DNA of 64,000 nt from Candidatus Latescibacterota bacterium (lineage in GTDB: Bacteria; Latescibacterota; UBA2968), in NCBI GenBank assembly GCA_965204375.1, contig OZ241986.1, positions 2,112,001-2,176,000 on the forward strand, in the 5' to 3' direction. The first letter of the stretch is position 1, and every line of letters starts with the position of its first letter. Below, piece after piece: positions 1-64,000 of the stretch. The position numbers and the translations under genes were made by a program. The notes under the pieces are model-generated. The model made no database searches. It was not told where the DNA came from and saw only the letters and a program-made list of their open reading frames with translations.

Positions 1-284
1 TGGACGCTCGCAAAAGGCGCGCTGCTCGGCGCGCGCTCGTGGGGTGACAATCCCCACCACAGATGTACGGACTCGGCTCGCAACACCTTCCTGGCGACCT
101 CCTCCAAATAGGGATGCTGGACAACATCGACATAATCCGGGTCTTCATAAGGCGGACATCCGCTCGCCTTCAACCTGTCCCATGCCGCTTCGGCGCGGTT
201 CAGTTCCTCGGTCGTGAAGGGACTGTCGATCGTAACGGCTCCCTCTTCGTCGTATTGCCTCATTTGTGCATCGGTAAACAGCAT
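1..284 (-). CDS. Phytanoyl-CoA dioxygenase (PhyH)-like protein, 5' part (runs off window)
   Basis: Not in ORF track. Read manually: GGAGG RBS, ATG at 284, open to the window edge: MLFTDAQMRQYDEEGAVTIDSPFTTEEL..., a typical PhyH-family N-terminus. Confidence 0.65.
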   Translation of the reverse strand, partial: MLFTDAQMRQYDEEGAVTIDSPFTTEELNRAEAAWDRLKASGCPPYEDPDYVDVVQHPYLEEVARKVLRAESVHLWWGLSPHERAPSSAPFASV

Positions 285-326
285 AGCGCCTCCATTAGTG
301 TTTCGAATCAAACGATCCCTATAATA

Positions 327-355
327 AGTTTATCGCCTCCCAATCCGAAATTCAA
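327..355 (-). promoter_or_regulatory. sigma70-type promoter of the PhyH-like gene
   Basis: TTGAAT-N17-TAAACT on the minus strand, about 40 bp upstream of ATG 284. Confidence 0.5.
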
Positions 356-488
356 GCCAAATACCGCGAGCTATGCCTTGTGTGAGACAAGCCGATGGCC
401 TATATTTCTATTGGACTGCCCGGAACTCCTTGAACCGCCGGGCGTTCCCGTATATATAGCCCCTCATCTTTTGCCGGGAGGACATGCG

Positions 489-2957
489 ATGAACACAACC
501 CTCAAATGTGTTGCACCTGCCCTGCTCTGTTTCTTGCTCTCTGCACCGCTTGCCGCTCAGGAAGCCCAGATTGACTCTCTCATTGCTCAGGGACAGGCTG
601 CCTTTGAAGCCAACAAAAAAGACCAGGCCATCAAAGCACTCACAGCGGCTATCAAACAAAACCCCGATAACATCCAGACCTACCTCGCCGTTGCTCCCAT
701 ATACATCAACGCGGGATATCTGGACCACGCAATGAAGGCATTCAAGGAAGCTCTCAAACTCAATGATGCCTCGCCAGAAGCCCAGACCGGCATTGCAGAG
801 ACCTACTACAAAAAAGCCTCTGGTGGGATCATGGCTGTTTACCATGCCCGCAAAGCCGTCAGCGCGGCCCGGCGCGCCACCCGGCTCGACCCCACCTACG
901 CGCCCGCCTACATCCTCCTCGGTCGCGCGTACATCCGCCTGAATGAGAACCACACCGCTGCCTCGCGGGCTTTTGCACAGGCATTGACACACCAGCCCGA
1001 CAATCCCGAAATCGCCTATCTCCTGGGCACTTCCTATATTGAACTGCGCCGCAACGCCCAGGGCCGTCAACGCGACAACCAGATGATCCTGAGCGAATCC
1101 ATCCTCAAAAACCTCGAATATCACCTCGAAAATGCTCGCTTTCTCCCCATCGCCGCGCAGATCCTCTTCGATAAGGGAGAGCCGGAAAAAGCCCTCAACG
1201 TCTTTGAGCAATTCATCGCCACTCTGCCAGAAACAGAACGGACCTATTACGACGACATCGCCAGGGTAGGTACCAAAGAAGAACTCAAAATCTACGAAGA
1301 AACTCCCGAAGCCGAACGCCTTGCCTTTCTCGAACAATTCTGGGCCAAGCGCGATTTTGATTTGCTCACCGAAGTCAACGAACGCCTCATTGAACACTAC
1401 CGCAGGGTGTGGTACGCGCGAAACCACTTCGCCGAAGCCAAAACGCCCTGGGATGCGCGGGGAGACATCTACATCCGCTACGGCGACCCCGACTACCGTG
1501 CGCGTTCTGGCAGAGCCAACCCCGAAATCACGCCCGCCGTAGAACAGGTCAAAGAACGCCTCGCCCTGGCCCTCTACGGTCCCGAAGCCATGGACGAAGT
1601 CTTTACAGGTCCAGTCTATCCCATCCGTTCCAACCAGTCTTTCGTAGGCGAACTCGACCCCGCGGCCCTCGCACGCACCGATGAAGGCGGCAATATTCTC
1701 GTACCCCCCGGCACAATTGAAGGCAACCTGGACGAATTCATCCTCACAGAAGCCCTTGGCGCAGATGGAGAGGCAAGCGGTGAAGTCGGAGAAATTGGGC
1801 AGTTGGCCCTCGACGAATACCAGCGGCGGCAGACGCGCCCCGAAAACCAGCACCACTTCCTGCCCGTCACCTCACGAGGCGACATGACCATTGTGCCCTG
1901 GGAAACCTGGGTCTATACCAATATTGGAGAAGGCATCGAAATCACCTTCACCAACGAATTGGGCAACGGCGTTTACACCTACGCGCCACTTCCCGACTTC
2001 CCTCACGAAGAAACCACCATTGGCCTTCACCGGTACTCCCTCCTCGCGTATTACGCCCCCGAAGCCATCGCCAACCGCACAGTCAGCGAAGTCCCCGATT
2101 TTTATACGCCTGGCGGCCCCATGTCGGGCCTCGGATTCCACTACGATTTTGCCGACTTTCGCGGACCAGATGGCGCCACCCGCCTGGAAATCTACTACGG
2201 CATCGATCCCGTGGAAATGGGCACCTTTGCTTCGGGCGACACCTCTACGATTATCGCCGACTGCGCCGTCATCCTGGCCGACACCTCCTACACCAACGTT
2301 TACCGCGCACAAGACGCCATCTTTTACCGGTCTATCGGCCACCATATGTGGCCCGAAGGCTCCTTCATCCCCACCCTCATCCCAATCGACGTACCCCCCG
2401 GCAACTACCTGCTCACAGTACAGGTCAATGACCGCGCTGCCGAACGCAAAGGTATTTATCGCCATCAAGTACAGGTTGAACCTTACCAGTCCAACGCCTT
2501 GCAACTCAGCGACATCCAGCTAAGCTGGAACATCTCGGAAAACCCGGGTGACGAAAAATTCCGCAAAGGCGACGTATGGGTCGTGCCCATGATCTCCCGC
2601 GCCTATCAGAAGGACCAGAGCGCCTATGCCTACTACGAAGTCTATAACCTCACCCGAAACGATTTTGGGCAAACCCGCTATCGCGTCACCTATACCATTG
2701 CCGTGGAAGATCCAATACGTCCCTTCAATCTGGTCCGCAGCAGCGTTGGTGCTCTTGCCAGTATATTCCAGCGAAAGGACAAAACACAGGTCACAGTCAG
2801 CTTCGAACAGACCGGCAACGAACAATCTACCACCGGGTATTTTGAACTCAGCCTGAAAAAAGTCAAAGCCGGTTACAACCGCCTCACCGTCACAGTCGAA
2901 GACCTCAACAATGGACAAAAAGCCGCCAAAGAAATCCAGTTCAGGTATAAGAAATAG
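489..2957 (+). CDS. Secreted TPR + GWxTD-domain protein
   Basis: GGAGG RBS before ATG 489; signal peptide ending LAA-Q; several TPR repeats; FLEQFWAKRD...EHYRRVWYA..F...TPWDARGDIYIRYGDPD and WETWVY match the GWxTD domain pattern. Confidence 0.85.
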   Translation: MNTTLKCVAPALLCFLLSAPLAAQEAQIDSLIAQGQAAFEANKKDQAIKALTAAIKQNPDNIQTYLAVAPIYINAGYLDHAMKAFKEALKLNDASPEAQTGIAETYYKKASGGIMAVYHARKAVSAARRATRLDPTYAPAYILLGRAYIRLNENHTAASRAFAQALTHQPDNPEIAYLLGTSYIELRRNAQGRQRDNQMILSESILKNLEYHLENARFLPIAAQILFDKGEPEKALNVFEQFIATLPETERTYYDDIARVGTKEELKIYEETPEAERLAFLEQFWAKRDFDLLTEVNERLIEHYRRVWYARNHFAEAKTPWDARGDIYIRYGDPDYRARSGRANPEITPAVEQVKERLALALYGPEAMDEVFTGPVYPIRSNQSFVGELDPAALARTDEGGNILVPPGTIEGNLDEFILTEALGADGEASGEVGEIGQLALDEYQRRQTRPENQHHFLPVTSRGDMTIVPWETWVYTNIGEGIEITFTNELGNGVYTYAPLPDFPHEETTIGLHRYSLLAYYAPEAIANRTVSEVPDFYTPGGPMSGLGFHYDFADFRGPDGATRLEIYYGIDPVEMGTFASGDTSTIIADCAVILADTSYTNVYRAQDAIFYRSIGHHMWPEGSFIPTLIPIDVPPGNYLLTVQVNDRAAERKGIYRHQVQVEPYQSNALQLSDIQLSWNISENPGDEKFRKGDVWVVPMISRAYQKDQSAYAYYEVYNLTRNDFGQTRYRVTYTIAVEDPIRPFNLVRSSVGALASIFQRKDKTQVTVSFEQTGNEQSTTGYFELSLKKVKAGYNRLTVTVEDLNNGQKAAKEIQFRYKK

Positions 2958-2972
2958 CGAGATGGGAAAATC

Positions 2973-3007
2973 AAAAAAAGGCGACCGAAAAACTCGGTCG
3001 CCTTTTT
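2973..3007. terminator. Bidirectional intrinsic terminator
   Basis: AAAAAGGCGACCGA-loop-TCGGTCGCCTTTTT between convergent genes. Confidence 0.85.
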
Positions 3008-3026
3008 ACATGCTCAACACAACGAA

Positions 3027-3968
3027 CTAAAAAGCGAAGCCCATCCCAAACCGCAAGGGTTGATTCAGATCGTGTTTGGACTGCTGCCACGCCACATCCG
3101 CCGTGATCTTTGTCCCGGCCAGAGGCAATTTCACGCCTGCACCTGCTGTAAGCCCAAAGGAATCGTAGCGGAACATATACCCTCCGCGCAGCGCCAGTAT
3201 ATTGCCCAGCCAGGCTTCGCCGCCCACATGGTAGCGCTCTTCCCAGTTAATCAGGAAGTTCATCTCAACCGCCCCGGTGATATAAAACGGATCGCCTTGC
3301 TGCCCATAGACCTCGGCAGCGGTTCCCAGATTGAACGACAGGGGTTGCTGGAACTGTCTTCGCAAAACCTCTGTGTCCTTTCCGAAGTTCCGCAGTGCCA
3401 TTGACAACCTCAGGCTGCCAAGCCCGGTGTAGAACTTGGTGCCAAAATCCACATTGAAAGTCGTGTGATTGGTCAAGTCCAGATCCTCGCGAGCCAGCAT
3501 AAATCGCACGCCAAAGGACAGCTTGTCCGTGAACTTGCGGCTATAGATGAGACTAAAGGCCGATGTGCCCAGGCTGAGCGTTCGACCCGTGCCTCCCGGC
3601 TGCAAAATCGTGGTCTCTTCCACATCCTCTGGCTTAAAGGTCAGGATGCTGACCCCGATGGTATGCACACCGCTCGTATAAGCTATAGCCCCGGTATTGA
3701 ATGTAGAATTTACGAACCACTGCGAATGGCTCAGCGACACTTCCAATTTCTCCACGCCCGTCATCCCGGCCGGATTCCACCACGCGGCATTGACATCGTC
3801 TGCGGCAGTTGCATAAGCACTCCCCATTGCCACGGCGCGAGGGCTTTGCGCCACCGCAAGGGGCGAGAAGATTGTCAAGTCCGGCCGCTTAATAAGCCCA
3901 CCTGCATATGCTGGAATAGCCATTAGTGTCGTGGCGAGCATGCAGATGAGAAAAACTTTTTTATACAT
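3027..3968 (-). CDS. PorV/PorQ-family outer-membrane beta-barrel
   Basis: Signal peptide; SPRAVAMGSAYATAADDVNAAWWNPAG motif; C-terminal Phe; paralogue at 58195-59157. Confidence 0.85.
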   Translation of the reverse strand: MYKKVFLICMLATTLMAIPAYAGGLIKRPDLTIFSPLAVAQSPRAVAMGSAYATAADDVNAAWWNPAGMTGVEKLEVSLSHSQWFVNSTFNTGAIAYTSGVHTIGVSILTFKPEDVEETTILQPGGTGRTLSLGTSAFSLIYSRKFTDKLSFGVRFMLAREDLDLTNHTTFNVDFGTKFYTGLGSLRLSMALRNFGKDTEVLRRQFQQPLSFNLGTAAEVYGQQGDPFYITGAVEMNFLINWEERYHVGGEAWLGNILALRGGYMFRYDSFGLTAGAGVKLPLAGTKITADVAWQQSKHDLNQPLRFGMGFAF

Positions 3969-3989
3969 ACTTGCTCTCCTTATTCAGAG

Positions 3990-4018
3990 GGGCGATAGGC
4001 AGAGACTACCCACCGCCC
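3990..4018 (-). other. Intergenic RNA hairpin without U-tract
   Basis: GGGCGGUGGGUAG-UCU-CUGCCUAUCGCCC pairs fully only on the minus strand (3 G.U pairs). Confidence 0.6.
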
Positions 4019-4023
4019 GCCGA

Positions 4024-6528
4024 TTACCTGACAGATCCCCCAACCACCACAAATGTCCCGCGCTGGATCTTTCCGTTGCTCTCTGGCGTCAGGGACTTCA
4101 CCACGAAGAAATAGACCCCAGCCGGAACCTGTCCCGTCACCGCCTTGGTGAGCTGGATATATTCCGCTTCTCCAACCGCTGGATTATCGTGATCAAACTC
4201 CGACATCAGATCTCCGGAAACCGAGAAAATTTTCACATTGCACTTGGACGGCAAATTCACGAATCGAATTTTATCCGACCCCTCATAGGCGTGAGAACCA
4301 TCGGCCAGGAAGGGATTGGGCACCACCGACACCTTAGCTTCCAGGCGTTCGGCCTCTGCATAAGCGGCCACTGCCGGACTCGTGGGTATCCATGAATACC
4401 GGAAGAACTGCTCGGGAGCAGACAAGCCACTCTCCAACCCGCTTTGTACCGACTGCTGTGCAGCCGGCGGCAAATCGGATAGCGTCCTGGTGCCATCGCT
4501 GCTGGTCCAGGTACTGTGCCCGGTGTCATAAGCCGTCACCGCATAGTAATAGGCAAATCCAGCCAGAGATGTATCGTCGGTGTAAGAATACCGATCACCC
4601 TCTTTGTGCGACGCATCTCCGACCTTGATATCCTTCAGGAGTTGCCAGTTGTCGAAGTAAAAATCACTGCGGTAAATCCGGTAACCAGCAATATCCTTGG
4701 CCTCAGCAGTACCCGCATAATCGGGATCTTCCAGATCGTCGATACTCTGCCAGCTAATTTTGGCCGTAGCTGCCGGTGTATTCGCGATCCAGGTGTGGAG
4801 ATCCGGCGGCGGGAGTGGCACGTCGCCGCCCAGTTCGTACATCGCCTGCGCGTGCTGCGCGTGCTTCATCAAATTCCGCATGGCCTTGTCCGTGTGCAAA
4901 TCGGCCTGGTTCTGCGGGATATTCCGCTGCCAGCCCCACATATTTTCCTCTACTGGCATCGACGCTGTAAAAGCCATCACGATCTTCACGCGGTCGCCCC
5001 TTTGCATATCGTAGGGACCGTAAGTGTGAGAAAACGCATGCCAGTTGGGCGACATGGGTTGCTCGGGAGTCTCGCCCCGTCGCGTGGGATTGTCCTGCAC
5101 TGGCAGAGGTGCAGTCGGATTGTCCGGCCAGCCCGTGCGTCCGGCGATATTGTACATACTCACCCGCTCGCCCGGCTTGGCCACCGACACCAGCGCAATA
5201 CCGATCTCGTCGGTGCTATGCCGGTTGATATCCGGTTCTTCCTTGTGGGTGAACCACGGCACGGCAAAGGGCTGCTCTGCCACCTTTGGAGCTATGTAAT
5301 TTGCGTAGTCGTCGTTCACAAAAGGCGGCGTATAGTCAATCGGAATCGCCCCCACGTACTGCCCGGCCAGGAGTTCTCCGCGCTGTTGGAAGTTCACCCG
5401 CCCCCAGCAGCACTGGTTTTCGGGCTGATGGGGATCACCCGCATCGTCGTGCGCTGTCAGCGGAGAATCCCAGTCAAAAGCGTAGCTCATCTTCATGCCC
5501 ACAGCATCGGCCACATCCGCGTGATTCGGGTCAGCCGTTCCATAGTTGGCCGCCTCGGTATAGCGGTACACATCGTCCTGGATCACATCGTAGTTCTCCG
5601 ACTCCTGACGGCGCAACAACCAGTAGTAGTACCCCCGTGCTCTATCTACGCGGTCTCTATTGGCCGTGCCGCCTTCCGTGGGCCAGAAATAGTTGTAAAA
5701 GGCAAAATAGACATCCTTGAGATTTAGTCCGGCACCGCCGTTGAGATCGGCAACGCCATCGCCATCGGAGTCTCCGGTATTCTCAAACACATTCTCCACA
5801 ATGATGAAGTCATCCCAGTCCCGAAACGTCCACTGGTAAACCTTCTTTGTGCCCTGAATACCGGCCTCCGTCGTCCACTTGGCGATCGCCACCAGTTCTC
5901 CAAACCGCTTGTGCTCCGGCTTCATATACGTGTGGAAATCCCAGTTGTGGATCTCCACGATATTGTCCGAACCCGGATGCGGCTGCCCCGGCCACCAGTT
6001 TTTGGCTTCCGCTATCGGAATCCCCTTGAGCGGGTGCTGTGGATCCATCCCCACGCCCAGTTGCCCTTCGATTTCCGTACTCACCGGATACTCCATAGGC
6101 GTGATGTCCGGACTGGTGGTCAGACTCGTAAATGATACCACGAGGTCTTTTCCGCGCGAGGGCGTATATTCTGACGGGTCGGGCCTGGTGATAATAAACG
6201 TTCCCAAGCTCCGCGCCGTGGCCGTTCTCAGCAGATAATTTTGCACCCACTGGTTGGACCCCGGCCATCCGCGCCTATCCCACAAACTCCCCGGCAAGCG
6301 GTTCCGCCCCGGATAGGCCACGCCCTCCATACTGGCGCGCCGGCTTCCGTCTCGATCCGGACCGTGCATGCCTGTGTTCATCAGCCCCGTCCAGAGCTTG
6401 CTGCGCCGCAGGTTGCGCCACGGCAACCGAGGAATATTCTGAGCGGCTACCTCGCAGGCCAGCGACATCACAAAGATTCCGACAAGGATTGCCCCGGCCG
6501 TGCGAGAAAATTTCGCATACATTTTCAT
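4024..6528 (-). CDS. Secreted protein with Fn3-like domain and T9SS type-A-like C-terminal domain
   Basis: Start moved to 6528 (GAGG RBS, signal peptide); DSDGDG Ca-binding motif; GYRIYRS...YYYAVTAYD Fn3-like segment; C-terminus VSVVPNPF...KIFSVSGDL...AGVYFFVV. Confidence 0.75.
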   Translation of the reverse strand: MKMYAKFSRTAGAILVGIFVMSLACEVAAQNIPRLPWRNLRRSKLWTGLMNTGMHGPDRDGSRRASMEGVAYPGRNRLPGSLWDRRGWPGSNQWVQNYLLRTATARSLGTFIITRPDPSEYTPSRGKDLVVSFTSLTTSPDITPMEYPVSTEIEGQLGVGMDPQHPLKGIPIAEAKNWWPGQPHPGSDNIVEIHNWDFHTYMKPEHKRFGELVAIAKWTTEAGIQGTKKVYQWTFRDWDDFIIVENVFENTGDSDGDGVADLNGGAGLNLKDVYFAFYNYFWPTEGGTANRDRVDRARGYYYWLLRRQESENYDVIQDDVYRYTEAANYGTADPNHADVADAVGMKMSYAFDWDSPLTAHDDAGDPHQPENQCCWGRVNFQQRGELLAGQYVGAIPIDYTPPFVNDDYANYIAPKVAEQPFAVPWFTHKEEPDINRHSTDEIGIALVSVAKPGERVSMYNIAGRTGWPDNPTAPLPVQDNPTRRGETPEQPMSPNWHAFSHTYGPYDMQRGDRVKIVMAFTASMPVEENMWGWQRNIPQNQADLHTDKAMRNLMKHAQHAQAMYELGGDVPLPPPDLHTWIANTPAATAKISWQSIDDLEDPDYAGTAEAKDIAGYRIYRSDFYFDNWQLLKDIKVGDASHKEGDRYSYTDDTSLAGFAYYYAVTAYDTGHSTWTSSDGTRTLSDLPPAAQQSVQSGLESGLSAPEQFFRYSWIPTSPAVAAYAEAERLEAKVSVVPNPFLADGSHAYEGSDKIRFVNLPSKCNVKIFSVSGDLMSEFDHDNPAVGEAEYIQLTKAVTGQVPAGVYFFVVKSLTPESNGKIQRGTFVVVGGSVR

Positions 6529-6553
6529 GTCATATCCTCTGTCTAGGTTGAAT

Positions 6554-6584
6554 CCGCGGTGTGGGCGCAGTGCCCACACCGCGG
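6554..6584. other. Intergenic GC-rich hairpin without U-tract
   Basis: CCGCGGTGTGGGC-GCAGT-GCCCACACCGCGG, perfect 13-bp stem between the receptor and CTD-protein genes. Confidence 0.7.
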
Positions 6585-6596
6585 CACTGTGCCTGC

Positions 6597-9500
6597 TTAC
6601 CAGGTCAACCGCAGCCCTGCAAATACCAGGCGCGGGTTGGTCCTTGTATATCTGCTCAACTCACTGGCATCGCCGCCGAACTGCATGAACAACGGATTGG
6701 TAGGCTGTGATTCAAGCAATCCCCACCGCACGTAGTCTGGGCTCGTGGATGCCGAGCCTTTGAAATTGAACAAATTTTCGACCTCCACATAAAGCAACGG
6801 GCGGATGCCCCTGATGTTGAAACCTTTCTGGAAGCTGAAATCAACCGCCGAGATCGTGGGACCCTCTTTCTTCAGGTTCAAACTGGTTTTCGGATCCTGA
6901 TAATCGAAGATACGTCCCGTGAAGATGCGGTAGATCATGTTCACCCGAACGTCGCCAAACAGCTTGCTGCCCCAGAACATCTCGCCGGGACCAAAATCGG
7001 GCGGACTGGCGTAAATCAGCACCAGGCTCCCATTTGTCCGCGTGGCATCGCTGCGCCCGCCTTCCACACTCCAGCCCGTCGTCGAAAAGGCGTAAAGCCC
7101 TCGCAGTGCTGCCTGTTCCTCACTGGACAGCCCGCTCTGCTCCCACAGGGGATAAAATTTCCCATCGTTGGTCGCATACATCGCACCCACACCGAACTCG
7201 CCAGCCAGACCTTTATCTACTACCTCCTGCGCCGCTGCCTTCAGTTCCTCCAGCTTGGCACCGGTCGGAGGGGCGGGAACCTCTGCCCCTGTATTCGGGT
7301 CAATTGTGTACTGTACCCAGTACCGGTTGGGATCGGCAATATAGGATGCATCCGGATAGATGCTCGCGCCCATATTGCCCCGCTTGGTGCCGCCAATAGT
7401 CAGGCGCTCGCCCCAGCCGAGGTTGAGTGCGGCTTTGAATGAGAAGTTGTGCTTCAACCCCTTCTTCAATGCCAGTTCGATGCCGCGGGTCGTGGTGTGG
7501 CCTCTGGGACCCTGCGAACGGGTCTTGGCTTTGCCGCCGATCTGCGGATCGCGGAATACCGCACCATTAACACTCAAAAATCCATTGGTGATGCGGTAAT
7601 AGGCAGTGCCCTGGAAGGAATAATCGCTGATGAAATTCCACTCCGTACCCAGCTCAAAAGCCGTAGAAACCTGCGAGTGCTGCAAGGAGAAGAACTGGTC
7701 AATCACAAATCCCGAGCCAAACGAGTCGTTGCGGACCAGGTTGTTATTGTACTCTTCAGCACTGATGTTTCCATCGTTGTTGTGGTCAATCGAGTGCGGC
7801 CCCGTCGCCCGCCAGTTCTGCTGGTATATCCGGCGGAAATCCGGACGGGTGTGGAACTTCCCGTAGAAGAAGTGAATCTTCGACTTGGCCGTAATCGGGT
7901 GCGAGATTCCCACCCGGGGCATAAACCAGTTCATCGGCTGCATATCGCCATACGTCACATGATTCCGGAAGCGCGTATAGTTGTAGCCCATTGGCGCGCC
8001 CTGATAGGGATAGAGGGGAACCACACCGCCGCTATACCGCTCGTAGCGGAATCCCGCATTGATGATCAGCCCCTCAAACTCCATCTTGTCCTGTACATAA
8101 GCGTGGAGTTCGGTGGGCGTAATTCCCTCACCTGGTACATATCGCTTGCCCCAGTAAATCAGCCATCGATTTCGCTCATCTACATCTTCGAAGGTCTCGG
8201 TCTTCCAGTTGTTGTAGCGATAAAACGTAAAACCGCCCTTCAGGAAGTGCGTGCGGGTCACCTGACTGGCCAGATCAAACCGGATTGCCAGCTTGTTCTG
8301 CTGTCCAACGCGAAGATCTCGTCTCTGACCGGAATCGGTGTAGTACCACCCGTCGTTGTCTAAGGATGGGTTCACCGTCGTACGGGGAATATCAATGGTG
8401 TCCTGCTTGCTGGCAATATACGACAGCCGCACTTCGTAAAACGTCTTTGCCGATAGGGTGTGGATGCTGGACGCATAGAACATGTTGTCCGTCACCTGCC
8501 ACTCACCCCCATAGCGTCCGCGTTCTTCCAGGAAAATCGCCCTGGAATCGAAACTATCTGCATAGCGACCTTTGCGGCTGGAATACAGCCCGCCCGCACG
8601 GAGCTTGATATCCGGTGTGGCGCTATAGGTCAATTTATAGCTCACATCCGCGTTAAACGGCTCGCGCTCAGTTGGCTGGGGCAGGTTCCGCGCCTGAAGA
8701 TCGTGCTTTGTGGTGGCAAAGAACGACAGATCGCGGTTAATAGGTCCCGAAAGGGACGCCTCTAAAAAATGCCCTCGCACATCAGTATAATCTCTCGAAG
8801 GCCGCTGATGCACCTTCCGGCCATTGGCTGTTTCATTCTCCCATTCAGAATCGCCATACTTCAGCCGGCCCTGATGCACGAAGCTCTCGTAAGCATTATT
8901 GCCCCAGTGCTTCTGTTGCGCTGGCGAATACCGATAGTGAAACTGCCCGTGGTAGTCCCGACCACCATCTTTGGTCACAATCTGGATAGAGCCGGTATTG
9001 CCGTATTCGGCATTTAACCCCCCAGCCAGCACCGTGATTTCTGAAATCGCCGACGTATTGACGTCGCCGCTCCAGTTCTGCGTGCCTCCACGAGTGCCCG
9101 TCCCGCGCCGACCATCCGAGTGCGTCAGGCGCACACCATCTACCATATACTCGGCCACCTCGCCGCCATCACCGCCCAGAAAGGCATTGCGGATCCGATT
9201 TGTGCCATCGATGTTGACACCTGCCTCCAGTTCGATAAATGAATCCAGATCGCGGACAATGGGCAGCACCGCAATATCCTCGGCTGTCACCACATAACGG
9301 CTCTCCGTCACATCTGCCTCTACCGGAGGCCGCTCTGCAATCACTGTCAGTTCACCCAGTTCCAGAGCCGCTTCATTGAGCGAGAAATCAACGGTCGTCG
9401 TCAGATCCGACGCAACCCGCACATCGGACTTGGTCGCACCCGTGTACCCGACCATCGACGCCTTCACCGTGTAGCTCCCCGGATCAACTGACAGGATAAA

Positions 9501-9692
9501 ATAATATCCCTCTGCATCGGTTGTTGCCCCACGGGTCGTCCCCTCCACCAGCACGTTGGCACCCGGCAGAGCCTCTCCAGCCTTATCGACTATACGACCA
9601 GTAATTTTTCCCGTTGTCGCCGCCTCGGCCAGGCTGACAAAACCGAGGGCAAAAATCGCAACGAGAACAAAACCCAGACATTTTCTGTACAT
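6597..9692 (-). CDS. TonB-dependent receptor with N-terminal carboxypeptidase-regulatory-like domain
   Basis: Signal peptide; TGKITGRIVDKAGEALPGANV; plug motif ISEITVLAGGLNAEYGN; YVQDKMEFEGLIINAGFRYE; C-terminal aromatic residue (LTW). Confidence 0.9.
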   Translation of the reverse strand: MYRKCLGFVLVAIFALGFVSLAEAATTGKITGRIVDKAGEALPGANVLVEGTTRGATTDAEGYYFILSVDPGSYTVKASMVGYTGATKSDVRVASDLTTTVDFSLNEAALELGELTVIAERPPVEADVTESRYVVTAEDIAVLPIVRDLDSFIELEAGVNIDGTNRIRNAFLGGDGGEVAEYMVDGVRLTHSDGRRGTGTRGGTQNWSGDVNTSAISEITVLAGGLNAEYGNTGSIQIVTKDGGRDYHGQFHYRYSPAQQKHWGNNAYESFVHQGRLKYGDSEWENETANGRKVHQRPSRDYTDVRGHFLEASLSGPINRDLSFFATTKHDLQARNLPQPTEREPFNADVSYKLTYSATPDIKLRAGGLYSSRKGRYADSFDSRAIFLEERGRYGGEWQVTDNMFYASSIHTLSAKTFYEVRLSYIASKQDTIDIPRTTVNPSLDNDGWYYTDSGQRRDLRVGQQNKLAIRFDLASQVTRTHFLKGGFTFYRYNNWKTETFEDVDERNRWLIYWGKRYVPGEGITPTELHAYVQDKMEFEGLIINAGFRYERYSGGVVPLYPYQGAPMGYNYTRFRNHVTYGDMQPMNWFMPRVGISHPITAKSKIHFFYGKFHTRPDFRRIYQQNWRATGPHSIDHNNDGNISAEEYNNNLVRNDSFGSGFVIDQFFSLQHSQVSTAFELGTEWNFISDYSFQGTAYYRITNGFLSVNGAVFRDPQIGGKAKTRSQGPRGHTTTRGIELALKKGLKHNFSFKAALNLGWGERLTIGGTKRGNMGASIYPDASYIADPNRYWVQYTIDPNTGAEVPAPPTGAKLEELKAAAQEVVDKGLAGEFGVGAMYATNDGKFYPLWEQSGLSSEEQAALRGLYAFSTTGWSVEGGRSDATRTNGSLVLIYASPPDFGPGEMFWGSKLFGDVRVNMIYRIFTGRIFDYQDPKTSLNLKKEGPTISAVDFSFQKGFNIRGIRPLLYVEVENLFNFKGSASTSPDYVRWGLLESQPTNPLFMQFGGDASELSRYTRTNPRLVFAGLRLTW

Positions 9693-9714
9693 CGAAAAAC
9701 CTCCTTAGTAAAGA

Positions 9715-10413
9715 TTACCAGTAATATTTAATTCCACCTGACAGATCTATCGCCTGCATTGGGAAGACTTTTTCCAGCCCCCAGTCCTCCAGGGGACGGA
9801 GTTCGCCCATAATCACATTATACCGCAAGCGAAGATCGATCACAAATTGCTCGGACCCCGCAATGCTGATCCCACCTCCAAATGAGAACGTCAGCGCCGC
9901 CACCTTGTCGTTGAAGGCGGGATTCATAATGCTGGTATCCAGGGATGTTCCCGACTGCCCGGGAAAAATCAACCCCGACACCTCGTTCGAGAATCCGAAG
10001 AACCCGACGCCACCCATTATATAAGGCGATGTGCCTTCGCCCAACTCATTGAAATGGAGCAGGCCGCTGGCGGTCAGGCTATTGAACGTCACGCCTTGAT
10101 CGACATTTGGGCTGCGGTAGTTCTGGCTGTCAATCGGCCATGTGAACTCGCGCGTATCCAAATCGCCGCCCAGCATCGAAGAATAGTGATACTCAATCTC
10201 GGCGACAATCCTCGACGAAGCTACATAGTTATAGCTAATCCCCAACTTGGGAGACGCAGAGTACCACTCGCCAAATTTGAACAACGGTACATTTGCACTC
10301 CCGAAAAACCCGATCCCCGACTGGCCTTCTTCCAAGGCTCCAGCCGTGGAAACCGAAATTAGAACCGCCCCAGCGAGGCATAGTGTTCTAAACATCTCTC
10401 TCAACATCCGCAT
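9715..10413 (-). CDS. Small outer-membrane beta-barrel protein (OmpA/OmpW-like membrane domain)
   Basis: Start at 10413 after AAGGAGG; signal peptide; amphipathic strands (SPYIMGGVGFF); ends KYYW. Confidence 0.7.
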   Translation of the reverse strand: MRMLREMFRTLCLAGAVLISVSTAGALEEGQSGIGFFGSANVPLFKFGEWYSASPKLGISYNYVASSRIVAEIEYHYSSMLGGDLDTREFTWPIDSQNYRSPNVDQGVTFNSLTASGLLHFNELGEGTSPYIMGGVGFFGFSNEVSGLIFPGQSGTSLDTSIMNPAFNDKVAALTFSFGGGISIAGSEQFVIDLRLRYNVIMGELRPLEDWGLEKVFPMQAIDLSGGIKYYW

Positions 10414-10697
10414 AAGCTGGCCCTCCTTTGAGATGGGAAAAATACAACACGTACAACTCGGTATCGCACTCAATTCAAATACTCCTCCTTTCTCCGGCTC
10501 AATCTATTCAAAAAACTTATTTTCTTACCAACAAAAACATCGGTTAACCTAATAAATTTCCAAACATAAATTTCTAACTTTCAGACACAAGTACAAAAAA
10601 ACCATCTATACCATGCCCTCCCGCTGGTTTTTAGACGGTTTTAGCTCCGAACTGATGACGAAGACAAACTACTGTTTATTATTCATTTATGACAAAT

Positions 10698-10765
10698 TTG
10701 TAATACAATCACACATTTGCACTTATATCGCAAATAATATGTATTAAAATTTCTCCCAATGTCAA
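10698..10765 (-). promoter_or_regulatory. Putative promoter/operator region of the outer-membrane operon
   Basis: TTGACA (minus) at 10760-10765 with only a weak -10; palindromes TTGTA-A-TACAA (10698-10708) and TTTGC-N9-GCAAA (10716-10734) in AT-rich DNA. Confidence 0.4.
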
Positions 10766-10777
10766 GTGTTTTTTTGA

Positions 10778-10924
10778 TCACTTTTCGTCTTTATTCGCTC
10801 CACAGGATTCCCGCACGACCAGATGCGATTCCAAGTTTATTTGTCGAGGCGTATTCTGACCCTCGAGTTGCTCCAGCATCAGATCCATTGCCGCCTGAGC
10901 AACCGCCTCGTAAGGCGTTACCAG
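10778..10924 (-). pseudogene. C-terminal stub of a LacI-family regulator
   Basis: Translates as LVTPYEAVAQAAMDLMLEQLEGQNTPRQINLESHLVVRESCGANKDEK*, clearly homologous to the C-termini of the LacI proteins at 13310 and 14603; no upstream portion. Confidence 0.9.
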
Positions 10925-10981
10925 TATATCGCCCCTAATAAAAAATAACAAGTCCTATTTTTTTTAATCGCCCTGCTGCGC

Positions 10982-11010
10982 TTGACAACGCCCTCCAACC
11001 CACTTAACTT
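10982..11010 (+). promoter_or_regulatory. sigma70-type promoter of the FGE-domain/peroxidase pair
   Basis: TTGACA-N17-TAACTT, about 40 bp upstream of ATG 11049. Confidence 0.6.
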
Positions 11011-11048
11011 TCGACATCTACATCACTGTATTCTTTTCGGATATCCCC

Positions 11049-12149
11049 ATGCTCGCTCGCCTGTATTTCACCTTTGTCTTCCTGCTGGGATTTGTTGCCT
11101 CTGCCAACGCGCAAGGCGATCCCGCCGAGATCCCCGCACGCTACGATCTGGCCCGCATGTCGCTGGAAGACGGCGAGGTCTATTATGCCGAGCAGCAATT
11201 CCTCAAAATCCTCAAAATTGACCCCAAGCACGCACCCACACATTTAATTTTGGGCCGCCTCTATCACCGTCAAAAACGCAACGCCAATGCTTATCGCCAC
11301 TTCAAAACCTATCTCGATATCTCGCCTGAAGCACCCGACAAAGCCACAGTTCGCGCCTTGCTCAATACCCTCGCCGAAAGCCTGAAAGCATCCGGCAAGG
11401 GGTGGGTGGTCATCGACCCATCAAAGCCCTGGCGGCCATCTGTCCCACCCCAACCCGATGAACTCGGTTTTATATCCATCCAGGGCGGCACCTTCCTTAT
11501 GGGTGCCACTTTTGAAAACGAAAAACCCATCCGCCTGGTCGCAGTGTCCGATTTCGAACTCCTGAACCACGAAGTCACAAACACTGAATACTTTGCCTTC
11601 ACCAGAGCCACAGGCCATCCCTCGCCCGAACACTGGCGCGAAGACTGGTTCTGGATGTCTGAGTTCGGCACCCATCCCGTAGTCAACATCACCTATTACG
11701 ACGCCGAAGCTTATTGCCAATGGCTGGACGCGCGCTTGCCCACCGAAGCAGAGTGGGAATACGCCTGCCGCGCGGGCCGCACCCAGGCCAAATATCCCTG
11801 GGGTGACGATCCGCCCGATGAACAAAAGGCCAATTACGGACGCATCTTCAAAACGCCTTACCCCACGAGAGCCGTCAAATCTCACCCCCCCAATGCCTAC
11901 GGTCTCTACGACATGGCGGGCAATGTGTGGGAGTGGTGTGCCGATTGGTACGATCCAAACTATTACAAAAATGCCCCCTCCGATAACCCTAAAGGGCCGG
12001 ACAAGGGCTTTGATTATCAACACACGCGCAGGGGTGGGCAATGGCAGTCCTCCCCCCATTCCCTGCGTTGTGCTCGCCGCTATGGTGGCGAACCCTCGGC
12101 TCAGGACAACGGCAGCATGGCCTACTTTGGCTTTCGCTGCGCGCGTTAG
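11049..12149 (+). CDS. Secreted TPR + FGE-sulfatase (SUMF1/EgtB/PvdO-like) domain protein
   Basis: Signal peptide, TPR; GGTFLMG, EVTNTEY, HPVVNIT, RLPTEAEWEYACRAG, PNAYGLYDMAGNVWEW, GFRCAR. Confidence 0.9.
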   Translation: MLARLYFTFVFLLGFVASANAQGDPAEIPARYDLARMSLEDGEVYYAEQQFLKILKIDPKHAPTHLILGRLYHRQKRNANAYRHFKTYLDISPEAPDKATVRALLNTLAESLKASGKGWVVIDPSKPWRPSVPPQPDELGFISIQGGTFLMGATFENEKPIRLVAVSDFELLNHEVTNTEYFAFTRATGHPSPEHWREDWFWMSEFGTHPVVNITYYDAEAYCQWLDARLPTEAEWEYACRAGRTQAKYPWGDDPPDEQKANYGRIFKTPYPTRAVKSHPPNAYGLYDMAGNVWEWCADWYDPNYYKNAPSDNPKGPDKGFDYQHTRRGGQWQSSPHSLRCARRYGGEPSAQDNGSMAYFGFRCAR

Positions 12150-12162
12150 AGGAGAGACCGCC

Positions 12163-13230
12163 ATGGCAATCCGCCTCACATTTCTCTGCGCCCTCCTGAT
12201 CGCCCTTCCGATAGTCATATATAGCGGCGACATACCCCGCGTGCCATTGGGCCATGACGAAATCCGCTATCTCAGCAGTATTCCCAAAGACAATCCCCTC
12301 ACCCAAACTAAAATAGCCCTGGGCAAACTCCTCTTTTTTGACAAACGGCTCTCCAGGGACGGCAGCATAGCCTGTGGTTCTTGCCATCAGCCCCACCGCG
12401 CCTTTACCGATGGCCGCGTCTTGCCCACCGGTATTGATGGTCAGACTCCCAGGCGCAATGTGCCCACCCTGATCAACCGGGCCTACGGCACGATTTATTT
12501 CTACGACGGCAGGGCTGCTTCCCTCGAAGAACAGGCCCTTATCCCCATCCAGAGTCCCACAGAAATGGGCAACACCCTCGAGCAGGTCGTCGCCACTTTA
12601 TCGGTTATCTCTGGTTACCGCACCCACTTCAAAGCCGCATTTGGGGACAGCACCATCACGCCCGACCGCATCGCCAAAGCCTTAGCCGCTTTCGAGCGCA
12701 CCCTGATCTCTGGCGAATCGCCCTACGATTTGTTTGAATACGGCGGTCCCAGAGGCGCCATGTCCAAATCTGCCATCCAGGGCCTGCGCCTTTTTCGCAC
12801 CAAAGCGCGTTGTACACTCTGCCACATGGGATTCAACTACACCGACGAAGACTTCCACAACATCGGCACGAGTTGGGACCGCGCCGATCTTTCCACTTAC
12901 GAAAAAACCGGTAATTTAGAAGACATCAAAGGTATCGATCCCGGGCGTTACGAACAAACCCAGAAGCCAGAACACTTTGGCGCAATGAAAACACCTACCC
13001 TCCGCGAAATTGCACGCACAGCTCCCTATATGCACGACGGCAGCATCAAAACCCTGCAAGAAATCATCGAATTTTACGACAAAGGCGGTACGCCCAATCC
13101 CTTCCTCGACGAATTGATTATCCCCCTCAACCTCACAGACGCCGAAAAACAGGACCTGATCGCCTTCCTCAAAGCACTCAACGGCATCAACTGGCTCCAC
13201 ATTGAGCCGCCATTTAAATTTCCTAAATAA
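12163..13230 (+). CDS. Di-heme cytochrome c peroxidase / MauG family protein
   Basis: Start 12163 after GAGGAG; two CxxCH motifs (CGSCH, CTLCH); LGKLLFFDKRLS; KTPTLREIARTAPYMHDG. Confidence 0.9.
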   Translation: MAIRLTFLCALLIALPIVIYSGDIPRVPLGHDEIRYLSSIPKDNPLTQTKIALGKLLFFDKRLSRDGSIACGSCHQPHRAFTDGRVLPTGIDGQTPRRNVPTLINRAYGTIYFYDGRAASLEEQALIPIQSPTEMGNTLEQVVATLSVISGYRTHFKAAFGDSTITPDRIAKALAAFERTLISGESPYDLFEYGGPRGAMSKSAIQGLRLFRTKARCTLCHMGFNYTDEDFHNIGTSWDRADLSTYEKTGNLEDIKGIDPGRYEQTQKPEHFGAMKTPTLREIARTAPYMHDGSIKTLQEIIEFYDKGGTPNPFLDELIIPLNLTDAEKQDLIAFLKALNGINWLHIEPPFKFPK

Positions 13231-13234
13231 ATGT

Positions 13235-13270
13235 AAAAAGGCGACCGAACTTTTATTCGGTCGCCTTTTT
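13235..13270. terminator. Bidirectional intrinsic terminator
   Basis: AAAAAGGCGACCGAA-loop-TTCGGTCGCCTTTTT; same stem as 2973-3007. Confidence 0.85.
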
Positions 13271-13309
13271 GCACACCACAACACAAAGGACTGAGATTCG
13301 ACATTTCTA

Positions 13310-14215
13310 TCATTTTTCGCTTTTGTTAGCCCCACACGATTCCCGTACGACCAGATCAGACCTCAGAGTTACTTGCCCGGGCTTGTCCTGCCCCTCGAGT
13401 TGTTCCAGCATCAGATCTATGGCGGCTTGAGCAATCGCTTCGTAAGGGGTTGCCAACGTCGTCAGGGACGGCATCATATAAGCCGCTACATCTATATCTC
13501 CATTACCCACCACAGCTACATCATCAGGTACGCGAATACCCGATTCTCGCAGGCCCCGACAAACGCCTATTGCCGTATAATCATCCCGACATACAAGAGC
13601 AGTAAACTGACCATCAAGCGCTTTCCCGAGGCGATACTCCACTTCTGAATAGGTGGTGCTAACAGGTATGTATTGGGGCATCAGGCCGTGCTTTTGCATC
13701 GCTAAAAGATATCCCTTACCCTTGTTTGAAAGCGGGCTGACTTCATTTTGATCCTCTCCAATAAATCCGATTCGCTCGTGACCCAACCTGATCAAATGCT
13801 CTGTGATCTCGTAAAAATTCGATACAAGGTCCAATACGACCCCATTGAGATTTTGAGTTGGATAGAAAAATGTCACCACTGGCACGCGCCCCCTCACGGT
13901 ATTCAAAATGCGCACTGATTCCTCTTCGTCACCTCGCGTATGAATTAAAAGTCCATCTACGCCTCGGGCAATCAACTGCCGGATCTGCAGGATCTGATCT
14001 TCCAGTGAGTTCTGAGAAATCCGATTAGAGGCCACTCTCAGCAGTAACTGATAATTCTGCTTATTAGCCTCCCTCAGAATATGGTCGACCAGACTTCCAA
14101 ACGTCTCGAGAAAAATGTGGTAGGTCAGCAACCCCAATGTACCCATCTTCTCCATTACAATCTCCTGCGCCATCAATTTGAGGCAGTAGTCGATCTCGAG
14201 CGATCTTCGTAGCAA
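13310..14215 (-). CDS. LacI-family protein lacking the HTH domain (truncated gene or pseudogene; start uncertain)
   Basis: Collinear with 14603-15628 from the hinge region onward (LKLMAQEIV vs PNLMARGIV); no TIKDIA HTH segment. Confidence 0.75.
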   Translation of the reverse strand: MLRRSLEIDYCLKLMAQEIVMEKMGTLGLLTYHIFLETFGSLVDHILREANKQNYQLLLRVASNRISQNSLEDQILQIRQLIARGVDGLLIHTRGDEEESVRILNTVRGRVPVVTFFYPTQNLNGVVLDLVSNFYEITEHLIRLGHERIGFIGEDQNEVSPLSNKGKGYLLAMQKHGLMPQYIPVSTTYSEVEYRLGKALDGQFTALVCRDDYTAIGVCRGLRESGIRVPDDVAVVGNGDIDVAAYMMPSLTTLATPYEAIAQAAIDLMLEQLEGQDKPGQVTLRSDLVVRESCGANKSEK

Positions 14216-14253
14216 GCCCAGTTATTTTGATATATAATCCCTTCTATTTTATG

Positions 14254-14269
14254 TGCAAAAACCGTGCCA
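14254..14269 (-). promoter_or_regulatory. sigma54 -24/-12 promoter
   Basis: TGGCACGGTTTTTGCA on the minus strand, matching TGGCACG-N4-TTGCW with GG-N10-GC spacing. Confidence 0.75.
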
Positions 14270-14286
14270 GTTTGTTAAAAATAAGC

Positions 14287-14299
14287 TAATTCTTTGATA
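14287..14299 (-). promoter_or_regulatory. IHF-binding site
   Basis: TATCAAAGAATTA fits WATCAANNNNTTR, just upstream of the sigma54 box. Confidence 0.55.
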
Positions 14300-14343
14300 A
14301 TGAAGGAGTTAGAGCAGATGGGGGATGATTCGCAAGTTTTTGA

Positions 14344-14476
14344 ATGTTGCATAATGCGACATCTTAAACCTCAAGAAACGCATATCCACTGAGTTGGATA
14401 TGAAACAAATATATGTTTATAGATGATTTATGAAAAATTGAAGATAGGATATAGAGAATTGTTGCAATTTAAAACA
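14344..14476. promoter_or_regulatory. Two candidate enhancer-binding-protein UAS sites
   Basis: TGTTGCATAATGCGACA (14345-14361, near-perfect palindrome) and TGTTGCAATTTAAAACA (14460-14476), both TGT-N11-ACA. Confidence 0.5.
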
Positions 14477-14517
14477 TATGTGACGAATAGTACCCAGAGC
14501 CAGAAGCGGTATGAAAC

Positions 14518-14554
14518 AATAAAGGGGGAACACGGTTTGTGTTCCCCCTTTATT
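14518..14554. terminator. Intrinsic terminator downstream of intact lacI-family gene
   Basis: AATAAAGGGGGAACAC-GGTTT-GTGTTCCCCCTTTATT, perfect 16-bp inverted repeat. Confidence 0.8.
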
Positions 14555-14602
14555 CATCAGGAGTAGTCAATCATCTAATCGGCACTATTGTATATAATAC
14601 CT

Positions 14603-15628
14603 TTAAATTATTTTGTTAGCTCCACACGATTCCCTTACCACCAGATTAGATCTCATGGTTATTTGCCGCGGCGTATTTTGCTCCTCAAATTGTTCCAACA
14701 TCAGATCCATCGCAGTCTGAGCAATCGCCTCGTAAGGCGTTACCAGCGTGGTTAGCGGTGGCGTCATATAAGCCGCCACGTCAATATCCCCACTCCCCAC
14801 CACAGCCACATCATCGGGTACGCAAAGACCCGATTCCCACAGACCCCGACAAACGCCTATTGCCGTATAATCATCCCGACACACAAGGGCTGTAAACCGA
14901 TCACCGAGTTCTTTGCTCTGACGATACCCAGATTCTGCAAAAATATCGCTAACAGGTATGTGTTCAGGTGTCAAGCTATGCTTTCGCATCGCCTGCAAAT
15001 ATCCTTTACCCCTACCTGAAACCGGGCTGGCCCCATTCCAGTCCTCGCCAATAAACCCAACCCGCTCATGCCCCAATTTGATCAAATGCTCTGTGGCCTC
15101 GTAAAAATCCGATACAAGGTCCAATATGACCCCACTCAAATTTTGAGTTGGATAAAAAAATGTCACTACTGGCACGCGTCCCTTAACGACATCCAAAATA
15201 CGCTCTGATTCTCCTTCGTCCCCTCGCGTATGAATTAAAAGTCCATCTACGCCCCAGGAAACCAACTGCTTGACCTGTATAATCTGGTCATCTCGTGGAT
15301 TTTTAGGAATCCGGTTAGAGGCCACTCCCATCATGATCTGATAATCATACTCATCAGCCACCTTCATTATCTGATCGGTCTGATATCCAAATGTCTCTTG
15401 GAAAATCTGGTAGGTCAGCAACCCCAGTGTACCTGTTTTTCCCGTCACAATCCCCCGCGCCATCAAATTGGGATTGTAGTCCATCTCGGCGGCTGTTTGT
15501 CGCACCAGTTCTCGGGTTTCCTCCTTCACCAATATCGAAGCGTTTGGAGATAGGGCACGTGAGACTGTTGAATACGAAATACCCAACTGCCTTGCTATAT
15601 CTTTGATGGTAACAGACCTTTTGTTCAT
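14603..15628 (-). CDS. LacI-family transcriptional regulator
   Basis: VTIKDIARQLGISYSTVSRAL HTH; YNPNLMARG hinge; VPDDVAVVG, PPLTT, LVVRESC. Confidence 0.95.
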   Translation of the reverse strand: MNKRSVTIKDIARQLGISYSTVSRALSPNASILVKEETRELVRQTAAEMDYNPNLMARGIVTGKTGTLGLLTYQIFQETFGYQTDQIMKVADEYDYQIMMGVASNRIPKNPRDDQIIQVKQLVSWGVDGLLIHTRGDEGESERILDVVKGRVPVVTFFYPTQNLSGVILDLVSDFYEATEHLIKLGHERVGFIGEDWNGASPVSGRGKGYLQAMRKHSLTPEHIPVSDIFAESGYRQSKELGDRFTALVCRDDYTAIGVCRGLWESGLCVPDDVAVVGSGDIDVAAYMTPPLTTLVTPYEAIAQTAMDLMLEQFEEQNTPRQITMRSNLVVRESCGANKII

Positions 15629-15719
15629 TAGATAACCCCTTTGCCAGGTAAACGACATAAACACTACAGAATTTAACAATTTTCGCAGAGATATGCTAAC
15701 AAATCAGGTTTATTTTTTT

Positions 15720-15733
15720 GCTAATCGCTTTGC
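15720..15733. promoter_or_regulatory. Candidate LacI-type operator (autoregulation)
   Basis: GCTAATCGCTTTGC, imperfect palindrome with central CG, about 90 bp upstream of the lacI start. Confidence 0.35.
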
Positions 15734-15786
15734 CTGTTCTACCAGACCGTGGAATGGTGCCAGTTGTTTGTCTTCTCTGGACATCG

Positions 15787-17940
15787 CTAATCCTCCTGAA
15801 AACTGCGAAGCGAGAACGCGCACGCCCGGCTCCAATCGCTCCACACCCCATGTGCATTTCGCACGCGCACCCGCCAATAATATTGCTCGCCAAAATTCAA
15901 TAGCCCTGCAAATTGCGGTTGCCAGCACGTCTTCCCCGCGTACGCCGTGCGGCTCACATACCGGTCAAAAGTGGGACACACGCACCACCGGAAATCCGGG
16001 TACCTGCTCACCTGTACGTGATAATCATCCACCTGTGACCCATTTCCCCCGGGTCGTTTCCAGCGAAACTCAAAATCCGCCCGATCTAATTCTGCGCCAT
16101 CATCCGGAAACACCGGTTCGGGTATATCCGGCGGTTTAATACAGTGCTCCTCCTGCCATCCGTAGATTATCCGAACATTCCGTTTTTCCTCTGTCTCGTC
16201 TCGATATTGAATGTGATTTTCACCACAGAACAGCGATGGCAAAGATCGCGTTGCACACTGCAAATCCGTATCAAACCAGATTTTATCCATCCCCACATCC
16301 CCGGCATTTGCGCCAGCCCACATCGCCACCTGAACATAATATTCATAACGCGGTCCAACCCGCCATCCTGGATCCCAATCTCCCCGCCAGTCGAACAAAG
16401 CCGGATTCAAATACCAGTCCAGATCCACACACGCACTTGCCCGATGTCCCGCTGCCACCCAGACCGACCGCCAGTCCTTTCCATCCAGAGACAGCAACAC
16501 CTCAAGCCCGTCTTTCCTGCTCGCCCGTCTGTAGGACAAACCCACCCGCGCTCCGGCAATTGGATATGGTGAACACACCTTCCAGATCATTCTGGAAACG
16601 CGCTGAGCCTGAATCGGATGAACAGCCGGCAATCGCCTCGACGCTTCCTGTACCACATTCACCTGCTGTTCTAATCCCCCCAGCGCCAGCGGATTTCGCA
16701 GATCGGGTCGATAGACCAACTTGCCATTGGAATACCGCACCTCCGGGTGCAACCGACGCCCTCGCACCACCGTCTTGCCCACCTGATCCCAATAGCGCAC
16801 CAGCTTCTCACCCGGCCGCAAGCGCATCGCCATCGTATGGGGCGGCGGCAACTGCGTCGTATCCTGTTGCACACGACCATCTCCCCGAGTCCAGGCACCA
16901 CTCGGATTGGTCGGATACACAAATTCCCGATTCTTGAACTGCGCGCTGTAATAATCCTTCTCCGCCAGATCCTTTCCCGCCAGCCCTAAGTTCCGGTGCG
17001 ATCTGCTCATCAATTCTGGATCCCGCTCCAGATCGGCGACACTGGCCACCGTGCGGTTATCCCGTTTTAAGAAAAACACCATCTGATCCGTATCGAGCAA
17101 ATGCCACGCCCTATTCGCCCACGCTTCGAAAATCGTATGGCTGCACTGCCTCCCCCTACCATGCCCATCCAGAATACCGCCAACCCACACCTCCCGCGAC
17201 TTCACCCCCATCACCTCACCCAACCTACTCGTGGCAATCGCATACCCTATACACCCCTCAAACCCATACGCATTGAACAACTTCACCGGATCGCTCACAT
17301 CGTCATACCACGACATCCCGCATCGGCTGTCGTAAACCTCATCCACGACAAACTGCCACAACGCCATCATCCGCTCTTCTTCGTCCAGATCCCGCCCGCC
17401 TATCGCCTCTTTTGCCATCGCCTCTACCGACCACCAATCCCGCTGTCCATTTGCCACCAGCCACGGATTCACCAGATCTGTTTCACCCGTATTCTCGATC
17501 ACCACATACAAATTTGGCTCAAACACCCGATCATAAGGCGGCATACTCGAATTTGGCCCCGGGCAATACACCTCTGGCCCAAGAGTTACAGCATTCGACT
17601 CATCTACATACCCACCCATCCGAACCTCAAACACCTCTGCCTCCTGCGTCAGCTCGACCTCTTTCTCACAGGGCGCACAGGGCACCTGTACTTCGACGGG
17701 CTCCATATCCTTCAACTCGTCCTGCTCGAGATACCGATCAGAACCAACGGCAAGATAATAATAAGTCTTTCCCGGTACCAAATCCGCCGCATCCACAAAC
17801 CGATCCTCTCGGGCAATGCCGACTTCTTCAAATGCACCATCCGCCCGATCCGCGCGATAGATTCGCATCCCCCGAGCGTCCTCGCATTTCACCTGCATGG
17901 TAACGCAATTGACAGCAGTATCTAAAATCTTGAGCGACAT
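15787..17940 (-). CDS. Transglutaminase-like domain protein with terminal Fn3-like domains
   Basis: Putative Cys-His-Asp triad: GFEGCIGYA, CSHTIFEAW, WHLLDTD; C-terminal YYWRVRVRN...WSDWS; no signal peptide. Confidence 0.65.
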   Translation of the reverse strand: MSLKILDTAVNCVTMQVKCEDARGMRIYRADRADGAFEEVGIAREDRFVDAADLVPGKTYYYLAVGSDRYLEQDELKDMEPVEVQVPCAPCEKEVELTQEAEVFEVRMGGYVDESNAVTLGPEVYCPGPNSSMPPYDRVFEPNLYVVIENTGETDLVNPWLVANGQRDWWSVEAMAKEAIGGRDLDEEERMMALWQFVVDEVYDSRCGMSWYDDVSDPVKLFNAYGFEGCIGYAIATSRLGEVMGVKSREVWVGGILDGHGRGRQCSHTIFEAWANRAWHLLDTDQMVFFLKRDNRTVASVADLERDPELMSRSHRNLGLAGKDLAEKDYYSAQFKNREFVYPTNPSGAWTRGDGRVQQDTTQLPPPHTMAMRLRPGEKLVRYWDQVGKTVVRGRRLHPEVRYSNGKLVYRPDLRNPLALGGLEQQVNVVQEASRRLPAVHPIQAQRVSRMIWKVCSPYPIAGARVGLSYRRASRKDGLEVLLSLDGKDWRSVWVAAGHRASACVDLDWYLNPALFDWRGDWDPGWRVGPRYEYYVQVAMWAGANAGDVGMDKIWFDTDLQCATRSLPSLFCGENHIQYRDETEEKRNVRIIYGWQEEHCIKPPDIPEPVFPDDGAELDRADFEFRWKRPGGNGSQVDDYHVQVSRYPDFRWCVCPTFDRYVSRTAYAGKTCWQPQFAGLLNFGEQYYWRVRVRNAHGVWSDWSRACAFSLRSFQED

Positions 17941-18045
17941 ATCCGATCCTCCTGATCAAAGCGGAAAATCGCTTGATAGATCATCCACACGCATGTTATA
18001 TTCCCTCAGATCTACCCTCTAACCCCCATTCCCAGGAGACACGCC

Positions 18046-19107
18046 ATGAAACTCGTCGAAACCGATCCCAACTCCGGCACTGAAATCTACCAACTCATTG
18101 ACGATCCCCGCCCCGCCGACAACATCTATGGCGAACAACCCTATTCCTCGGCTGATGGAAGCCGCGTCACAATCCGATATTACCCCCAAAACAACCAAGA
18201 TGGCGGCCTCTCCTTCCTCGACCTCACAGACGGCAGTCTCCACACTGTACTCGCCGAAGCACCCCGTTTCCCCGCCTTTCACGCCTGGGGCGAACACCTC
18301 TACTACCAGCAACAAGACGGGGACGCGCTTGTACTCAAACGCTGCAACTATCAGACCCTCGAAAAAGAAGACATCACAGCTTTGCCAACCGAAGAGGGCC
18401 GATTCAGCTACGGCACCACTTCCCAGGACGGGCGTTACTACGCTGCCAGTGTCCATCCCGAAGGCGGATCGAGCAAAGTCTGGTGTACAGACCTCTCAAC
18501 CGGGAAAAGCGGCACCCTTGCCCAGCGGGAGGACTACCACTTCAAACACGAGCAATTCTCCCTCGACGGCAACAACCGCATCCTCATTCAGGCCAACAAA
18601 ATGCCCGACGTCAAATTCGTCCACCTCGGTGCCCTTGAACCCGACCGCGAAGGCATCACCTGGTTTCCCGTCGATCGCCCCCACACGCCGCGGCCCACCG
18701 GTCACGAAACGTGGATTGGCACAACCGACCACATCTTCATCTCCACTGGGCAAGACGAAGACAGCGAAGGCAATGTCTGGACTGCGGGCTTACGCGACAA
18801 TGCCCCAAATCTGGTCAGCAAAACCCCCCACCGCTTCGGTCACGTCAGCGTCTCCCGCTGTGGCCGATACTGGGTTGGGGACGCCACCCAGGAAGAAAAC
18901 ATCCCCATCCACATCGGTTCTCTCGAATCGGGTCGTCACAAATGCCTCGTCCTCAGCCGCACTGAACACGATAGCAACCAGTGGTCGCACACCCATCCTT
19001 ACATGACCTCTGACAATGCGTGGCTCATCTACACCTCCACCCGCAGCGGCCACCCCCAGGTCTATGGTGCAAAAATTCTACAGGAGTTCTTAGATAGTCT
19101 TTTATAA
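18046..19107 (+). CDS. Oligogalacturonate lyase-like / TolB-like beta-propeller protein
   Basis: DPNSGTEIYQLID N-terminus, GHETW, HTHPYMTSDNAWLIYTSTRSGHPQVY C-terminus; AGGAG RBS. Confidence 0.7.
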   Translation: MKLVETDPNSGTEIYQLIDDPRPADNIYGEQPYSSADGSRVTIRYYPQNNQDGGLSFLDLTDGSLHTVLAEAPRFPAFHAWGEHLYYQQQDGDALVLKRCNYQTLEKEDITALPTEEGRFSYGTTSQDGRYYAASVHPEGGSSKVWCTDLSTGKSGTLAQREDYHFKHEQFSLDGNNRILIQANKMPDVKFVHLGALEPDREGITWFPVDRPHTPRPTGHETWIGTTDHIFISTGQDEDSEGNVWTAGLRDNAPNLVSKTPHRFGHVSVSRCGRYWVGDATQEENIPIHIGSLESGRHKCLVLSRTEHDSNQWSHTHPYMTSDNAWLIYTSTRSGHPQVYGAKILQEFLDSLL

Positions 19108-19120
19108 GCCTTCAAAACCC

Positions 19121-21088
19121 TCACCATCCATGTACCCCATGCCCCGCATCTGGAAACCAGATTATATCCACCACCTTGGAGACCCCAATCCCGAACAAAT
19201 ACCCCACAATCGCCCCGTACCAAAACGGCAGTGACCGCCGGTAAAGACTCACGCCCCCAAACTGGATGACAAAGGTCTTCATCAACCACACAATCAGCAA
19301 ACAAAACCCGTATCGCCCCACAGGCAAAGCAATCGCCGCCGGATGAAACGGCCACCAGGAGACCCGCGCCTTCAAATAAGTCAGCACCCCTGCCTCTGCA
19401 AATCCAAAAAGCCACACTCCCAACTTCTGCGGATCGAACACCGTCAGCTTGCTCCCCTCAATCAACGACACCCTGCCCATCAGCACACCCCAGTCCCACA
19501 GCGCCATGTGCCCGTTCAGACCGCCCTCGGTATAACACCGGTAAAGCTGCGCGCCCACAGAAGCCACAAAACCCGTCACAAACGCCACCGGGATACAGCC
19601 CCAGATCAGCGGATGCCGCCGCAGGTGATCGCCCAACATCCGAAAAAAATGCGTCACCGACGGGATACACGTAATCCGGATCGGCACGCCGCAAAGCGCA
19701 TTGCTATTCACCAGCCAGATAGACGTCTGTGTCGCAGGTGGCAGATTCGACGTTCCACCCAGCGATAGGAGCACATCGGCTCCCTTCCCCCCCGCAGGAG
19801 ACAAAAAAATAAATCCCGTAGTCGCCGCGTATTTGGTAATCCCAAAAAAACAGATAAACAGCAACAATAACTGCACCAGCATCACGGGAAACCGCATCCC
19901 GGCAGACACCATCCACCCGCCCAAAAACACCGCCGAAGACAACAGCCCCAGCCACGCCGTACGATAAGAAACCGGAGTCCCGTCATCGTCCTCTCGCCTC
20001 CTTTCAAACGCCTTTTGCAGCGTCTCCCGCAAATGCCCTCTGGCGACCCACACCGACCATCCCACCAGAAAAACCAGCGCCCCGTGCGATTCCAGCATCG
20101 CGATCTCCCCGCCCATCGCTGGCTGCCCGGGCAAACCCACCGTAAACCCCGTGCGGTTCAGCAACCCCTTTTTCAAAATATTCACAAAATCGTAAAACCA
20201 GAAACTGAACAAAATATCCAGCGGGCATAAATACGCCAGCCCCATAATCATCGGCTGCACCCGCAAAAAATAATCCGGAAAATGATGTCCCAGGGGCACG
20301 GCTTTGTACGTCGTCGAATAAAACAGGGTAATAGGCGGCAAGCTGAGCGCGAAATACCCGATAATATTCCAGCCAATAATCCCCGCCACAAAACTGAACC
20401 CAATCCAGAACACCTTGTTCTTAAACACATCCGGCACCCGACTGCCCGCAGACTGCCTCAGCATATCCATCGGAAACGTCGCCATCGGGAAAACCAGCCG
20501 CTCCTTCTCGTGCCACTGTTTGTAAAAAATTACACTCGAAAAAAAACCCGCCCCAACCAGCGACAAACACGCCATCAACCACCAGAACAGCGGCCGTACC
20601 CAGGCTAACCACGGGATAGCCCCATCCACCTCCACCCCGGTAAACAACTGCCCGATCACCGCCTCCGATTCTTCTGGAAACAGCCAGCGCGGGAAATAGG
20701 GCATCACCACCTCTCGCATCCGGTTCTCAGGCGAGGCATAGTGAGCCGGAGCTGCTATATCGGTCACCATATACATCGCCCACCCAATACCCGGCAAATT
20801 CCCCACCAGCCACACCATGAAAAACACCGTCAACATCTCCATTCGGGACAGTGCCCACCCCCGCGCAAACAGCTTCAACACCGTATTGATCCCCAGCCAA
20901 ACCACAAACGGCAGAGCCACGGCTACGGGCATGTAATTCTTCACCAGATTCCGTCCGAAATAGGACATGAAAAGCGCCATCCCCACAATCGTGAGCACAC
21001 CTATCACCAGCGCGCGTCCCGTCACCCGTTCGCGGAGTGCCCCGGCCCGTTCTTCCACCACCTGCTTTTTATCGGCGGCAATGCTCAT
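19121..21088 (-). CDS. DUF6785/DUF6784-family multi-pass membrane protein (putative transporter)
   Basis: Many TM segments; YASPEN, KQWHEKERLVFPMATFP, LDILFSFWF, WWPFHP; paralogue at 56077-58053. Confidence 0.8.
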   Translation of the reverse strand: MSIAADKKQVVEERAGALRERVTGRALVIGVLTIVGMALFMSYFGRNLVKNYMPVAVALPFVVWLGINTVLKLFARGWALSRMEMLTVFFMVWLVGNLPGIGWAMYMVTDIAAPAHYASPENRMREVVMPYFPRWLFPEESEAVIGQLFTGVEVDGAIPWLAWVRPLFWWLMACLSLVGAGFFSSVIFYKQWHEKERLVFPMATFPMDMLRQSAGSRVPDVFKNKVFWIGFSFVAGIIGWNIIGYFALSLPPITLFYSTTYKAVPLGHHFPDYFLRVQPMIMGLAYLCPLDILFSFWFYDFVNILKKGLLNRTGFTVGLPGQPAMGGEIAMLESHGALVFLVGWSVWVARGHLRETLQKAFERRREDDDGTPVSYRTAWLGLLSSAVFLGGWMVSAGMRFPVMLVQLLLLFICFFGITKYAATTGFIFLSPAGGKGADVLLSLGGTSNLPPATQTSIWLVNSNALCGVPIRITCIPSVTHFFRMLGDHLRRHPLIWGCIPVAFVTGFVASVGAQLYRCYTEGGLNGHMALWDWGVLMGRVSLIEGSKLTVFDPQKLGVWLFGFAEAGVLTYLKARVSWWPFHPAAIALPVGRYGFCLLIVWLMKTFVIQFGGVSLYRRSLPFWYGAIVGYLFGIGVSKVVDIIWFPDAGHGVHGW

Positions 21089-21104
21089 ATCCCAATGCTT
21101 TCAC

Positions 21105-22373
21105 TCATCGCAATTGCTCCAGCAATCCCAAAGCCGCATCGACAATCTGCTCGCCACACCCCGGTGCAAAGACGCTCGCCTCCGGCTCATATCCCCCTTC
21201 TTCATAAGACTGCCTCGTCGGCAAATAACCCACCGAATCATTGGCCAGTTCGATCACTATCGTCTGCGAAAACGGTGACCGGGCTTTCAAATCCAATCCC
21301 AACTCCACCAACAACTCCCCCGGCACAGCCGCAATCCCCAGGTCCCCAATGCGAAGTGCCTGCACCCATGTCCGCACCCGATCCGGCACATCGGTCATGC
21401 GCCTGGTTATTCGTCGCACAAAAGCGCGCTCGGCCATCGTGGGACGCGCCATATTTTCAATCTCCCTCACCCGCGCCATATCGACCTCCGAAGGTGCTGG
21501 CTTGCGTGCCAGAACCACCTCTTGCATCGCCGCTCCAAGAGACACATCGGATGCAAAATCCATCTCATTCCACACCCACAAAACACCCGCTGCAATCAGC
21601 CCCGCCACGCGTTCTGCATGCAGAGAACGGTCTTTCACAGGACGCCTATCCCCCAGCACATCTATATTATTGATATCTCCACACGCGCCATTTGAAAGCG
21701 CCGCGACAAAAGAGGCATTCCGCATCCGCTGAATCAGCGTTGAAAAAATTCCAAAATAATCCGCGGAGATCGAATAAGTGGATTCGGGCATACCGATATA
21801 ATGCAGCGCGTAATTGGCCAGCAAACCAATCGCCCCCCCATCAACCCCCTGCAAACACACCACGCCAATCTCCGGATCAATCGGTCCCATTGGCGCCACC
21901 ACATCGGGATTGCCCACCCCCGGATTCGTGCGCACCGATCCATCGCCCATGCGATAGCGGCGGTTAAAAACCACGCGGTCCTCCAACGTCTGCCCAAATC
22001 CCACCTGTGCAGGCTTTCGCTCCTGCCACGCCAGCCTGACCGCATCGGCGATCCGATCAATTAAAAACGCCGTATAAGCATCATCGCCCGTGACCGCCCC
22101 CGTGTGGGTATGCGTGCAACAAATCAAAACCCGTTCCGCACTCAGTTCCGTCTCCACAGCGATCCGTTCCTTCGCGCGGTCCAGATAATCTCGCTTCACC
22201 CCGATCAAATCGCACACCACAATCGCCACGCCTTCCCCTTCTCGTTCCACCACAAAACTGCGCACATGCAATGGATCGCGCACCTTCTCTGCAAACCGAT
22301 CCTGAAACGATCCCGGAATCATCGTACCCAGCGGTGGTGTAATATCCAGACATGCAGCTCCTGCGGTGATCAT
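21105..22373 (-). CDS. Neutral/alkaline ceramidase-like amidohydrolase
   Basis: Start 22373 after AAGGAG; DITPPLG, DPLHVR, CTHTHTG, NYALH, ISADY, NGACGDIN, PGE, GYLP...GGYE. Confidence 0.8.
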   Translation of the reverse strand: MITAGAACLDITPPLGTMIPGSFQDRFAEKVRDPLHVRSFVVEREGEGVAIVVCDLIGVKRDYLDRAKERIAVETELSAERVLICCTHTHTGAVTGDDAYTAFLIDRIADAVRLAWQERKPAQVGFGQTLEDRVVFNRRYRMGDGSVRTNPGVGNPDVVAPMGPIDPEIGVVCLQGVDGGAIGLLANYALHYIGMPESTYSISADYFGIFSTLIQRMRNASFVAALSNGACGDINNIDVLGDRRPVKDRSLHAERVAGLIAAGVLWVWNEMDFASDVSLGAAMQEVVLARKPAPSEVDMARVREIENMARPTMAERAFVRRITRRMTDVPDRVRTWVQALRIGDLGIAAVPGELLVELGLDLKARSPFSQTIVIELANDSVGYLPTRQSYEEGGYEPEASVFAPGCGEQIVDAALGLLEQLR

Positions 22374-22395
22374 AGAACACTCCTTTGAAAAAATT

Positions 22396-24600
22396 CTACG
22401 CCTTCCCCATTGCTTGTAGTGATCGCCACGAATGAATCCCCGTCCGCCCCCAGGCCATCTCGGAAGGTACCGACTCATTGCCCGCCCGATCTACGGCCGT
22501 CACGCGATAATAATACGTTGTCGAACACCAGTAGGGCGTGGCCGAAGGCAACCCCCAGTCAATCCATCTCGGCTCTGAGGGCGAGGCAATCAGTGTGCGC
22601 TGATCGCAGACAAAATTGGGATCCGTACTGGCGTACACATTGTAGTGATGGAAATCCGAATCCGATACAGGTGCCCAGGTCACCTGTAATTCCGACACAT
22701 CGCCAGTCTCCACTTCTACCCCCGTCACCTGTGCCGGAGGCATCGCGTCTTCCCCACCCTTTTCGGAAGGAATATATGCGGCATCATCAGTCAGCAGCAA
22801 TTGATCCAGCTTCACATCCCGATTTGATGTTGCCGCCGTCAACACATGCGCATCCCCATCCAGATTCAGCACAACAGGTCTCCCGCGTGCGTCCAGAACC
22901 CGCACCCATCCCCAATCATCCACCACAGCCTCACAGCACCCCACCTCCCGGTCATCGCACCGTATATTGAATCCCAAAATGTGACCATGTTTTCCCGCCA
23001 CCCGCGCCCACAGACCATAGGCCCCGGACCTCGGCACATCCACATCCATGTGTACCCGCCCCGACTGCTCATTATCCTTCAACGCCACAAAATACAGATT
23101 GGACGCTCGTCCATCGAACTGGTCGGTTAACCCTTCTCGCCGCCCCAGTTCCGGTTCGATAAATAGCCGCACAGGCTCTTCTCGCGGCCCACTTCCCAAC
23201 CGCACTTCAGCAGAAGGTCGCCCCTCCAGCCCGGAATATTCCACCATCGCCACCCGGTAAAACGCCGTGCCCTCCCTGTGCGTTCTGTCTTCAAAAGCTT
23301 CACCGGTCACAATCCCCTCACTGATCTGCTCAAATCCCTCGCCCGATTCTCGACTTCGGTACACGTAATATCCCTTCAACTCTTTTGAGCGCGTGGGACG
23401 CTCCCACGCCAGTTCTACTCCCTGATTGCCCAATTCGGCCCGCAATCCCACGGGTGGATCGGGTCTTTTCAACACAGCCACATACACCTCGCCCCATAGC
23501 CCCACCATATCCGAATCAAAAACCACCTTGGTCCCATCGGGACTTACAATCGGCGCCGGATGTGTGGACTCGGCATCCGGATGCATCGCTCCCCAGCCCT
23601 GATAGGAGCTATTGTGGTGACAGATCTGGTGAATCCGCCCCCGCTCTTCAGTATGAATCAGCAAAATCTGATTGGCGTATGGGCCTCTATCCGTCACATC
23701 TGAAACAATCCACTCGTTGTCAAAACTCCATCCCCCGTGCATGCCACCCGACAGATTGACGACTTGTCGCCTGTTCGTGCCATCTTTGTCCATTACCCAG
23801 ATACTCGACTCTGAAGCATAAGACCATGCGTGCCCATCGTGCGCCCAATCCGGATGTCCCGCCTGTCCACAGGGCAACTCTGTTTTATCCGTTCCATCCG
23901 CCTGGATGATATAACTGCCCAGCCTCACCTCTTTGACTGGATCGTTCAAATTGTAAAAGATGGAATAATCTGCCCCCCGCGTGAACCGCAGCCGGTGAAT
24001 ATTGCCCTCAATGGGTACTGCTCGCTGTTTTCCGCTCTGGATATCGATCAGATAAACCGTCCACACCTTTTGATCCGGGTCCTTTCGCCCCCGCACCAGA
24101 AGTTTCTTCTCATCGCTGCTCGGCGGACAAAATTCCACGTTGTGTTGCAGATCTACCGACGCGAGTTCTCGGCTTTTTCCCGTCTTTACATCGACTGAAC
24201 AGAACGCCGTCCGAGAGCCGCGATTAGCGGAATAATACATCAAGTCCGGCTTCAAACCACTCCACAAAGGCCGCGGCACCCGTCCTTCTTCACCGCGAAT
24301 ATGCAATTCTCGAATCCGCCCTCCATCCGCATCCATAAGCCAGTTTCCCCCGTGTTCGCCCGGCCGCCGCGATACAAAAAACAATGCGGAACCATCGGCA
24401 TTCCACGCTGGAATATCGTAATAAATATGCCGCGAAATCGCCGGATCGTGCGTCAGTTTCCACACCTCGGCCTGCGTTCCCCTATCCCGAAAAATCGTGC
24501 GCTCAGACGGGTAAGCATCTCCATTTTTCAGCTTCTCATACGGCTTGTGCCCGTCCCGCACCGAAAGTGCCTCCAGGTTGTGTGAGCGGTCAATAGCCAT
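22396..24600 (-). CDS. Oligogalacturonate lyase-like beta-propeller with Fn3 domains
   Basis: EVWKLT...HIYY...WNADG; THPAPIVSPDGTKVVFDSD; two Fn3-like modules (GYYVYRS, YYYRVTAVDRAGNES); no signal peptide. Confidence 0.7.
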   Translation of the reverse strand: MAIDRSHNLEALSVRDGHKPYEKLKNGDAYPSERTIFRDRGTQAEVWKLTHDPAISRHIYYDIPAWNADGSALFFVSRRPGEHGGNWLMDADGGRIRELHIRGEEGRVPRPLWSGLKPDLMYYSANRGSRTAFCSVDVKTGKSRELASVDLQHNVEFCPPSSDEKKLLVRGRKDPDQKVWTVYLIDIQSGKQRAVPIEGNIHRLRFTRGADYSIFYNLNDPVKEVRLGSYIIQADGTDKTELPCGQAGHPDWAHDGHAWSYASESSIWVMDKDGTNRRQVVNLSGGMHGGWSFDNEWIVSDVTDRGPYANQILLIHTEERGRIHQICHHNSSYQGWGAMHPDAESTHPAPIVSPDGTKVVFDSDMVGLWGEVYVAVLKRPDPPVGLRAELGNQGVELAWERPTRSKELKGYYVYRSRESGEGFEQISEGIVTGEAFEDRTHREGTAFYRVAMVEYSGLEGRPSAEVRLGSGPREEPVRLFIEPELGRREGLTDQFDGRASNLYFVALKDNEQSGRVHMDVDVPRSGAYGLWARVAGKHGHILGFNIRCDDREVGCCEAVVDDWGWVRVLDARGRPVVLNLDGDAHVLTAATSNRDVKLDQLLLTDDAAYIPSEKGGEDAMPPAQVTGVEVETGDVSELQVTWAPVSDSDFHHYNVYASTDPNFVCDQRTLIASPSEPRWIDWGLPSATPYWCSTTYYYRVTAVDRAGNESVPSEMAWGRTGIHSWRSLQAMGKA

Positions 24601-24619
24601 GTCAAATCTCCTTTTTTAT

Positions 24620-25477
24620 TCAATCCAATCCAAACTGCCGCTTCAAAAATTCAACCGTCTCCCTGTAAAACCGCGCCTGAATCGCCCCTTGATCCTCCTC
24701 CAACACATCCTCCCGCATCCGCACCACGCATTCCACACCCAGCGCATCCATCTTCTCCTTCAGCGCCAGCCCGAATATCGGATGGTGAATCCCCTGCCCC
24801 GCGTCTGGCTCGGTGTCCATTGGCAAATTTGGCGTGGTGTACCACAACATCACAGGCGGCGCATCTTTAGACACATAATTGATTGCCGAAGCTGCTTTAA
24901 ACATCGCCCGTGCCTCCGGCTTATCGAATTCCTCAGGTGAAAATCCAAAAAATAGCTGTAGTGCCTCGTGTGCATACGCCGGTCCCGAAATAATCGTCCG
25001 AATAAAATGCGGATCGTACGAACACTGCCCCTGCCACGACGCCACGCACGTCAGCCGCGTGGATTGTCGGGCCACCGGATCTTCGCTTTCTGACTTCGCT
25101 TCTTCCCCGCGAAACCCGATCCACATCGAAATCCCGGCTCCAGCAGATCCCCCTCCGGCCGCCACCCGAGAAGCGTCTAAATTCCACTCTTCTGCCTTCC
25201 ACCGGATAAACTGAATTGCCCGCTGGCTGTGCTCCATCGCCGCCGGATACCGGTCCGTTCCCGAAAGCGGATAATTGATCGCCGCCACCGAAATACCCGC
25301 CTCATGGCATCCTTCCAGCAACACCTGCGAAATACTTGCTTTGTCTCCACCCCGAAATCCCCCGCCGTGAATATACACATACACCGGTGCCGGATCTTTC
25401 GAATCCACTTGATACAGATCCACCACATCCCGCTCGTGATCCCCATACGCCACATCTCGAAAAGTCGGTTCGTCCAT
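24620..25477 (-). CDS. Alpha/beta hydrolase (HSL-like esterase)
   Basis: YIHGGGF oxyanion motif and GGSAG nucleophile elbow. Confidence 0.9.
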   Translation of the reverse strand: MDEPTFRDVAYGDHERDVVDLYQVDSKDPAPVYVYIHGGGFRGGDKASISQVLLEGCHEAGISVAAINYPLSGTDRYPAAMEHSQRAIQFIRWKAEEWNLDASRVAAGGGSAGAGISMWIGFRGEEAKSESEDPVARQSTRLTCVASWQGQCSYDPHFIRTIISGPAYAHEALQLFFGFSPEEFDKPEARAMFKAASAINYVSKDAPPVMLWYTTPNLPMDTEPDAGQGIHHPIFGLALKEKMDALGVECVVRMREDVLEEDQGAIQARFYRETVEFLKRQFGLD

Positions 25478-25501
25478 TGTTCCCCCTTGAAAATCAAAAA
25501 C

Positions 25502-27772
25502 CTACCTTTTAACCCAGATTGGACTCGACCATGCGAAATCGCCCTGTGCCACCTGCAAATTACCACAGCGCCCACCCATCGGCATCCGGCGAAGCGGCTT
25601 TAGTCTAACCTGTAAATAATAAAAATGTTCTCCAACATCTGGCTCGTCCTCAAACCTCAAAACGGCCTGTTGCTTTCCGACCCCTTGCTCCAGCACCTGC
25701 TCTCCATCTCTGAACAGCGCGACCTGCTGCACCATTCGGGATGCCTGCACCTTGCAAATTAAGTGTACCTGTCCGGCCACCTCCACCTCCGATCCCATGG
25801 GCATTCCGTTCACCCGCACATCCAGCATAACACGAGCACCGTTGGTGGCAAAACACCGCCGTGCCCACAGAGCTTCAAATAGTGCCTCTCGGGTTAGAGC
25901 CTCTGCCCACACACCCGTCAGAGCACCGCCCATCCCGGGCACAATCCGATGGGAATCGCTATTCCCCATAAACGCCAGGCGATAGCCCTGCCGCAGTGTT
26001 TCTGGAATCGTATCCCGCATGTGAATGTAAATATCCCAGCACGAACACAGTTCCACGCCCCCGAGCCGACTGCTCGGAATCACCCACCAGGTGGGATGGT
26101 GCGGAAATGTAAAAGCCCGCGTCTTTTCCATCGCTGCCACCCACTTCTCCAGTGTATCCGCATCGGACTCGGTAAAATGATACAGCGGCACTTCTCCGTC
26201 CGGAAATAGCATAATCCGATGATTCGGTCCGCGCTCTGATTCCTTGCGATAGGTGCGCTCATAGGCGGGGACGGCCACAAACCGTCCCGGATCGTTAAAG
26301 TGATCGGCCTCCGCCAGGATCAACTCGAGCTCTGATGGCGTGAGAATATTATCGTAAAGCGCATCATTATCCGTCACCGCCATAAAATCCAGCCGTGCTT
26401 TGTAGCGCCCATACGCGTAATTCTCGTCGATCTCGCCCTCTGCATCACCCGACAGATTGCCGTGGCAATGGAGGTCCCCCCAGTAAAGTTTATAGGTCTT
26501 TCCCCCCACCACTATTTCAGGCCGTTGATCAAACACAGGCGGTTCGGGCAGTTGGATCGGCCGCCATGATCGCCAGGCCGAGACCGGGCGTTCCTCCACG
26601 GGCTGCGCCTGATCCAATGGCAAACTCCCGGCACAGATATCCGCATAATATCGCCCCTCGGAAATCTGGGCGGCAAAAGGCAACCTCCCATCCACCACCG
26701 GCAAATCTCCGTTCACCGTATAGGCGTGTACCTGCCCATCCACCTCGCAGGACCGCCCCTGATTTCTCCCGGTCAGGGGCCGAGCGTAAAACAGCGCATC
26801 CGGACCGTGCCGGTTGACCAACTCGTCTTCTTTACGCTCATAAAGAACCCAGACATCCCCATCCGTTTCCCTCACAATCTGCGGACGACGACGCCACCCC
26901 ACAAACCCCATATAATGCTCGCGCCCCAGCAATCCATCGTAGAGATGCGCCACATACCCCTCGGGCATAGTGCGATCCGGTCCCCTATAGGGTGTCCAGG
27001 ATCGACCGTCAAAATGCGAAGCCATCGCCTCCACTTTGTGATCTACAAATCCCTTGGGATGGATCACATCGCGCGTGACCGCCCACGTCGCCCAGACCCC
27101 GTCTGATCCGTCGGAACACAACCTCGGAAACAACTCCCAGTCATCTGTAAGCGAAAACTTTCCCAGTCGTTCCACCCCATCCGGCGTCCACTTCCTCAAA
27201 AACAAATCACAGACTCCATTTCGGAGCGTCTGGTAAGCCACCCAAGCACCCCCGGCATGACCACACAGCACGGGCCGATAGTGATCTCCTCCACCCTGCG
27301 ACAGATCCACGACATCAGCCCAGCGATTCCCATCCAGACACCTCCCAAATACCCGACGTCTCCTACCCACCAGCGCTGTCCAGGCCACCCATATCCTGCC
27401 CTCACTGTCCGAAGTCACATTTGGGAAAGCCAGACTCGCATCCGCCTCTGCCAGTCGCACCACCTCGCCCATTTCGTCTGCCGATCGGGCCAGCACACAC
27501 CACCGCCCCTCCCGCACAGCGCACCATACCGCCCACACCGCATCGCCCCCGCACGCAATTCGCGGCTGAAAATTGATCCCCGCCTCTTCGCTCACTGTCA
27601 GCAAAGGACCTCGCGCCTGCCCTTTAAAAGACCGCACCAGAATCCGGTCTTCTTTGGGCCTATACCCGTGCCAGGCCACCCAGAACCGGTCAGAACCATC
27701 TACAGTCAGCGCCGGATCTTTATCGACATGCCCGCGGCGATGCTCTGACAATCGAATTTGCAAACGCTCCAT
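25502..27772 (-). CDS. PHP-like metallohydrolase (DUF3604 / CehA-McbA-like) with N-terminal propeller repeats
   Basis: Start 27772 (MERLQIRL, GGAG RBS); YWGDLHCHGNLSGD, LDFMAVTD, GNSDSH, ARRCFATNG, AWSSPIW. Confidence 0.75.
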   Translation of the reverse strand: MERLQIRLSEHRRGHVDKDPALTVDGSDRFWVAWHGYRPKEDRILVRSFKGQARGPLLTVSEEAGINFQPRIACGGDAVWAVWCAVREGRWCVLARSADEMGEVVRLAEADASLAFPNVTSDSEGRIWVAWTALVGRRRRVFGRCLDGNRWADVVDLSQGGGDHYRPVLCGHAGGAWVAYQTLRNGVCDLFLRKWTPDGVERLGKFSLTDDWELFPRLCSDGSDGVWATWAVTRDVIHPKGFVDHKVEAMASHFDGRSWTPYRGPDRTMPEGYVAHLYDGLLGREHYMGFVGWRRRPQIVRETDGDVWVLYERKEDELVNRHGPDALFYARPLTGRNQGRSCEVDGQVHAYTVNGDLPVVDGRLPFAAQISEGRYYADICAGSLPLDQAQPVEERPVSAWRSWRPIQLPEPPVFDQRPEIVVGGKTYKLYWGDLHCHGNLSGDAEGEIDENYAYGRYKARLDFMAVTDNDALYDNILTPSELELILAEADHFNDPGRFVAVPAYERTYRKESERGPNHRIMLFPDGEVPLYHFTESDADTLEKWVAAMEKTRAFTFPHHPTWWVIPSSRLGGVELCSCWDIYIHMRDTIPETLRQGYRLAFMGNSDSHRIVPGMGGALTGVWAEALTREALFEALWARRCFATNGARVMLDVRVNGMPMGSEVEVAGQVHLICKVQASRMVQQVALFRDGEQVLEQGVGKQQAVLRFEDEPDVGEHFYYLQVRLKPLRRMPMGGRCGNLQVAQGDFAWSSPIWVKR

Positions 27773-27801
27773 ACTCCGCAATCCTCTCGTGAAACGTCCC
27801 C
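27714..27801. repeat. Direct repeat copy A (5' end and RBS of the metallohydrolase gene)
   Basis: Aligns by eye at roughly 85-90% identity with 29708-29792. Confidence 0.9.
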
Positions 27802-27812
27802 TTCCAAAAACA

Positions 27813-28850
27813 CTACGGTATTTGAAATTTTCGGAACTTTGTCCGAAACCTCGGTGTTTCAAGCACATCACGGTTCACCACGGCCTCGGGAATCTCACCC
27901 CGAAGAATCTGCGCGGCCTGGCGGAATTTATCGCGCCAAGCTCCTTCAAAGTATTCATCGGTATGCCCCAGAGAGTGCGGGGATACAACGACATTGTCCA
28001 TTTTGAGGATCGGATTGCCGGGATTGACGGGCTCCTGTTCGAACACATCCAATCCGGCCCCTCGAATCCATCCCTGCTGCAGCGCCTGAATGAGCGCGGC
28101 TTCGTCGACTACGGGGCCGCGCGAGGTGTTGATCAGGTAGGCCGTGGATTTCATTTTGCGCAATTCTTCTTTCCCAATCAGATGGTGTGTCTCTTCTCTA
28201 AATGGAACGCTGATGCTCAGGAAGTCGGACTCGGCCAGAATCGTATCCATATCTACCAGGTCTGCGCCGATATCGGACAAGGCGTCCTGTTCTACGTAGG
28301 GGTCACAGGCCAGGTGCCGCATCCCAAACGGCCTGGCCAGTAAAAACATCTCGTGGCCGATATTGCCGACGCCGATGGAACCGAGGGTCTTGCCGGTCAG
28401 GCCTTCACCGTGATACGCATCCCGTTCCGACCAGTGTCCCTGGCGGGTTATTCTGTCTTTGTTAATCAGTCGCATCGCGAGCGCCAGAATGAAGGTGATG
28501 ATAGTACAGGCCATTGGCCGGCGAACCGCGTCGGGAGCAAAGCAGAGCATGACGCCCGCATGGGTGAGAGCCCGAACATCAATGTGGTCGTATCCCACGC
28601 CGGTGTAGAGGACTGCGACCAGTTGGTCGTTTCCCGCAAGTGAGCACTTTGTCCAGTGAGCGGTCCAGGAGATGACCATGTCGCATCCACGTATCTGTTC
28701 GGCGCCGACTTCCGGCAGAAACCGATCGAATATCCGGTACTCGACTTCGGGCATCTCATTGAGCAGTTCCAGCCCCGGGCCGGGAATGGCCAGATTTCCG
28801 GCCGGATCGAAGAAATCTCTGGTAATTCCGAGTCTGACTTTCCTCTCCAT
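27813..28850 (-). CDS. D-isomer-specific 2-hydroxyacid dehydrogenase
   Basis: GVGYDHID, GSIGVGNIG Rossmann motif, LINTSRGPVVDE, GAGLDVFEQEP, SPH. Confidence 0.92.
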   Translation of the reverse strand: MERKVRLGITRDFFDPAGNLAIPGPGLELLNEMPEVEYRIFDRFLPEVGAEQIRGCDMVISWTAHWTKCSLAGNDQLVAVLYTGVGYDHIDVRALTHAGVMLCFAPDAVRRPMACTIITFILALAMRLINKDRITRQGHWSERDAYHGEGLTGKTLGSIGVGNIGHEMFLLARPFGMRHLACDPYVEQDALSDIGADLVDMDTILAESDFLSISVPFREETHHLIGKEELRKMKSTAYLINTSRGPVVDEAALIQALQQGWIRGAGLDVFEQEPVNPGNPILKMDNVVVSPHSLGHTDEYFEGAWRDKFRQAAQILRGEIPEAVVNRDVLETPRFRTKFRKFQIP

Positions 28851-28903
28851 ATATTCTCTCCTGAATTCTTAGGCGATATAACGATTGGGCATCCTTATGC
28901 CGT

Positions 28904-29680
28904 TTACGGAATCGCCATTCTGAAAATGGGATGGCTATCGGGCGCGTTTGAGAGACACCCGTGGCGATTCACAAGCGGGATCATATCCGTAGTAATGCGA
29001 TCCACATTAATATAGCGGTAGATCAGGGAACGGCGCCGGTTAGAAGACGTATTGGAATCAGAGCCGTGGGGCAGGCACAGGTGAAAAAAGAGGGCATCGC
29101 CGGCATTCAGAACAACGGGCACGGCATCGGTGCTGTCGAATTCTCCCTCGTCAAACCAGGGCTGGTCCGAATTGGGGCGTTTCAAAATGCCCTGCCGGTG
29201 CAAACCGGGCACAACTTGAAGACAGCCGTTTTCGGGAGTCGCCTCATCCACAGCGATCCAGACAGTGGCAACTGGGAGAGGTATTGAATAAAAATAAGGC
29301 GCATCCTGGTGCCAAGCATGAGCAGACCCGTAGAAAGCGGGTTTGAGCTGGGCTTCGTCGCCGAAAAAGCGCAAGTTATCGCCCAGAATATCCCTCATAC
29401 ACGACAGAATGGGTTCACAGGTAGCCACAGACCGAAAGAAAGAATCGTGCCGGACAACGCGGCTGACTTTGCGGATGCGGTTCAAGGGATTCTCGGGACG
29501 AATATCCAGGCGCTGGACCTCGGGTTCGACCTGCACGGCAATCTCGGAATCGAGTTGCCCGAGCGCAGCGCGATCCAGATGTCCGGCGATCTCTTTGAGA
29601 AGCCCCGGCGGAATGAGTCTCTCTACGATGATGAAACCGTCTGTGTGGTAATCTCGGATTTGATCGGGTGTAAGATTCAT
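28904..29680 (-). CDS. Phytanoyl-CoA dioxygenase family protein
   Basis: Canonical WHQD...HGS..N.S..RR motifs; VWIAVDEATPENGCL. Confidence 0.92.
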   Translation of the reverse strand: MNLTPDQIRDYHTDGFIIVERLIPPGLLKEIAGHLDRAALGQLDSEIAVQVEPEVQRLDIRPENPLNRIRKVSRVVRHDSFFRSVATCEPILSCMRDILGDNLRFFGDEAQLKPAFYGSAHAWHQDAPYFYSIPLPVATVWIAVDEATPENGCLQVVPGLHRQGILKRPNSDQPWFDEGEFDSTDAVPVVLNAGDALFFHLCLPHGSDSNTSSNRRRSLIYRYINVDRITTDMIPLVNRHGCLSNAPDSHPIFRMAIP

Positions 29681-29792
29681 CAAAACCTACCTTTTTTAAT
29701 CCCAGATGGGTCTTTATCCACATGCCTGCGGCGATGTTCTGACAATCGAATTTGCAAACGCCCCATACTCCGATCCTCTCATAAACGTCCCC
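29679..29792 (-). pseudogene. Internally deleted copy of the 25502-27772 gene (5' end fused to 3' end)
   Basis: 29708-29792 matches the gene's 5' end (27714-27801) and 29679-29710 matches its 3' end (25493-25522); mini-ORF 29680-29766 MGRLQIRLSEHRRRHVDKDPSGIKKGRF*. Confidence 0.85.
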
Positions 29793-29896
29793 AGAATCAT
29801 CCTGAGCGTCACAAGATAGCTTTTGTTTTCGGAAATAATTGGTATATTTCTCACAAGAACCCTGATACAACCCCGCATTTCCTGGAGAAACCAACA

Positions 29897-31147
29897 GTGA
29901 CAACAAATACCATTCGCGTGGGCATCATCGGAACTGGCAGCCGCGGCATCAACTGTATTGGCCATCAAATTGCCGAACAAGCCAGCGATCTGGACATCAC
30001 AATAACCGCTTTTTGCAACCGCACAGAAAGCCGCATGCACATCGCCCTTGAAGATGTGAACAGAATCGCGGCGGCAGCGGGCAACTCGGCATTTTCACCC
30101 GCATTCTACAGCGATCCAACAGCTCTGATATCAGACAACAACGTAGATATGGTCGTCATCACCACGCCCACGGCAGCCCATCGCGAAGCGGCAATACCCG
30201 CACTGCGCTCGGGCAAAAAGGTCTATCTGGACAAGCCCATTGCACATACACTCGAAGATGCCATAGCCATCCACAAAGAAGAGTCCAAAACAAATAATCC
30301 GATGATCATGGGCTTTACCAGGCGCTATGAACAGCCCTGGATAGAACTCTACAACCTGCTGAAAAGCGGCGTCATCGGCGACCTCAAAATGATGCTCATT
30401 CGCTCCGTAATCCCCTACACGCATTATTTTATGACCTGGCACCGCACGCGGTCATTGAGCGGCGGTGCGCTCAACGACAAGGCATCGCACTACACAGACG
30501 TATTCAACTGGTTTGCGGGCGGCCATTGTCTCCAGGTCAACGCCTTTGGGGGGCGCAACCTCTTTGAAGTGCGCGAAGACGCGCCCGAATTTTGTGCCGT
30601 CTGCGACGACGACACTTGTCCTTATCGAGCGGAATTGGTCGAAACGGGAACACAGGATCAGGCTCGGGGCGCAATAGATCAGACTTTCGCCCGTGAAACC
30701 GATCCCATGCGCCGAAAAGACAATTGCGTATATAAACCCGGCGCAGACATCTTCGACCACGCATCCATCCACTTCCAGTACGACAACGGAATCGTCGCCT
30801 CCATCTTCTACGCCATTTACGGTCCCAAAGCCGAAGACGAAGAAACCTTTGAACTGGTCGGCACAAAAGGGCGAATGATCCTGACGCGCCTGAAAGGCGA
30901 AATCGACCTCGTCACGGACTATGGAGAACGCAGAGAAGAAATCATACAATGCAAAGCCGAAGCCTTTGAAACCTCTCACTTCGGTGCAGACCGCAAGCTG
31001 GTGCAGGAAATTGCCAAATTTGCCCGCGGCGATCCATCCCCAGTAGATGGCCGATACGGCATGGAAGCCACGCGAATGATCCTATCAGCAATGCAATCCA
31101 TCGACCAGGGCGGCGAAACCATTCGCCTCGCCAATGGACCAATATAA
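29897..31147 (+). CDS. Gfo/Idh/MocA family oxidoreductase
   Basis: GTG start after GGAG; RVGIIGTGSRG; KKVYLDKPIA; GGALNDKASHYTD. Confidence 0.9.
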   Translation: MTTNTIRVGIIGTGSRGINCIGHQIAEQASDLDITITAFCNRTESRMHIALEDVNRIAAAAGNSAFSPAFYSDPTALISDNNVDMVVITTPTAAHREAAIPALRSGKKVYLDKPIAHTLEDAIAIHKEESKTNNPMIMGFTRRYEQPWIELYNLLKSGVIGDLKMMLIRSVIPYTHYFMTWHRTRSLSGGALNDKASHYTDVFNWFAGGHCLQVNAFGGRNLFEVREDAPEFCAVCDDDTCPYRAELVETGTQDQARGAIDQTFARETDPMRRKDNCVYKPGADIFDHASIHFQYDNGIVASIFYAIYGPKAEDEETFELVGTKGRMILTRLKGEIDLVTDYGERREEIIQCKAEAFETSHFGADRKLVQEIAKFARGDPSPVDGRYGMEATRMILSAMQSIDQGGETIRLANGPI

Positions 31148-31157
31148 GGGAGGAAAA

Positions 31158-31976
31158 ATGACACCAATACCTATGACCGATGAGCAAAAATTCTTCTTCG
31201 ACCTCCGCGGCTGGATCCTGCTGCCTTCTGTGCTATCGGCTGCAGAGATAGAAGAGATGAAAGCCGAAGTATATGCCGGTGCCAAGCGGAGTTATGAAGG
31301 CGCGCTTCAGAACCTGCTGGACCACCCGGCAATCGTCGGCATTCTAAACGAAATCCTATCCGAAGATCCGTTTGTGAAGGACAACTGCTACGGCTTCCGA
31401 TGCGAAGGCTCCTTCACCACCGTGCGGCCTCCCGGATGGGACAAATCGGAACGGAGAGACAACGGCATGCCCCACGTTGTGCGTCCCCCCCAACAAGCCA
31501 ACGCCATGCGCTATCAGGTCGCGGGAAATAAAATTTTTGCCGGGCTGACCCGGGTCGTGTGGGAACTCGAGGAAGTCGTGTCGGGACAGGGCGGCACCTC
31601 TTTTCTCAGCGGATCGCACAAAGCCCACTTCAATTACGGCGGCCCGGATCGGTTTCGGCCAAATATCGGCGGCTCCCCCTATGAATCCAGTATGAGAGAT
31701 GCCATGGAAGATTATAGCTGCCCCGCAGGCTCGGTAGTCATCTTCACGGAAAGCCTGATCCACGCAGCCAATGACTGGACCAACCCCAACAATCCGAGAT
31801 GCGCGGTCTTCAACTGCTACAACTCCATCTGGGCGCAGTGGCACCGCCTCAACCTCAACCACGAAACAATCGAAGCCATGCCCCCAAAGCGGCGGACACT
31901 CTTCCGCGGTACCTGGGCAATTGGTGGCGGCCCAAATGGAAACCGCGAGTACTCGCTGGATAACAGAACCGTCTAA
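31158..31976 (+). CDS. PhyH-like Fe(II)/2OG dioxygenase-fold protein, atypical metal motif
   Basis: GGAGG RBS; KFFFDLRGW, GGTSFLSGSHK, AGSVVIFTESLIH; the first motif reads PHVV instead of HxD. Confidence 0.75.
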   Translation: MTPIPMTDEQKFFFDLRGWILLPSVLSAAEIEEMKAEVYAGAKRSYEGALQNLLDHPAIVGILNEILSEDPFVKDNCYGFRCEGSFTTVRPPGWDKSERRDNGMPHVVRPPQQANAMRYQVAGNKIFAGLTRVVWELEEVVSGQGGTSFLSGSHKAHFNYGGPDRFRPNIGGSPYESSMRDAMEDYSCPAGSVVIFTESLIHAANDWTNPNNPRCAVFNCYNSIWAQWHRLNLNHETIEAMPPKRRTLFRGTWAIGGGPNGNREYSLDNRTV

Positions 31977-33742
31977 CGGCCTGATCTATTTCGCATCTGT
32001 TCAACCACTGGCGTCGTCGGTGCCTCGCCGCTATAAAGCGCCTGCCCCCGCTCGTAGGACACCTCCACCTCGCCATCCCTCACTTCCAGCCGGGGCACAT
32101 TGTAATCGCGCGCATCCCGATCCGTGCCGCGCATCACGGCCAAATGCGCGTCCGTCATACCCTCCACCATGTCGTCACCCCAGCGGTTCCACGGATGCAC
32201 CATCTCCCCCCCGCTGCGGTGAAAACTCCGCGACGAGTACTTGATCAGGATCCCCCGTCTCGGGATGGGATTCTTCCACGCCGTGGTGCCATGCGTCGTC
32301 GAACCATCGGCAAAAAACAGCACATCTCCCGCCTCCATCACCAACTGCTTCACCAGCCCCATGTCATCGTCGCAGGACCGCACGCCCGGCGGCGTTGGGT
32401 ATTTCCCCTTGTGAGAACCCGGAACACAGGCAAACCCGCCAAGACCGGGCGGCACATCCCGCAACTGCCATGTAATCGTCACCGCCTCCGAGTAGCTCCG
32501 CCCATTCTGAAACTGATAGCCCATCGGCGGATACATCGGTTCCCCAGAATCGTGCAGGGCATGGCCAGACGTCCCTTGAACCGAGCAAAACGCCGACGGC
32601 CCACTCATTCGCGCGCCGCTCCCGCCCATCCACGTCAACCTGTGCTGCACGGACGGGTGAGCCACCATCTTCCGAAACGGCTCGCAATACGGCTCGGGAA
32701 GATCCAGCAAACCGCCCAACACCGGACGCCCCGTGCCCGCCAGGCTCTTTGACCCCCGCGACAATTCCTCCTGCACCACAATCTGATCCTCAAACTTGTC
32801 AATCGCCTCATTCGCCTTCTCCAACCACGCCTCATCCATCACCCCTTTGAGAATCAAATACCCGTTCAATTCCCAAAAATAGAACTCTTTTTCATCGATA
32901 TTGGAATTGGGATCCCGACTGTAAATCGAGGGATGAAACACCTCCCGCGATTCATCGAGTTTTACTGTCTCGCCATCCGTCACAATCACCGGCGGAGGCG
33001 TCGAATACGCATAATCCGGTTTGTAAAGCGACGCGCGTTGTTCGGGGCTAATCGTCGCCTGCCATTCAGGAGAAGGATCCTCCGCAACCATTGGCCCCGT
33101 CCCGGCAGACTGAATCGCCGCCCGCCCCACATACTCGTAGCTCAACAATCGCCGTGGCCCTTTGCCCTGCCACGGCCGCACCCCCTGCAACACCGTCCCA
33201 GCCACCAGAAACAGATCCCCTGCCTTTAGATCCGGCTGGAACGTCAGACCCATATCATCTACACCCGTAGCCACATCCTCTGGCGTCTCCACATTCACCT
33301 TGTGGGTACACGGCACCATCACGAATCCACCATCGCCCTCTTCCACATCCTCAAGCGCCCAGATCGCCCGCACTGCCTGGCAATACCGGCGCCCATTCTG
33401 AAAATAATAAGCCCTGGCCGGATTTCTCGGCTCATTGCCTCCCACCAGGGGTGCCTCCACATCCCAGGTCTCATCGCACAACAACTCTGGTTCCCGGTCC
33501 AGCCGGAACCCATAGCCTACGATCTGATTCAAATACCACACCAATTGTGGATGAATCATCAAATCCCGAAACAGATCCCGAAGTGGGGAATCCCATCTCA
33601 GCATCCCCTCACTCTGCCCCCCTTTGTCCAGCGCCTCATTCAGTGCCTTCACCTCACCTCGGTTCAATACGCCCGGGATGTGCAAATAGCCTGCCACATC
33701 AAAGCTGTAATTCTCCTCGTTGCTCATCGCTTCCCGGTCCAT
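31973..33742 (-). CDS. Tandem two-domain PhyH-like protein
   Basis: Two repeats of (F/W)(D/E)xxGYL...GGF..VP..HK...AGD(L/V); C-domain has LHDSG and THGT; paralogue at 36215-37954. Confidence 0.85.
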   Translation of the reverse strand: MDREAMSNEENYSFDVAGYLHIPGVLNRGEVKALNEALDKGGQSEGMLRWDSPLRDLFRDLMIHPQLVWYLNQIVGYGFRLDREPELLCDETWDVEAPLVGGNEPRNPARAYYFQNGRRYCQAVRAIWALEDVEEGDGGFVMVPCTHKVNVETPEDVATGVDDMGLTFQPDLKAGDLFLVAGTVLQGVRPWQGKGPRRLLSYEYVGRAAIQSAGTGPMVAEDPSPEWQATISPEQRASLYKPDYAYSTPPPVIVTDGETVKLDESREVFHPSIYSRDPNSNIDEKEFYFWELNGYLILKGVMDEAWLEKANEAIDKFEDQIVVQEELSRGSKSLAGTGRPVLGGLLDLPEPYCEPFRKMVAHPSVQHRLTWMGGSGARMSGPSAFCSVQGTSGHALHDSGEPMYPPMGYQFQNGRSYSEAVTITWQLRDVPPGLGGFACVPGSHKGKYPTPPGVRSCDDDMGLVKQLVMEAGDVLFFADGSTTHGTTAWKNPIPRRGILIKYSSRSFHRSGGEMVHPWNRWGDDMVEGMTDAHLAVMRGTDRDARDYNVPRLEVRDGEVEVSYERGQALYSGEAPTTPVVEQMRNRSGR

Positions 33743-33789
33743 CGGTGACCTCCTGCTATAAGATTGGGGTTTATTAGTGCATTTAATAC

Positions 33790-33818
33790 ATAGTAAGCTA
33801 ATTTCTGGATCAATTCAA
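33790..33818 (-). promoter_or_regulatory. sigma70 promoter of tandem PhyH gene 1
   Basis: TTGAAT-N17-TACTAT; identical boxes and spacing at 37996-38024. Confidence 0.75.
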
Positions 33819-33876
33819 AACAAAAATGCTTATAATATGAGGTGCCGCAAAAAAAATTGGACAAGGAGTGACAAAC

Positions 33877-34773
33877 ATGACCACACGAACGCGAAAATCG
33901 CCCGATGAAATCAAAAACATCCTGGAAGGCCCCGTCACATCGATACCGACACCTTTTCTATCAAATGGAGACATCGACTGGAATGGCGTGGACAACATCA
34001 TCGAAACCGGCATTGGAGGCGGCAGTGGCGTCATCTTGCTGACAGCGGGCGATAGCCAGTACTTCTGCCTGAGCGAAGATGAAATCGCACAACTCACACA
34101 ATTTACCATCGGGCGCACCGCTGGCCGCGCCCTCACCATCGCCGCGACCGGGGCATGGCCCACCCGGCAGGCAGAAGCGTTCGCCCACAGGTGTGTCGAA
34201 TGGGGCGCAGATGCGCTCATGTCCGTCACCACATTCCACGGCTCAGACCCCGAAGGCGTGGCCGATCACAATGCCGCAATCGGCAAAATCATCCCGGTGA
34301 TGCTCGTCGGCTATCCCTCGCACCGCGCCCTGGATATGCTCATAGACGAACCCGGCATCTGCTGCTTCAAAGAAGACGGCGACACGGCCTATGCTGTAGA
34401 AACCCTGCAAAAATACGGCCACCACTGGAAAATCATGACCGGAGGCACCCTGTGGCGTCACCTCCTCGAATGGCCCTTTGGCTGCACCACCTTCATGGAC
34501 TGGTCCACCTCATTCGCCCCCCACATCGGCGCGGAATTCCACCAGGCTCTCTGCCGCAACGACATAGCCGAAGCGCGGCGAATCACCGTCGAAATCGAAC
34601 GCCCGCTCTGGGATCTGCAGCCCAATTTTCGAGGCGGCTGGCAAACCATGTGGCGCGCCATCCTCGAACTCTACGGCGTCTCCGCCCGATATCTCAGATC
34701 GCCCCAACTCTCTGCCACCGAAGAAGACCTGGAATTTCTCCGTGCGTCTCTCGACCAGATCGGCCTGCTGTAA
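33877..34773 (+). CDS. DHDPS/N-acetylneuraminate lyase family protein
   Basis: SIPTPFLSNGDID, AGDSQYFCLSEDE, Schiff-base Lys in CCFKED; AGGAG RBS. Confidence 0.85.
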   Translation: MTTRTRKSPDEIKNILEGPVTSIPTPFLSNGDIDWNGVDNIIETGIGGGSGVILLTAGDSQYFCLSEDEIAQLTQFTIGRTAGRALTIAATGAWPTRQAEAFAHRCVEWGADALMSVTTFHGSDPEGVADHNAAIGKIIPVMLVGYPSHRALDMLIDEPGICCFKEDGDTAYAVETLQKYGHHWKIMTGGTLWRHLLEWPFGCTTFMDWSTSFAPHIGAEFHQALCRNDIAEARRITVEIERPLWDLQPNFRGGWQTMWRAILELYGVSARYLRSPQLSATEEDLEFLRASLDQIGLL

Positions 34774-34775
34774 CA

Positions 34776-36068
34776 TTAAGGCAACGCATACACCCACATA
34801 AATCTTCGGTCGTAGATCAGGGCTTCCTCCCTGCCGTCATTATTCACATCACACACCTGCATCGCATAGCTATAACCGATGTCATCGAGCCGCGTACGCT
34901 CCAAAATACCCGCTGGACAGTCGGGATGTTTTGCATTTTCTGGCAGTGAAAACGCCAGCGATATCTCGCCATCTCCATCCATCCCCCAGGGCCACCCACC
35001 ATCGGCATACCCGATCCATGTCCGGCTCCCCCGAAGCGCGACAATCGGCCGATTCCTGTGCATGCGGAGCTTTTCCCCGCCTTTTGGAAAACCCATCGGC
35101 CAGACCCGCTCAGTGGGCCTGCTCCACACTTCTGTGCCATCTGGTTCGAAAAGCACCATAGGACCGTTTGGCGAATTGTAGAGCGCGACCTGAAACTCAG
35201 AATCCGAACGAAAACACCCCAGAGCCGTACCCTGGCAATGAATGTGTCCTCTCGAAAAATAAGTCCTGCCTCCCGCCCCAAAAAGGTGCAGCTTATCGGA
35301 CGCGGCAATAGAAAAAACCGGCCCGCTGGCAGTGTGAAACACATCCGTGTAATCCACATGTTGCTGGTCAGCATTCAGTGTTTCCGGGTCAACAGCATCC
35401 ACCGTCCACAAAATCTGCCCATCCATACCCACGGCACAGTATCCGATTAGATATACCTGCTCGCCATCCATATCCAGAGACAGTATGTGGTGCCCACCTC
35501 CCGGAATGGCTTTGGGACCCCATACCGGCTCCAGATCTGCATTCAAACCCAGCACTGGCTCGCCATACCGCCACGAACCATTTCCGACCTCCCCATTTTT
35601 GATCGCAATAGCAGCCTCGTGTTTATCGGTGGACCGTGTAGCGGTCTGGAGGATATAATAATTCTCATCGGGAAGACGGGCGCTCTTTACCTCCTCCCCC
35701 GTCTCACCGTCCAGGACCACAACCCTATCGCCATCTGCTACGACCACCTCAATGCGCCCGTCCCCGTCAATATCCCCCGTGGCGATACAGGCCTCATAGG
35801 AGTGGGAGATATAAGGGATATGCGGCGGATTTGGCTTTCCCCACGTCCACATGCGTCGGCCATCTGCGCGAAATGCCGAGACAGACACGGACTCGGGAAA
35901 CAGCGCGCTTACAAAATCCCAACTCCTGAAAGGCTCTGGCCCAAAGATACCCGGTCCCTGATAGGTGAGAATCTCCGGAATTCCATCTCCATCGATATCT
36001 GCTGGAAAACACTCTGCCCCGCCGTATTCCTCAAACGCGATCTCAAACATACACGATACCGTTGCCAT
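34776..36068 (-). CDS. FG-GAP/VCBS-like repeat beta-propeller protein (PL11 rhamnogalacturonan-lyase-like)
   Basis: Repeated DIDGDG/DVNNDG Ca-binding motifs; GGGHH and QHVD segments; no signal peptide. Confidence 0.55.
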   Translation of the reverse strand: MATVSCMFEIAFEEYGGAECFPADIDGDGIPEILTYQGPGIFGPEPFRSWDFVSALFPESVSVSAFRADGRRMWTWGKPNPPHIPYISHSYEACIATGDIDGDGRIEVVVADGDRVVVLDGETGEEVKSARLPDENYYILQTATRSTDKHEAAIAIKNGEVGNGSWRYGEPVLGLNADLEPVWGPKAIPGGGHHILSLDMDGEQVYLIGYCAVGMDGQILWTVDAVDPETLNADQQHVDYTDVFHTASGPVFSIAASDKLHLFGAGGRTYFSRGHIHCQGTALGCFRSDSEFQVALYNSPNGPMVLFEPDGTEVWSRPTERVWPMGFPKGGEKLRMHRNRPIVALRGSRTWIGYADGGWPWGMDGDGEISLAFSLPENAKHPDCPAGILERTRLDDIGYSYAMQVCDVNNDGREEALIYDRRFMWVYALP

Positions 36069-36077
36069 TACCGCCCC

Positions 36078-36200
36078 CTACACAAAACCGGGACTTGCGA
36101 TAAGCCCCGGTACTAACTCAATCTCACCGAGAATAGCCTGCAAATTGGTGCCTCTATGCGAAGCCAGAAAGCCCAGTTGCAAGACCTGTCCAGTCGGCAT
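36078..36200 (-). pseudogene. purN: 5' stub of phosphoribosylglycinamide formyltransferase
   Basis: GAAGGAG RBS then MPTGQVLQLGFLASHRGTNLQAIL, the PurN N-terminal phosphate-binding signature; homology stops after about 24 codons and the frame ends in a terminator. Confidence 0.75.
36083..36111 (-). terminator. Intrinsic terminator
   Basis: ACCGGGGCUU-AUCGC-AAGUCCCGGU followed by UUU; related to 38053-38090. Confidence 0.7.
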
Positions 36201-36214
36201 TTTCTCGCTCCTTC

Positions 36215-37954
36215 CTATCCCGACTTCTCCCCCGGCTTCCGATAAGAGGCCGCATACCGGTCGCCCTCTGGATCGTACGACACATGCACCTGTCCATCGT
36301 GTACTACCAACCTGGGCACCGTGCGATCCCGCCCATCGCGTTCGGGACCGCGCATAACCGCAAACTGTTCCTCAGTCATATCCTCCACCATATCGCCCCA
36401 GCGCTCCTGGGGATCGATCACGCCACCGCCCCAGTTGGAATTTTTGGACTGATATTTAACCAGCACACCCCGTCTGGGAATCGGATTTTTCCACGCCAGC
36501 GCGCCGTGTGTACACCCGCCATCCATAAAAAATAACACATCTCCCGCTTTCATCGCCGGCTGCACCACCAGGCCCATCGTCTCGTCGCACGTGCGGATTC
36601 CAGGAGGCATTGAATACTGCGTCTTATGAGAACCCGGCACACAGGCAAACCCACCCAGATCCGGCTCCACATCCCGCAACTGCCACGTAATCGTCACCGT
36701 CTCGCAATAACTCCGCCCATTCTTAAACTGGTAGCCCCGCGACGGACTCATCGGCTCATTCCCATCGTGCAACGCGTGGCCCGATGTCCCTTGCACAGCG
36801 CAAAACACCGTACCGCCACCCGTGCGATACCCACTGGCTCCCATCCAGTTCAGCCGATGCACCACAGCGGGATGGGCAATCATGCGCCGAAACGGATCGC
36901 AATAGGGCGCAGGTAAATCCACCAGACCCGGCAATAACGGCCGCCCCGTCCCCGCCTGACTCTTTGAACCTCGCGCCAGTTCTGCACCAACCTCAATCCG
37001 ATCCTGAAATTTATCTACCGCCTCATTCGCCTTTTCCAGCCATTCCCCGTCCATCACCCCGCGCACCACCAGATACCCATTCAAATCCCAAAAATAAAAT
37101 TCCTTCTCATCAATTTTTGAATTTGGATCCCGAATATAAATCGAAGGATGAAGCACCTCAGAACTATCTTCTACCCACGTCTTTTCGCCATCGGTATTCA
37201 GCACAGGCGGCGGATTAGATCCCTTAGCCCCCGGCCTGTACATCACCGCCTTCTGTTCGGGAGGCGCACTCTCCGTCCACCCGGGTCGCGTTTCGATCTC
37301 AGCACCCGGTCCCGGCCCATTCGACTGAATGACCGCTCGCCCCGCATACCAGTACGTCAACAGCCGTTTCGGCAACCCTGTCCACGGGTGCATCCCCTGC
37401 AAAGTAGATTCCGCCAGCAAAAACAAATCCCCCGCCTTCAGCACCGGCTGTTTCACCAGCCCCATATCGTCCTGCCCTATCGCCAGATCCTCGGGCGTCT
37501 CTACATTGCTCTTATGGCTCGCCTGCACCACCACCAGCCCGCCATCCCCATCCTCCACATCCTCCAGAACCCAGATCGCCTTCACCCCCTGGCACGACCG
37601 GCGACCATTTTGAATGAAATACGCCCGGGACGGATTCCGAGGTTCGTCTCCGCCCACCAGGCCCTGTCCGATCTCCCCTTCCCGGCTACCCAGCAACCGG
37701 GGTGCCTGATCCAGCCGGAACCCATGTCCGATAATCTGGTTCAAATACCAGACCAGTTGCGGATGCACCAGCAAATCTCGAAACAGATCCCGCTGGGGCA
37801 CCTCCCAGCCCAGCATGCCTTCAGACGCGCCTGCCTCGTCCAGTGCCCTGTTCAAAGCCTCGACTTCACCCCGACTCAACACCCCTGGAACATGCAAATA
37901 TCCGGCGACATCAAACGCATAATTCTCTTCATTGCTCATCTCTTCCCGGTCCAT
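36215..37954 (-). CDS. Tandem two-domain PhyH-like protein (paralogue 2)
   Basis: Collinear with 31973-33742 (MDREEMSNEENYAFDVAGYLH...); C-domain has LHDGN and THGA. Confidence 0.85.
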   Translation of the reverse strand: MDREEMSNEENYAFDVAGYLHVPGVLSRGEVEALNRALDEAGASEGMLGWEVPQRDLFRDLLVHPQLVWYLNQIIGHGFRLDQAPRLLGSREGEIGQGLVGGDEPRNPSRAYFIQNGRRSCQGVKAIWVLEDVEDGDGGLVVVQASHKSNVETPEDLAIGQDDMGLVKQPVLKAGDLFLLAESTLQGMHPWTGLPKRLLTYWYAGRAVIQSNGPGPGAEIETRPGWTESAPPEQKAVMYRPGAKGSNPPPVLNTDGEKTWVEDSSEVLHPSIYIRDPNSKIDEKEFYFWDLNGYLVVRGVMDGEWLEKANEAVDKFQDRIEVGAELARGSKSQAGTGRPLLPGLVDLPAPYCDPFRRMIAHPAVVHRLNWMGASGYRTGGGTVFCAVQGTSGHALHDGNEPMSPSRGYQFKNGRSYCETVTITWQLRDVEPDLGGFACVPGSHKTQYSMPPGIRTCDETMGLVVQPAMKAGDVLFFMDGGCTHGALAWKNPIPRRGVLVKYQSKNSNWGGGVIDPQERWGDMVEDMTEEQFAVMRGPERDGRDRTVPRLVVHDGQVHVSYDPEGDRYAASYRKPGEKSG

Positions 37955-37995
37955 CTCTGACCTCCTGTTGGAAGATTGGGGTTTGTCTCTACATT

Positions 37996-38024
37996 ATAGT
38001 ACGCCAACTTTTTGCTCAATTCAA
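37996..38024 (-). promoter_or_regulatory. sigma70 promoter of tandem PhyH gene 2
   Basis: TTGAAT-N17-TACTAT, conserved with 33790-33818. Confidence 0.75.
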
Positions 38025-38052
38025 TCAAAAATTTTTAAAGCTCCGAAAACGC

Positions 38053-38090
38053 AAAACCGGGACCTGCAGCACAGCCGTAAGTCCCGGTTT
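38053..38090 (-). terminator. Intrinsic terminator after the desaturase gene
   Basis: AAACCGGGAC...GTCCCGGTTTT stem. Confidence 0.7.
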
Positions 38091-38115
38091 AAACACCCTG
38101 TATTTCCCCCGAATA

Positions 38116-39132
38116 TTAAATCTGATGCACCGCCTTGCGCTTCGCGCGCATACTGGCGTGCGATTCTGGCGACCCATCGTGAAACGTGCCAAACCAGTAA
38201 TCAAATGGAAAATCATTCTCGCCGTAATTGCACTCAAAATAGCGGTGATGCAACTGGTGAAAAAACGACGCCGCAGGCATTCTATCACTGCTTCCCACCT
38301 CAATTTTATCAAACCCCACATGTCCTTGCGCTGGTGTAAATGCCGCATGTTGTGCATTCATCAACATGTGAATCGGATGGGACGGCACCACCCAGTGAAT
38401 CAGAATACAGCTAAAATACAACAAATGCTCAATCGGGTGCATAGCCAGCCCGGACCAGGGTCCAATATTGATATTCTTGTGATGCAAATAGTGCGCGGAC
38501 TTGTACAGGGGTTTCCAATGGGTCAGACGGTGAACCCAATAAAAATGGAACAGCCGCCAGAACTGAATACCGCACAGCAACGCCACAAAATAAACCGGTT
38601 CTGTGCGCCAATCGACATAGGGAATTATCTCATTGGCAAATGCCCACATAGAAACCACTTCATAAGCCGTCCAGATCGTTCCCCCACTCACACAACTCCA
38701 AAAAATATTATCGCGCAATTGATTGCCCCACAAAAATTTGCGGTTCGATGTCGCGAGCCATTTCGACGTGTATTTATACCGCGTGCCCTGCGCCTTGAAC
38801 CTGTAGAAATACACATGCCACGCGCCTGCAATGACGATGAGCATCGCAATATTGCGCGCATACATCTCGGCAATCCAATCCACGCGGAATTCCGCACAGC
38901 GCTCGAGCGCGGGTTGTAAATAAAGCCAGGTACCAATGGCAATAAGCATATAAATCGCGTTCCAGGGCCACAAATAGCCCGGAAAACCGAACATCCACTT
39001 CAGTGCCTCAACAGGACGCGGGGGCCATGCAAAAATCGGTGCAGGCTCCGGGCGTTTTGCGGGCTGCCACTCGCCACTTTCATTCCGAGCAACGCCATCT
39101 ACAACTTCTCTCTCCACTCTGGTATCAGCCAT
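38116..39132 (-). CDS. Sterol desaturase / fatty acid hydroxylase family protein
   Basis: His boxes HRLTH, HYLHH, HQLHH; NYG...DYWFGT; TM segments. Confidence 0.9.
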   Translation of the reverse strand: MADTRVEREVVDGVARNESGEWQPAKRPEPAPIFAWPPRPVEALKWMFGFPGYLWPWNAIYMLIAIGTWLYLQPALERCAEFRVDWIAEMYARNIAMLIVIAGAWHVYFYRFKAQGTRYKYTSKWLATSNRKFLWGNQLRDNIFWSCVSGGTIWTAYEVVSMWAFANEIIPYVDWRTEPVYFVALLCGIQFWRLFHFYWVHRLTHWKPLYKSAHYLHHKNINIGPWSGLAMHPIEHLLYFSCILIHWVVPSHPIHMLMNAQHAAFTPAQGHVGFDKIEVGSSDRMPAASFFHQLHHRYFECNYGENDFPFDYWFGTFHDGSPESHASMRAKRKAVHQI

Positions 39133-39165
39133 TGTACACTCTCCTCAAATGGTTGAGACTACGTA

Positions 39166-39825
39166 CTAAATCCTCCCGCTGACCCACTGAATACCCCGCA
39201 TTAACACCGACTGAAAATTTGCATCCTTCCACGTCTGATTGTCGTGCCCACTCTGAAAGCAAAACACCCGCGTACCATTGTATTGTCGCGTCCAGCCAAT
39301 CGACTTCATACACGCCGGGTGATCTGTCGTCAACAGCAAATGGCTATCCGAATCTGGTTCACCCATCACATAAGTCTCATCGATCATCTCCCAATCGGAC
39401 ATCCCGCTCGTAATCGGATGATCCCCATCCTCTACCGCAATCCGCATCACCTCATCGTGGCTGAACGATTCAAACGATCCCGCCACAACACCGGCCATCT
39501 GCACCCAGGGATCCCAATTTGGAAATGCCAGAATCGCGTGGTGCAACAACACCATACCCTTGCCCGTTGCCAGCCAGGACTCCAGCGCGCTTAGCGGTCG
39601 CCCCATCCACCCGGGACGGTTCTCATCTGTCGGACCTTCCTTATGCATATTGTAAAACACAACCGCATCGTAGAAATCGCGCTCCTCTGCTCGTGGCGAT
39701 GCAAAATCCTCCAGAGACTGAATATAGGCATCCACGCCTTCAAGATTGCGAAACAACCCGTGAAAATTCGGCACATCAAAACGGTGGCCGCCGGTCACCA
39801 CCGCAACCTTAATAGAATCGCCCAT
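39166..39825 (-). CDS. ThuA-like (class I glutamine amidotransferase-like) domain protein
   Basis: VVTGGH, GKGMVLLHHA, DHPIT, DETY, WTRQY..RVF..SGHD, RGIQW. Confidence 0.85.
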   Translation of the reverse strand: MGDSIKVAVVTGGHRFDVPNFHGLFRNLEGVDAYIQSLEDFASPRAEERDFYDAVVFYNMHKEGPTDENRPGWMGRPLSALESWLATGKGMVLLHHAILAFPNWDPWVQMAGVVAGSFESFSHDEVMRIAVEDGDHPITSGMSDWEMIDETYVMGEPDSDSHLLLTTDHPACMKSIGWTRQYNGTRVFCFQSGHDNQTWKDANFQSVLMRGIQWVSGRI

Positions 39826-39847
39826 AAGATATCTCCCTTAAAATAAT

Positions 39848-41290
39848 CTATCTCCCTCGATTTGTCTCCCAAACGGGTCTTTCCTGCCACGGCTCAAAAC
39901 CTGGATTCTCCTCGGGAATTTTGGCTTCGATCTCCTCCTGCCATCCCTTCAGAAGCTCGTGCAATCGATCTCGTACATCGGGCAATTCATCGGAAAGGTC
40001 ATGCGCCTCGCCAATATCCTCTCGCAAATTGTACAACTCGACATGCCCGGATTCAAAAAACTCGATCAGCTTATAATCCCCCGCCCGAACAGAAGATCCA
40101 GGTGTCCCTCCTTGATTGCCATAATGCGGAAAATGCCAGAAAATCGCATCGCGCGCCAGATCGTCCCCCTTTAACAAAGGCGCGATACTCACGCCATCGC
40201 AATGCTGCTCGGGAATCAAATCCAGACCCGCCATTTCCAGTATCGTCGGATAATAATCCGTACTCGTCACCGGAATATCACAAACAGACCCCGCCTGTAC
40301 CACGCCGGGCCATTTGACAATCAGCGGTTCTCGCGTTCCGCCTTCATACATCCAGCCCTTGCCTTCAGCAAGCGGTGCATTGCACGTTGGCGAGCCTTCA
40401 CTCGTCGCCAGCCCACCATTATCTGAGGTGAACATAATCGCGGTATTATCGGCAATACCCGCAGCTTCCAGCGTATTCAGGATGCGCCCCACACTTTCAT
40501 CCATGCTCTCAATCATCGCGGCGTACACCGGATCGGACTGCACCTTCCGCCGCGTAATGCGCCTATCCTTTTTGTGTTCCCCCGGAAAAAAATCGCCCTC
40601 CTCAAACGGCTCAATTTTATCCAGCCCCATCTTCTTCGCTTTCTCCTCGTACTTCTCGATCTTTTCTCGCTTCGCCTGAATGGGCGTATGCACCGTATAA
40701 TACCACAGATTCAGGAAAAACGGTCGATCATCGCGGTTCTCGATCAAATTTATAACGCGATCCGTCAAATAATCCGTCAAATACGTATCATCCGGCACAT
40801 CCACATCGTCCAGCACTGGAATCGTCCACGGACTAAAATAACCCCCACGCCCGGGAGAACCGTGTTCGCATCCGCCAACATTCACCTCAAACCCGTGTTC
40901 TTCGGGATAAAACCCAGGTCCCCCCAAATGCCATTTGCCAACATGCCAGGTCGCATAGCCCCCATCCTTCATCGCCTGTGCAATCGTGCGTTCTTCATGG
41001 GGCAAATACCTGAAATAGGGCACATCAATCAACTTGCCGCGATTGGGATGATTTCTCCCTGCCCAATCGATAAAATTCGTCACCCCAACCCGCGCGGGAT
41101 ATTTGCCACTCATCACACTCGCGCGCGTTGGCGAACACACCGGGCACGACGCGTACGCATCCGTAAACTTCATCCCCTCGGCGCACAACCGATCCAAATT
41201 GGGCGTCTCGTAAAATTCACTTCCGTAACACGTCGAATCTGCCCATCCGTAATCGTCCAGCAAAATAAAAATAATATTGGGTTTTTTCAT
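39848..41290 (-). CDS. Cys-type sulfatase (S1 family), cytoplasmic
   Basis: KPNIIFILLDD, CSPTR signature, GKWHLG, SDNGG, YEGG; no signal peptide. Confidence 0.95.
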   Translation of the reverse strand: MKKPNIIFILLDDYGWADSTCYGSEFYETPNLDRLCAEGMKFTDAYASCPVCSPTRASVMSGKYPARVGVTNFIDWAGRNHPNRGKLIDVPYFRYLPHEERTIAQAMKDGGYATWHVGKWHLGGPGFYPEEHGFEVNVGGCEHGSPGRGGYFSPWTIPVLDDVDVPDDTYLTDYLTDRVINLIENRDDRPFFLNLWYYTVHTPIQAKREKIEKYEEKAKKMGLDKIEPFEEGDFFPGEHKKDRRITRRKVQSDPVYAAMIESMDESVGRILNTLEAAGIADNTAIMFTSDNGGLATSEGSPTCNAPLAEGKGWMYEGGTREPLIVKWPGVVQAGSVCDIPVTSTDYYPTILEMAGLDLIPEQHCDGVSIAPLLKGDDLARDAIFWHFPHYGNQGGTPGSSVRAGDYKLIEFFESGHVELYNLREDIGEAHDLSDELPDVRDRLHELLKGWQEEIEAKIPEENPGFEPWQERPVWETNRGR

Positions 41291-41338
41291 AATGGTTTCC
41301 TCGGCAGGCGGCACGGATATAGGGATAAAGTCCTGCGA

Positions 41339-42667
41339 TCATCGGAGGCGGCATACCGCCTCCTTGGCTATGTTGTACCGGCTCTCTCCTGTACGGCGGT
41401 AACGCTCAATCATTCGTTCACGCTCTTTCGTCGGCTGTGCATCGTAAACACGCCAGACTTCGGCTATCTCTTCAGAAGGGATTTCGAAATTGAGTTCCTC
41501 TGCGTAGCGGTGCATCCGTTCCAGAGTGGTCAGCGCGTATTTCCAGTTGACAAGAGGTTTCAAGAGAAGCACTTCTCGCCGTTGCAGCGAAAGATGGGCG
41601 AGGGAATGAATACGCGCATCCCACAGCCCGTTTGGGCGATGCTCAACGCCGATAGCCGAAATCGCAATATCAAAGCACCTGAGTCGAGCGTCGAGAGTCG
41701 GTGGCCCAATTTCGTGCGGGACTTCGACAACACGCCCCCGGATATTGAACGCATCGGCAAAGGGTGGAGCCGGAAGCAGGCGGGATCCCTTGAAGTTAAG
41801 CAACTTGATCAAAGTCTCGCGGTCCTGGCGCGAGGGCGTCCAGAGGTCCAGATCTTTGGGAGGCTGTCCCGTTAGCAAAGTCTTGAACGCGCCCCCGGCC
41901 AGAAAGAACCGGGCACCGCTATCTAAACCGATGGTTGCCGCGACTTCACGGCGTGCAAACTCAATAACGTCGGTCTTTTCAAGTGGGCAAAGGGGCTCCC
42001 GATCATTGCAGACCGCCTCAAAGTCTCGGTAGGCCGTATGCAACCCATCTTTGTCGTGCCAAAAGAATACGCCTTCGAGGTACCAGGGCCAGTCATCCTT
42101 TCCGAGAGGTTGCTTCAGTAGCCGCGCCGCCGTTGCAGTCACCACCGAGTCGTGCGTGACAAACAGATGGATTCCGGGAATGTCGCCCGCGACGGCAAGC
42201 ATGTGTTGCACGAGAAACCGCGCCGCTTCGTCGGACCGCGCCATGCCCGGCAATGGGTCGGCACCCGACACGAGATTCGCCATGACGCTTTCATGTCCGC
42301 GATCCACCCAAGCCTGTCCGGCGCGTTTATTATCAAGGACGTAAACACCCGGATCGCCGAGTAAGCGATCACGCACTATGCGACCATCGGCTACGTTGGC
42401 ACCGTCTCGAAGAACTTTAGCTGTCTGAACACACCGCAGGATAGGACTGGCGTGAAGCGTACGCAATCTGTCGCCGAGCATAGCTCCTAACTCACGGCCA
42501 AGCTGTCGGCCAACATCTGTGATTGGAAGGGTGTGGCCCGCATCCCCAAGCGGAAGATGGCCGCGGACCGAGTGGCGCAGTAACAAAACTATCGGACGGT
42601 TGCGTGGTATCCGATCAAGAATCGAAATTATCGAGTGCGGAATTCGCCACTGAATGCTATCGGTCAT
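41339..42667 (-). CDS. Histidine phosphatase - nucleotidyltransferase fusion
   Basis: LLRHS, SPILRCVQTA, VTHD (histidine phosphatase); C-terminal FLAGGAFK...PKDLDLW resembles the CCA/poly(A) polymerase-type NTase head; ATGA overlap with the upstream gene. Confidence 0.75.
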   Translation of the reverse strand: MTDSIQWRIPHSIISILDRIPRNRPIVLLLRHSVRGHLPLGDAGHTLPITDVGRQLGRELGAMLGDRLRTLHASPILRCVQTAKVLRDGANVADGRIVRDRLLGDPGVYVLDNKRAGQAWVDRGHESVMANLVSGADPLPGMARSDEAARFLVQHMLAVAGDIPGIHLFVTHDSVVTATAARLLKQPLGKDDWPWYLEGVFFWHDKDGLHTAYRDFEAVCNDREPLCPLEKTDVIEFARREVAATIGLDSGARFFLAGGAFKTLLTGQPPKDLDLWTPSRQDRETLIKLLNFKGSRLLPAPPFADAFNIRGRVVEVPHEIGPPTLDARLRCFDIAISAIGVEHRPNGLWDARIHSLAHLSLQRREVLLLKPLVNWKYALTTLERMHRYAEELNFEIPSEEIAEVWRVYDAQPTKERERMIERYRRTGESRYNIAKEAVCRLR

Positions 42668-44334
42668 TGCGCCACTCCCACTAACACTGAAACAAGCGAT
42701 TCCAGAGTGCGAACCTCTTCCAGAGCGAAATCTGCGTTATTGAGCAAGTGCTGGTATTCCCCAGTTGTGCGTTCCTGTCCTCCACCTGCCATGAGCAGAT
42801 GCAAACCGCACAACGCGCCGGCGAAGCTCATCTCGGGAACCAACATCTCGACAATGTAGATGCGTCCCCCGCACGGCAGGGCTGTTCGGGCATTTTGCAG
42901 TATCCGACTCGCCTTCTCATTGTCCCAATCGTGAAGGACGCGAGCGAGCACGACTGCATCGGCCTCAATGCCCCACGGCACGAACAAATCAGCCACATAC
43001 CAAGAAAGTCCTTTGCGTTCTCCTTGCTCGCGCACGGCTTGAGCAATTACCTCGGGACGGTCAAGGACAGTCACTTGGAGATTGGGATGCGTATTGAGCA
43101 GGAGGTTTGCCAGCACACCCAATCCACCACCGGCATCAATAATGCGTTCGCGTCCATGGAGACCCAATTCATCCGGCACGGCCGAATAGTCGTGCCGGGC
43201 GTAACTTTTTAGCATTCGATGATGCGCCTCGCAACGTTGTGCATCGAGGGCGACTTCGGCGAAAACATCCGGAGCGTTCCTGTTGCCATTGGTGCACAGA
43301 GCTTGTGGAAGCGAGGTCCACATTTCCGAAAATGGTCCTGCGTACTCAAGGGCCGCACCGGCCAGTGTGAGCGGGTGGTCCTCACGGAGAAATTCTCCGC
43401 GTATGGTCAGATGCCAAGTGCCATCCCGTATCGTAACGAGGGCTAACTCCCCCAGCGCACGGAGAAGCCGCTGGGCACCATCAATCCGCAAGCCGTACTT
43501 GTGCGCGATCTCGATATCAGATGCGGGGAGTGATTCAATGACGCCGAGCTTGACCGCGGTGGCGATGGTCTGAGTCCGCCAAAATCCGACCATGTCTCCA
43601 GAGAGTGCCGCAAACTCAGAGCGGCGGGATGAACGTAGTTCGACCACGGCGTCGCCTGTCTCATTGATGACCTCGAGTCCTCCGTCGAATCGTTCCACAC
43701 GGGCCTGGCCGTTGTAAAAGGGTTCGACCATTGCGAATCGGCGTAGATAGGCGGGTGTTCCAACGCAATCAATGTGCATCCACCCGGCTTCATCCCGAGC
43801 GCGTGCGAAACCTTTGTGGAAAACATCAAGATCAATGAACCATTGACCATGTACTTGCCGGCCATCGGCGTCAATATGGGTGGATCTACCATCCCTGGCC
43901 TGAACGACAGCGATGCCATCCCGATAATCGCCGGCATAGTGCCACTGAGCTTGATAAACCGGAATGCCGCCTCGTGCGATGTGGAAGTAAGAGCCACTAT
44001 TATCACGTACCGCGCATCGTCCTTCTTGAAAGTTGCCACACCAAGCATATCGCTGAGAGTACGCATCTTTGCCGGATGGATGAATATGGTGCCAGCCATC
44101 ATCCCCGATAACGGCAGCGAGGTTTTCGTAGAACCCGAACGTGCGCCGAAAACACCGTTTATATGCCGGACTGCCATCTGGACCAATATGCCATGCCGCC
44201 GATCTTCGAAGGACAGGTGCCAGCCCCGGCACACGGAACTTCAGTACCTCGTCAAATCGTTCTTCATAAGCGGGAACGCCTTTGGCTACGTGATGAGAGC
44301 CATCTGGTGAAATAGCCCAGGATTCCGGATTCAT
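42664..44334 (-). CDS. WG-repeat protein fused to a class II O-methyltransferase
   Basis: About six FxEGxAxV...WxHID repeats; dimerisation segment; IIDAGGGLG SAM motif; RVLHDW; GGQERT. Confidence 0.85.
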   Translation of the reverse strand: MNPESWAISPDGSHHVAKGVPAYEERFDEVLKFRVPGLAPVLRRSAAWHIGPDGSPAYKRCFRRTFGFYENLAAVIGDDGWHHIHPSGKDAYSQRYAWCGNFQEGRCAVRDNSGSYFHIARGGIPVYQAQWHYAGDYRDGIAVVQARDGRSTHIDADGRQVHGQWFIDLDVFHKGFARARDEAGWMHIDCVGTPAYLRRFAMVEPFYNGQARVERFDGGLEVINETGDAVVELRSSRRSEFAALSGDMVGFWRTQTIATAVKLGVIESLPASDIEIAHKYGLRIDGAQRLLRALGELALVTIRDGTWHLTIRGEFLREDHPLTLAGAALEYAGPFSEMWTSLPQALCTNGNRNAPDVFAEVALDAQRCEAHHRMLKSYARHDYSAVPDELGLHGRERIIDAGGGLGVLANLLLNTHPNLQVTVLDRPEVIAQAVREQGERKGLSWYVADLFVPWGIEADAVVLARVLHDWDNEKASRILQNARTALPCGGRIYIVEMLVPEMSFAGALCGLHLLMAGGGQERTTGEYQHLLNNADFALEEVRTLESLVSVLVGVAQ

Positions 44335-46682
44335 GGTGTTTCTCCCGCAGGTTTACGCATGTTGCAACCGAGGCAAAGGGACCGGTTGCGGTACGTTGCT
44401 CTGAGCTCGCGGTAGGCATCGCTGTTCCATATCTCCATCAGTCCTTGCTCGTGCAGATTGCCAAATTCGCCCAATGTGCGGCGTTGGGCATCTGGAGCAC
44501 AGCACGGATCAAAGCGCCCCATCGCGCTTACCCAGGCCTCCTGCCCCAAAAATGGACATGGTCCGCCGGGGGCGAGATCGTCCACTGCATCTTCGTCGAG
44601 TGGGAGGATGTTCTCGAGCAGAATGTATTGTCCGTTTGGAAGCGTGCGTTCCTCGGCCACTTTCTGCGCCTTGAGTACCGCCTCGTTCCACCGGCGAATG
44701 GCCGCGGGATCGCGGCGCATGGATTGCTTTTTGATCTCGTCGAAGTGGATCCACAGGTGGTGCCCTTTCACGCGGTCCACGCCAAGGTCAATAGCGAGCC
44801 TCACCGTATCGGCGAGTTCCACCACATTGGCTTCCAGAAAAGTCAGTTGAAAGGTGACGCGACAACGATTGCCGCCGAGGGCCGCGTGTGCGTTTCTCAC
44901 CGCGATGAATGTCCGTGCGTTTTCCAGCACCTTCTCCCAGTTGGCACCGATCATGATGGTCTCCTGCGTCTCTTTTGTCGAGCCATTCCACGAGATTTTG
45001 ACATCCGATGTCACAGGCACGATTAACTCTGCCCATCTGCGTGCGCCAAGGCGCGGAAAGGTGCCATTCGTCGTGAGATTGAGCCAAATACCGTAGCGTT
45101 TACAAAGATCGAGAATGTCCTCGAATTGATCGTAGAGCAACGGTTCACCCATTGTTGATGGGATGATCTCCTCAAGGCCGTGTGGAGCCGCATCCGCGAC
45201 AACCCGCTCAATTACCTCAAAGGGCATCAGTCGCCTTGGCCGCCTCTCGGCCCTCCTCTGGTCCTGAAGCGGACTGTATGGTGAGTGCTCCTCGCACATA
45301 ATGCAGCGGAGATTGCAGGTGTCCGGGTTCGTGTCGAAGGTGATTCTCCAGGGTCCCTTCCGCTGCTGAACATGCGCGCTATTCTGCCGTTTCAACACTT
45401 TGTCGTAAAGTGCCTCAACTTGGCGAACATGCGTCTCAATATCTGGCACATCTCCTGTCTCGCTATACAAATAGCCCTTCGCGCCGATATCGGCGGCAAG
45501 TTCAGGCTCATCAACGAATCGCTGCATCTGTTCGGCGAGTGAGGTAGCGGAGCGATGCTCAAACAAAAGGCCGTTTACCTCGTGATGAACATACTCTCTC
45601 ATGCCGCCTGCGTTGGCAGTGATGACTGGCACGCGGGCCTGTTGCGCTTCGTGAATGACCAGCGGCGAGTTTTCCACCCAAACCGAAGGTACGACGATTG
45701 CGTCGCAACGATTAAAAACATCGCGCACAATATTCCAATTTTTGTATTCGGCCATCCATTCGATGCGTCCATCCAAGCACTCGGGCAATGAGCCCGTCAT
45801 CGCTTTCAGTGCAGCAGTGTCTTGTCCACTCGAGCGTCCCCAGATGCGTAAGCAGGCATCTCCGTGAATGGTACTGAACGCAGAAATGAGATTGTGAATG
45901 CCTTTGGCCGGAATATGCGTTCCAATATAGCCAAAGGTAAATGGTTCGCCGGGTATTCGATTGCGCCCCACCATCCGGTTCTGGTCAAAACCATAGTCGA
46001 GATAAACAAGTTTGCGTTCCGGTAAATCGAAATCGTCACAGAAACGGGCACGGAGATAGCGAGCTGGCGCGATAAAAAGATCAACCAATTCGACCATTTC
46101 ACGCACATGCCGCATGCGCCGTCCGACCCAGTCGGTCCAGTAGGCGACATCGGCCTCGTATTCATCGGGCGCACCGCTGAAGTAGCGGGCATAGCAACGC
46201 TCGGCACACTTGCGATCAACTTGTCCATCACAAGCGGCCCAGAGATTGTTCGGATCCTCTGGAAACATTTGCATGAACTGACCGCGGGGGCACATTAGCC
46301 AGTAGTCGTGCAGGGTGAAGATAATTGGAACTTCCTGCTGTGCCGCTTCGCGGACCAGCGAGGTCGAAAGATGGTTGAGGTGACCAATATGCACGATATG
46401 GGGCTGCAACCGATCCAGCAATCCGGCAAAGCACTGGTCAACGCCATCGGCCCGGTATCGATCCTTGAAACGGGGATTGTTGACAAGGTGCAACGTAACC
46501 CTGGGGTCTTCCGCATCCTGTTCCACACGCAAATGGAAGTCTGGCACAAAGGGATTTTCTTCTCGAGTGAAGACGTGTACCTCGTGACGGTCTGCGAGCC
46601 CTTGGCACAACATCTGGCTATACACCTCTGATCCAGCGTTATAGCGCATCGGATAGCCATGAATGACTTTCAGAATTTTCAC
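44331..46682 (-). CDS. GT4 glycosyltransferase - radical SAM/Twitch fusion
   Basis: GTG start after GGAGG; TLHDYW, PSVWVENSPLVIHEA (GT-B/GT4); CNLRCIMC radical SAM motif; GEPL; CPFL...PCC...GNL...IWNS...CLGC Twitch/SPASM domain. Confidence 0.9.
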   Translation of the reverse strand: MKILKVIHGYPMRYNAGSEVYSQMLCQGLADRHEVHVFTREENPFVPDFHLRVEQDAEDPRVTLHLVNNPRFKDRYRADGVDQCFAGLLDRLQPHIVHIGHLNHLSTSLVREAAQQEVPIIFTLHDYWLMCPRGQFMQMFPEDPNNLWAACDGQVDRKCAERCYARYFSGAPDEYEADVAYWTDWVGRRMRHVREMVELVDLFIAPARYLRARFCDDFDLPERKLVYLDYGFDQNRMVGRNRIPGEPFTFGYIGTHIPAKGIHNLISAFSTIHGDACLRIWGRSSGQDTAALKAMTGSLPECLDGRIEWMAEYKNWNIVRDVFNRCDAIVVPSVWVENSPLVIHEAQQARVPVITANAGGMREYVHHEVNGLLFEHRSATSLAEQMQRFVDEPELAADIGAKGYLYSETGDVPDIETHVRQVEALYDKVLKRQNSAHVQQRKGPWRITFDTNPDTCNLRCIMCEEHSPYSPLQDQRRAERRPRRLMPFEVIERVVADAAPHGLEEIIPSTMGEPLLYDQFEDILDLCKRYGIWLNLTTNGTFPRLGARRWAELIVPVTSDVKISWNGSTKETQETIMIGANWEKVLENARTFIAVRNAHAALGGNRCRVTFQLTFLEANVVELADTVRLAIDLGVDRVKGHHLWIHFDEIKKQSMRRDPAAIRRWNEAVLKAQKVAEERTLPNGQYILLENILPLDEDAVDDLAPGGPCPFLGQEAWVSAMGRFDPCCAPDAQRRTLGEFGNLHEQGLMEIWNSDAYRELRATYRNRSLCLGCNMRKPAGETP

Positions 46683-46748
46683 AGTACTTTCCTCCCGTCG
46701 TGTGACATACCAATATCTGTCCGGAATGACTCGGTGATCTCTTATGCT

Positions 46749-47099
46749 TTAATCTCTATTTACCTCAAATAGGCCAAGAAGCCTACTTGCAACTACCGTC
46801 TGTATATCACGCGGTAATATGCCTAATTCTCTCAAAATAAGTGATGTTCTAACAGTTACCACTCTATGCAGTCTGATAGCTGATGTCACTCGCAATCCCG
46901 TTAAAGAAAATTCAGGATGATCAGATCTGATCACCACATCAGAATCTTGTAATTCCACGGGAAAACGACTCGTGATAAATGCCAGAACAACATAGCGATA
47001 TTGCCCAACAGGATTTGTCAGACATAATGCAGGTCGCACTTTAGTCGCCGAGAAATCGTCAAAAGGAAACCGCACCAGAACGATCTTACCCCTCGTCAT
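46749..47099 (-). CDS. PemK/MazF-family toxin
   Basis: MTRGKIVLVRFPFDD...KVRPALCL...LAFITS...GLRVTSAIR; overlaps the upstream small gene. Confidence 0.9.
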   Translation of the reverse strand: MTRGKIVLVRFPFDDFSATKVRPALCLTNPVGQYRYVVLAFITSRFPVELQDSDVVIRSDHPEFSLTGLRVTSAIRLHRVVTVRTSLILRELGILPRDIQTVVASRLLGLFEVNRD

Positions 47100-47331
47100 A
47101 AAATGGCTTTCCATCGGAAAGGGTGTAAATATCCTCTTCAGGGTGCTTGAGAAAGTCAAAAGCGGGATTCTTTGATGCTGCCGACAGCCATTCGCGCTCG
47201 CCTATTTCGTCATTTTCATCTATCAGCACGATAACCCGAACAACGCCTGGTTTGACAGCACCCAATGGCTCATCCAATTGTAGATGGCCTTCAGCATCAA
47301 TCCTACCACTGACTTCAACAACTCTACTCAT
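47086..47331 (-). CDS. Putative antitoxin of the PemK/MazF toxin
   Basis: 81-aa acidic protein directly upstream of and overlapping the toxin; C-terminal AFDFL..EEDIY. Confidence 0.7.
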   Translation of the reverse strand: MSRVVEVSGRIDAEGHLQLDEPLGAVKPGVVRVIVLIDENDEIGEREWLSAASKNPAFDFLKHPEEDIYTLSDGKPFYDEG

Positions 47332-47368
47332 TTTTTCCCCCGCATTTATTATTTTACTCGCATGCCCT

Positions 47369-48361
47369 TCATATCTCCACATCCACACTCTTGCCAGAAG
47401 CACCTGACTCGCGTGCAGCGTGCAACACCTGCATCACCCACAAACCGTGTTCAGCGGTAATAATCAACTCCTCGCCCTCGCGCAAATGCCGCGCGATATT
47501 CGCGTGCAGATTTTCGCGCGGCACCGCATCCGTGCGCACTTCCTCAGAATCTTCACCATAGACCGTAACCTCGCCACCGCCCCCACGCTCGCACACAAGC
47601 GTGGCTTCCGTGCCCAAAACAACCCACTTATACGGCAGAGAATAAAAAGAAATATCCGCCTTGGCAGCACGCGCGCGCACCCCATTGTCAAACACCATCA
47701 CAATATCAAACAAATCGTCTGAATCGCCCCACTTCGTATGCCGCACATCGGCAAATACCGATACCACCTTGTGACCCGACATCAAATCGATAATCTGCTC
47801 GACCCAGTGCGGACCAAAATCCAGCAACGTTCCCCCACCCGCCGCGGCTGTCACGCGCCATTGTTGATTGTAATCGGGCACGCCAAAACCCACAGCGGGA
47901 CGCGCCCCCATTGTGCGATTCTCAAGCGCAACAATCTCGCCAACTGCGCCATCTAAAACCGCGTGCTTCACCAGGCAATAATCGCGGTCGTAATGCCGGT
48001 TGTGGTGCATCGTCAACACCACGCCATTCTCTCTGGCCGCCTGCACCATTTCCTCGGCCTCTAGCCCGGTCAGTGACATCGGTTTCTCAATTAGCATGTG
48101 CTTCTTCGCCGCCGCCACCTTGAGCGCATCCGCATAATGCGCCGCCGAATGCGTCGCAATCAAAACCAGTTCGATATCCCAACCGAGAAATTCATCGAGA
48201 TTATCGGTCGCACGCAGGCCCTCGGCAACCGCCTCTTCCCGCCTGGATTCCGTAATATCGCACACACCCACCACATCGTACAACCCCGTCTCGCGCATTG
48301 TTCTCAGATGACCGCCAGCCACCCGCCCAAATCCAATAATACCCGCCTTAATCTTTTCCAT
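47369..48361 (-). CDS. Gfo/Idh/MocA family oxidoreductase
   Basis: KAGIIGFGRVA, HMLIEKP, HNRHYD, GGGTLLDFGPH. Confidence 0.92.
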   Translation of the reverse strand: MEKIKAGIIGFGRVAGGHLRTMRETGLYDVVGVCDITESRREEAVAEGLRATDNLDEFLGWDIELVLIATHSAAHYADALKVAAAKKHMLIEKPMSLTGLEAEEMVQAARENGVVLTMHHNRHYDRDYCLVKHAVLDGAVGEIVALENRTMGARPAVGFGVPDYNQQWRVTAAAGGGTLLDFGPHWVEQIIDLMSGHKVVSVFADVRHTKWGDSDDLFDIVMVFDNGVRARAAKADISFYSLPYKWVVLGTEATLVCERGGGGEVTVYGEDSEEVRTDAVPRENLHANIARHLREGEELIITAEHGLWVMQVLHAARESGASGKSVDVEI

Positions 48362-48442
48362 TTATTTTTCCTCATCATCTCCGTATTCTTCACCGCGATA
48401 AGCCGCGCGCAACTCCGCGATATTGGTCGCCTTCACAACGCG
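48342..48442. repeat. Direct repeat copy (rraA 3' stub + gfo start)
   Basis: About 100 bp with about 6 differences from 49573-49672. Confidence 0.95.
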
Positions 48443-48464
48443 TGCATGAACTGTCTCGTTGGAT

Positions 48465-49568
48465 TCATTCGGCCCCGATCCACGCGGAACCGTAATCGTT
48501 ATCAAGCTCACGATACATGCTGTGAGCATGATCTACGGTGCCTTCGCCGTTTTGAACCGCGTATTCGAGTACCATGGACGGGCTGGTCACGCGGAAATAC
48601 GCGGCGCCCAAGGCTCCCTGCCGCCCCCACCATCCAAAGTATGTCTCCTCGATCTCGGCCACCACGGTTTTCATTTTCTCAGCATAGTCGTCATTGTTCA
48701 TGAAACCCAAACGGGCCTCGATCACATCCAGGAGTAACGTTCTCTGCATAGCTGTAAGTTCGCTTCCCTTAATGCCTTCCGGCGCAACTGTTGCACCATA
48801 CTTTCCTGGCCCCAGCAAGAGGTCAATGGGCTGCTCTGCACGAACGGCTTGTCCCTTCTGTTCGTCCGTAAGGCTATCCATGAACGCTTGCGCTGCCGCA
48901 GTTTCCCTCTGCGTAATGAAGATTTCGTCACCGTCAAGGCGCAAGTGCAGCGGTTGGCCGCCAGTCAGCATCGGTGAAAAGGAAACGTTCGGTCCGAATA
49001 CTGTGGCGTTTAATGCGAGATGGTGCCCGCCGAACTGGAACATCCAGGGCTCTGTACTTGACGGTTCACCGAGAAATGCAGCGTAAAAGTACTTACTGCC
49101 GTATTTCATGACGCCGAACAGGTCTCCTGGGATCAGTAAGTCTGCTGCGGCCAGTTGATAAGTGATATTTTTCACACCGTCTTCACTCAAGAGTTCACCA
49201 AGGAGCTTATCGAGATTCGCCCGCTGTATTGCAGAGAGAACACCGAGCTTTACACCACCACGCGGAACCATACCCTCAGGAAAGTTGGACCAGTTTGAAC
49301 GCTGTGCGTTATCGGTAAACCGATATGTCGCCGCTTGTCTCTGATTGTCGTCCAGTGAGTCCAGAAAGAGCCTTGCAGCCGCCACGATGGCCACGGTCTT
49401 CTCGTCGGCAGCAGGCAGGTCGTGAGCGTGCTTGAGATTGATCTCTACTGGTAAGGGAACCGCTCCAAAAAAGACCTGAGCTACAATATCGGGGTAAAAA
49501 AACAGGTAGCCGAAAACTGCGGCAACGGCAATCACTGCACCGAGAAGGTAGATCAACACACGTTTCAT
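48465..49568 (-). CDS. DUF3500-domain protein
   Basis: N-terminal TM anchor; WSNFP, FLGEPS, FQFGGHHLALN, HAHSMYR...NDYG. Confidence 0.8.
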   Translation of the reverse strand: MKRVLIYLLGAVIAVAAVFGYLFFYPDIVAQVFFGAVPLPVEINLKHAHDLPAADEKTVAIVAAARLFLDSLDDNQRQAATYRFTDNAQRSNWSNFPEGMVPRGGVKLGVLSAIQRANLDKLLGELLSEDGVKNITYQLAAADLLIPGDLFGVMKYGSKYFYAAFLGEPSSTEPWMFQFGGHHLALNATVFGPNVSFSPMLTGGQPLHLRLDGDEIFITQRETAAAQAFMDSLTDEQKGQAVRAEQPIDLLLGPGKYGATVAPEGIKGSELTAMQRTLLLDVIEARLGFMNNDDYAEKMKTVVAEIEETYFGWWGRQGALGAAYFRVTSPSMVLEYAVQNGEGTVDHAHSMYRELDNDYGSAWIGAE

Positions 49569-49572
49569 GGAT

Positions 49573-49672
49573 CCCGCCTTGATCTTTCCATTTATTCTTC
49601 CTCATCATCTCCGTATTCTTCACCGCGATAAGCCGCGCGCAACTCGGCGATATTGGTCGCCTTCTTAACGCG
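49573..49672. repeat. Direct repeat copy (rraA 3' end + frameshifted gfo start stub)
   Basis: Matches 48342-48442; a 1-nt deletion turns MEKIKAG into MERSRRDP*. Confidence 0.95.
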
Positions 49673-50317
49673 CTCTTGAAGTGCCTCTTCCCCTGCGATC
49701 AGTTCTTTCACATTCGCCAGCACCTCTGCCATCCGATCTGCGGGAAACTTAACCGCGCCATTTTCATCCATGTGAATAATCTCGCCAGGCGCAACATCCA
49801 TGCCGCAAATCGACACCGGCACATTCACCGCCTGCACAGCCTGATCGCCGTGGCCCGGCGATATACCCGTCAACAAATACTGAAACTCCATCGGACGAAT
49901 CTCATCGATATCTCTCGACGGCCCATTTGACACGCACCCCACGCACCCGAGTGCTTTCATCGTCGTCGTCATATTGCCGCCCGCAAGCCCCACCTTACCC
50001 GCAATCTCCGGCGGAAACTTCTGCTCCAGCGCCAGTATCGTCGGCTTTGGCGACGCATCCAGTGCCTCGGACACATCCATAAACGACAACCGGCTAAACC
50101 CCGCATCCGGCAACCCAAAAGTACACGTCACAGCATACCCACACCGCACGCCGAGTTCTGGATACATACACTTAATCGTCTGATCCGTGTACCAGTTCTC
50201 AACCCACGGATTGTAAAGCCCCAAACACAACGGATTACTCGGATACGTCGCCACCACATTTGTAATAGACGGCGTATCGAAATTCTCCAACTCCTTCAAA
50301 ATCTCCTGCTCTGTCAT
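49592..50317 (-). CDS. RraA / HMG-aldolase family protein
   Basis: DTPSITN, GYAVT, GCVSNGPSRDIDEI, VAPGEIIHMDENG. Confidence 0.85.
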   Translation of the reverse strand: MTEQEILKELENFDTPSITNVVATYPSNPLCLGLYNPWVENWYTDQTIKCMYPELGVRCGYAVTCTFGLPDAGFSRLSFMDVSEALDASPKPTILALEQKFPPEIAGKVGLAGGNMTTTMKALGCVGCVSNGPSRDIDEIRPMEFQYLLTGISPGHGDQAVQAVNVPVSICGMDVAPGEIIHMDENGAVKFPADRMAEVLANVKELIAGEEALQERVKKATNIAELRAAYRGEEYGDDEEE

Positions 50318-50330
50318 GGTAATCTCCTTA

Positions 50331-50372
50331 AGTTGTCAGTCTTCAGTTGTCCGTTGTCAGTCCACCCAGCCC
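50331..50372. repeat. Heptamer tandem repeat plus dispersed CAGTCCACCCA(G/A)CCC motif
   Basis: AGTTGTC AGTCTTC AGTTGTC CGTTGTC then CAGTCCACCCAGCCC; related copies at 53033-53077 and 55963-55978. Confidence 0.65.
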
Positions 50373-50417
50373 ACCAGTCTCCAGCCCCTCTCTCGCCTTT
50401 ATCTGTGTTCATCTGCG

Positions 50418-51392
50418 TCATCTGCGGATTCTACCCACCTTCACCACATGCCCCTGATCCCAATCCTGGATCAACGGCTCCAGATCATCCCAAAACGCTT
50501 CGGGAATTTCAATACGACCAGCTTCGGCATTTTGAATGGTCTCCGCCTTGTTTCGCCCCCCGCAAATCGCCGTTGCAATCAACGGATGCCTCGTACACCA
50601 CTGCAGCGATGCAGCCACCAGTGGAATGCCATAATCGTCGCAAAGCGCTTTTATCCTCCCAACGCGATCCAAAACCGCCTGACTAAAATTGCGATTCACA
50701 TAAGAATGCCCGGGCACGGGTCCCGTCGCCAACAAACCGCGTTCCAGAGGTGTTGCGAGCGCAATCCCCACATTGTGTTTTTCAGCACCGGGAAAAATGA
50801 ACGTATCCGCCGCGCGGTTCAACAAACTCCACGCATCGGGAACCACCGAAGCATCAAACTCGCCCGTATCAATATAGGGACCATTGGAATCGGGATCATT
50901 CGCCGCAATGCCAACAAAACGCACCACACCCTCATCCTGCAATTTTCGCAACGCCCCAAGCGCGCCATCTTCTGCCATCACCTGCTGCATGGGAAAATCC
51001 ATCGGGTCGTGAATGTACAACACGTCAAACGCATCCAGACCCAACCGCTCCTGGCTGTCTTCAACCTGCTGCATCACCCCGTCAAAAGAGAAATCGTATT
51101 CATTTCCCGATCTCCCCACTTTTGTCGTCACCGTACATTTTTCAGCCAGGTCGGGGCGTTCACGCAACGCGCGACCAATAATTTTCTCACTCGCGGTATT
51201 CCCGTAAAGCGGCGCTGTATCGACCAGCGTACACCCGGCCTCAATAGCAGCCACCACATTCTCTACACCCACATCTTCATCGACGCCCGGCAAAAAATGA
51301 CCATCTGCCCCCATCACACGAGCGAGAAATGCCGTGCCAAAACTTACGATTGGAACCTCCAACCCCGTTCTGCCCAATATCTTACTCTGCAT
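50418..51392 (-). CDS. Aldo/keto reductase
   Basis: LGRTGLEV, DTAPLYG, TTKVG, LYIHD catalytic tetrad residues. Confidence 0.93.
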   Translation of the reverse strand: MQSKILGRTGLEVPIVSFGTAFLARVMGADGHFLPGVDEDVGVENVVAAIEAGCTLVDTAPLYGNTASEKIIGRALRERPDLAEKCTVTTKVGRSGNEYDFSFDGVMQQVEDSQERLGLDAFDVLYIHDPMDFPMQQVMAEDGALGALRKLQDEGVVRFVGIAANDPDSNGPYIDTGEFDASVVPDAWSLLNRAADTFIFPGAEKHNVGIALATPLERGLLATGPVPGHSYVNRNFSQAVLDRVGRIKALCDDYGIPLVAASLQWCTRHPLIATAICGGRNKAETIQNAEAGRIEIPEAFWDDLEPLIQDWDQGHVVKVGRIRR

Positions 51393-51421
51393 CGCAATCT
51401 CCTCCTGAAAAAGCCTCTCGC

Positions 51422-51450
51422 ATAATAGACGACAGAACCCCGCGTGTCAA
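51422..51450 (-). promoter_or_regulatory. sigma70 promoter of the AKR-rraA operon
   Basis: TTGACA-N17-TATTAT, 30 bp upstream of ATG 51392. Confidence 0.85.
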
Positions 51451-51508
51451 TGCGAAAAAATTCCCTGCTCTGTGTCGGAAATTAAAAATGATAAAAACAA
51501 AAATACTC

Positions 51509-51538
51509 TTGACAGTCTATATCAATTTCTGTTATACG
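51509..51538 (+). promoter_or_regulatory. sigma70-type promoter of the DUF4926 locus
   Basis: TTGACA at 51509 followed by TG-T-TATACG at 18-bp spacing. Confidence 0.5.
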
Positions 51539-51542
51539 TCAT

Positions 51543-51602
51543 GTGTGGAGAGTGCGCCCAAACTATCCCAGGTTTATTACAGCGCACCCGCGCAGGAGGT
51601 AA
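51543..51602 (+). pseudogene. 3' stub of a DUF6883-like gene
   Basis: Frame VWRVRPNYPRFITAHPRRR* ends 3 bp before the DUF4926 start; VW...PR(L/F)(V/I)TA(Y/H)P is the C-terminus I recall for DUF6883, the usual upstream partner. Confidence 0.55.
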
Positions 51603-51605
51603 GAG

Positions 51606-51848
51606 ATGTTCAAAGAACATGAACAAATCGTGCTCACTGCCGATGTAGTCGGCGATGAAGGAGAAGAACTGAAATCGGATGACGTAGGTACCATAATCCA
51701 CATCCACCCGAATGAAGAAGCCCTTGTAGTGGAGTTCATGTCCCTCAATGGCGACACAGTGGCCATCGCGACAGTGTTGCCATCACAAGCGCGTCTCGTG
51801 ACCAACGCGGACCTCACACATGCCAGAACAGTTCCGGCTACCGTCTGA
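51606..51848 (+). CDS. DUF4926-domain protein
   Basis: AGGAGG RBS; EHEQIVLTADV...DVGTIIHIH...LVVEF...GDTVA. Confidence 0.8.
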   Translation: MFKEHEQIVLTADVVGDEGEELKSDDVGTIIHIHPNEEALVVEFMSLNGDTVAIATVLPSQARLVTNADLTHARTVPATV

Positions 51849-51870
51849 CCTACCCTTGTATCAATTTCGA

Positions 51871-52136
51871 GGGCGTAATGGGGCGTAATAGGAGCGCAAT
51901 GGAGGCGCAATGGGGGCGCAATTGAATAAAAAAATCAACGAGTCCAACGGACCGCAGCAAACGATACGTGTTTAATGATAGATAGTCAACTCGGGAGCTA
52001 TGACAAGCTGTGACAAGCTATGACAGAGCATCACAGAATTGGAGCGTAATGGGGAGCAATAGAAACGCCTGTGAGACTGCGGTTGGCTTATTCTGGCTTA
52101 TTCTGGCCTATTCTGGCTTAAAGTCATCACAGAATC
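51871..52136. repeat. Cluster of three 10-11 bp tandem repeat families
   Basis: GG(G/A)GCG(T/C)AAT x5 (51871-51922) and x2 (52041-52060); AGCT(A/G)TGACA x3 (51996-52025); TGGC(T/C)TATTC x3.7 (52084-52120); CATCACAGAAT twice. Confidence 0.85.
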
Positions 52137-52169
52137 GCGGGAAAATAGTAGGTTGATGGGCAAAAAATG

Positions 52170-52236
52170 ACCCCCCCGACTACTCCGTAATGGAGAGTGC
52201 TCGCCTGGAGCACTTGTCATCGGGGGGGAACCTTTT
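52170..52236. other. Branched stem-loop (three-way junction), terminator-like or small structured RNA
   Basis: Outer CCCCCCCGA/TCGGGGGGG stem enclosing CTCC-GTAAT-GGAG and AGTGCTC-GCCTG-GAGCACT hairpins; T-runs follow on both strands. Confidence 0.55.
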
Positions 52237-52272
52237 ATTATTGGGCTGGATGAACCATAGCGAAACAAATAC

Positions 52273-53019
52273 CTAAACCGCCATCGCCTCTTCTTTGAGA
52301 TCTGTCAACCCTTCAAACTCGCGCCAGATATCGGCCATAGCATCCGTGCTATTTTCTCTGGCATTGACGTGTCGGGGTCTGAAAATCACGGCATAACGGA
52401 TATCGGGCGAATGATTTGGTCCGCCATTGTGATACATCTGGTGATGGCAGATCACCGCATCGCCCGCTTCGCCCATAAACTGAATCGGCCCATGCGGCAA
52501 ATCGATATTGGGAATTCGGCGATTGGCCTTTGCCGTCTCCACATAATTGGGATCCTTTTGAAATGCCGCCTCATAAGCGCGATGCGATCCGGGCCAAAAA
52601 CAGAAATTGCCCATATATGGTCGCGGAACATCGTGGACCAGAACCACCACCAGCAGCGTCATACCGCGACTCAGCAACCCATTCTTCAACTTCCCACCCA
52701 AATCCAGATGCCCTCGCGTCAGCGGACGCTCCTCTACATCGGGAAAATTGAGCTTCACATTGCCTCCCTGTTGTGGGATCAACTTCCCCTCTCCCACAAC
52801 TGACTCGCACAGACCCCAAAGCGGCGATTTATTAAACAAATCTGTAATCACCGGCTCATTGCTCAACCCCGGATTTCGTCCCTGTGCCATCACGCGATAA
52901 CGCATGTGTCTATTAATGGCCTTGCGCGCCTGATCGGCCATCAACTTTGGCACAGCACCACGCACAAGCACATATCCTTCTTCGAAAAACTGCTGCTTTT
53001 GAGCTTTGGTCATCTGCAT
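52273..53019 (-). CDS. Phytanoyl-CoA dioxygenase family protein
   Basis: QFFEEGY, GHLD (HxD), WPGSH, AGDAVICH...H..GPN, IRYAVIFR. Confidence 0.9.
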   Translation of the reverse strand: MQMTKAQKQQFFEEGYVLVRGAVPKLMADQARKAINRHMRYRVMAQGRNPGLSNEPVITDLFNKSPLWGLCESVVGEGKLIPQQGGNVKLNFPDVEERPLTRGHLDLGGKLKNGLLSRGMTLLVVVLVHDVPRPYMGNFCFWPGSHRAYEAAFQKDPNYVETAKANRRIPNIDLPHGPIQFMGEAGDAVICHHQMYHNGGPNHSPDIRYAVIFRPRHVNARENSTDAMADIWREFEGLTDLKEEAMAV

Positions 53020-53076
53020 GGGAATCTCCTTTCAGTTAGCAGTTGTCGTTCCCAACTACCAGTCCCACCCAGCCCC

Positions 53077-54045
53077 CTATTCATAATCCAACACAACCTT
53101 AATCGCCTCGTCGCGATGATCGATAAACAATTCAAAACCCTTTTGCACCTCTGTAAACGGCAAATGGTGTGTGATAATCGGCGAAACATCAATGCGTCCC
53201 TGTGCGATCATATCCATAGCCAGGGGATAATCATTCAGCGAATCTGGCCCCACAGAGCCGATCAGCGTCACATTCTTACTGAAAAAAGCGCGATAATTAA
53301 ACGCGTACACATCGTCATCGGGCACGCCAAACGCCAGGACCGTACCCAGACGTTTGGTTAAATTCAGGCACAAATTGACCGTATCCTGATTGTGCCCCAC
53401 AATTTCCACCGTCAGATCGGCCATGCGCCCATCTGTAATATCTCTAACAACAGCCACCACATCTTCCCTATCGGGATTCACCACATGGGTTGCCCGCATC
53501 TTTTTTGCCGCTTCGAGACGAAAATCGACCGTATCCACAGCAACCACGGTCTTCGCCCCCAAATTGCTCAGCAAATGCGTCATCAACAACCCCATGGGAC
53601 CCTGCCCCACCACCACGGCATCCCAATTGAGAATATTGCCCAATTTGCGACACGCCCAAATCACCGTCCCCAGAGGCTGTGACATCAACAATTCATCAAG
53701 GGGTTTATAGTCCGCGAGATGCACCCCCACTTTTTCGCTCGAAATATAATACTCAGCCAACCCACCAATACCTGCCGTGGGGCGCGCCTGCACAAAATCC
53801 CCCGGTTGAAACCGATCCGACGACGACGCAACCACCGTTCCAATACACTCGTGAATGGAAGTCCCGATATTCATCGGATACACCGCGTCCGGTTGTTTCA
53901 ATACAAACTTTGGCGAATCCGACCCACAAATCGCGGTCATATGCGCCTTAACCTTTATCGATCCTCCTGGAAAATCCTCAATATTCGGCTCATCGGCCTC
54001 AAACATCTCAATCTGCCGATGAGCGACAACATGTGCTGCTTTCAC
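53077..54045 (-). CDS. Zn-binding MDR alcohol/sugar dehydrogenase
   Basis: GTG start after GGAGG; ICGSD, IHECIG, GQGPMG; no structural-Zn Cys loop. Confidence 0.9.
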   Translation of the reverse strand: MKAAHVVAHRQIEMFEADEPNIEDFPGGSIKVKAHMTAICGSDSPKFVLKQPDAVYPMNIGTSIHECIGTVVASSSDRFQPGDFVQARPTAGIGGLAEYYISSEKVGVHLADYKPLDELLMSQPLGTVIWACRKLGNILNWDAVVVGQGPMGLLMTHLLSNLGAKTVVAVDTVDFRLEAAKKMRATHVVNPDREDVVAVVRDITDGRMADLTVEIVGHNQDTVNLCLNLTKRLGTVLAFGVPDDDVYAFNYRAFFSKNVTLIGSVGPDSLNDYPLAMDMIAQGRIDVSPIITHHLPFTEVQKGFELFIDHRDEAIKVVLDYE

Positions 54046-54117
54046 CAATTCCTCCTTCCAAAAGAAGTAAGAAGTGAGAAGACCCCGCCCAACCACCCAA
54101 AGGCTGGTGCTCCATCG

Positions 54118-54182
54118 CACACTTCCTCCTTCACACTTCCTCCTTCACACTTCCTCCTTCACACTTCCTCCTTCACACTTCC
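54118..54182. repeat. 14-bp tandem repeat (CACACTTCCTCCTT) x4.6
   Basis: Four exact units plus CACACTTCC; the same heptamer family occurs at 55991-56003 and 56044-56074. Confidence 0.95.
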
Positions 54183-55943
54183 CTAATCCGCCGCCTCAAT
54201 CCGCGGGGCCTTCAACTCACTGCGCTTTCCCAACCATATAAACACACCGCCAACGCCCAGCACAAAACCGCCCACAAACAAGATTCCCAGACGTCCGATC
54301 AGTGGATTGGGCAACAAAACGAGCATACAAATCACCCCACCAATAACCGCAGCAAAACTACCGATAATTTTGAGCTGACGCAAATCATTTGGTATGCCGA
54401 TCTCTTTCTCAAAATCAACCGGTGTCAACATCCGATCAAAAAATTCCTGCGCCTGCCTCTTATACAATTCCGGTGTGCGATTCCAGAACGGCATCGTCAA
54501 CAAATAAACCACTATCCCCACGGCGAGATTGGTAAACACCTTCTGCTGAAATGACCAGGTCTCGCCAAAGAGTTCCGCGCTAAAAAACCCGATTGCAGAT
54601 GGAATCAACGTCACGCACACCGTCACAATAGCCGCCCAACTCGGCGACGTGCGAATAAACAGCCCCATCAACGCAGGCACAGCCATCGGCAGCGCCAACA
54701 ACGCACCGATATTCAACATATGTTCAAACACCCCTCTGCCCTCTGTATTCGCAAAATACGTGGCAATACTCACAATACACACCCCAAACACCGCTGAAAA
54801 CACCTGCCCCAACCGCATCAGGCTTTTGCCCTGCATAGCCGCTCTCCCAAACAAACGGCACAGCGTCGGATAAATATCATTCGTAAAAATCGCCGCATTG
54901 CGATTCAACCCCGAATCCATCGAACTCATCGTCGCCGCAAACATCGCCACCACCATCAGCCCCGTCATACCCAGCGGCAACACATTCAAACTCGCAATCG
55001 CATACGCAGCTTCCGCAGCCTTGGGAATATCGACCGCCATCACCTCGGCGTGAAACAAAAGCCGCGCAGTCATCGGCGGAATAAACCAGATAAAAGCACC
55101 CGCCGTCATCAGCACAAAGCCCAGCCACGCCGCCTTTTGCGCCTCGCGTCCATCCTTCACCAGAAAATACCGCTGTGCCGACGTAAGCGTATTATAACCA
55201 ATCACATTCTTCAGCAGCATCGCGATAGCCCACGCATACGTATAAGCCCGCAACGGAAATTGGTCAGGTGCATTAAACACACCATAAGCCGACGACAACC
55301 CCATATTCTGAATCCCTTGAAACAAAGCACCCACGCCACCGAGTTTCACCAGACACAACACACCCACCAGAATAGTAATGGGAATGAGGATAAGCGTCTG
55401 CAGAAAATCCGTAGCCGTCACCGCCCAACTGCCGCCGATCAGCGAATAGACCAACACAACCGCGCCCACCACCACGATCACCTGCTCAATTTTATATCCA
55501 AACACCGCCGAGCAGAAAATCGCCAACCCCAGAAGATGCAGCGACGAATACAGAGTTTGCATCACAAACGACATCCACGCGTAAAATTGTTGCGTCGAAA
55601 TGCCAAAGCGCAGGCGGATAACCTCTGGCCCCGTAATAGCCCGGATCTGCCGAAACCATTTGGCGAGAAACAAACCGTTGATTGCAAAACCCACTGAATT
55701 TGCCAGATAAATCACCAGCACACTCCAGCCAGCTTCATAAGCCGCACCCGCCGCACCCGAAAAAGTCCACGCACTAAACGCCGTCATAAACGCACTCGAC
55801 CCCACCAGCCACCAGGTGCCCTTGCAACCGTTTCGAAAATAATCACTCACATTTTCATTAAAACGGCGAAACACCATCCCCACCCCAACCAGCACGGCCA
55901 AATAACATCCGATCACAACGTACTCAACCGATGCTTCACTCAT
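54183..55943 (-). CDS. Sodium:solute symporter (SSS) family transporter
   Basis: DYFRNG, SAWTFSGAAG, GGSWAVTATDFLQ, AQRY, FAATMSSMDSGLN. Confidence 0.95.
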   Translation of the reverse strand: MSEASVEYVVIGCYLAVLVGVGMVFRRFNENVSDYFRNGCKGTWWLVGSSAFMTAFSAWTFSGAAGAAYEAGWSVLVIYLANSVGFAINGLFLAKWFRQIRAITGPEVIRLRFGISTQQFYAWMSFVMQTLYSSLHLLGLAIFCSAVFGYKIEQVIVVVGAVVLVYSLIGGSWAVTATDFLQTLILIPITILVGVLCLVKLGGVGALFQGIQNMGLSSAYGVFNAPDQFPLRAYTYAWAIAMLLKNVIGYNTLTSAQRYFLVKDGREAQKAAWLGFVLMTAGAFIWFIPPMTARLLFHAEVMAVDIPKAAEAAYAIASLNVLPLGMTGLMVVAMFAATMSSMDSGLNRNAAIFTNDIYPTLCRLFGRAAMQGKSLMRLGQVFSAVFGVCIVSIATYFANTEGRGVFEHMLNIGALLALPMAVPALMGLFIRTSPSWAAIVTVCVTLIPSAIGFFSAELFGETWSFQQKVFTNLAVGIVVYLLTMPFWNRTPELYKRQAQEFFDRMLTPVDFEKEIGIPNDLRQLKIIGSFAAVIGGVICMLVLLPNPLIGRLGILFVGGFVLGVGGVFIWLGKRSELKAPRIEAAD

Positions 55944-55990
55944 AGAACGTTCTCCGATTAGTCAGTCCACCCAACCCCCAACCGTCTTTG

Positions 55991-56074
55991 CTTCACACTT
56001 CACCATGGTATTCGCGGCAGGGATTCCGCTCCTACGGGTTAATTTCACACTTCACACTTCCTACTTCACACTTC
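55991..56074. repeat. Heptamer repeats flanking a GTAG-type REP half-site
   Basis: TTCACAC/TTCCTAC units around TCGCGGCAGGGATTCCGCTCCTAC (GTAGGAGCGG... on the minus strand). Confidence 0.55.
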
Positions 56075-56076
56075 TC

Positions 56077-58053
56077 TCACCAGTGATGCACAAGGTGCCC
56101 TTGCCCAAAGAAAAACAACACATCCACAATAAAAATCAACCCAATACCCAGAACATAACCGAGCATCAGCCCCATAAACAAAGGCAGAGATTGGCGATAA
56201 AGTCCAATACCGCCAATCTTCAACAAAACGGACTTGACTGACCACGCCACAAAAACCGTAAACACCTGCCGCTGCAAAATACCCGTTGTAAACACCGTCA
56301 ATCCAATGGGACTCAACGGCCACCGCAAAAACCGGTAGCGCAAAAAACTACACAAAACGGTGAGACCCGCGCCAATACCAAAAAACATCAGCCTGTCCAG
56401 ACTGATGCCAAAGGGATTTTGCAATTTCTTCACCACATTGCTAAAAATCACCACATTCCCGGAATTAAACGTATAAACATTAAAATTATATGCGCCATAC
56501 ATATACCCCAGATACAGCGTGAACACCGCCGAAATAACCATCGACACCACCAGAGCGCACATCGTTGTCCAGAACAGCGAGCGGGTCTTAAGCCTGAGCC
56601 TCGCGCCCATCTGCGCGATATGTGCCAGCGTAGAAGCACCAAAAGTATTGCCCAGGCCAAACGTCGAATAAGACAGCGCCAGAGACGCGGCACTATTGGT
56701 ATCCATCTGCCGAATACCAATCGTATAAAACGTAAAACTCTGAGGCGTAATAGGCATCCGCGCATAAGCCAAACCCGACTCGGCCACAAACCGCGTTACC
56801 CCCACCGTCATCAAAATCAGCGCAAAGAGAAAAACGCCAGACACGAGCGCGGACATACCCGAATGCCACAACCAGAAAAACAGAAAAGCCGCCCCCACAA
56901 TAATACCCCACACCGCCGCCCGATAAGACAACAACTCATTCGAATCATCCACAGCAGAATCGCCGCGCATCGCCTTGCGCCATACATCCCGCAAATGCGC
57001 GCGCGCCATCCACATACTCAACGCCGTAAAAGCAAAAAAAGCCCCCATCGCCTGCCAGCCCAATGCCGCACCGCCACGGGAGCCCCAGATATCCGACGCA
57101 CCAATAGAATATCCCAGACGGTCAAAAACACCGGTTTGCACAATACCCAGCGCGTAAAAAAACCACAAACTGAACAACACATCGAGATTGGTAAAAAACG
57201 CGAACCCCAGCACAAAAAAATTCAATTTGATCGTAACGCTCGGAAACCCGCGCCCAAGTGGCAAAGCCCATCTATCCATCAACGGAATAGGCGGAAAAGT
57301 ATGCCAAAAATAACCCACGATATTCCACACCACCACAACCACTGGAATTGTCAGCCCAACCCAGAACAAGCGAGAATGCAGAAGCCTGTATTTTCCTGCC
57401 TCGACCTCGTCCAGCATCGTCAGCGGTGCTTCGGCTAAGGGAAAAGGCAGGCGTTCTCGATCCACCCACTGTCGCCGCAACACAGCCATCAGAGCCACGC
57501 TCACCAGCGCCAGTGCAATGAGAAAAACACCCCACCACACAAGCGGCGTCATCCACGCATCCCAGGGAATATTAACGCCAGGAGGCTTGCCCTCAAAAAA
57601 ATACGTCATCTGCCTGGCGTGATTGGGCGGCGCAGCCCACTTAGGCAACCCATCCAGCAAATAATCGCCCCACTGATTCTCGGGCGAGGCATAATAATAC
57701 GGCGCGGCAATCCCCCCGATAAACAAACCCATAAAATTCGCCGCTGGCACAGCCCCTGCAATCCAACCCATCGAAAAAACCACCACCATCTCGCCCCGCG
57801 ACAGCGCCCATTGCGGCTTTACCCGCGCCATCAGAACATTCAACGGCCACGCCAGCACCGTGAAAACCACCATAGTCGCCATCGGCAAATGGGCAAAAAC
57901 CATACGCGACGAATGCACGATATAGGCCGAATAAGCGGGCAACAAATTCACCAGAAACGTCACCGCAATCCCCACGCAAAAGGCGCGTGTGGTCACGCTC
58001 AGATGTTTGCTCTCCGGGTGTAAATCCCGATCCATCGCTTTCAATTCGGCCAT
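56077..58053 (-). CDS. DUF6785/DUF6784-family membrane protein (putative transporter)
   Basis: YYASPEN, RRQWVDRERLPFPLAEAP, LDVLFSLWF, RWPLSPIG; paralogue of 19121-21088. Confidence 0.8.
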   Translation of the reverse strand: MAELKAMDRDLHPESKHLSVTTRAFCVGIAVTFLVNLLPAYSAYIVHSSRMVFAHLPMATMVVFTVLAWPLNVLMARVKPQWALSRGEMVVVFSMGWIAGAVPAANFMGLFIGGIAAPYYYASPENQWGDYLLDGLPKWAAPPNHARQMTYFFEGKPPGVNIPWDAWMTPLVWWGVFLIALALVSVALMAVLRRQWVDRERLPFPLAEAPLTMLDEVEAGKYRLLHSRLFWVGLTIPVVVVVWNIVGYFWHTFPPIPLMDRWALPLGRGFPSVTIKLNFFVLGFAFFTNLDVLFSLWFFYALGIVQTGVFDRLGYSIGASDIWGSRGGAALGWQAMGAFFAFTALSMWMARAHLRDVWRKAMRGDSAVDDSNELLSYRAAVWGIIVGAAFLFFWLWHSGMSALVSGVFLFALILMTVGVTRFVAESGLAYARMPITPQSFTFYTIGIRQMDTNSAASLALSYSTFGLGNTFGASTLAHIAQMGARLRLKTRSLFWTTMCALVVSMVISAVFTLYLGYMYGAYNFNVYTFNSGNVVIFSNVVKKLQNPFGISLDRLMFFGIGAGLTVLCSFLRYRFLRWPLSPIGLTVFTTGILQRQVFTVFVAWSVKSVLLKIGGIGLYRQSLPLFMGLMLGYVLGIGLIFIVDVLFFFGQGHLVHHW

Positions 58054-58100
58054 CGCAATCTCTCAAAAATGCAGGGGGAATGTCCCGCGCAATGTACCTC

Positions 58101-58141
58101 AAAAAAAAAGTGTGTACAAGGCATCCATCCCCTGCACACAC
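58101..58141 (-). terminator. Intrinsic terminator after porV-like gene
   Basis: GUGUGUGCAGGG-loop-CCUUGUACACAC followed by nine U. Confidence 0.85.
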
Positions 58142-58160
58142 CAAGATAACGCACAGGCAA

Positions 58161-58191
58161 TGTAGGGGTGGGTTTCAAACCCACCCCTACA
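58161..58191. repeat. GTAG-family REP-like palindrome
   Basis: TGTAGGGGTGGGTTT-C-AAACCCACCCCTACA, perfect 15-bp arms. Confidence 0.8.
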
Positions 58192-58194
58192 AAT

Positions 58195-59157
58195 TCAAAA
58201 CGCCCCACTAACAGCAATGCGCAGCGGCGCATCGAAATACACGCCGCCATCGCTATACGACAGGTCCACGCGGATATCGCGCCCGCCCAAAGCGTACTTC
58301 AAGCCAGCGCCCAGACTGTAATCTTCCACGTCGTAATTGACCTTATACCCACCGCGCAAAGCGAGCATATTGGCAATCCACAACTCACCGCCAAAATTCC
58401 ACCGCTGACCGTAATCAGTAGCCATAATGGTCTCGGCCGCAAGCGTCAAATACGTCGGGTCGCCCTGTTCGCCATATACCTCACCTGCCAGCCCAAAATT
58501 GAAATTGATCGGCGGTGAATACTGCTCGGTCTCCACAGTAACATCAGCCCCCACATTGCGCGCGGCAGCGGCAATGCGCAAACTGCGATAGCCCGTATAT
58601 GCGGAAATGCCCAGATCAAACTGAAAGGTACTCGTCGTCTTGAGCACCAGATCTTCCTGAACCCACCGCGCCTGCACGCCCCACGACACTTTATCGGTCA
58701 TCTGACGCGCAAACATAAACCCAATGGCCGTATCGCCGCCCTGGATCATGCGCCCGGTACCTGTAGCCTGAAAAATCGTCGTTTCCTCCACCTCTTCGGG
58801 CACAAAGCTCACAATTGAAACGCCAAACGTATTGCCGCCCCATTTGTAAGCCAACGCCCCCGAATACAATCCCGAATTGACCAGCCAGCGCGTGTACGAC
58901 AGCGCGTACTCGCCGCCCGAAACAAATCCCAGTGCGCCGGGATTGTAAAAAGACGCATCAATACCGCCGTTCATCGCGACAAAGGCTTCGCCCATAGCCA
59001 CGGCACGGGGAGACGCGCCGATTTTGAGAAATGCCAGCGACGACTGCCCCTTCACCGGCAAAATCGTACCGTATTCGCCAAAATCTGACTGTGCAAAGGC
59101 CGGTCCTGTCATCAGCCCGACCACCAGCATCAGCACCAGTAATATTCGTTTGTTCAT
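58195..59157 (-). CDS. PorV/PorQ-family outer-membrane beta-barrel
   Basis: Signal peptide; FLKIGASPRAVAMGEAFVA...SFYNPGAL; terminal Phe. Confidence 0.88.
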   Translation of the reverse strand: MNKRILLVLMLVVGLMTGPAFAQSDFGEYGTILPVKGQSSLAFLKIGASPRAVAMGEAFVAMNGGIDASFYNPGALGFVSGGEYALSYTRWLVNSGLYSGALAYKWGGNTFGVSIVSFVPEEVEETTIFQATGTGRMIQGGDTAIGFMFARQMTDKVSWGVQARWVQEDLVLKTTSTFQFDLGISAYTGYRSLRIAAAARNVGADVTVETEQYSPPINFNFGLAGEVYGEQGDPTYLTLAAETIMATDYGQRWNFGGELWIANMLALRGGYKVNYDVEDYSLGAGLKYALGGRDIRVDLSYSDGGVYFDAPLRIAVSGAF

Positions 59158-59169
59158 GTCTGGCTCCCC

Positions 59170-61545
59170 CTATCTCAAAATGTAAAACGTCCCCGTCACC
59201 GTTTGCCCCATACTTTCGGGCGTCAGCGATTCAACGACGTAAAAATAAATTCCGCTGGCCACATCAGGCGAAGTCACATTGCGTTCAATTTGGAACCACG
59301 ATGCTTCTCCTGAACTGGCATCGTCGTGCAGGATTTCACCCACAATATCACCTGCCACATTGAAAATCAACACGCGGCTTTTGGGGGGCAATCCCAGAAA
59401 GCGGATCTTTTTTGAGCTCTGGTAATTATAACCCGATTCCGACAAACTGAACGGATTGGGCACCACGCGCACGCGCTTCTCTGGCCAGGACGGCGCCAGA
59501 CCCGGCTGAAACGGACTGAGATCCAGGTTCACGCGCTGCTCGGGGGCAGAATATCCCCCTTCGAGTCCAGCCTGTAAATGACCCTGCACTTCTTCGGGCA
59601 AATCGCCCATGCTCGACATGCCATTACTCCATGAACTGCGCGGTTTGGCAAAAGCCCGCACATTGTAAAAGTATCGGAACCCGGCAACCGCCGTATTATC
59701 GCGCCACACGTATTGACCGCCCGAATAGTCCCAGGTCGATCCGGAGGTACCTGCGGTGACCGTACCGACGTGCTCCCAGGGTCCAAATTCTTGATAGGCG
59801 GACCGGAACACGCGATATCCCACCACATCGGCATCGCCAAAATCGGGATGCACCGACGACTCGGCAGCAGCGTCCCACGTCAATGTAATCTCGGCATCCT
59901 GATTCACCCCAGGCGAAAACTTCACATCGGGCGGATAATCGGGCAGATCGTACATATTGTCGTACGCGAATTGCGCGGCCTTCAAATGCGCCACAAGAGC
60001 GGCTTCTCCCTTGCTCAATCGCGCCAATCGTTCTTCTACGGGCAGTGGAATATCTTTCAAACAAAATGTCTGCACATCCACTGCATAAGCCGACTGCCCT
60101 TCGCGGGATATCGCCTGCGCGCCTGTCCCGGCGACATAAGCCACCACGATCTTGGCCTTCTCGCCAACAGCCAGATTATACGGTCCAAAAGTGAGTGCAT
60201 TGGCCATGGCATTGACGGTGGTTGGATTGGCATCTGTTGCTCCCGAAAACGTCTCGTAAATGCCCTGCTCAGAATCGCTCTGCAAATTCGGCAAATCCGT
60301 TCTCAAACCCCAGAAATCGCGCGTTTCCCACCATTTTGACGTCCTGGGTTGTTCCCCTACCGGATTGACGTATTTGCCCTGATCATTGGCGTTGAACACA
60401 TGCGACGGCCCGCTATCGCGATAGGCCAATGGTGCAACGCCCACATATTGCGGCGATCTCATTTGCCCGTCGAATACGCCCCCCGGCAACCTCTTCGCAT
60501 TGCCGTGTACGCTTTCAATATAAACGGGTTGTCCGGTATCTTCTTCAGCACGCTGGATACTGTCGCCATCCCACTGATAATTCATCTTCAAATCGACGTA
60601 TTCAGCAGGTCCGTCGTAATTCGGCGCACCCGTATAGCGATATTGATCGTCTTGTGGCTGATATGATCCGGGCATGCCAGATCCGATGCTGTTCCAATTG
60701 CCCTCACCCGACATGCTCACCGTAAAGCCCTGAACAAATGAGAAAAACGCTCCCGTTAGATTATGCCCGGCACCGCCATTCACATCGGCTACACCATCGC
60801 CATCGGAATCACCCGTATTCTCAAATTCCACTTCCAAAATGAAGAAATCGTCAAACCCCTGATAACTCCAGGCCATAGCTTTGCGCGTGATCGTAACGCC
60901 GTGTTTGGTCGTCCACCTGCTAAAAACGATATCTTCTGCGCGGTCGTCCTTATCGGCGTCCATATACTGGCCCCATCGATGATTCAAGACCTCATAGGGC
61001 ACGCCTGTTCTCGGCGCATCGGTTTGCAATGGCGCGCCGGGATACCAGTTGGGCATAATTGCTCCCGCACCCAATCCATGAGGTGGCACATCAACCTGAT
61101 ATCCCCAGTTGGCCTCGGGGCTATTGGCAATATCGTAATACATCGGTGCGATATCCGCCGAAGGTGTCCACGGTCCCGAATACGACACGCCGTATTCGCC
61201 GCCGACATTGGTCAACACCCATATACCTTCTCCTGCCGACAAATTCTGTGCCTCATTTTTTTGCTCGGCCCAGCTAAAACCGTTCTTTTTCCCAAAATAC
61301 TCGATATAGTCTGCGCCGGCCATGTTCAGCATAAGACCATTGCCCATGCCCGGATACGTCAAGCGGGGCGCGCCGCGAGAACTTCGGTCGTCCCAGACGC
61401 CGCCCTGAGTCCCTTCATTGCGGAACCCGGTCCAGAGTTGCCCTCGAGTGAGTTGTCGCAGATTCTGCGTGTCCAGAGAATAGACCTCAAATGCCCACCC
61501 CACAACCACTATCATCAGGACAGCAGCGAGAAATTTCCTGTTCAT
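59170..61545 (-). CDS. Secreted protein with Fn3-like and T9SS type-A-like C-terminal domains
   Basis: Start 61545 after GGAGG; signal peptide; FENTGDSDGDGVAD shared with 4024-6528; VRVVPNPF...IFNVAGD...ASGIYFYVV. Confidence 0.78.
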   Translation of the reverse strand: MNRKFLAAVLMIVVVGWAFEVYSLDTQNLRQLTRGQLWTGFRNEGTQGGVWDDRSSRGAPRLTYPGMGNGLMLNMAGADYIEYFGKKNGFSWAEQKNEAQNLSAGEGIWVLTNVGGEYGVSYSGPWTPSADIAPMYYDIANSPEANWGYQVDVPPHGLGAGAIMPNWYPGAPLQTDAPRTGVPYEVLNHRWGQYMDADKDDRAEDIVFSRWTTKHGVTITRKAMAWSYQGFDDFFILEVEFENTGDSDGDGVADVNGGAGHNLTGAFFSFVQGFTVSMSGEGNWNSIGSGMPGSYQPQDDQYRYTGAPNYDGPAEYVDLKMNYQWDGDSIQRAEEDTGQPVYIESVHGNAKRLPGGVFDGQMRSPQYVGVAPLAYRDSGPSHVFNANDQGKYVNPVGEQPRTSKWWETRDFWGLRTDLPNLQSDSEQGIYETFSGATDANPTTVNAMANALTFGPYNLAVGEKAKIVVAYVAGTGAQAISREGQSAYAVDVQTFCLKDIPLPVEERLARLSKGEAALVAHLKAAQFAYDNMYDLPDYPPDVKFSPGVNQDAEITLTWDAAAESSVHPDFGDADVVGYRVFRSAYQEFGPWEHVGTVTAGTSGSTWDYSGGQYVWRDNTAVAGFRYFYNVRAFAKPRSSWSNGMSSMGDLPEEVQGHLQAGLEGGYSAPEQRVNLDLSPFQPGLAPSWPEKRVRVVPNPFSLSESGYNYQSSKKIRFLGLPPKSRVLIFNVAGDIVGEILHDDASSGEASWFQIERNVTSPDVASGIYFYVVESLTPESMGQTVTGTFYILR

Positions 61546-61563
61546 ATCACTATCCTCCAATTT

Positions 61564-64000
61564 TCAAAATTGAATTTCCAGACCGATTTCCACTTCACGC
61601 GGATTGTACCTGTAGCGCGTGGCTTCTCTCGGATCGCCATACAGCAAAAACTCGGTATCATCTGGCGGGGGTAGCCGCAGCCCGTACTGTATATACGTGA
61701 AATCCGAATCTCGGCTCTCCGTGCTCCTTTCATTGAACAAATTGCTCACCTCTACAAATAACGTGGGGCGCAAATTGCCAATGGCTCGAAAATCTTTGGC
61801 CGCGTACAAATCCGTCTTCATCGCCGTTGCACCCGTGCGAAATTCGCGCGGACCAATGGGTGGTACATACTCAAACGGCTCGCCGCTGAAAATGCGGTAG
61901 ATCATGCTCACGCGCAGACCGCCAAACGGATTAATCGCGCCCATTTTGGGCCCATAAGCCATCGGCGTGGCATAATACAACTGAAGCGACAACTGATTCC
62001 TGCGTTGTCCACCGGTAGGCTCTGCCGAAAAGACCTGCCCATTTGAAGCTGTCCATATCCCGTTCTCATTGGTTTTGATGGGAGGCTGCCACGGACCTGC
62101 ACCTGGCCCCTGTGATCCGGCTTGCTCAGTCCACGACACGATATTCGCCTCGGCTTTCGCGCTAATATCGGCCACCTGTTCAGATGTGAGTGGCACGGGC
62201 CTTTCCGAACCATCGGGTTGCACTTCCCAATCGGTCCAGTAGTGGCCGGCACTAATAAAATCAGCATCGGGAAGCACATACCAGTTCGCAGAGTGTTTTC
62301 CGTAGTGAATGCCGCCCGGGTCGCGCACCCATTCGGCATTGTAGGACAAATTGAACTGGAAATTATTGCTAAACGTCTTTTTCAGCGACAATTCGAGGCC
62401 GCGCGCAGTTTGCCAATAGGTATTGCGTATGGCATTGACCTGAGCGGACTGACCTTTGAGCGGATCGACCCAATAGGAAATATTGTTGCTGGCGTACAAC
62501 CCCTCATCGCGCCGATAGTGTGCCGTAATGCTCGCCGTATAATCGGCCACAAAATTCCAATCCACCCCCATTTCCATACTCGTCGTACGCTGGGGTTTCA
62601 TGCCATCGGATGGCTGCCGCGCCGTGGTATGCACTTCCATAGCATTCCACTTTTCAGTCTCATCAATTATGCCATTGCCGTTGAGATCATTATCTGGCGC
62701 CTCGCTCGAGAACTGCCTGCGATGGGTTTCGAGAAGCACGGGAAAGACATTTGATCGACCAATAAAATAGTGCGCCGCCAGGCGGTCTGTAATCGGATGC
62801 GACAGACCCACCCGAGGACTCAATGCCGTCATCGTTGGCGTCGAACTATCGAGATGATCCATTTCATACCGCGCCCGCGTAAACGTGCTGTACATCGGCG
62901 ATTTGCCCAGCGCCTCTCCCATTGAACCATTGCGCCCAAAATTGTAATAATCCCAGCGCAGACCCAGATTGGCCACCAGACCACCGTACTCGATTTTATC
63001 CTGCACATACAGGTTCAGTGTCCACGGCTTCACATTTTTACCCAGTTCAAAACCATCTGCCACAAACTCGAGAAAACGGCTCTTGGTATTGTCAAAATCT
63101 TCTCGCGTGCGGTGATACAATCGCTGTGTGAGCACCAATCCCGTCTGAATCAAGTGTGACCGATTGACCTGGCTCACAAAATCGTATTTGATGCCGTATT
63201 TCGTATCTTCCTCTTCGGTGTATTCACGCAACAGCGTGGGCAAATTGAAAAAACCCGCCTTATCTTTGCGCACGGCTTCGGTCGCATCCGGCACATCAAA
63301 CGCATCGCGATCGTATTTGTTGTAGAAAAACTTCAGATCGTAATATGTATTTTTGCCCAATGTATGCGTCAACGTCAGCACCTGGAGTTGCCGCGACAAT
63401 GTATAAGTGCCCGAAGCTGAAAAATCCTCGGGAAAGAAAATATTTTGTGCATTATTGCGCGTCGATCCCTGAAACCGATCCGACCGTTGATACATCCCCA
63501 GTGCTTTAACCTTGATATTTGCGCTGGGCCGATACGTCAACGTGCCCTGCATGCGCGGTGGATCGTCCGATACCTGCTCAGCCGCCGGGAACCTGGCCGG
63601 ACTGCGTGCATAACTCACACTGGCAAAATACGAAAAATCGGGTGTGAGCGGTCCGCCCAGCGTACCTTCTAAGCGGTGCCCGCGCTCGTCCGTATAATCA
63701 ACGCGCTCGTGCGCCATACGCTCAACATCGTCAGACGTTCCCAGGATGCGATCTGGTCCTGGATCCATATATGTTTCATTCACCCAATCGGGATTGTCCC
63801 ACTGCACGTTGTCTTCAAAGTTGGGGCTTTCATAAACGTCTCTGCCCCAGTGTTTTTTGCCCGCAGGTGTGAACTTATACTCCACCCGACCGGAGAAATC
63901 GCCCCGGCCCTCTTTTGTCACCACACTCACAATACCGGCACCCGCATTGCCAAATTCTGCATTCATACCGCCGGTTAGCACACTCAATTCCTGAATAGCC
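61564..64000 (-). CDS. TonB-dependent receptor (5' end outside window)
   Basis: Plug motif ELSVLTGGMNAEFGN; YVQDKIEYGGLVANLGLRWD; LSPRVGLSHPIT; terminal Phe; paralogue of 6597-9692. Confidence 0.9.
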   Translation of the reverse strand, partial: AIQELSVLTGGMNAEFGNAGAGIVSVVTKEGRGDFSGRVEYKFTPAGKKHWGRDVYESPNFEDNVQWDNPDWVNETYMDPGPDRILGTSDDVERMAHERVDYTDERGHRLEGTLGGPLTPDFSYFASVSYARSPARFPAAEQVSDDPPRMQGTLTYRPSANIKVKALGMYQRSDRFQGSTRNNAQNIFFPEDFSASGTYTLSRQLQVLTLTHTLGKNTYYDLKFFYNKYDRDAFDVPDATEAVRKDKAGFFNLPTLLREYTEEEDTKYGIKYDFVSQVNRSHLIQTGLVLTQRLYHRTREDFDNTKSRFLEFVADGFELGKNVKPWTLNLYVQDKIEYGGLVANLGLRWDYYNFGRNGSMGEALGKSPMYSTFTRARYEMDHLDSSTPTMTALSPRVGLSHPITDRLAAHYFIGRSNVFPVLLETHRRQFSSEAPDNDLNGNGIIDETEKWNAMEVHTTARQPSDGMKPQRTTSMEMGVDWNFVADYTASITAHYRRDEGLYASNNISYWVDPLKGQSAQVNAIRNTYWQTARGLELSLKKTFSNNFQFNLSYNAEWVRDPGGIHYGKHSANWYVLPDADFISAGHYWTDWEVQPDGSERPVPLTSEQVADISAKAEANIVSWTEQAGSQGPGAGPWQPPIKTNENGIWTASNGQVFSAEPTGGQRRNQLSLQLYYATPMAYGPKMGAINPFGGLRVSMIYRIFSGEPFEYVPPIGPREFRTGATAMKTDLYAAKDFRAIGNLRPTLFVEVSNLFNERSTESRDSDFTYIQYGLRLPPPDDTEFLLYGDPREATRYRYNPREVEIGLEIQF

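Follow-up and report, generated by a model that had tools for sequence, protein, structure and literature searches.

A foreign three-gene cassette of fusion enzymes in Candidatus Latescibacterota, possibly a minimal variant of an Undecim-core cassette

The window, which is the whole stretch of 64,000 nucleotides analysed from a Candidatus Latescibacterota bacterium, contains a cassette of three genes, each of which encodes a protein comprising two domains. The products are designated P0001, P0002, and P0003, and the following features were assigned:

41285..47370, no strand: inserted segment (three-gene cassette and MazEF), 6.09 kb here versus 13 bp in close relatives
44331..46682, minus: P0001 gene, GT4 and radical SAM/Twitch-like fusion, 783 aa, UC3/WD0613 homologue (Pfam, homology)
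45378..46682, minus: GT4 domain, aa 1-435, with a four-cysteine insertion in its N-terminal half (Pfam)
44334..45365, minus: radical SAM domain, aa 440-783, with C-terminal cysteines C709, C727/C728, C770, and C773 (Pfam)
42664..44334, minus: P0002 gene, WG-repeat and COMT-type O-methyltransferase fusion, UC4/WD0614 homologue (Pfam, structure match)
43627-44334, minus: WG-repeat domain, aa 1-236 (Pfam WG_beta_rep)
42667-43617, minus: COMT-type O-methyltransferase domain, aa 240-556 (Pfam, structure match)
41339..42667, minus: P0003 gene, histidine phosphatase and class II nucleotidyltransferase head and neck (Pfam, AF2 structure matches)
41993-42667, minus: histidine phosphatase domain, aa 1-225 (AF2 model, His_Phos_1)
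41342-41992, minus: class II nucleotidyltransferase head and neck, aa 226-442 (AF2 model)
46749..47099, minus: MazF/PemK-type toxin gene, 116 aa (Pfam PemK_toxin, 43 bits)
47086..47331, minus: putative antitoxin, 81 aa, overlapping the MazF start

The three cassette genes are joined by two four-base ATGA overlaps, read directly from the sequence. A preliminary description of the window had recognised the three fusions (GT4 with radical SAM, WG repeat with methyltransferase, and phosphatase with nucleotidyltransferase). The open reading frames, overlaps, and domain matches were all confirmed, and each of the five catalytic domains is present and retains its key residues. The neighbours are also as described there: sulfatase and ThuA genes are located on one side, and the MazF and antitoxin genes, followed by a GFO oxidoreductase gene, on the other. 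That the cassette interrupts a run of catabolic genes is borne out by a BLASTN search of window positions 38000-50000 against 20 relatives, as ten genomes of the same genus (G002-G010 and G012) exhibit the same site without the insert, with 6-15 bp between the sulfatase start and the GFO stop. In the numbering of this query, the left stretch ends at 3285 (3291 in G009 and G010) and the right stretch starts at 9364-9374. The junction sequences were read in the relatives with the empty site, and no target-site duplication was seen at the junctions of the segment.

The plus-strand GC skew is about -0.02 to -0.08 in the cassette, versus -0.2 to -0.33 in the flanks, and the third-codon-position G-C skew is -0.03 to -0.12 in its three genes, versus +0.24 to +0.59 in eight of the nine neighbours measured, the exception being the DUF3500 gene (-0.04). 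Both measures agree with the earlier remark that the cassette lacks the C-rich plus-strand skew of its flanks. The MazF gene, separated from P0001 by 66 bp, lies within the inserted segment, yet its composition is different again (GC3 0.33). The MazEF pair is absent beside the cassette at all other loci examined; G001 has a frameshifted antitoxin remnant (L054:2917-3172) at the corresponding GFO/sulfatase site. The distribution is patchy both in the genus (3 of 21 genomes with P0003 as query) and in the phylum (4 of 168 genomes with a stand-alone radical SAM homologue as query). The cassette is foreign DNA, with a foreign codon composition, at a variable site adjoining the GFO gene.

Of 23 related loci, which represent several phyla, 18 contain the complete trio together in unchanged order, which supports the earlier view of a foreign cassette that travels as a unit. 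Identity ranges from 66 to 87% for P0001 (15 related loci) and from about 55 to 83% for P0002 and P0003. Strong purifying selection acts on the three genes, which travel together across phyla. Elsewhere, the domains occur split or reshuffled, with GT4 and radical SAM as separate genes and the phosphatase with or without the nucleotidyltransferase, the latter being missing from every endosymbiont copy and from the split cassettes. In the split cassettes, GT4, radical SAM, WG-methyltransferase, and histidine phosphatase genes are followed by an opposite-strand SDR gene in L044 and L049, and also by a UDP-glucose dehydrogenase gene in L049. Another version comprises a WG-histidine phosphatase fusion, a carbamoyltransferase, an SDR, GT4, and radical SAM. 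Donor-making SDR and UDP-glucose dehydrogenase genes accompany many copies of the cassette, and a GlmU-like gene accompanies some. The pathway had been described as self-contained; this is uncertain, as an NAD-dependent epimerase is added in 8 of 21 related loci and in all endosymbiont copies, and is absent from the window.

P0001 and P0002 are homologues of UC3 (WD0613) and UC4 (WD0614) of the Undecim Cluster (WD0611-WD0621, with UC2-UC4 corresponding to WD0612-WD0614), which is described for Wolbachia phage WO and rickettsial plasmids in two publications (PMC9203015, PMC4701759). Copies are located on Rickettsia plasmids (pREIS2-type and pRA1) and Arsenophonus plasmids. The GT4-radical SAM fusion of this cluster is 52-55% identical to P0001 over 98-99% of its length (52% over 99% for phage WO) and, as in the cassette, is directly followed by a WG-repeat and methyltransferase fusion, whose two domains are 42-48% and 20-28% identical to those of P0002, respectively. 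Both the cluster and the cassette are mobile and patchily distributed (section 16 of PMC9203015; PMC4701759), and PMC4701759 reports the detection of the WO proteins by mass spectrometry. In contrast to the Undecim Cluster, the window lacks the UC2 epimerase, the PhyH dioxygenase (UC5), the ABC transporter (UC6), and the threonine aldolases (UC7/8), and its host is not an insect or tick endosymbiont. The histidine phosphatase-nucleotidyltransferase fusion was not found by tblastn in the WO, Rickettsia, or Arsenophonus loci. The preliminary description knew of no named system with this architecture, which does not hold for the first two genes, published as UC3 and UC4. What is new is the third gene; in the endosymbiont version, its place is taken by genes for a dioxygenase, a transporter, and aldolases. 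We tentatively regard the cassette as a horizontally acquired, minimal three-gene variant of a widespread Undecim-core cassette, defined by the GT4/radical SAM protein and a WG-repeat tailoring enzyme, jointly with the pathway proposed below. The third gene in the variant found here is the histidine phosphatase/class II nucleotidyltransferase fusion.

P0001 starts at a GTG codon with a GGGAGGA Shine-Dalgarno sequence and matches Pfam Glycos_transf_1 (89 bits), Glyco_transf_4 (64 bits), Radical_SAM (55 bits), and SPASM (46 bits). No variation was seen in the CxxxCxxC motif (C456/C460/C463), the EX7E motif (E337..E345), or the Cys131/151/159/163 site. In sequence comparison with the PDB, the GT4 domain matches 6kih best (Tll1590 protein, E 5e-8 over 160 residues); we take this protein to be a sucrose-phosphate synthase, whose acceptor is phosphorylated. 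The radical SAM domain is 64-69% identical to stand-alone homologues of 346-364 aa. Its profile matches to PqqE, anSME, and BtrN are weak (PqqE is the best PDB profile match, E 1e-4; BtrN, E 3e-3), and its cysteine pattern fits one auxiliary cluster, as in Twitch-like enzymes; this pattern and the weak BtrN match support the Twitch-type assignment made earlier. Matches to NCBIfam W_rSAM_matur (72 bits) and N_Twi_rSAM (59 bits versus a cut-off of 170) are also weak, the former far under its cut-off. Pfam and NCBIfam place the domain nearest to SPASM peptide/protein maturases, which counts against a small glycoside as the product. A RiPP-like peptide or a conserved host protein could be matured by the radical SAM enzyme, then glycosylated and methylated, with the WG domain recognising it; mycofactocin synthesis likewise combines a SPASM radical SAM enzyme, a glycosyltransferase, and a methyltransferase. 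Such maturation is nevertheless extremely improbable, since the cassette is not accompanied by a conserved small ORF, for which the 6.1-kb insert also leaves no space, the cysteines fit one auxiliary cluster rather than two, and no PqqD/RRE domain was found in the cassette proteins with Pfam.

With regard to P0002, the match to Pfam WG_beta_rep is weak (18 bits, versus up to 79 bits in relatives), whereas Dimerisation and Methyltransf_2 match at 105 bits. The methyltransferase domain superposes on 5i2h (Z 30, rmsd 2.6, 288 aligned) and retains the SAM-binding glycine motif and His468. By both fold and sequence, its nearest relatives are natural-product O-methyltransferases. Conserved His, Arg, and aromatic residues are abundant in the WG domain. 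Among 42 WG representatives, chosen for varied lengths from the 150 matches listed, the partner domains are methyltransferase, histidine phosphatase, both together, AAA_33 kinase, protein-kinase/APH-like kinase, PhyH dioxygenase, class II aldolase, TPR, and GT4. In our reading, all of these except TPR belong to enzyme families best known for members with small-molecule substrates, many of which are phosphorylated. Nevertheless, it is unusual for a soluble small-molecule pathway that every tailoring enzyme carries a repeat domain of 240 residues, an arrangement that would fit a macromolecular target.

The AF2 model of P0003 (pLDDT 91.5) matches histidine phosphatases at residues 20-215, where His_Phos_1 scores 19.7 bits, slightly below its cut-off, and class II tRNA nucleotidyltransferases at residues 228-442 (4wby: Z 13.2, rmsd 3.8, 200 aligned; 3h37: Z 12.6; 1miv: Z 10.2; Foldseek E 5e-8). 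Structure comparison thus bears out the nucleotidyltransferase fold initially proposed for the C-terminal domain, to which Pfam PolyA_pol gives no match (14.6-16.5 bits in two stand-alone relatives, cut-off 23). R31, H32, H172, G258, G259, D272, D274, and E342 are invariant in 31 sequences. The domain shares the head and neck fold of CCA-adding and A-adding enzymes and poly(A) polymerase, with an invariant GG...DxD signature, but it consists of head and neck alone (about 215 aa), without body and tail, and is fused to a histidine phosphatase inside a sugar-tailoring operon.

Among the best 50 structure matches, its nucleotidyltransferase relatives are exclusively tRNA CCA/A-adding enzymes, which counts against a small-molecule substrate. 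Such enzymes act on RNA 3' ends, not on small molecules. The cassette could be a module for the repair or modification of RNA (tRNA) 3' ends, in which the phosphatase would heal 2',3'-cyclic or 3'-phosphate ends, the nucleotidyltransferase would rebuild or extend the end, the methyltransferase and the GT4-radical SAM protein would cap or decorate it, and the WG domain, with its conserved His, Arg, and aromatic residues, would bind RNA. Pnkp/Hen1 and bacterial CCA enzymes with a phosphoesterase domain follow an analogous logic. The fusion of phosphatase and nucleotidyltransferase, the adjoining RNA-cutting toxin MazF, and an RtcR-type regulator 3.4 kb from the cassette in L011 are consistent with such a module. 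It is clearly unlikely, however: the nucleotidyltransferase is dispensable in the family and lacks the tRNA-holding body and tail, and in our reading of the alignment it has not kept EDxxR, the nucleotide-selecting motif of CCA enzymes. Moreover, the methyltransferase is of the small-molecule COMT type, partners elsewhere are sugar-metabolism enzymes (class II aldolase, carbamoyltransferase, UDP-glucose dehydrogenase, and SDR), and MazEF is confined to the window.

The flanks at other loci are variable and often of mobile or defence type according to Pfam (IS110, serine recombinase, integrases, KAP NTPase, DUF4411, T5orf172, patatin-iHKD, NYN, WYL-WCX, HNH, GmrSD, Fic, and resolvase), and the carriers include phage (WO) and plasmids. 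Together with MazEF in the window, this could point to a conflict system, in which a modified sugar or nucleoside-type compound, or the modification of invading nucleic acid, would serve anti-phage or inter-bacterial defence. A PADLOC scan of 76 picked flank proteins of 21 loci and of the MazEF pair gave specific matches in 8 of the 21 loci: PDC-M07A/AriA-like, RtcR-CARF, PDC-S02, KAP/QatA-like, WYL and DpdE (E 4e-161), GmrSD/HEC-06, SoFic, and E1-E2/JAB with LmuA-like. However, 13 loci gave no specific match, and several matches are generic kinases. The cassette proteins themselves match no PADLOC system, with generic radical SAM and methyltransferase matches at E 1e-6 at best, and PF20706 (GT4-conflict) scores 24.7 bits, below its cut-off and far under generic GT4 models. 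The minimal cassette has no recognisable sensor or effector, and IMG/VR contigs gave no true homologue with two peptide patterns as queries. A defensive role is on balance rather unlikely. Its chemistry would overlap that of the pathway we favour, from which it differs in being defensive rather than metabolic.

A surface-glycan role has been proposed from annotation for UC1-UC3 and UC10 (PMC9203015, within section 16). The decoration of LPS, EPS, or capsule would be consistent with the SDR, UDP-glucose dehydrogenase, and GlmU-like genes beside some copies. GT4 enzymes are common in polysaccharide synthesis, and the top NCBIfam matches of the GT4 domain are EPS/LPS enzymes, all far under cut-off (EpsE, 49 bits versus 400). 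Nevertheless, in the window and the loci examined, no initiating transferase, flippase, polymerase, export, or lipid-carrier gene was found in or beside the cassette, which lies outside LPS/EPS and known antibiotic clusters. The window cassette sits among catabolic genes, and the unit of three to five genes moves between phyla that differ greatly in their envelopes, its carriers including obligate intracellular bacteria. Radical SAM enzymes, phosphatases, and nucleotidyltransferases also have no usual role in glycan polymerisation, making this role very improbable.

Neither within the cassette nor as a conserved neighbour could a signal peptide or a gene for a membrane protein, flippase, or polymerase be recognised. 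The preliminary interpretation is partly supported overall. As a tentative proposal, the cassette may encode a cytosolic multi-enzyme pathway that makes a tailored glycoside from primary metabolites, each chemical step being assigned from family membership. The GT4 domain would use an NDP-sugar as donor and glycosylate a phosphorylated acceptor. Two further points count against the proposal: the cassette has no exporter, and the window lacks the SDR found in many relatives, so that the sugar donor would have to be supplied by the host's metabolism. The fused Twitch-like radical SAM domain may abstract a hydrogen from the sugar or a cyclitol, resulting in a BtrN-type oxidation, an epimerisation, or a rearrangement. 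The histidine phosphatase would strip the phosphate, the COMT-type enzyme would O-methylate a hydroxyl, and the nucleotidyltransferase may attach NMP to a hydroxyl that is still free, either as the last decoration step or to mask a bioactive product reversibly. The WG domain would be the shared module by which each tailoring enzyme, whatever its type, is tethered to the substrate or the core enzyme.

Pairs of a glycosyltransferase and a phosphatase acting on phosphorylated acceptors are known from sucrose-phosphate synthase/phosphatase, MshA/MshA2, and glucosyl-3-phosphoglycerate synthase/phosphatase. The GT4 of the cassette likewise adjoins a dedicated phosphatase, but these pairs lack radical SAM, WG, and methyltransferase components, and identity to 6kih is low. 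BtrN-type enzymes act in 2-deoxystreptamine aminoglycoside pathways, together with the GT4 BtrM. Unlike these pathways, the cassette lacks 2-deoxy-scyllo-inosose synthase and aminotransferase genes, its radical SAM domain is fused to the glycosyltransferase, and the similarity is marginal. Nevertheless, the CxxxCxxC motif and the C-terminal four-cysteine pattern (one auxiliary cluster) are shared with BtrN/Twitch radical SAM dehydrogenases and, as in the BtrN setting, the radical SAM enzyme is paired with a GT4 and a phosphatase and, in one relative, with a carbamoyltransferase.

The three cassette genes are linked by ATGA overlaps, as read straight from the sequence, and each encodes a two-domain product. 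This observation of the preliminary description is confirmed, and its domain calls, including the guessed nucleotidyltransferase, are correct according to Pfam (P0001 and P0002) and to a comparison of the AlphaFold2 fold (P0003), while its interpretation is partly right overall. The genes and the segment on which they lie are as follows.

44331-46682, minus strand: P0001, fusion of a GT4 glycosyltransferase and a radical SAM (rSAM) enzyme, 783 amino acids (Pfam GT4 domains, Radical_SAM and SPASM)
46194-46292: four-cysteine stretch of P0001, residues 131-163
42664-44334, minus strand: P0002, fusion of a WG repeat and an O-methyltransferase, 556 amino acids (Pfam WG_beta_rep, weak, Dimerisation and Methyltransf_2)
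41339-42667, minus strand: P0003, fusion of a histidine phosphatase and a class II nucleotidyltransferase, 442 amino acids (Pfam His_Phos_1 below threshold)
46749-47099: MazF toxin, inside the 6.09-kb segment
47086-47331: antitoxin of MazF, inside the 6.09-kb segment
41285-47370: inserted segment of 6.09 kb with the cassette, MazF and its antitoxin, replacing 13 bp (junctions read)

P0001 starts with GTG, seven bases past GGGAGGA, and promoter and terminator scans gave results at chance level. All catalytic signatures are kept, namely the rSAM cysteines, EX7E, RH...H, GG...DxD, and the SAM motif with His468.

The preliminary description knew of no named system with this architecture, but the GT4-rSAM and WG-methyltransferase pair is homologous to UC3 (WD0613) and UC4 (WD0614) of the Undecim Cluster of Wolbachia phage WO. 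The order is kept, with the UC4-type WG-methyltransferase gene directly downstream of the UC3-type GT4-rSAM gene in both. By tblastn, P0001 aligns with the phage WO record MN180251 (wMel) along 99% of its length at 52.3% identity. Its identity to plasmids of Rickettsia asiatica, of the Rickettsia endosymbiont of Ixodes pacificus, and of three Arsenophonus is 52-55%. By domain, the endosymbiont copies are 50-55% (GT4) and 56-57% (rSAM) identical to P0001. The endosymbiont WG/methyltransferase gene is 42-48% identical to P0002 in the WG part (E 1e-60 to 1e-73) and 20-28% in the methyltransferase part (E 3e-9 to 9e-34).

Directly upstream of this core, the Undecim Cluster has the UC2 epimerase/dehydratase, whereas the window has MazF; an NAD-dependent epimerase (SDR) occurs in each of the three endosymbiont loci and in 8 of the 21 related ones. 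The annotated order in WO and Rickettsia is epimerase, GT/rSAM, WG/methyltransferase, PhyH dioxygenase, ABC transporter, and two threonine aldolases, and the Arsenophonus copy exhibits a hypothetical protein in the transporter's place and one aldolase. The 6.1-kb insert contains none of the extras of the full eleven-gene set: no PhyH dioxygenase, ABC transporter, pair of threonine aldolases, GlpT-type transporter, UDP-glucose dehydrogenase, or second methyltransferase. Conversely, no phosphatase or nucleotidyltransferase homologue was found in the WO, Rickettsia, and Arsenophonus regions. The cassette is a version of a known, uncharacterised kind, and what is new is the phosphatase-nucleotidyltransferase gene and the reduction to three genes with no donor or export genes. 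A search of viral contigs with two peptide patterns returned just one locus, at 22% identity.

In Bordenstein and Bordenstein 2022 (PMC9203015), UC1-UC11 correspond to WD0611-WD0621, UC3 is a GT/radical-SAM fusion, and the predictions of function are drawn from annotation only. Baldridge et al. 2015 (PMC4701759) report the detection of Undecim proteins by mass spectrometry, mention with reference to Gillespie et al. 2012 that KWG and methyltransferase are fused, and list syntenic homologues in free-living bacteria. We found no literature naming the product or mentioning the phosphatase-nucleotidyltransferase gene; the supplements of PMC9203015 and PMC4701759 may hold wider distributions.

With regard to P0001, the GT4 half is recognised by Pfam as Glycos_transf_1 (89 bits) and Glyco_transf_4 (64 bits). 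The two glutamates of the EX7E motif of GT4 retaining glycosyltransferases, E337 and E345, are invariant in the alignment of the family. The N-terminal part of this half also exhibits cysteines 131, 151, 159, and 163, which are invariant in all 27 members checked (16 close and 11 distant, phage WO included). This conservation points to a putative metal site peculiar to the family.

The rSAM half (Pfam Radical_SAM, 54.7 bits) exhibits an invariant CxxxCxxC motif (C456, C460, and C463) and an invariant M511-G512-E513-P514 stretch, corresponding to the glycine-rich SAM-binding motif, among 16 sequences. Its C-terminal cysteines, C709, C727/C728, and C770-x2-C773, have a spacing that fits a single auxiliary [4Fe-4S] cluster. 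BtrN-like Twitch-domain enzymes carry one such cluster, bound by four Cys of a shortened SPASM domain. Pfam names the same region SPASM, and the rSAM half reaches no NCBIfam cut-off (NF033640, with a cut-off of 170, gives 59). In a PDB profile search, it is remote from all solved enzymes, with E values of 1e-4 for PqqE, 2e-3 for anSME, and 3e-3 for BtrN. A butirosin-type 2-deoxystreptamine pathway has a 2-deoxy-scyllo-inosose synthase and an aminotransferase beside GT4/BtrN, whereas the cassette is without both; neither was seen in the insert or among the conserved neighbours. An anSME-type maturation linking the cassette to the adjoining sulfatase was also considered, and it was ruled out because the adjacency arises from the insertion and the anSME match reaches only E 2e-3.

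The methyltransferase half of P0002 scores 105 bits (Pfam Methyltransf_2 and Dimerisation), matches the structure 5i2h (Z 30, rmsd 2.6, 288 aligned residues), and is close by sequence to AlpH, CalO6, and CalO1. Among 14 sequences, the catalytic H468 is invariant, as are G403 and G406 of the glycine-rich SAM motif, with G402 and G404 nearly so; in the distant member L043, the SAM motif is degenerate. This half is a class I O-methyltransferase of the natural-product/COMT type. Searched in full with HMMER, the WG domain gave a subfamily of 256 representatives at 50% clustering (E <= 1e-30). Pfam domains were surveyed in 42 representatives chosen for varied lengths among 150 listed. In these 42, the WG domain is fused to a methyltransferase, a histidine phosphatase, both, an AAA_33 kinase, a protein-kinase/APH-like kinase, a PhyH dioxygenase, a class II aldolase, a TPR, and, once, a methyltransferase together with a GT4. 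Such varied partners mark the WG domain as the constant adaptor of differing tailoring enzymes, a hub to which phosphatase, kinase, methyltransferase, dioxygenase, and aldolase attach.

P0003 was modelled with AlphaFold2 from 31 homologues (pLDDT 91.5), which yielded two domains. Residues 20-215 resemble histidine phosphatases (2qni, Z 14.1; RosC, Z 13.3; PhoE, Z 13.3), and R31, H32, and H172 are invariant. The Pfam score of this half is 19.7 bits, under the cut-off of 21.7, and PF00300 is precomputed for most relatives. The N-terminal half belongs to branch 1 of the histidine phosphatase superfamily. Residues 228-442 of the model resemble class II tRNA nucleotidyltransferases (4wby, Z 13.2, rmsd 3.8, 200 aligned residues; 3h37, Z 12.6), with no other nucleotidyltransferase family among the best 50 structural matches, so the nucleotidyltransferase fold proposed for this domain is upheld by the predicted model. 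G258, G259, D272, and D274, corresponding to GG and DxD, are invariant. The domain stops after about 215 residues and aligns up to residues ~222-269 of enzymes of 370-425 residues. It shares the Pol-beta-type head and the helical neck with the class II CCA-adding type but is missing the tRNA-binding body and tail. Pfam PolyA_pol gave no match in P0003 at E 0.01, and the PF26128 label precomputed on some stand-alone nucleotidyltransferase homologues was not reproduced by our Pfam scan. We found no paper describing an enzyme in which a histidine phosphatase is joined to a CCA-type nucleotidyltransferase devoid of its body domain.

In 7 of 21 loci, the nucleotidyltransferase gene is directly followed by a gene for a protein of about 210 amino acids, here called c4:

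L006:11360-11995 (also in L007, L010, L019, and L023): c4 family, directly after the third gene

D83-W-D85 is invariant in c4, as are many Trp and Cys. Its sole Pfam match is Mannosyl_trans3 at E 0.04, a PDB profile search up to E 10 gave no match, and a c4 query found no copy in the window's own genome. In Hormoscilla MAGs (L025:10001-11310 and L026:10001-11310), a stand-alone nucleotidyltransferase domain is paired with c4, with no GT4-rSAM or WG gene within 10 kb; the pair adjoins an IS110-like fragment, a GTPase, and a GmrSD-type restriction gene.

The co-occurrence of the three genes was assessed using P0003 as query, with one genome per species and locus content determined by tblastn. 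Among the resulting 23 loci, 18 exhibit, in unchanged order, a gene for GT4-rSAM, one that contains WG, and one that contains the nucleotidyltransferase. The trio recurs in several phyla: 'Candidatus Latescibacterota' MAGs, Myxococcota, Beta- and Gammaproteobacteria, Planctomycetota, and a delta-proteobacterial MAG. The other five comprise two loci cut by contig ends, the two Hormoscilla loci with the nucleotidyltransferase domain and its 210-residue neighbour, and one chance-level match. The GT4-rSAM protein is 66-87% identical across phyla, with column identity averaging 83% over 16 sequences, and homologues of P0002 and P0003 are about 55-83% identical. The methyltransferase half is absent from L013, L019, and L027, and the phosphatase half from L024 and L027. 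In Ramlibacter alkalitolerans (L017:1030-17349), a PhyH dioxygenase gene sits between the GT4-rSAM and WG-methyltransferase genes. In the delta-proteobacterial MAG (L021:5983-11310), all three genes are in several frame-shifted pieces, which represent either a decaying copy or an assembly error.

Stand-alone rSAM homologues of 346-364 residues, 64-69% identical to the rSAM half, are very many. When shorter proteins were searched with the rSAM half, 2816 matched at E <= 0.001; as radical SAM proteins of greater distance are counted among them, this number is an upper bound. One stand-alone homologue led to 11 metagenome loci with the same cassette in split form, fused in two of them (L041 and L042). 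Where the contig suffices, the split order is GT4, rSAM, WG-methyltransferase, and histidine phosphatase without nucleotidyltransferase. An NAD-dependent epimerase gene follows the cassette on the opposite strand in L044 and L049, the latter additionally having a UDP-glucose dehydrogenase. In L048 (2636-8817), the methyltransferase gives way to a WG-histidine-phosphatase fusion together with a NodU/CmcH-type carbamoyltransferase, and a sigma-54 activator adjoins.

The foreign character attributed to the cassette is upheld by a shift in skew and by an empty site. The plus-strand GC skew collapses within the cassette, and the third-position G-C skew is -0.03 to -0.12 in its three genes, compared with +0.24 to +0.59 in 8 of 9 native neighbours measured. 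The DUF3500 gene at 48465-49568, two genes past the insert, has a value of -0.04 against the native +0.24 to +0.59, and may be another foreign gene. When positions 38000-50000 were compared with 20 relatives by BLASTN, 10 same-genus genomes (flanks 92-97% identical) had just 6-15 bp between the start of the sulfatase gene and the stop of the GFO gene. The junction sequences show no duplication at the ends of 41285-47370.

A recent one-off insertion as the sole history is ruled out by two other genomes, G011 and G019. Their GFO protein is about 85% identical to that of the window, and the cassette lies directly beside the orthologous GFO gene, with MazEF absent and a different far flank. The divergence of their cassettes is similar to that of the flanks. 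The cassette occurs in 3 of 21 genomes of the genus (P0003 query) and in 4 of 168 genomes of the phylum (stand-alone rSAM homologue as query). Either the ancestor of the genus had the cassette and most lineages lost it, or the GFO site captures it repeatedly. In a more distant species (G001, L054:2917-3172), a frameshifted antitoxin remnant lies between the GFO and sulfatase orthologues, with MazF and the cassette absent; the toxin-antitoxin pair therefore has a separate history at this site.

The flanks of the cassette differ in every lineage and often comprise mobile or defence-type genes (Pfam, PADLOC), a pattern that fits an accessory gene lodging in variable islands. Proximity to defence islands was assessed by running PADLOC on the MazEF pair of the window and on 76 flank proteins picked from 21 loci. 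Specific matches occur in 8 of the 21 loci and none in 13, a figure without a control set. The matches are PDC-M07A/AriA-like, RtcR-CARF, PDC-S02, KAP/QatA-like, WYL with DpdE, GmrSD, SoFic, and E1-E2/JAB with LmuA-like. None of the three cassette proteins matches a system in PADLOC-DB 2.0; weak generic matches cover the rSAM core (pVip, 1e-6) and the methyltransferase core (mad2, 6e-6), and P0003 has nothing. The cassette may have a role in defence. In Ramlibacter alkalitolerans (L017), it is bordered by patatin-iHKD and, at its other end, by NYN, WYL-WCX, and a DpdE-like helicase (E 4e-161). Downstream of the cassette in a Myxococcales MAG, at a distance of a few kb (L011:12700-14430), are an RtcR-type CARF-AAA-HTH regulator (E 6e-148) and a DUF4411 protein.

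Partner genes found elsewhere include producers of NDP-sugars, namely an SDR, a UDP-glucose dehydrogenase, and a GlmU-like gene. Phosphatase, kinases, class II aldolase, and carbamoyltransferase, the other partners, represent families with mostly small and often phosphorylated substrates. On these grounds, the cassette can be read as a cytosolic multi-enzyme route to a tailored glycoside. The GT4 would transfer a sugar onto a phosphorylated acceptor, the fused rSAM domain would perform a radical oxidation or rearrangement, and dephosphorylation and O-methylation would follow; in the window's variant, a hydroxyl would finally be nucleotidylylated. Against this route to a glycoside, the nucleotidyltransferase resembles an RNA-end enzyme, although the body and tail that bind tRNA are missing from it, and most of the family can do without the domain. 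Likewise, a repeat adaptor of 240 residues would equally suit a macromolecular target.

In other variants, an APH-type kinase occupies the accessory place that the nucleotidyltransferase has in the window. Phosphorylation and nucleotidylylation are the two classical maskings of aminoglycoside-type hydroxyls. Since the two enzymes share this place and both catalyse classical masking reactions, we speculate that the nucleotidyltransferase step could be a reversible masking of a bioactive product. A bolder proposal, which we consider rather improbable, is that a self-sufficient three-protein machine would make an rSAM-modified glycoside or nucleoside-like toxin against phages or competitors and reversibly mask it by nucleotidylylation or phosphorylation. 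The same core chemistry would then lie behind the Undecim Cluster spread by phage WO among insect symbionts, and the GT4 Cys4 site would serve as a redox or metal centre to which the rSAM domain is coupled. We know of no characterised glycosyltransferase in which a Cys4 centre is coupled to a fused radical SAM domain.

Of the gene sets for which no product is known, the GT4-rSAM/WG cassette is one of the more mobile, widespread, and tightly conserved. Its core is borne by the Wolbachia phage, and a part in shaping the interaction between host and symbiont has been proposed for it there. The map of WG domain shuffling provides testable constraints on the chemistry. As the window's version is the smallest seen here, with three genes, no transporter, and no donor-synthesis gene, it lends itself in practice to heterologous expression aimed at identifying the product, and this minimal form offers a good handle on the product of a very widespread, phage-borne, and strongly conserved cassette. 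Three sequencing runs of one study contain 98-99% of the sampled words of the cassette (41339-46682) and may be its source, and contigs labelled sponge metagenome (several runs, two other studies) contain 24-49%.
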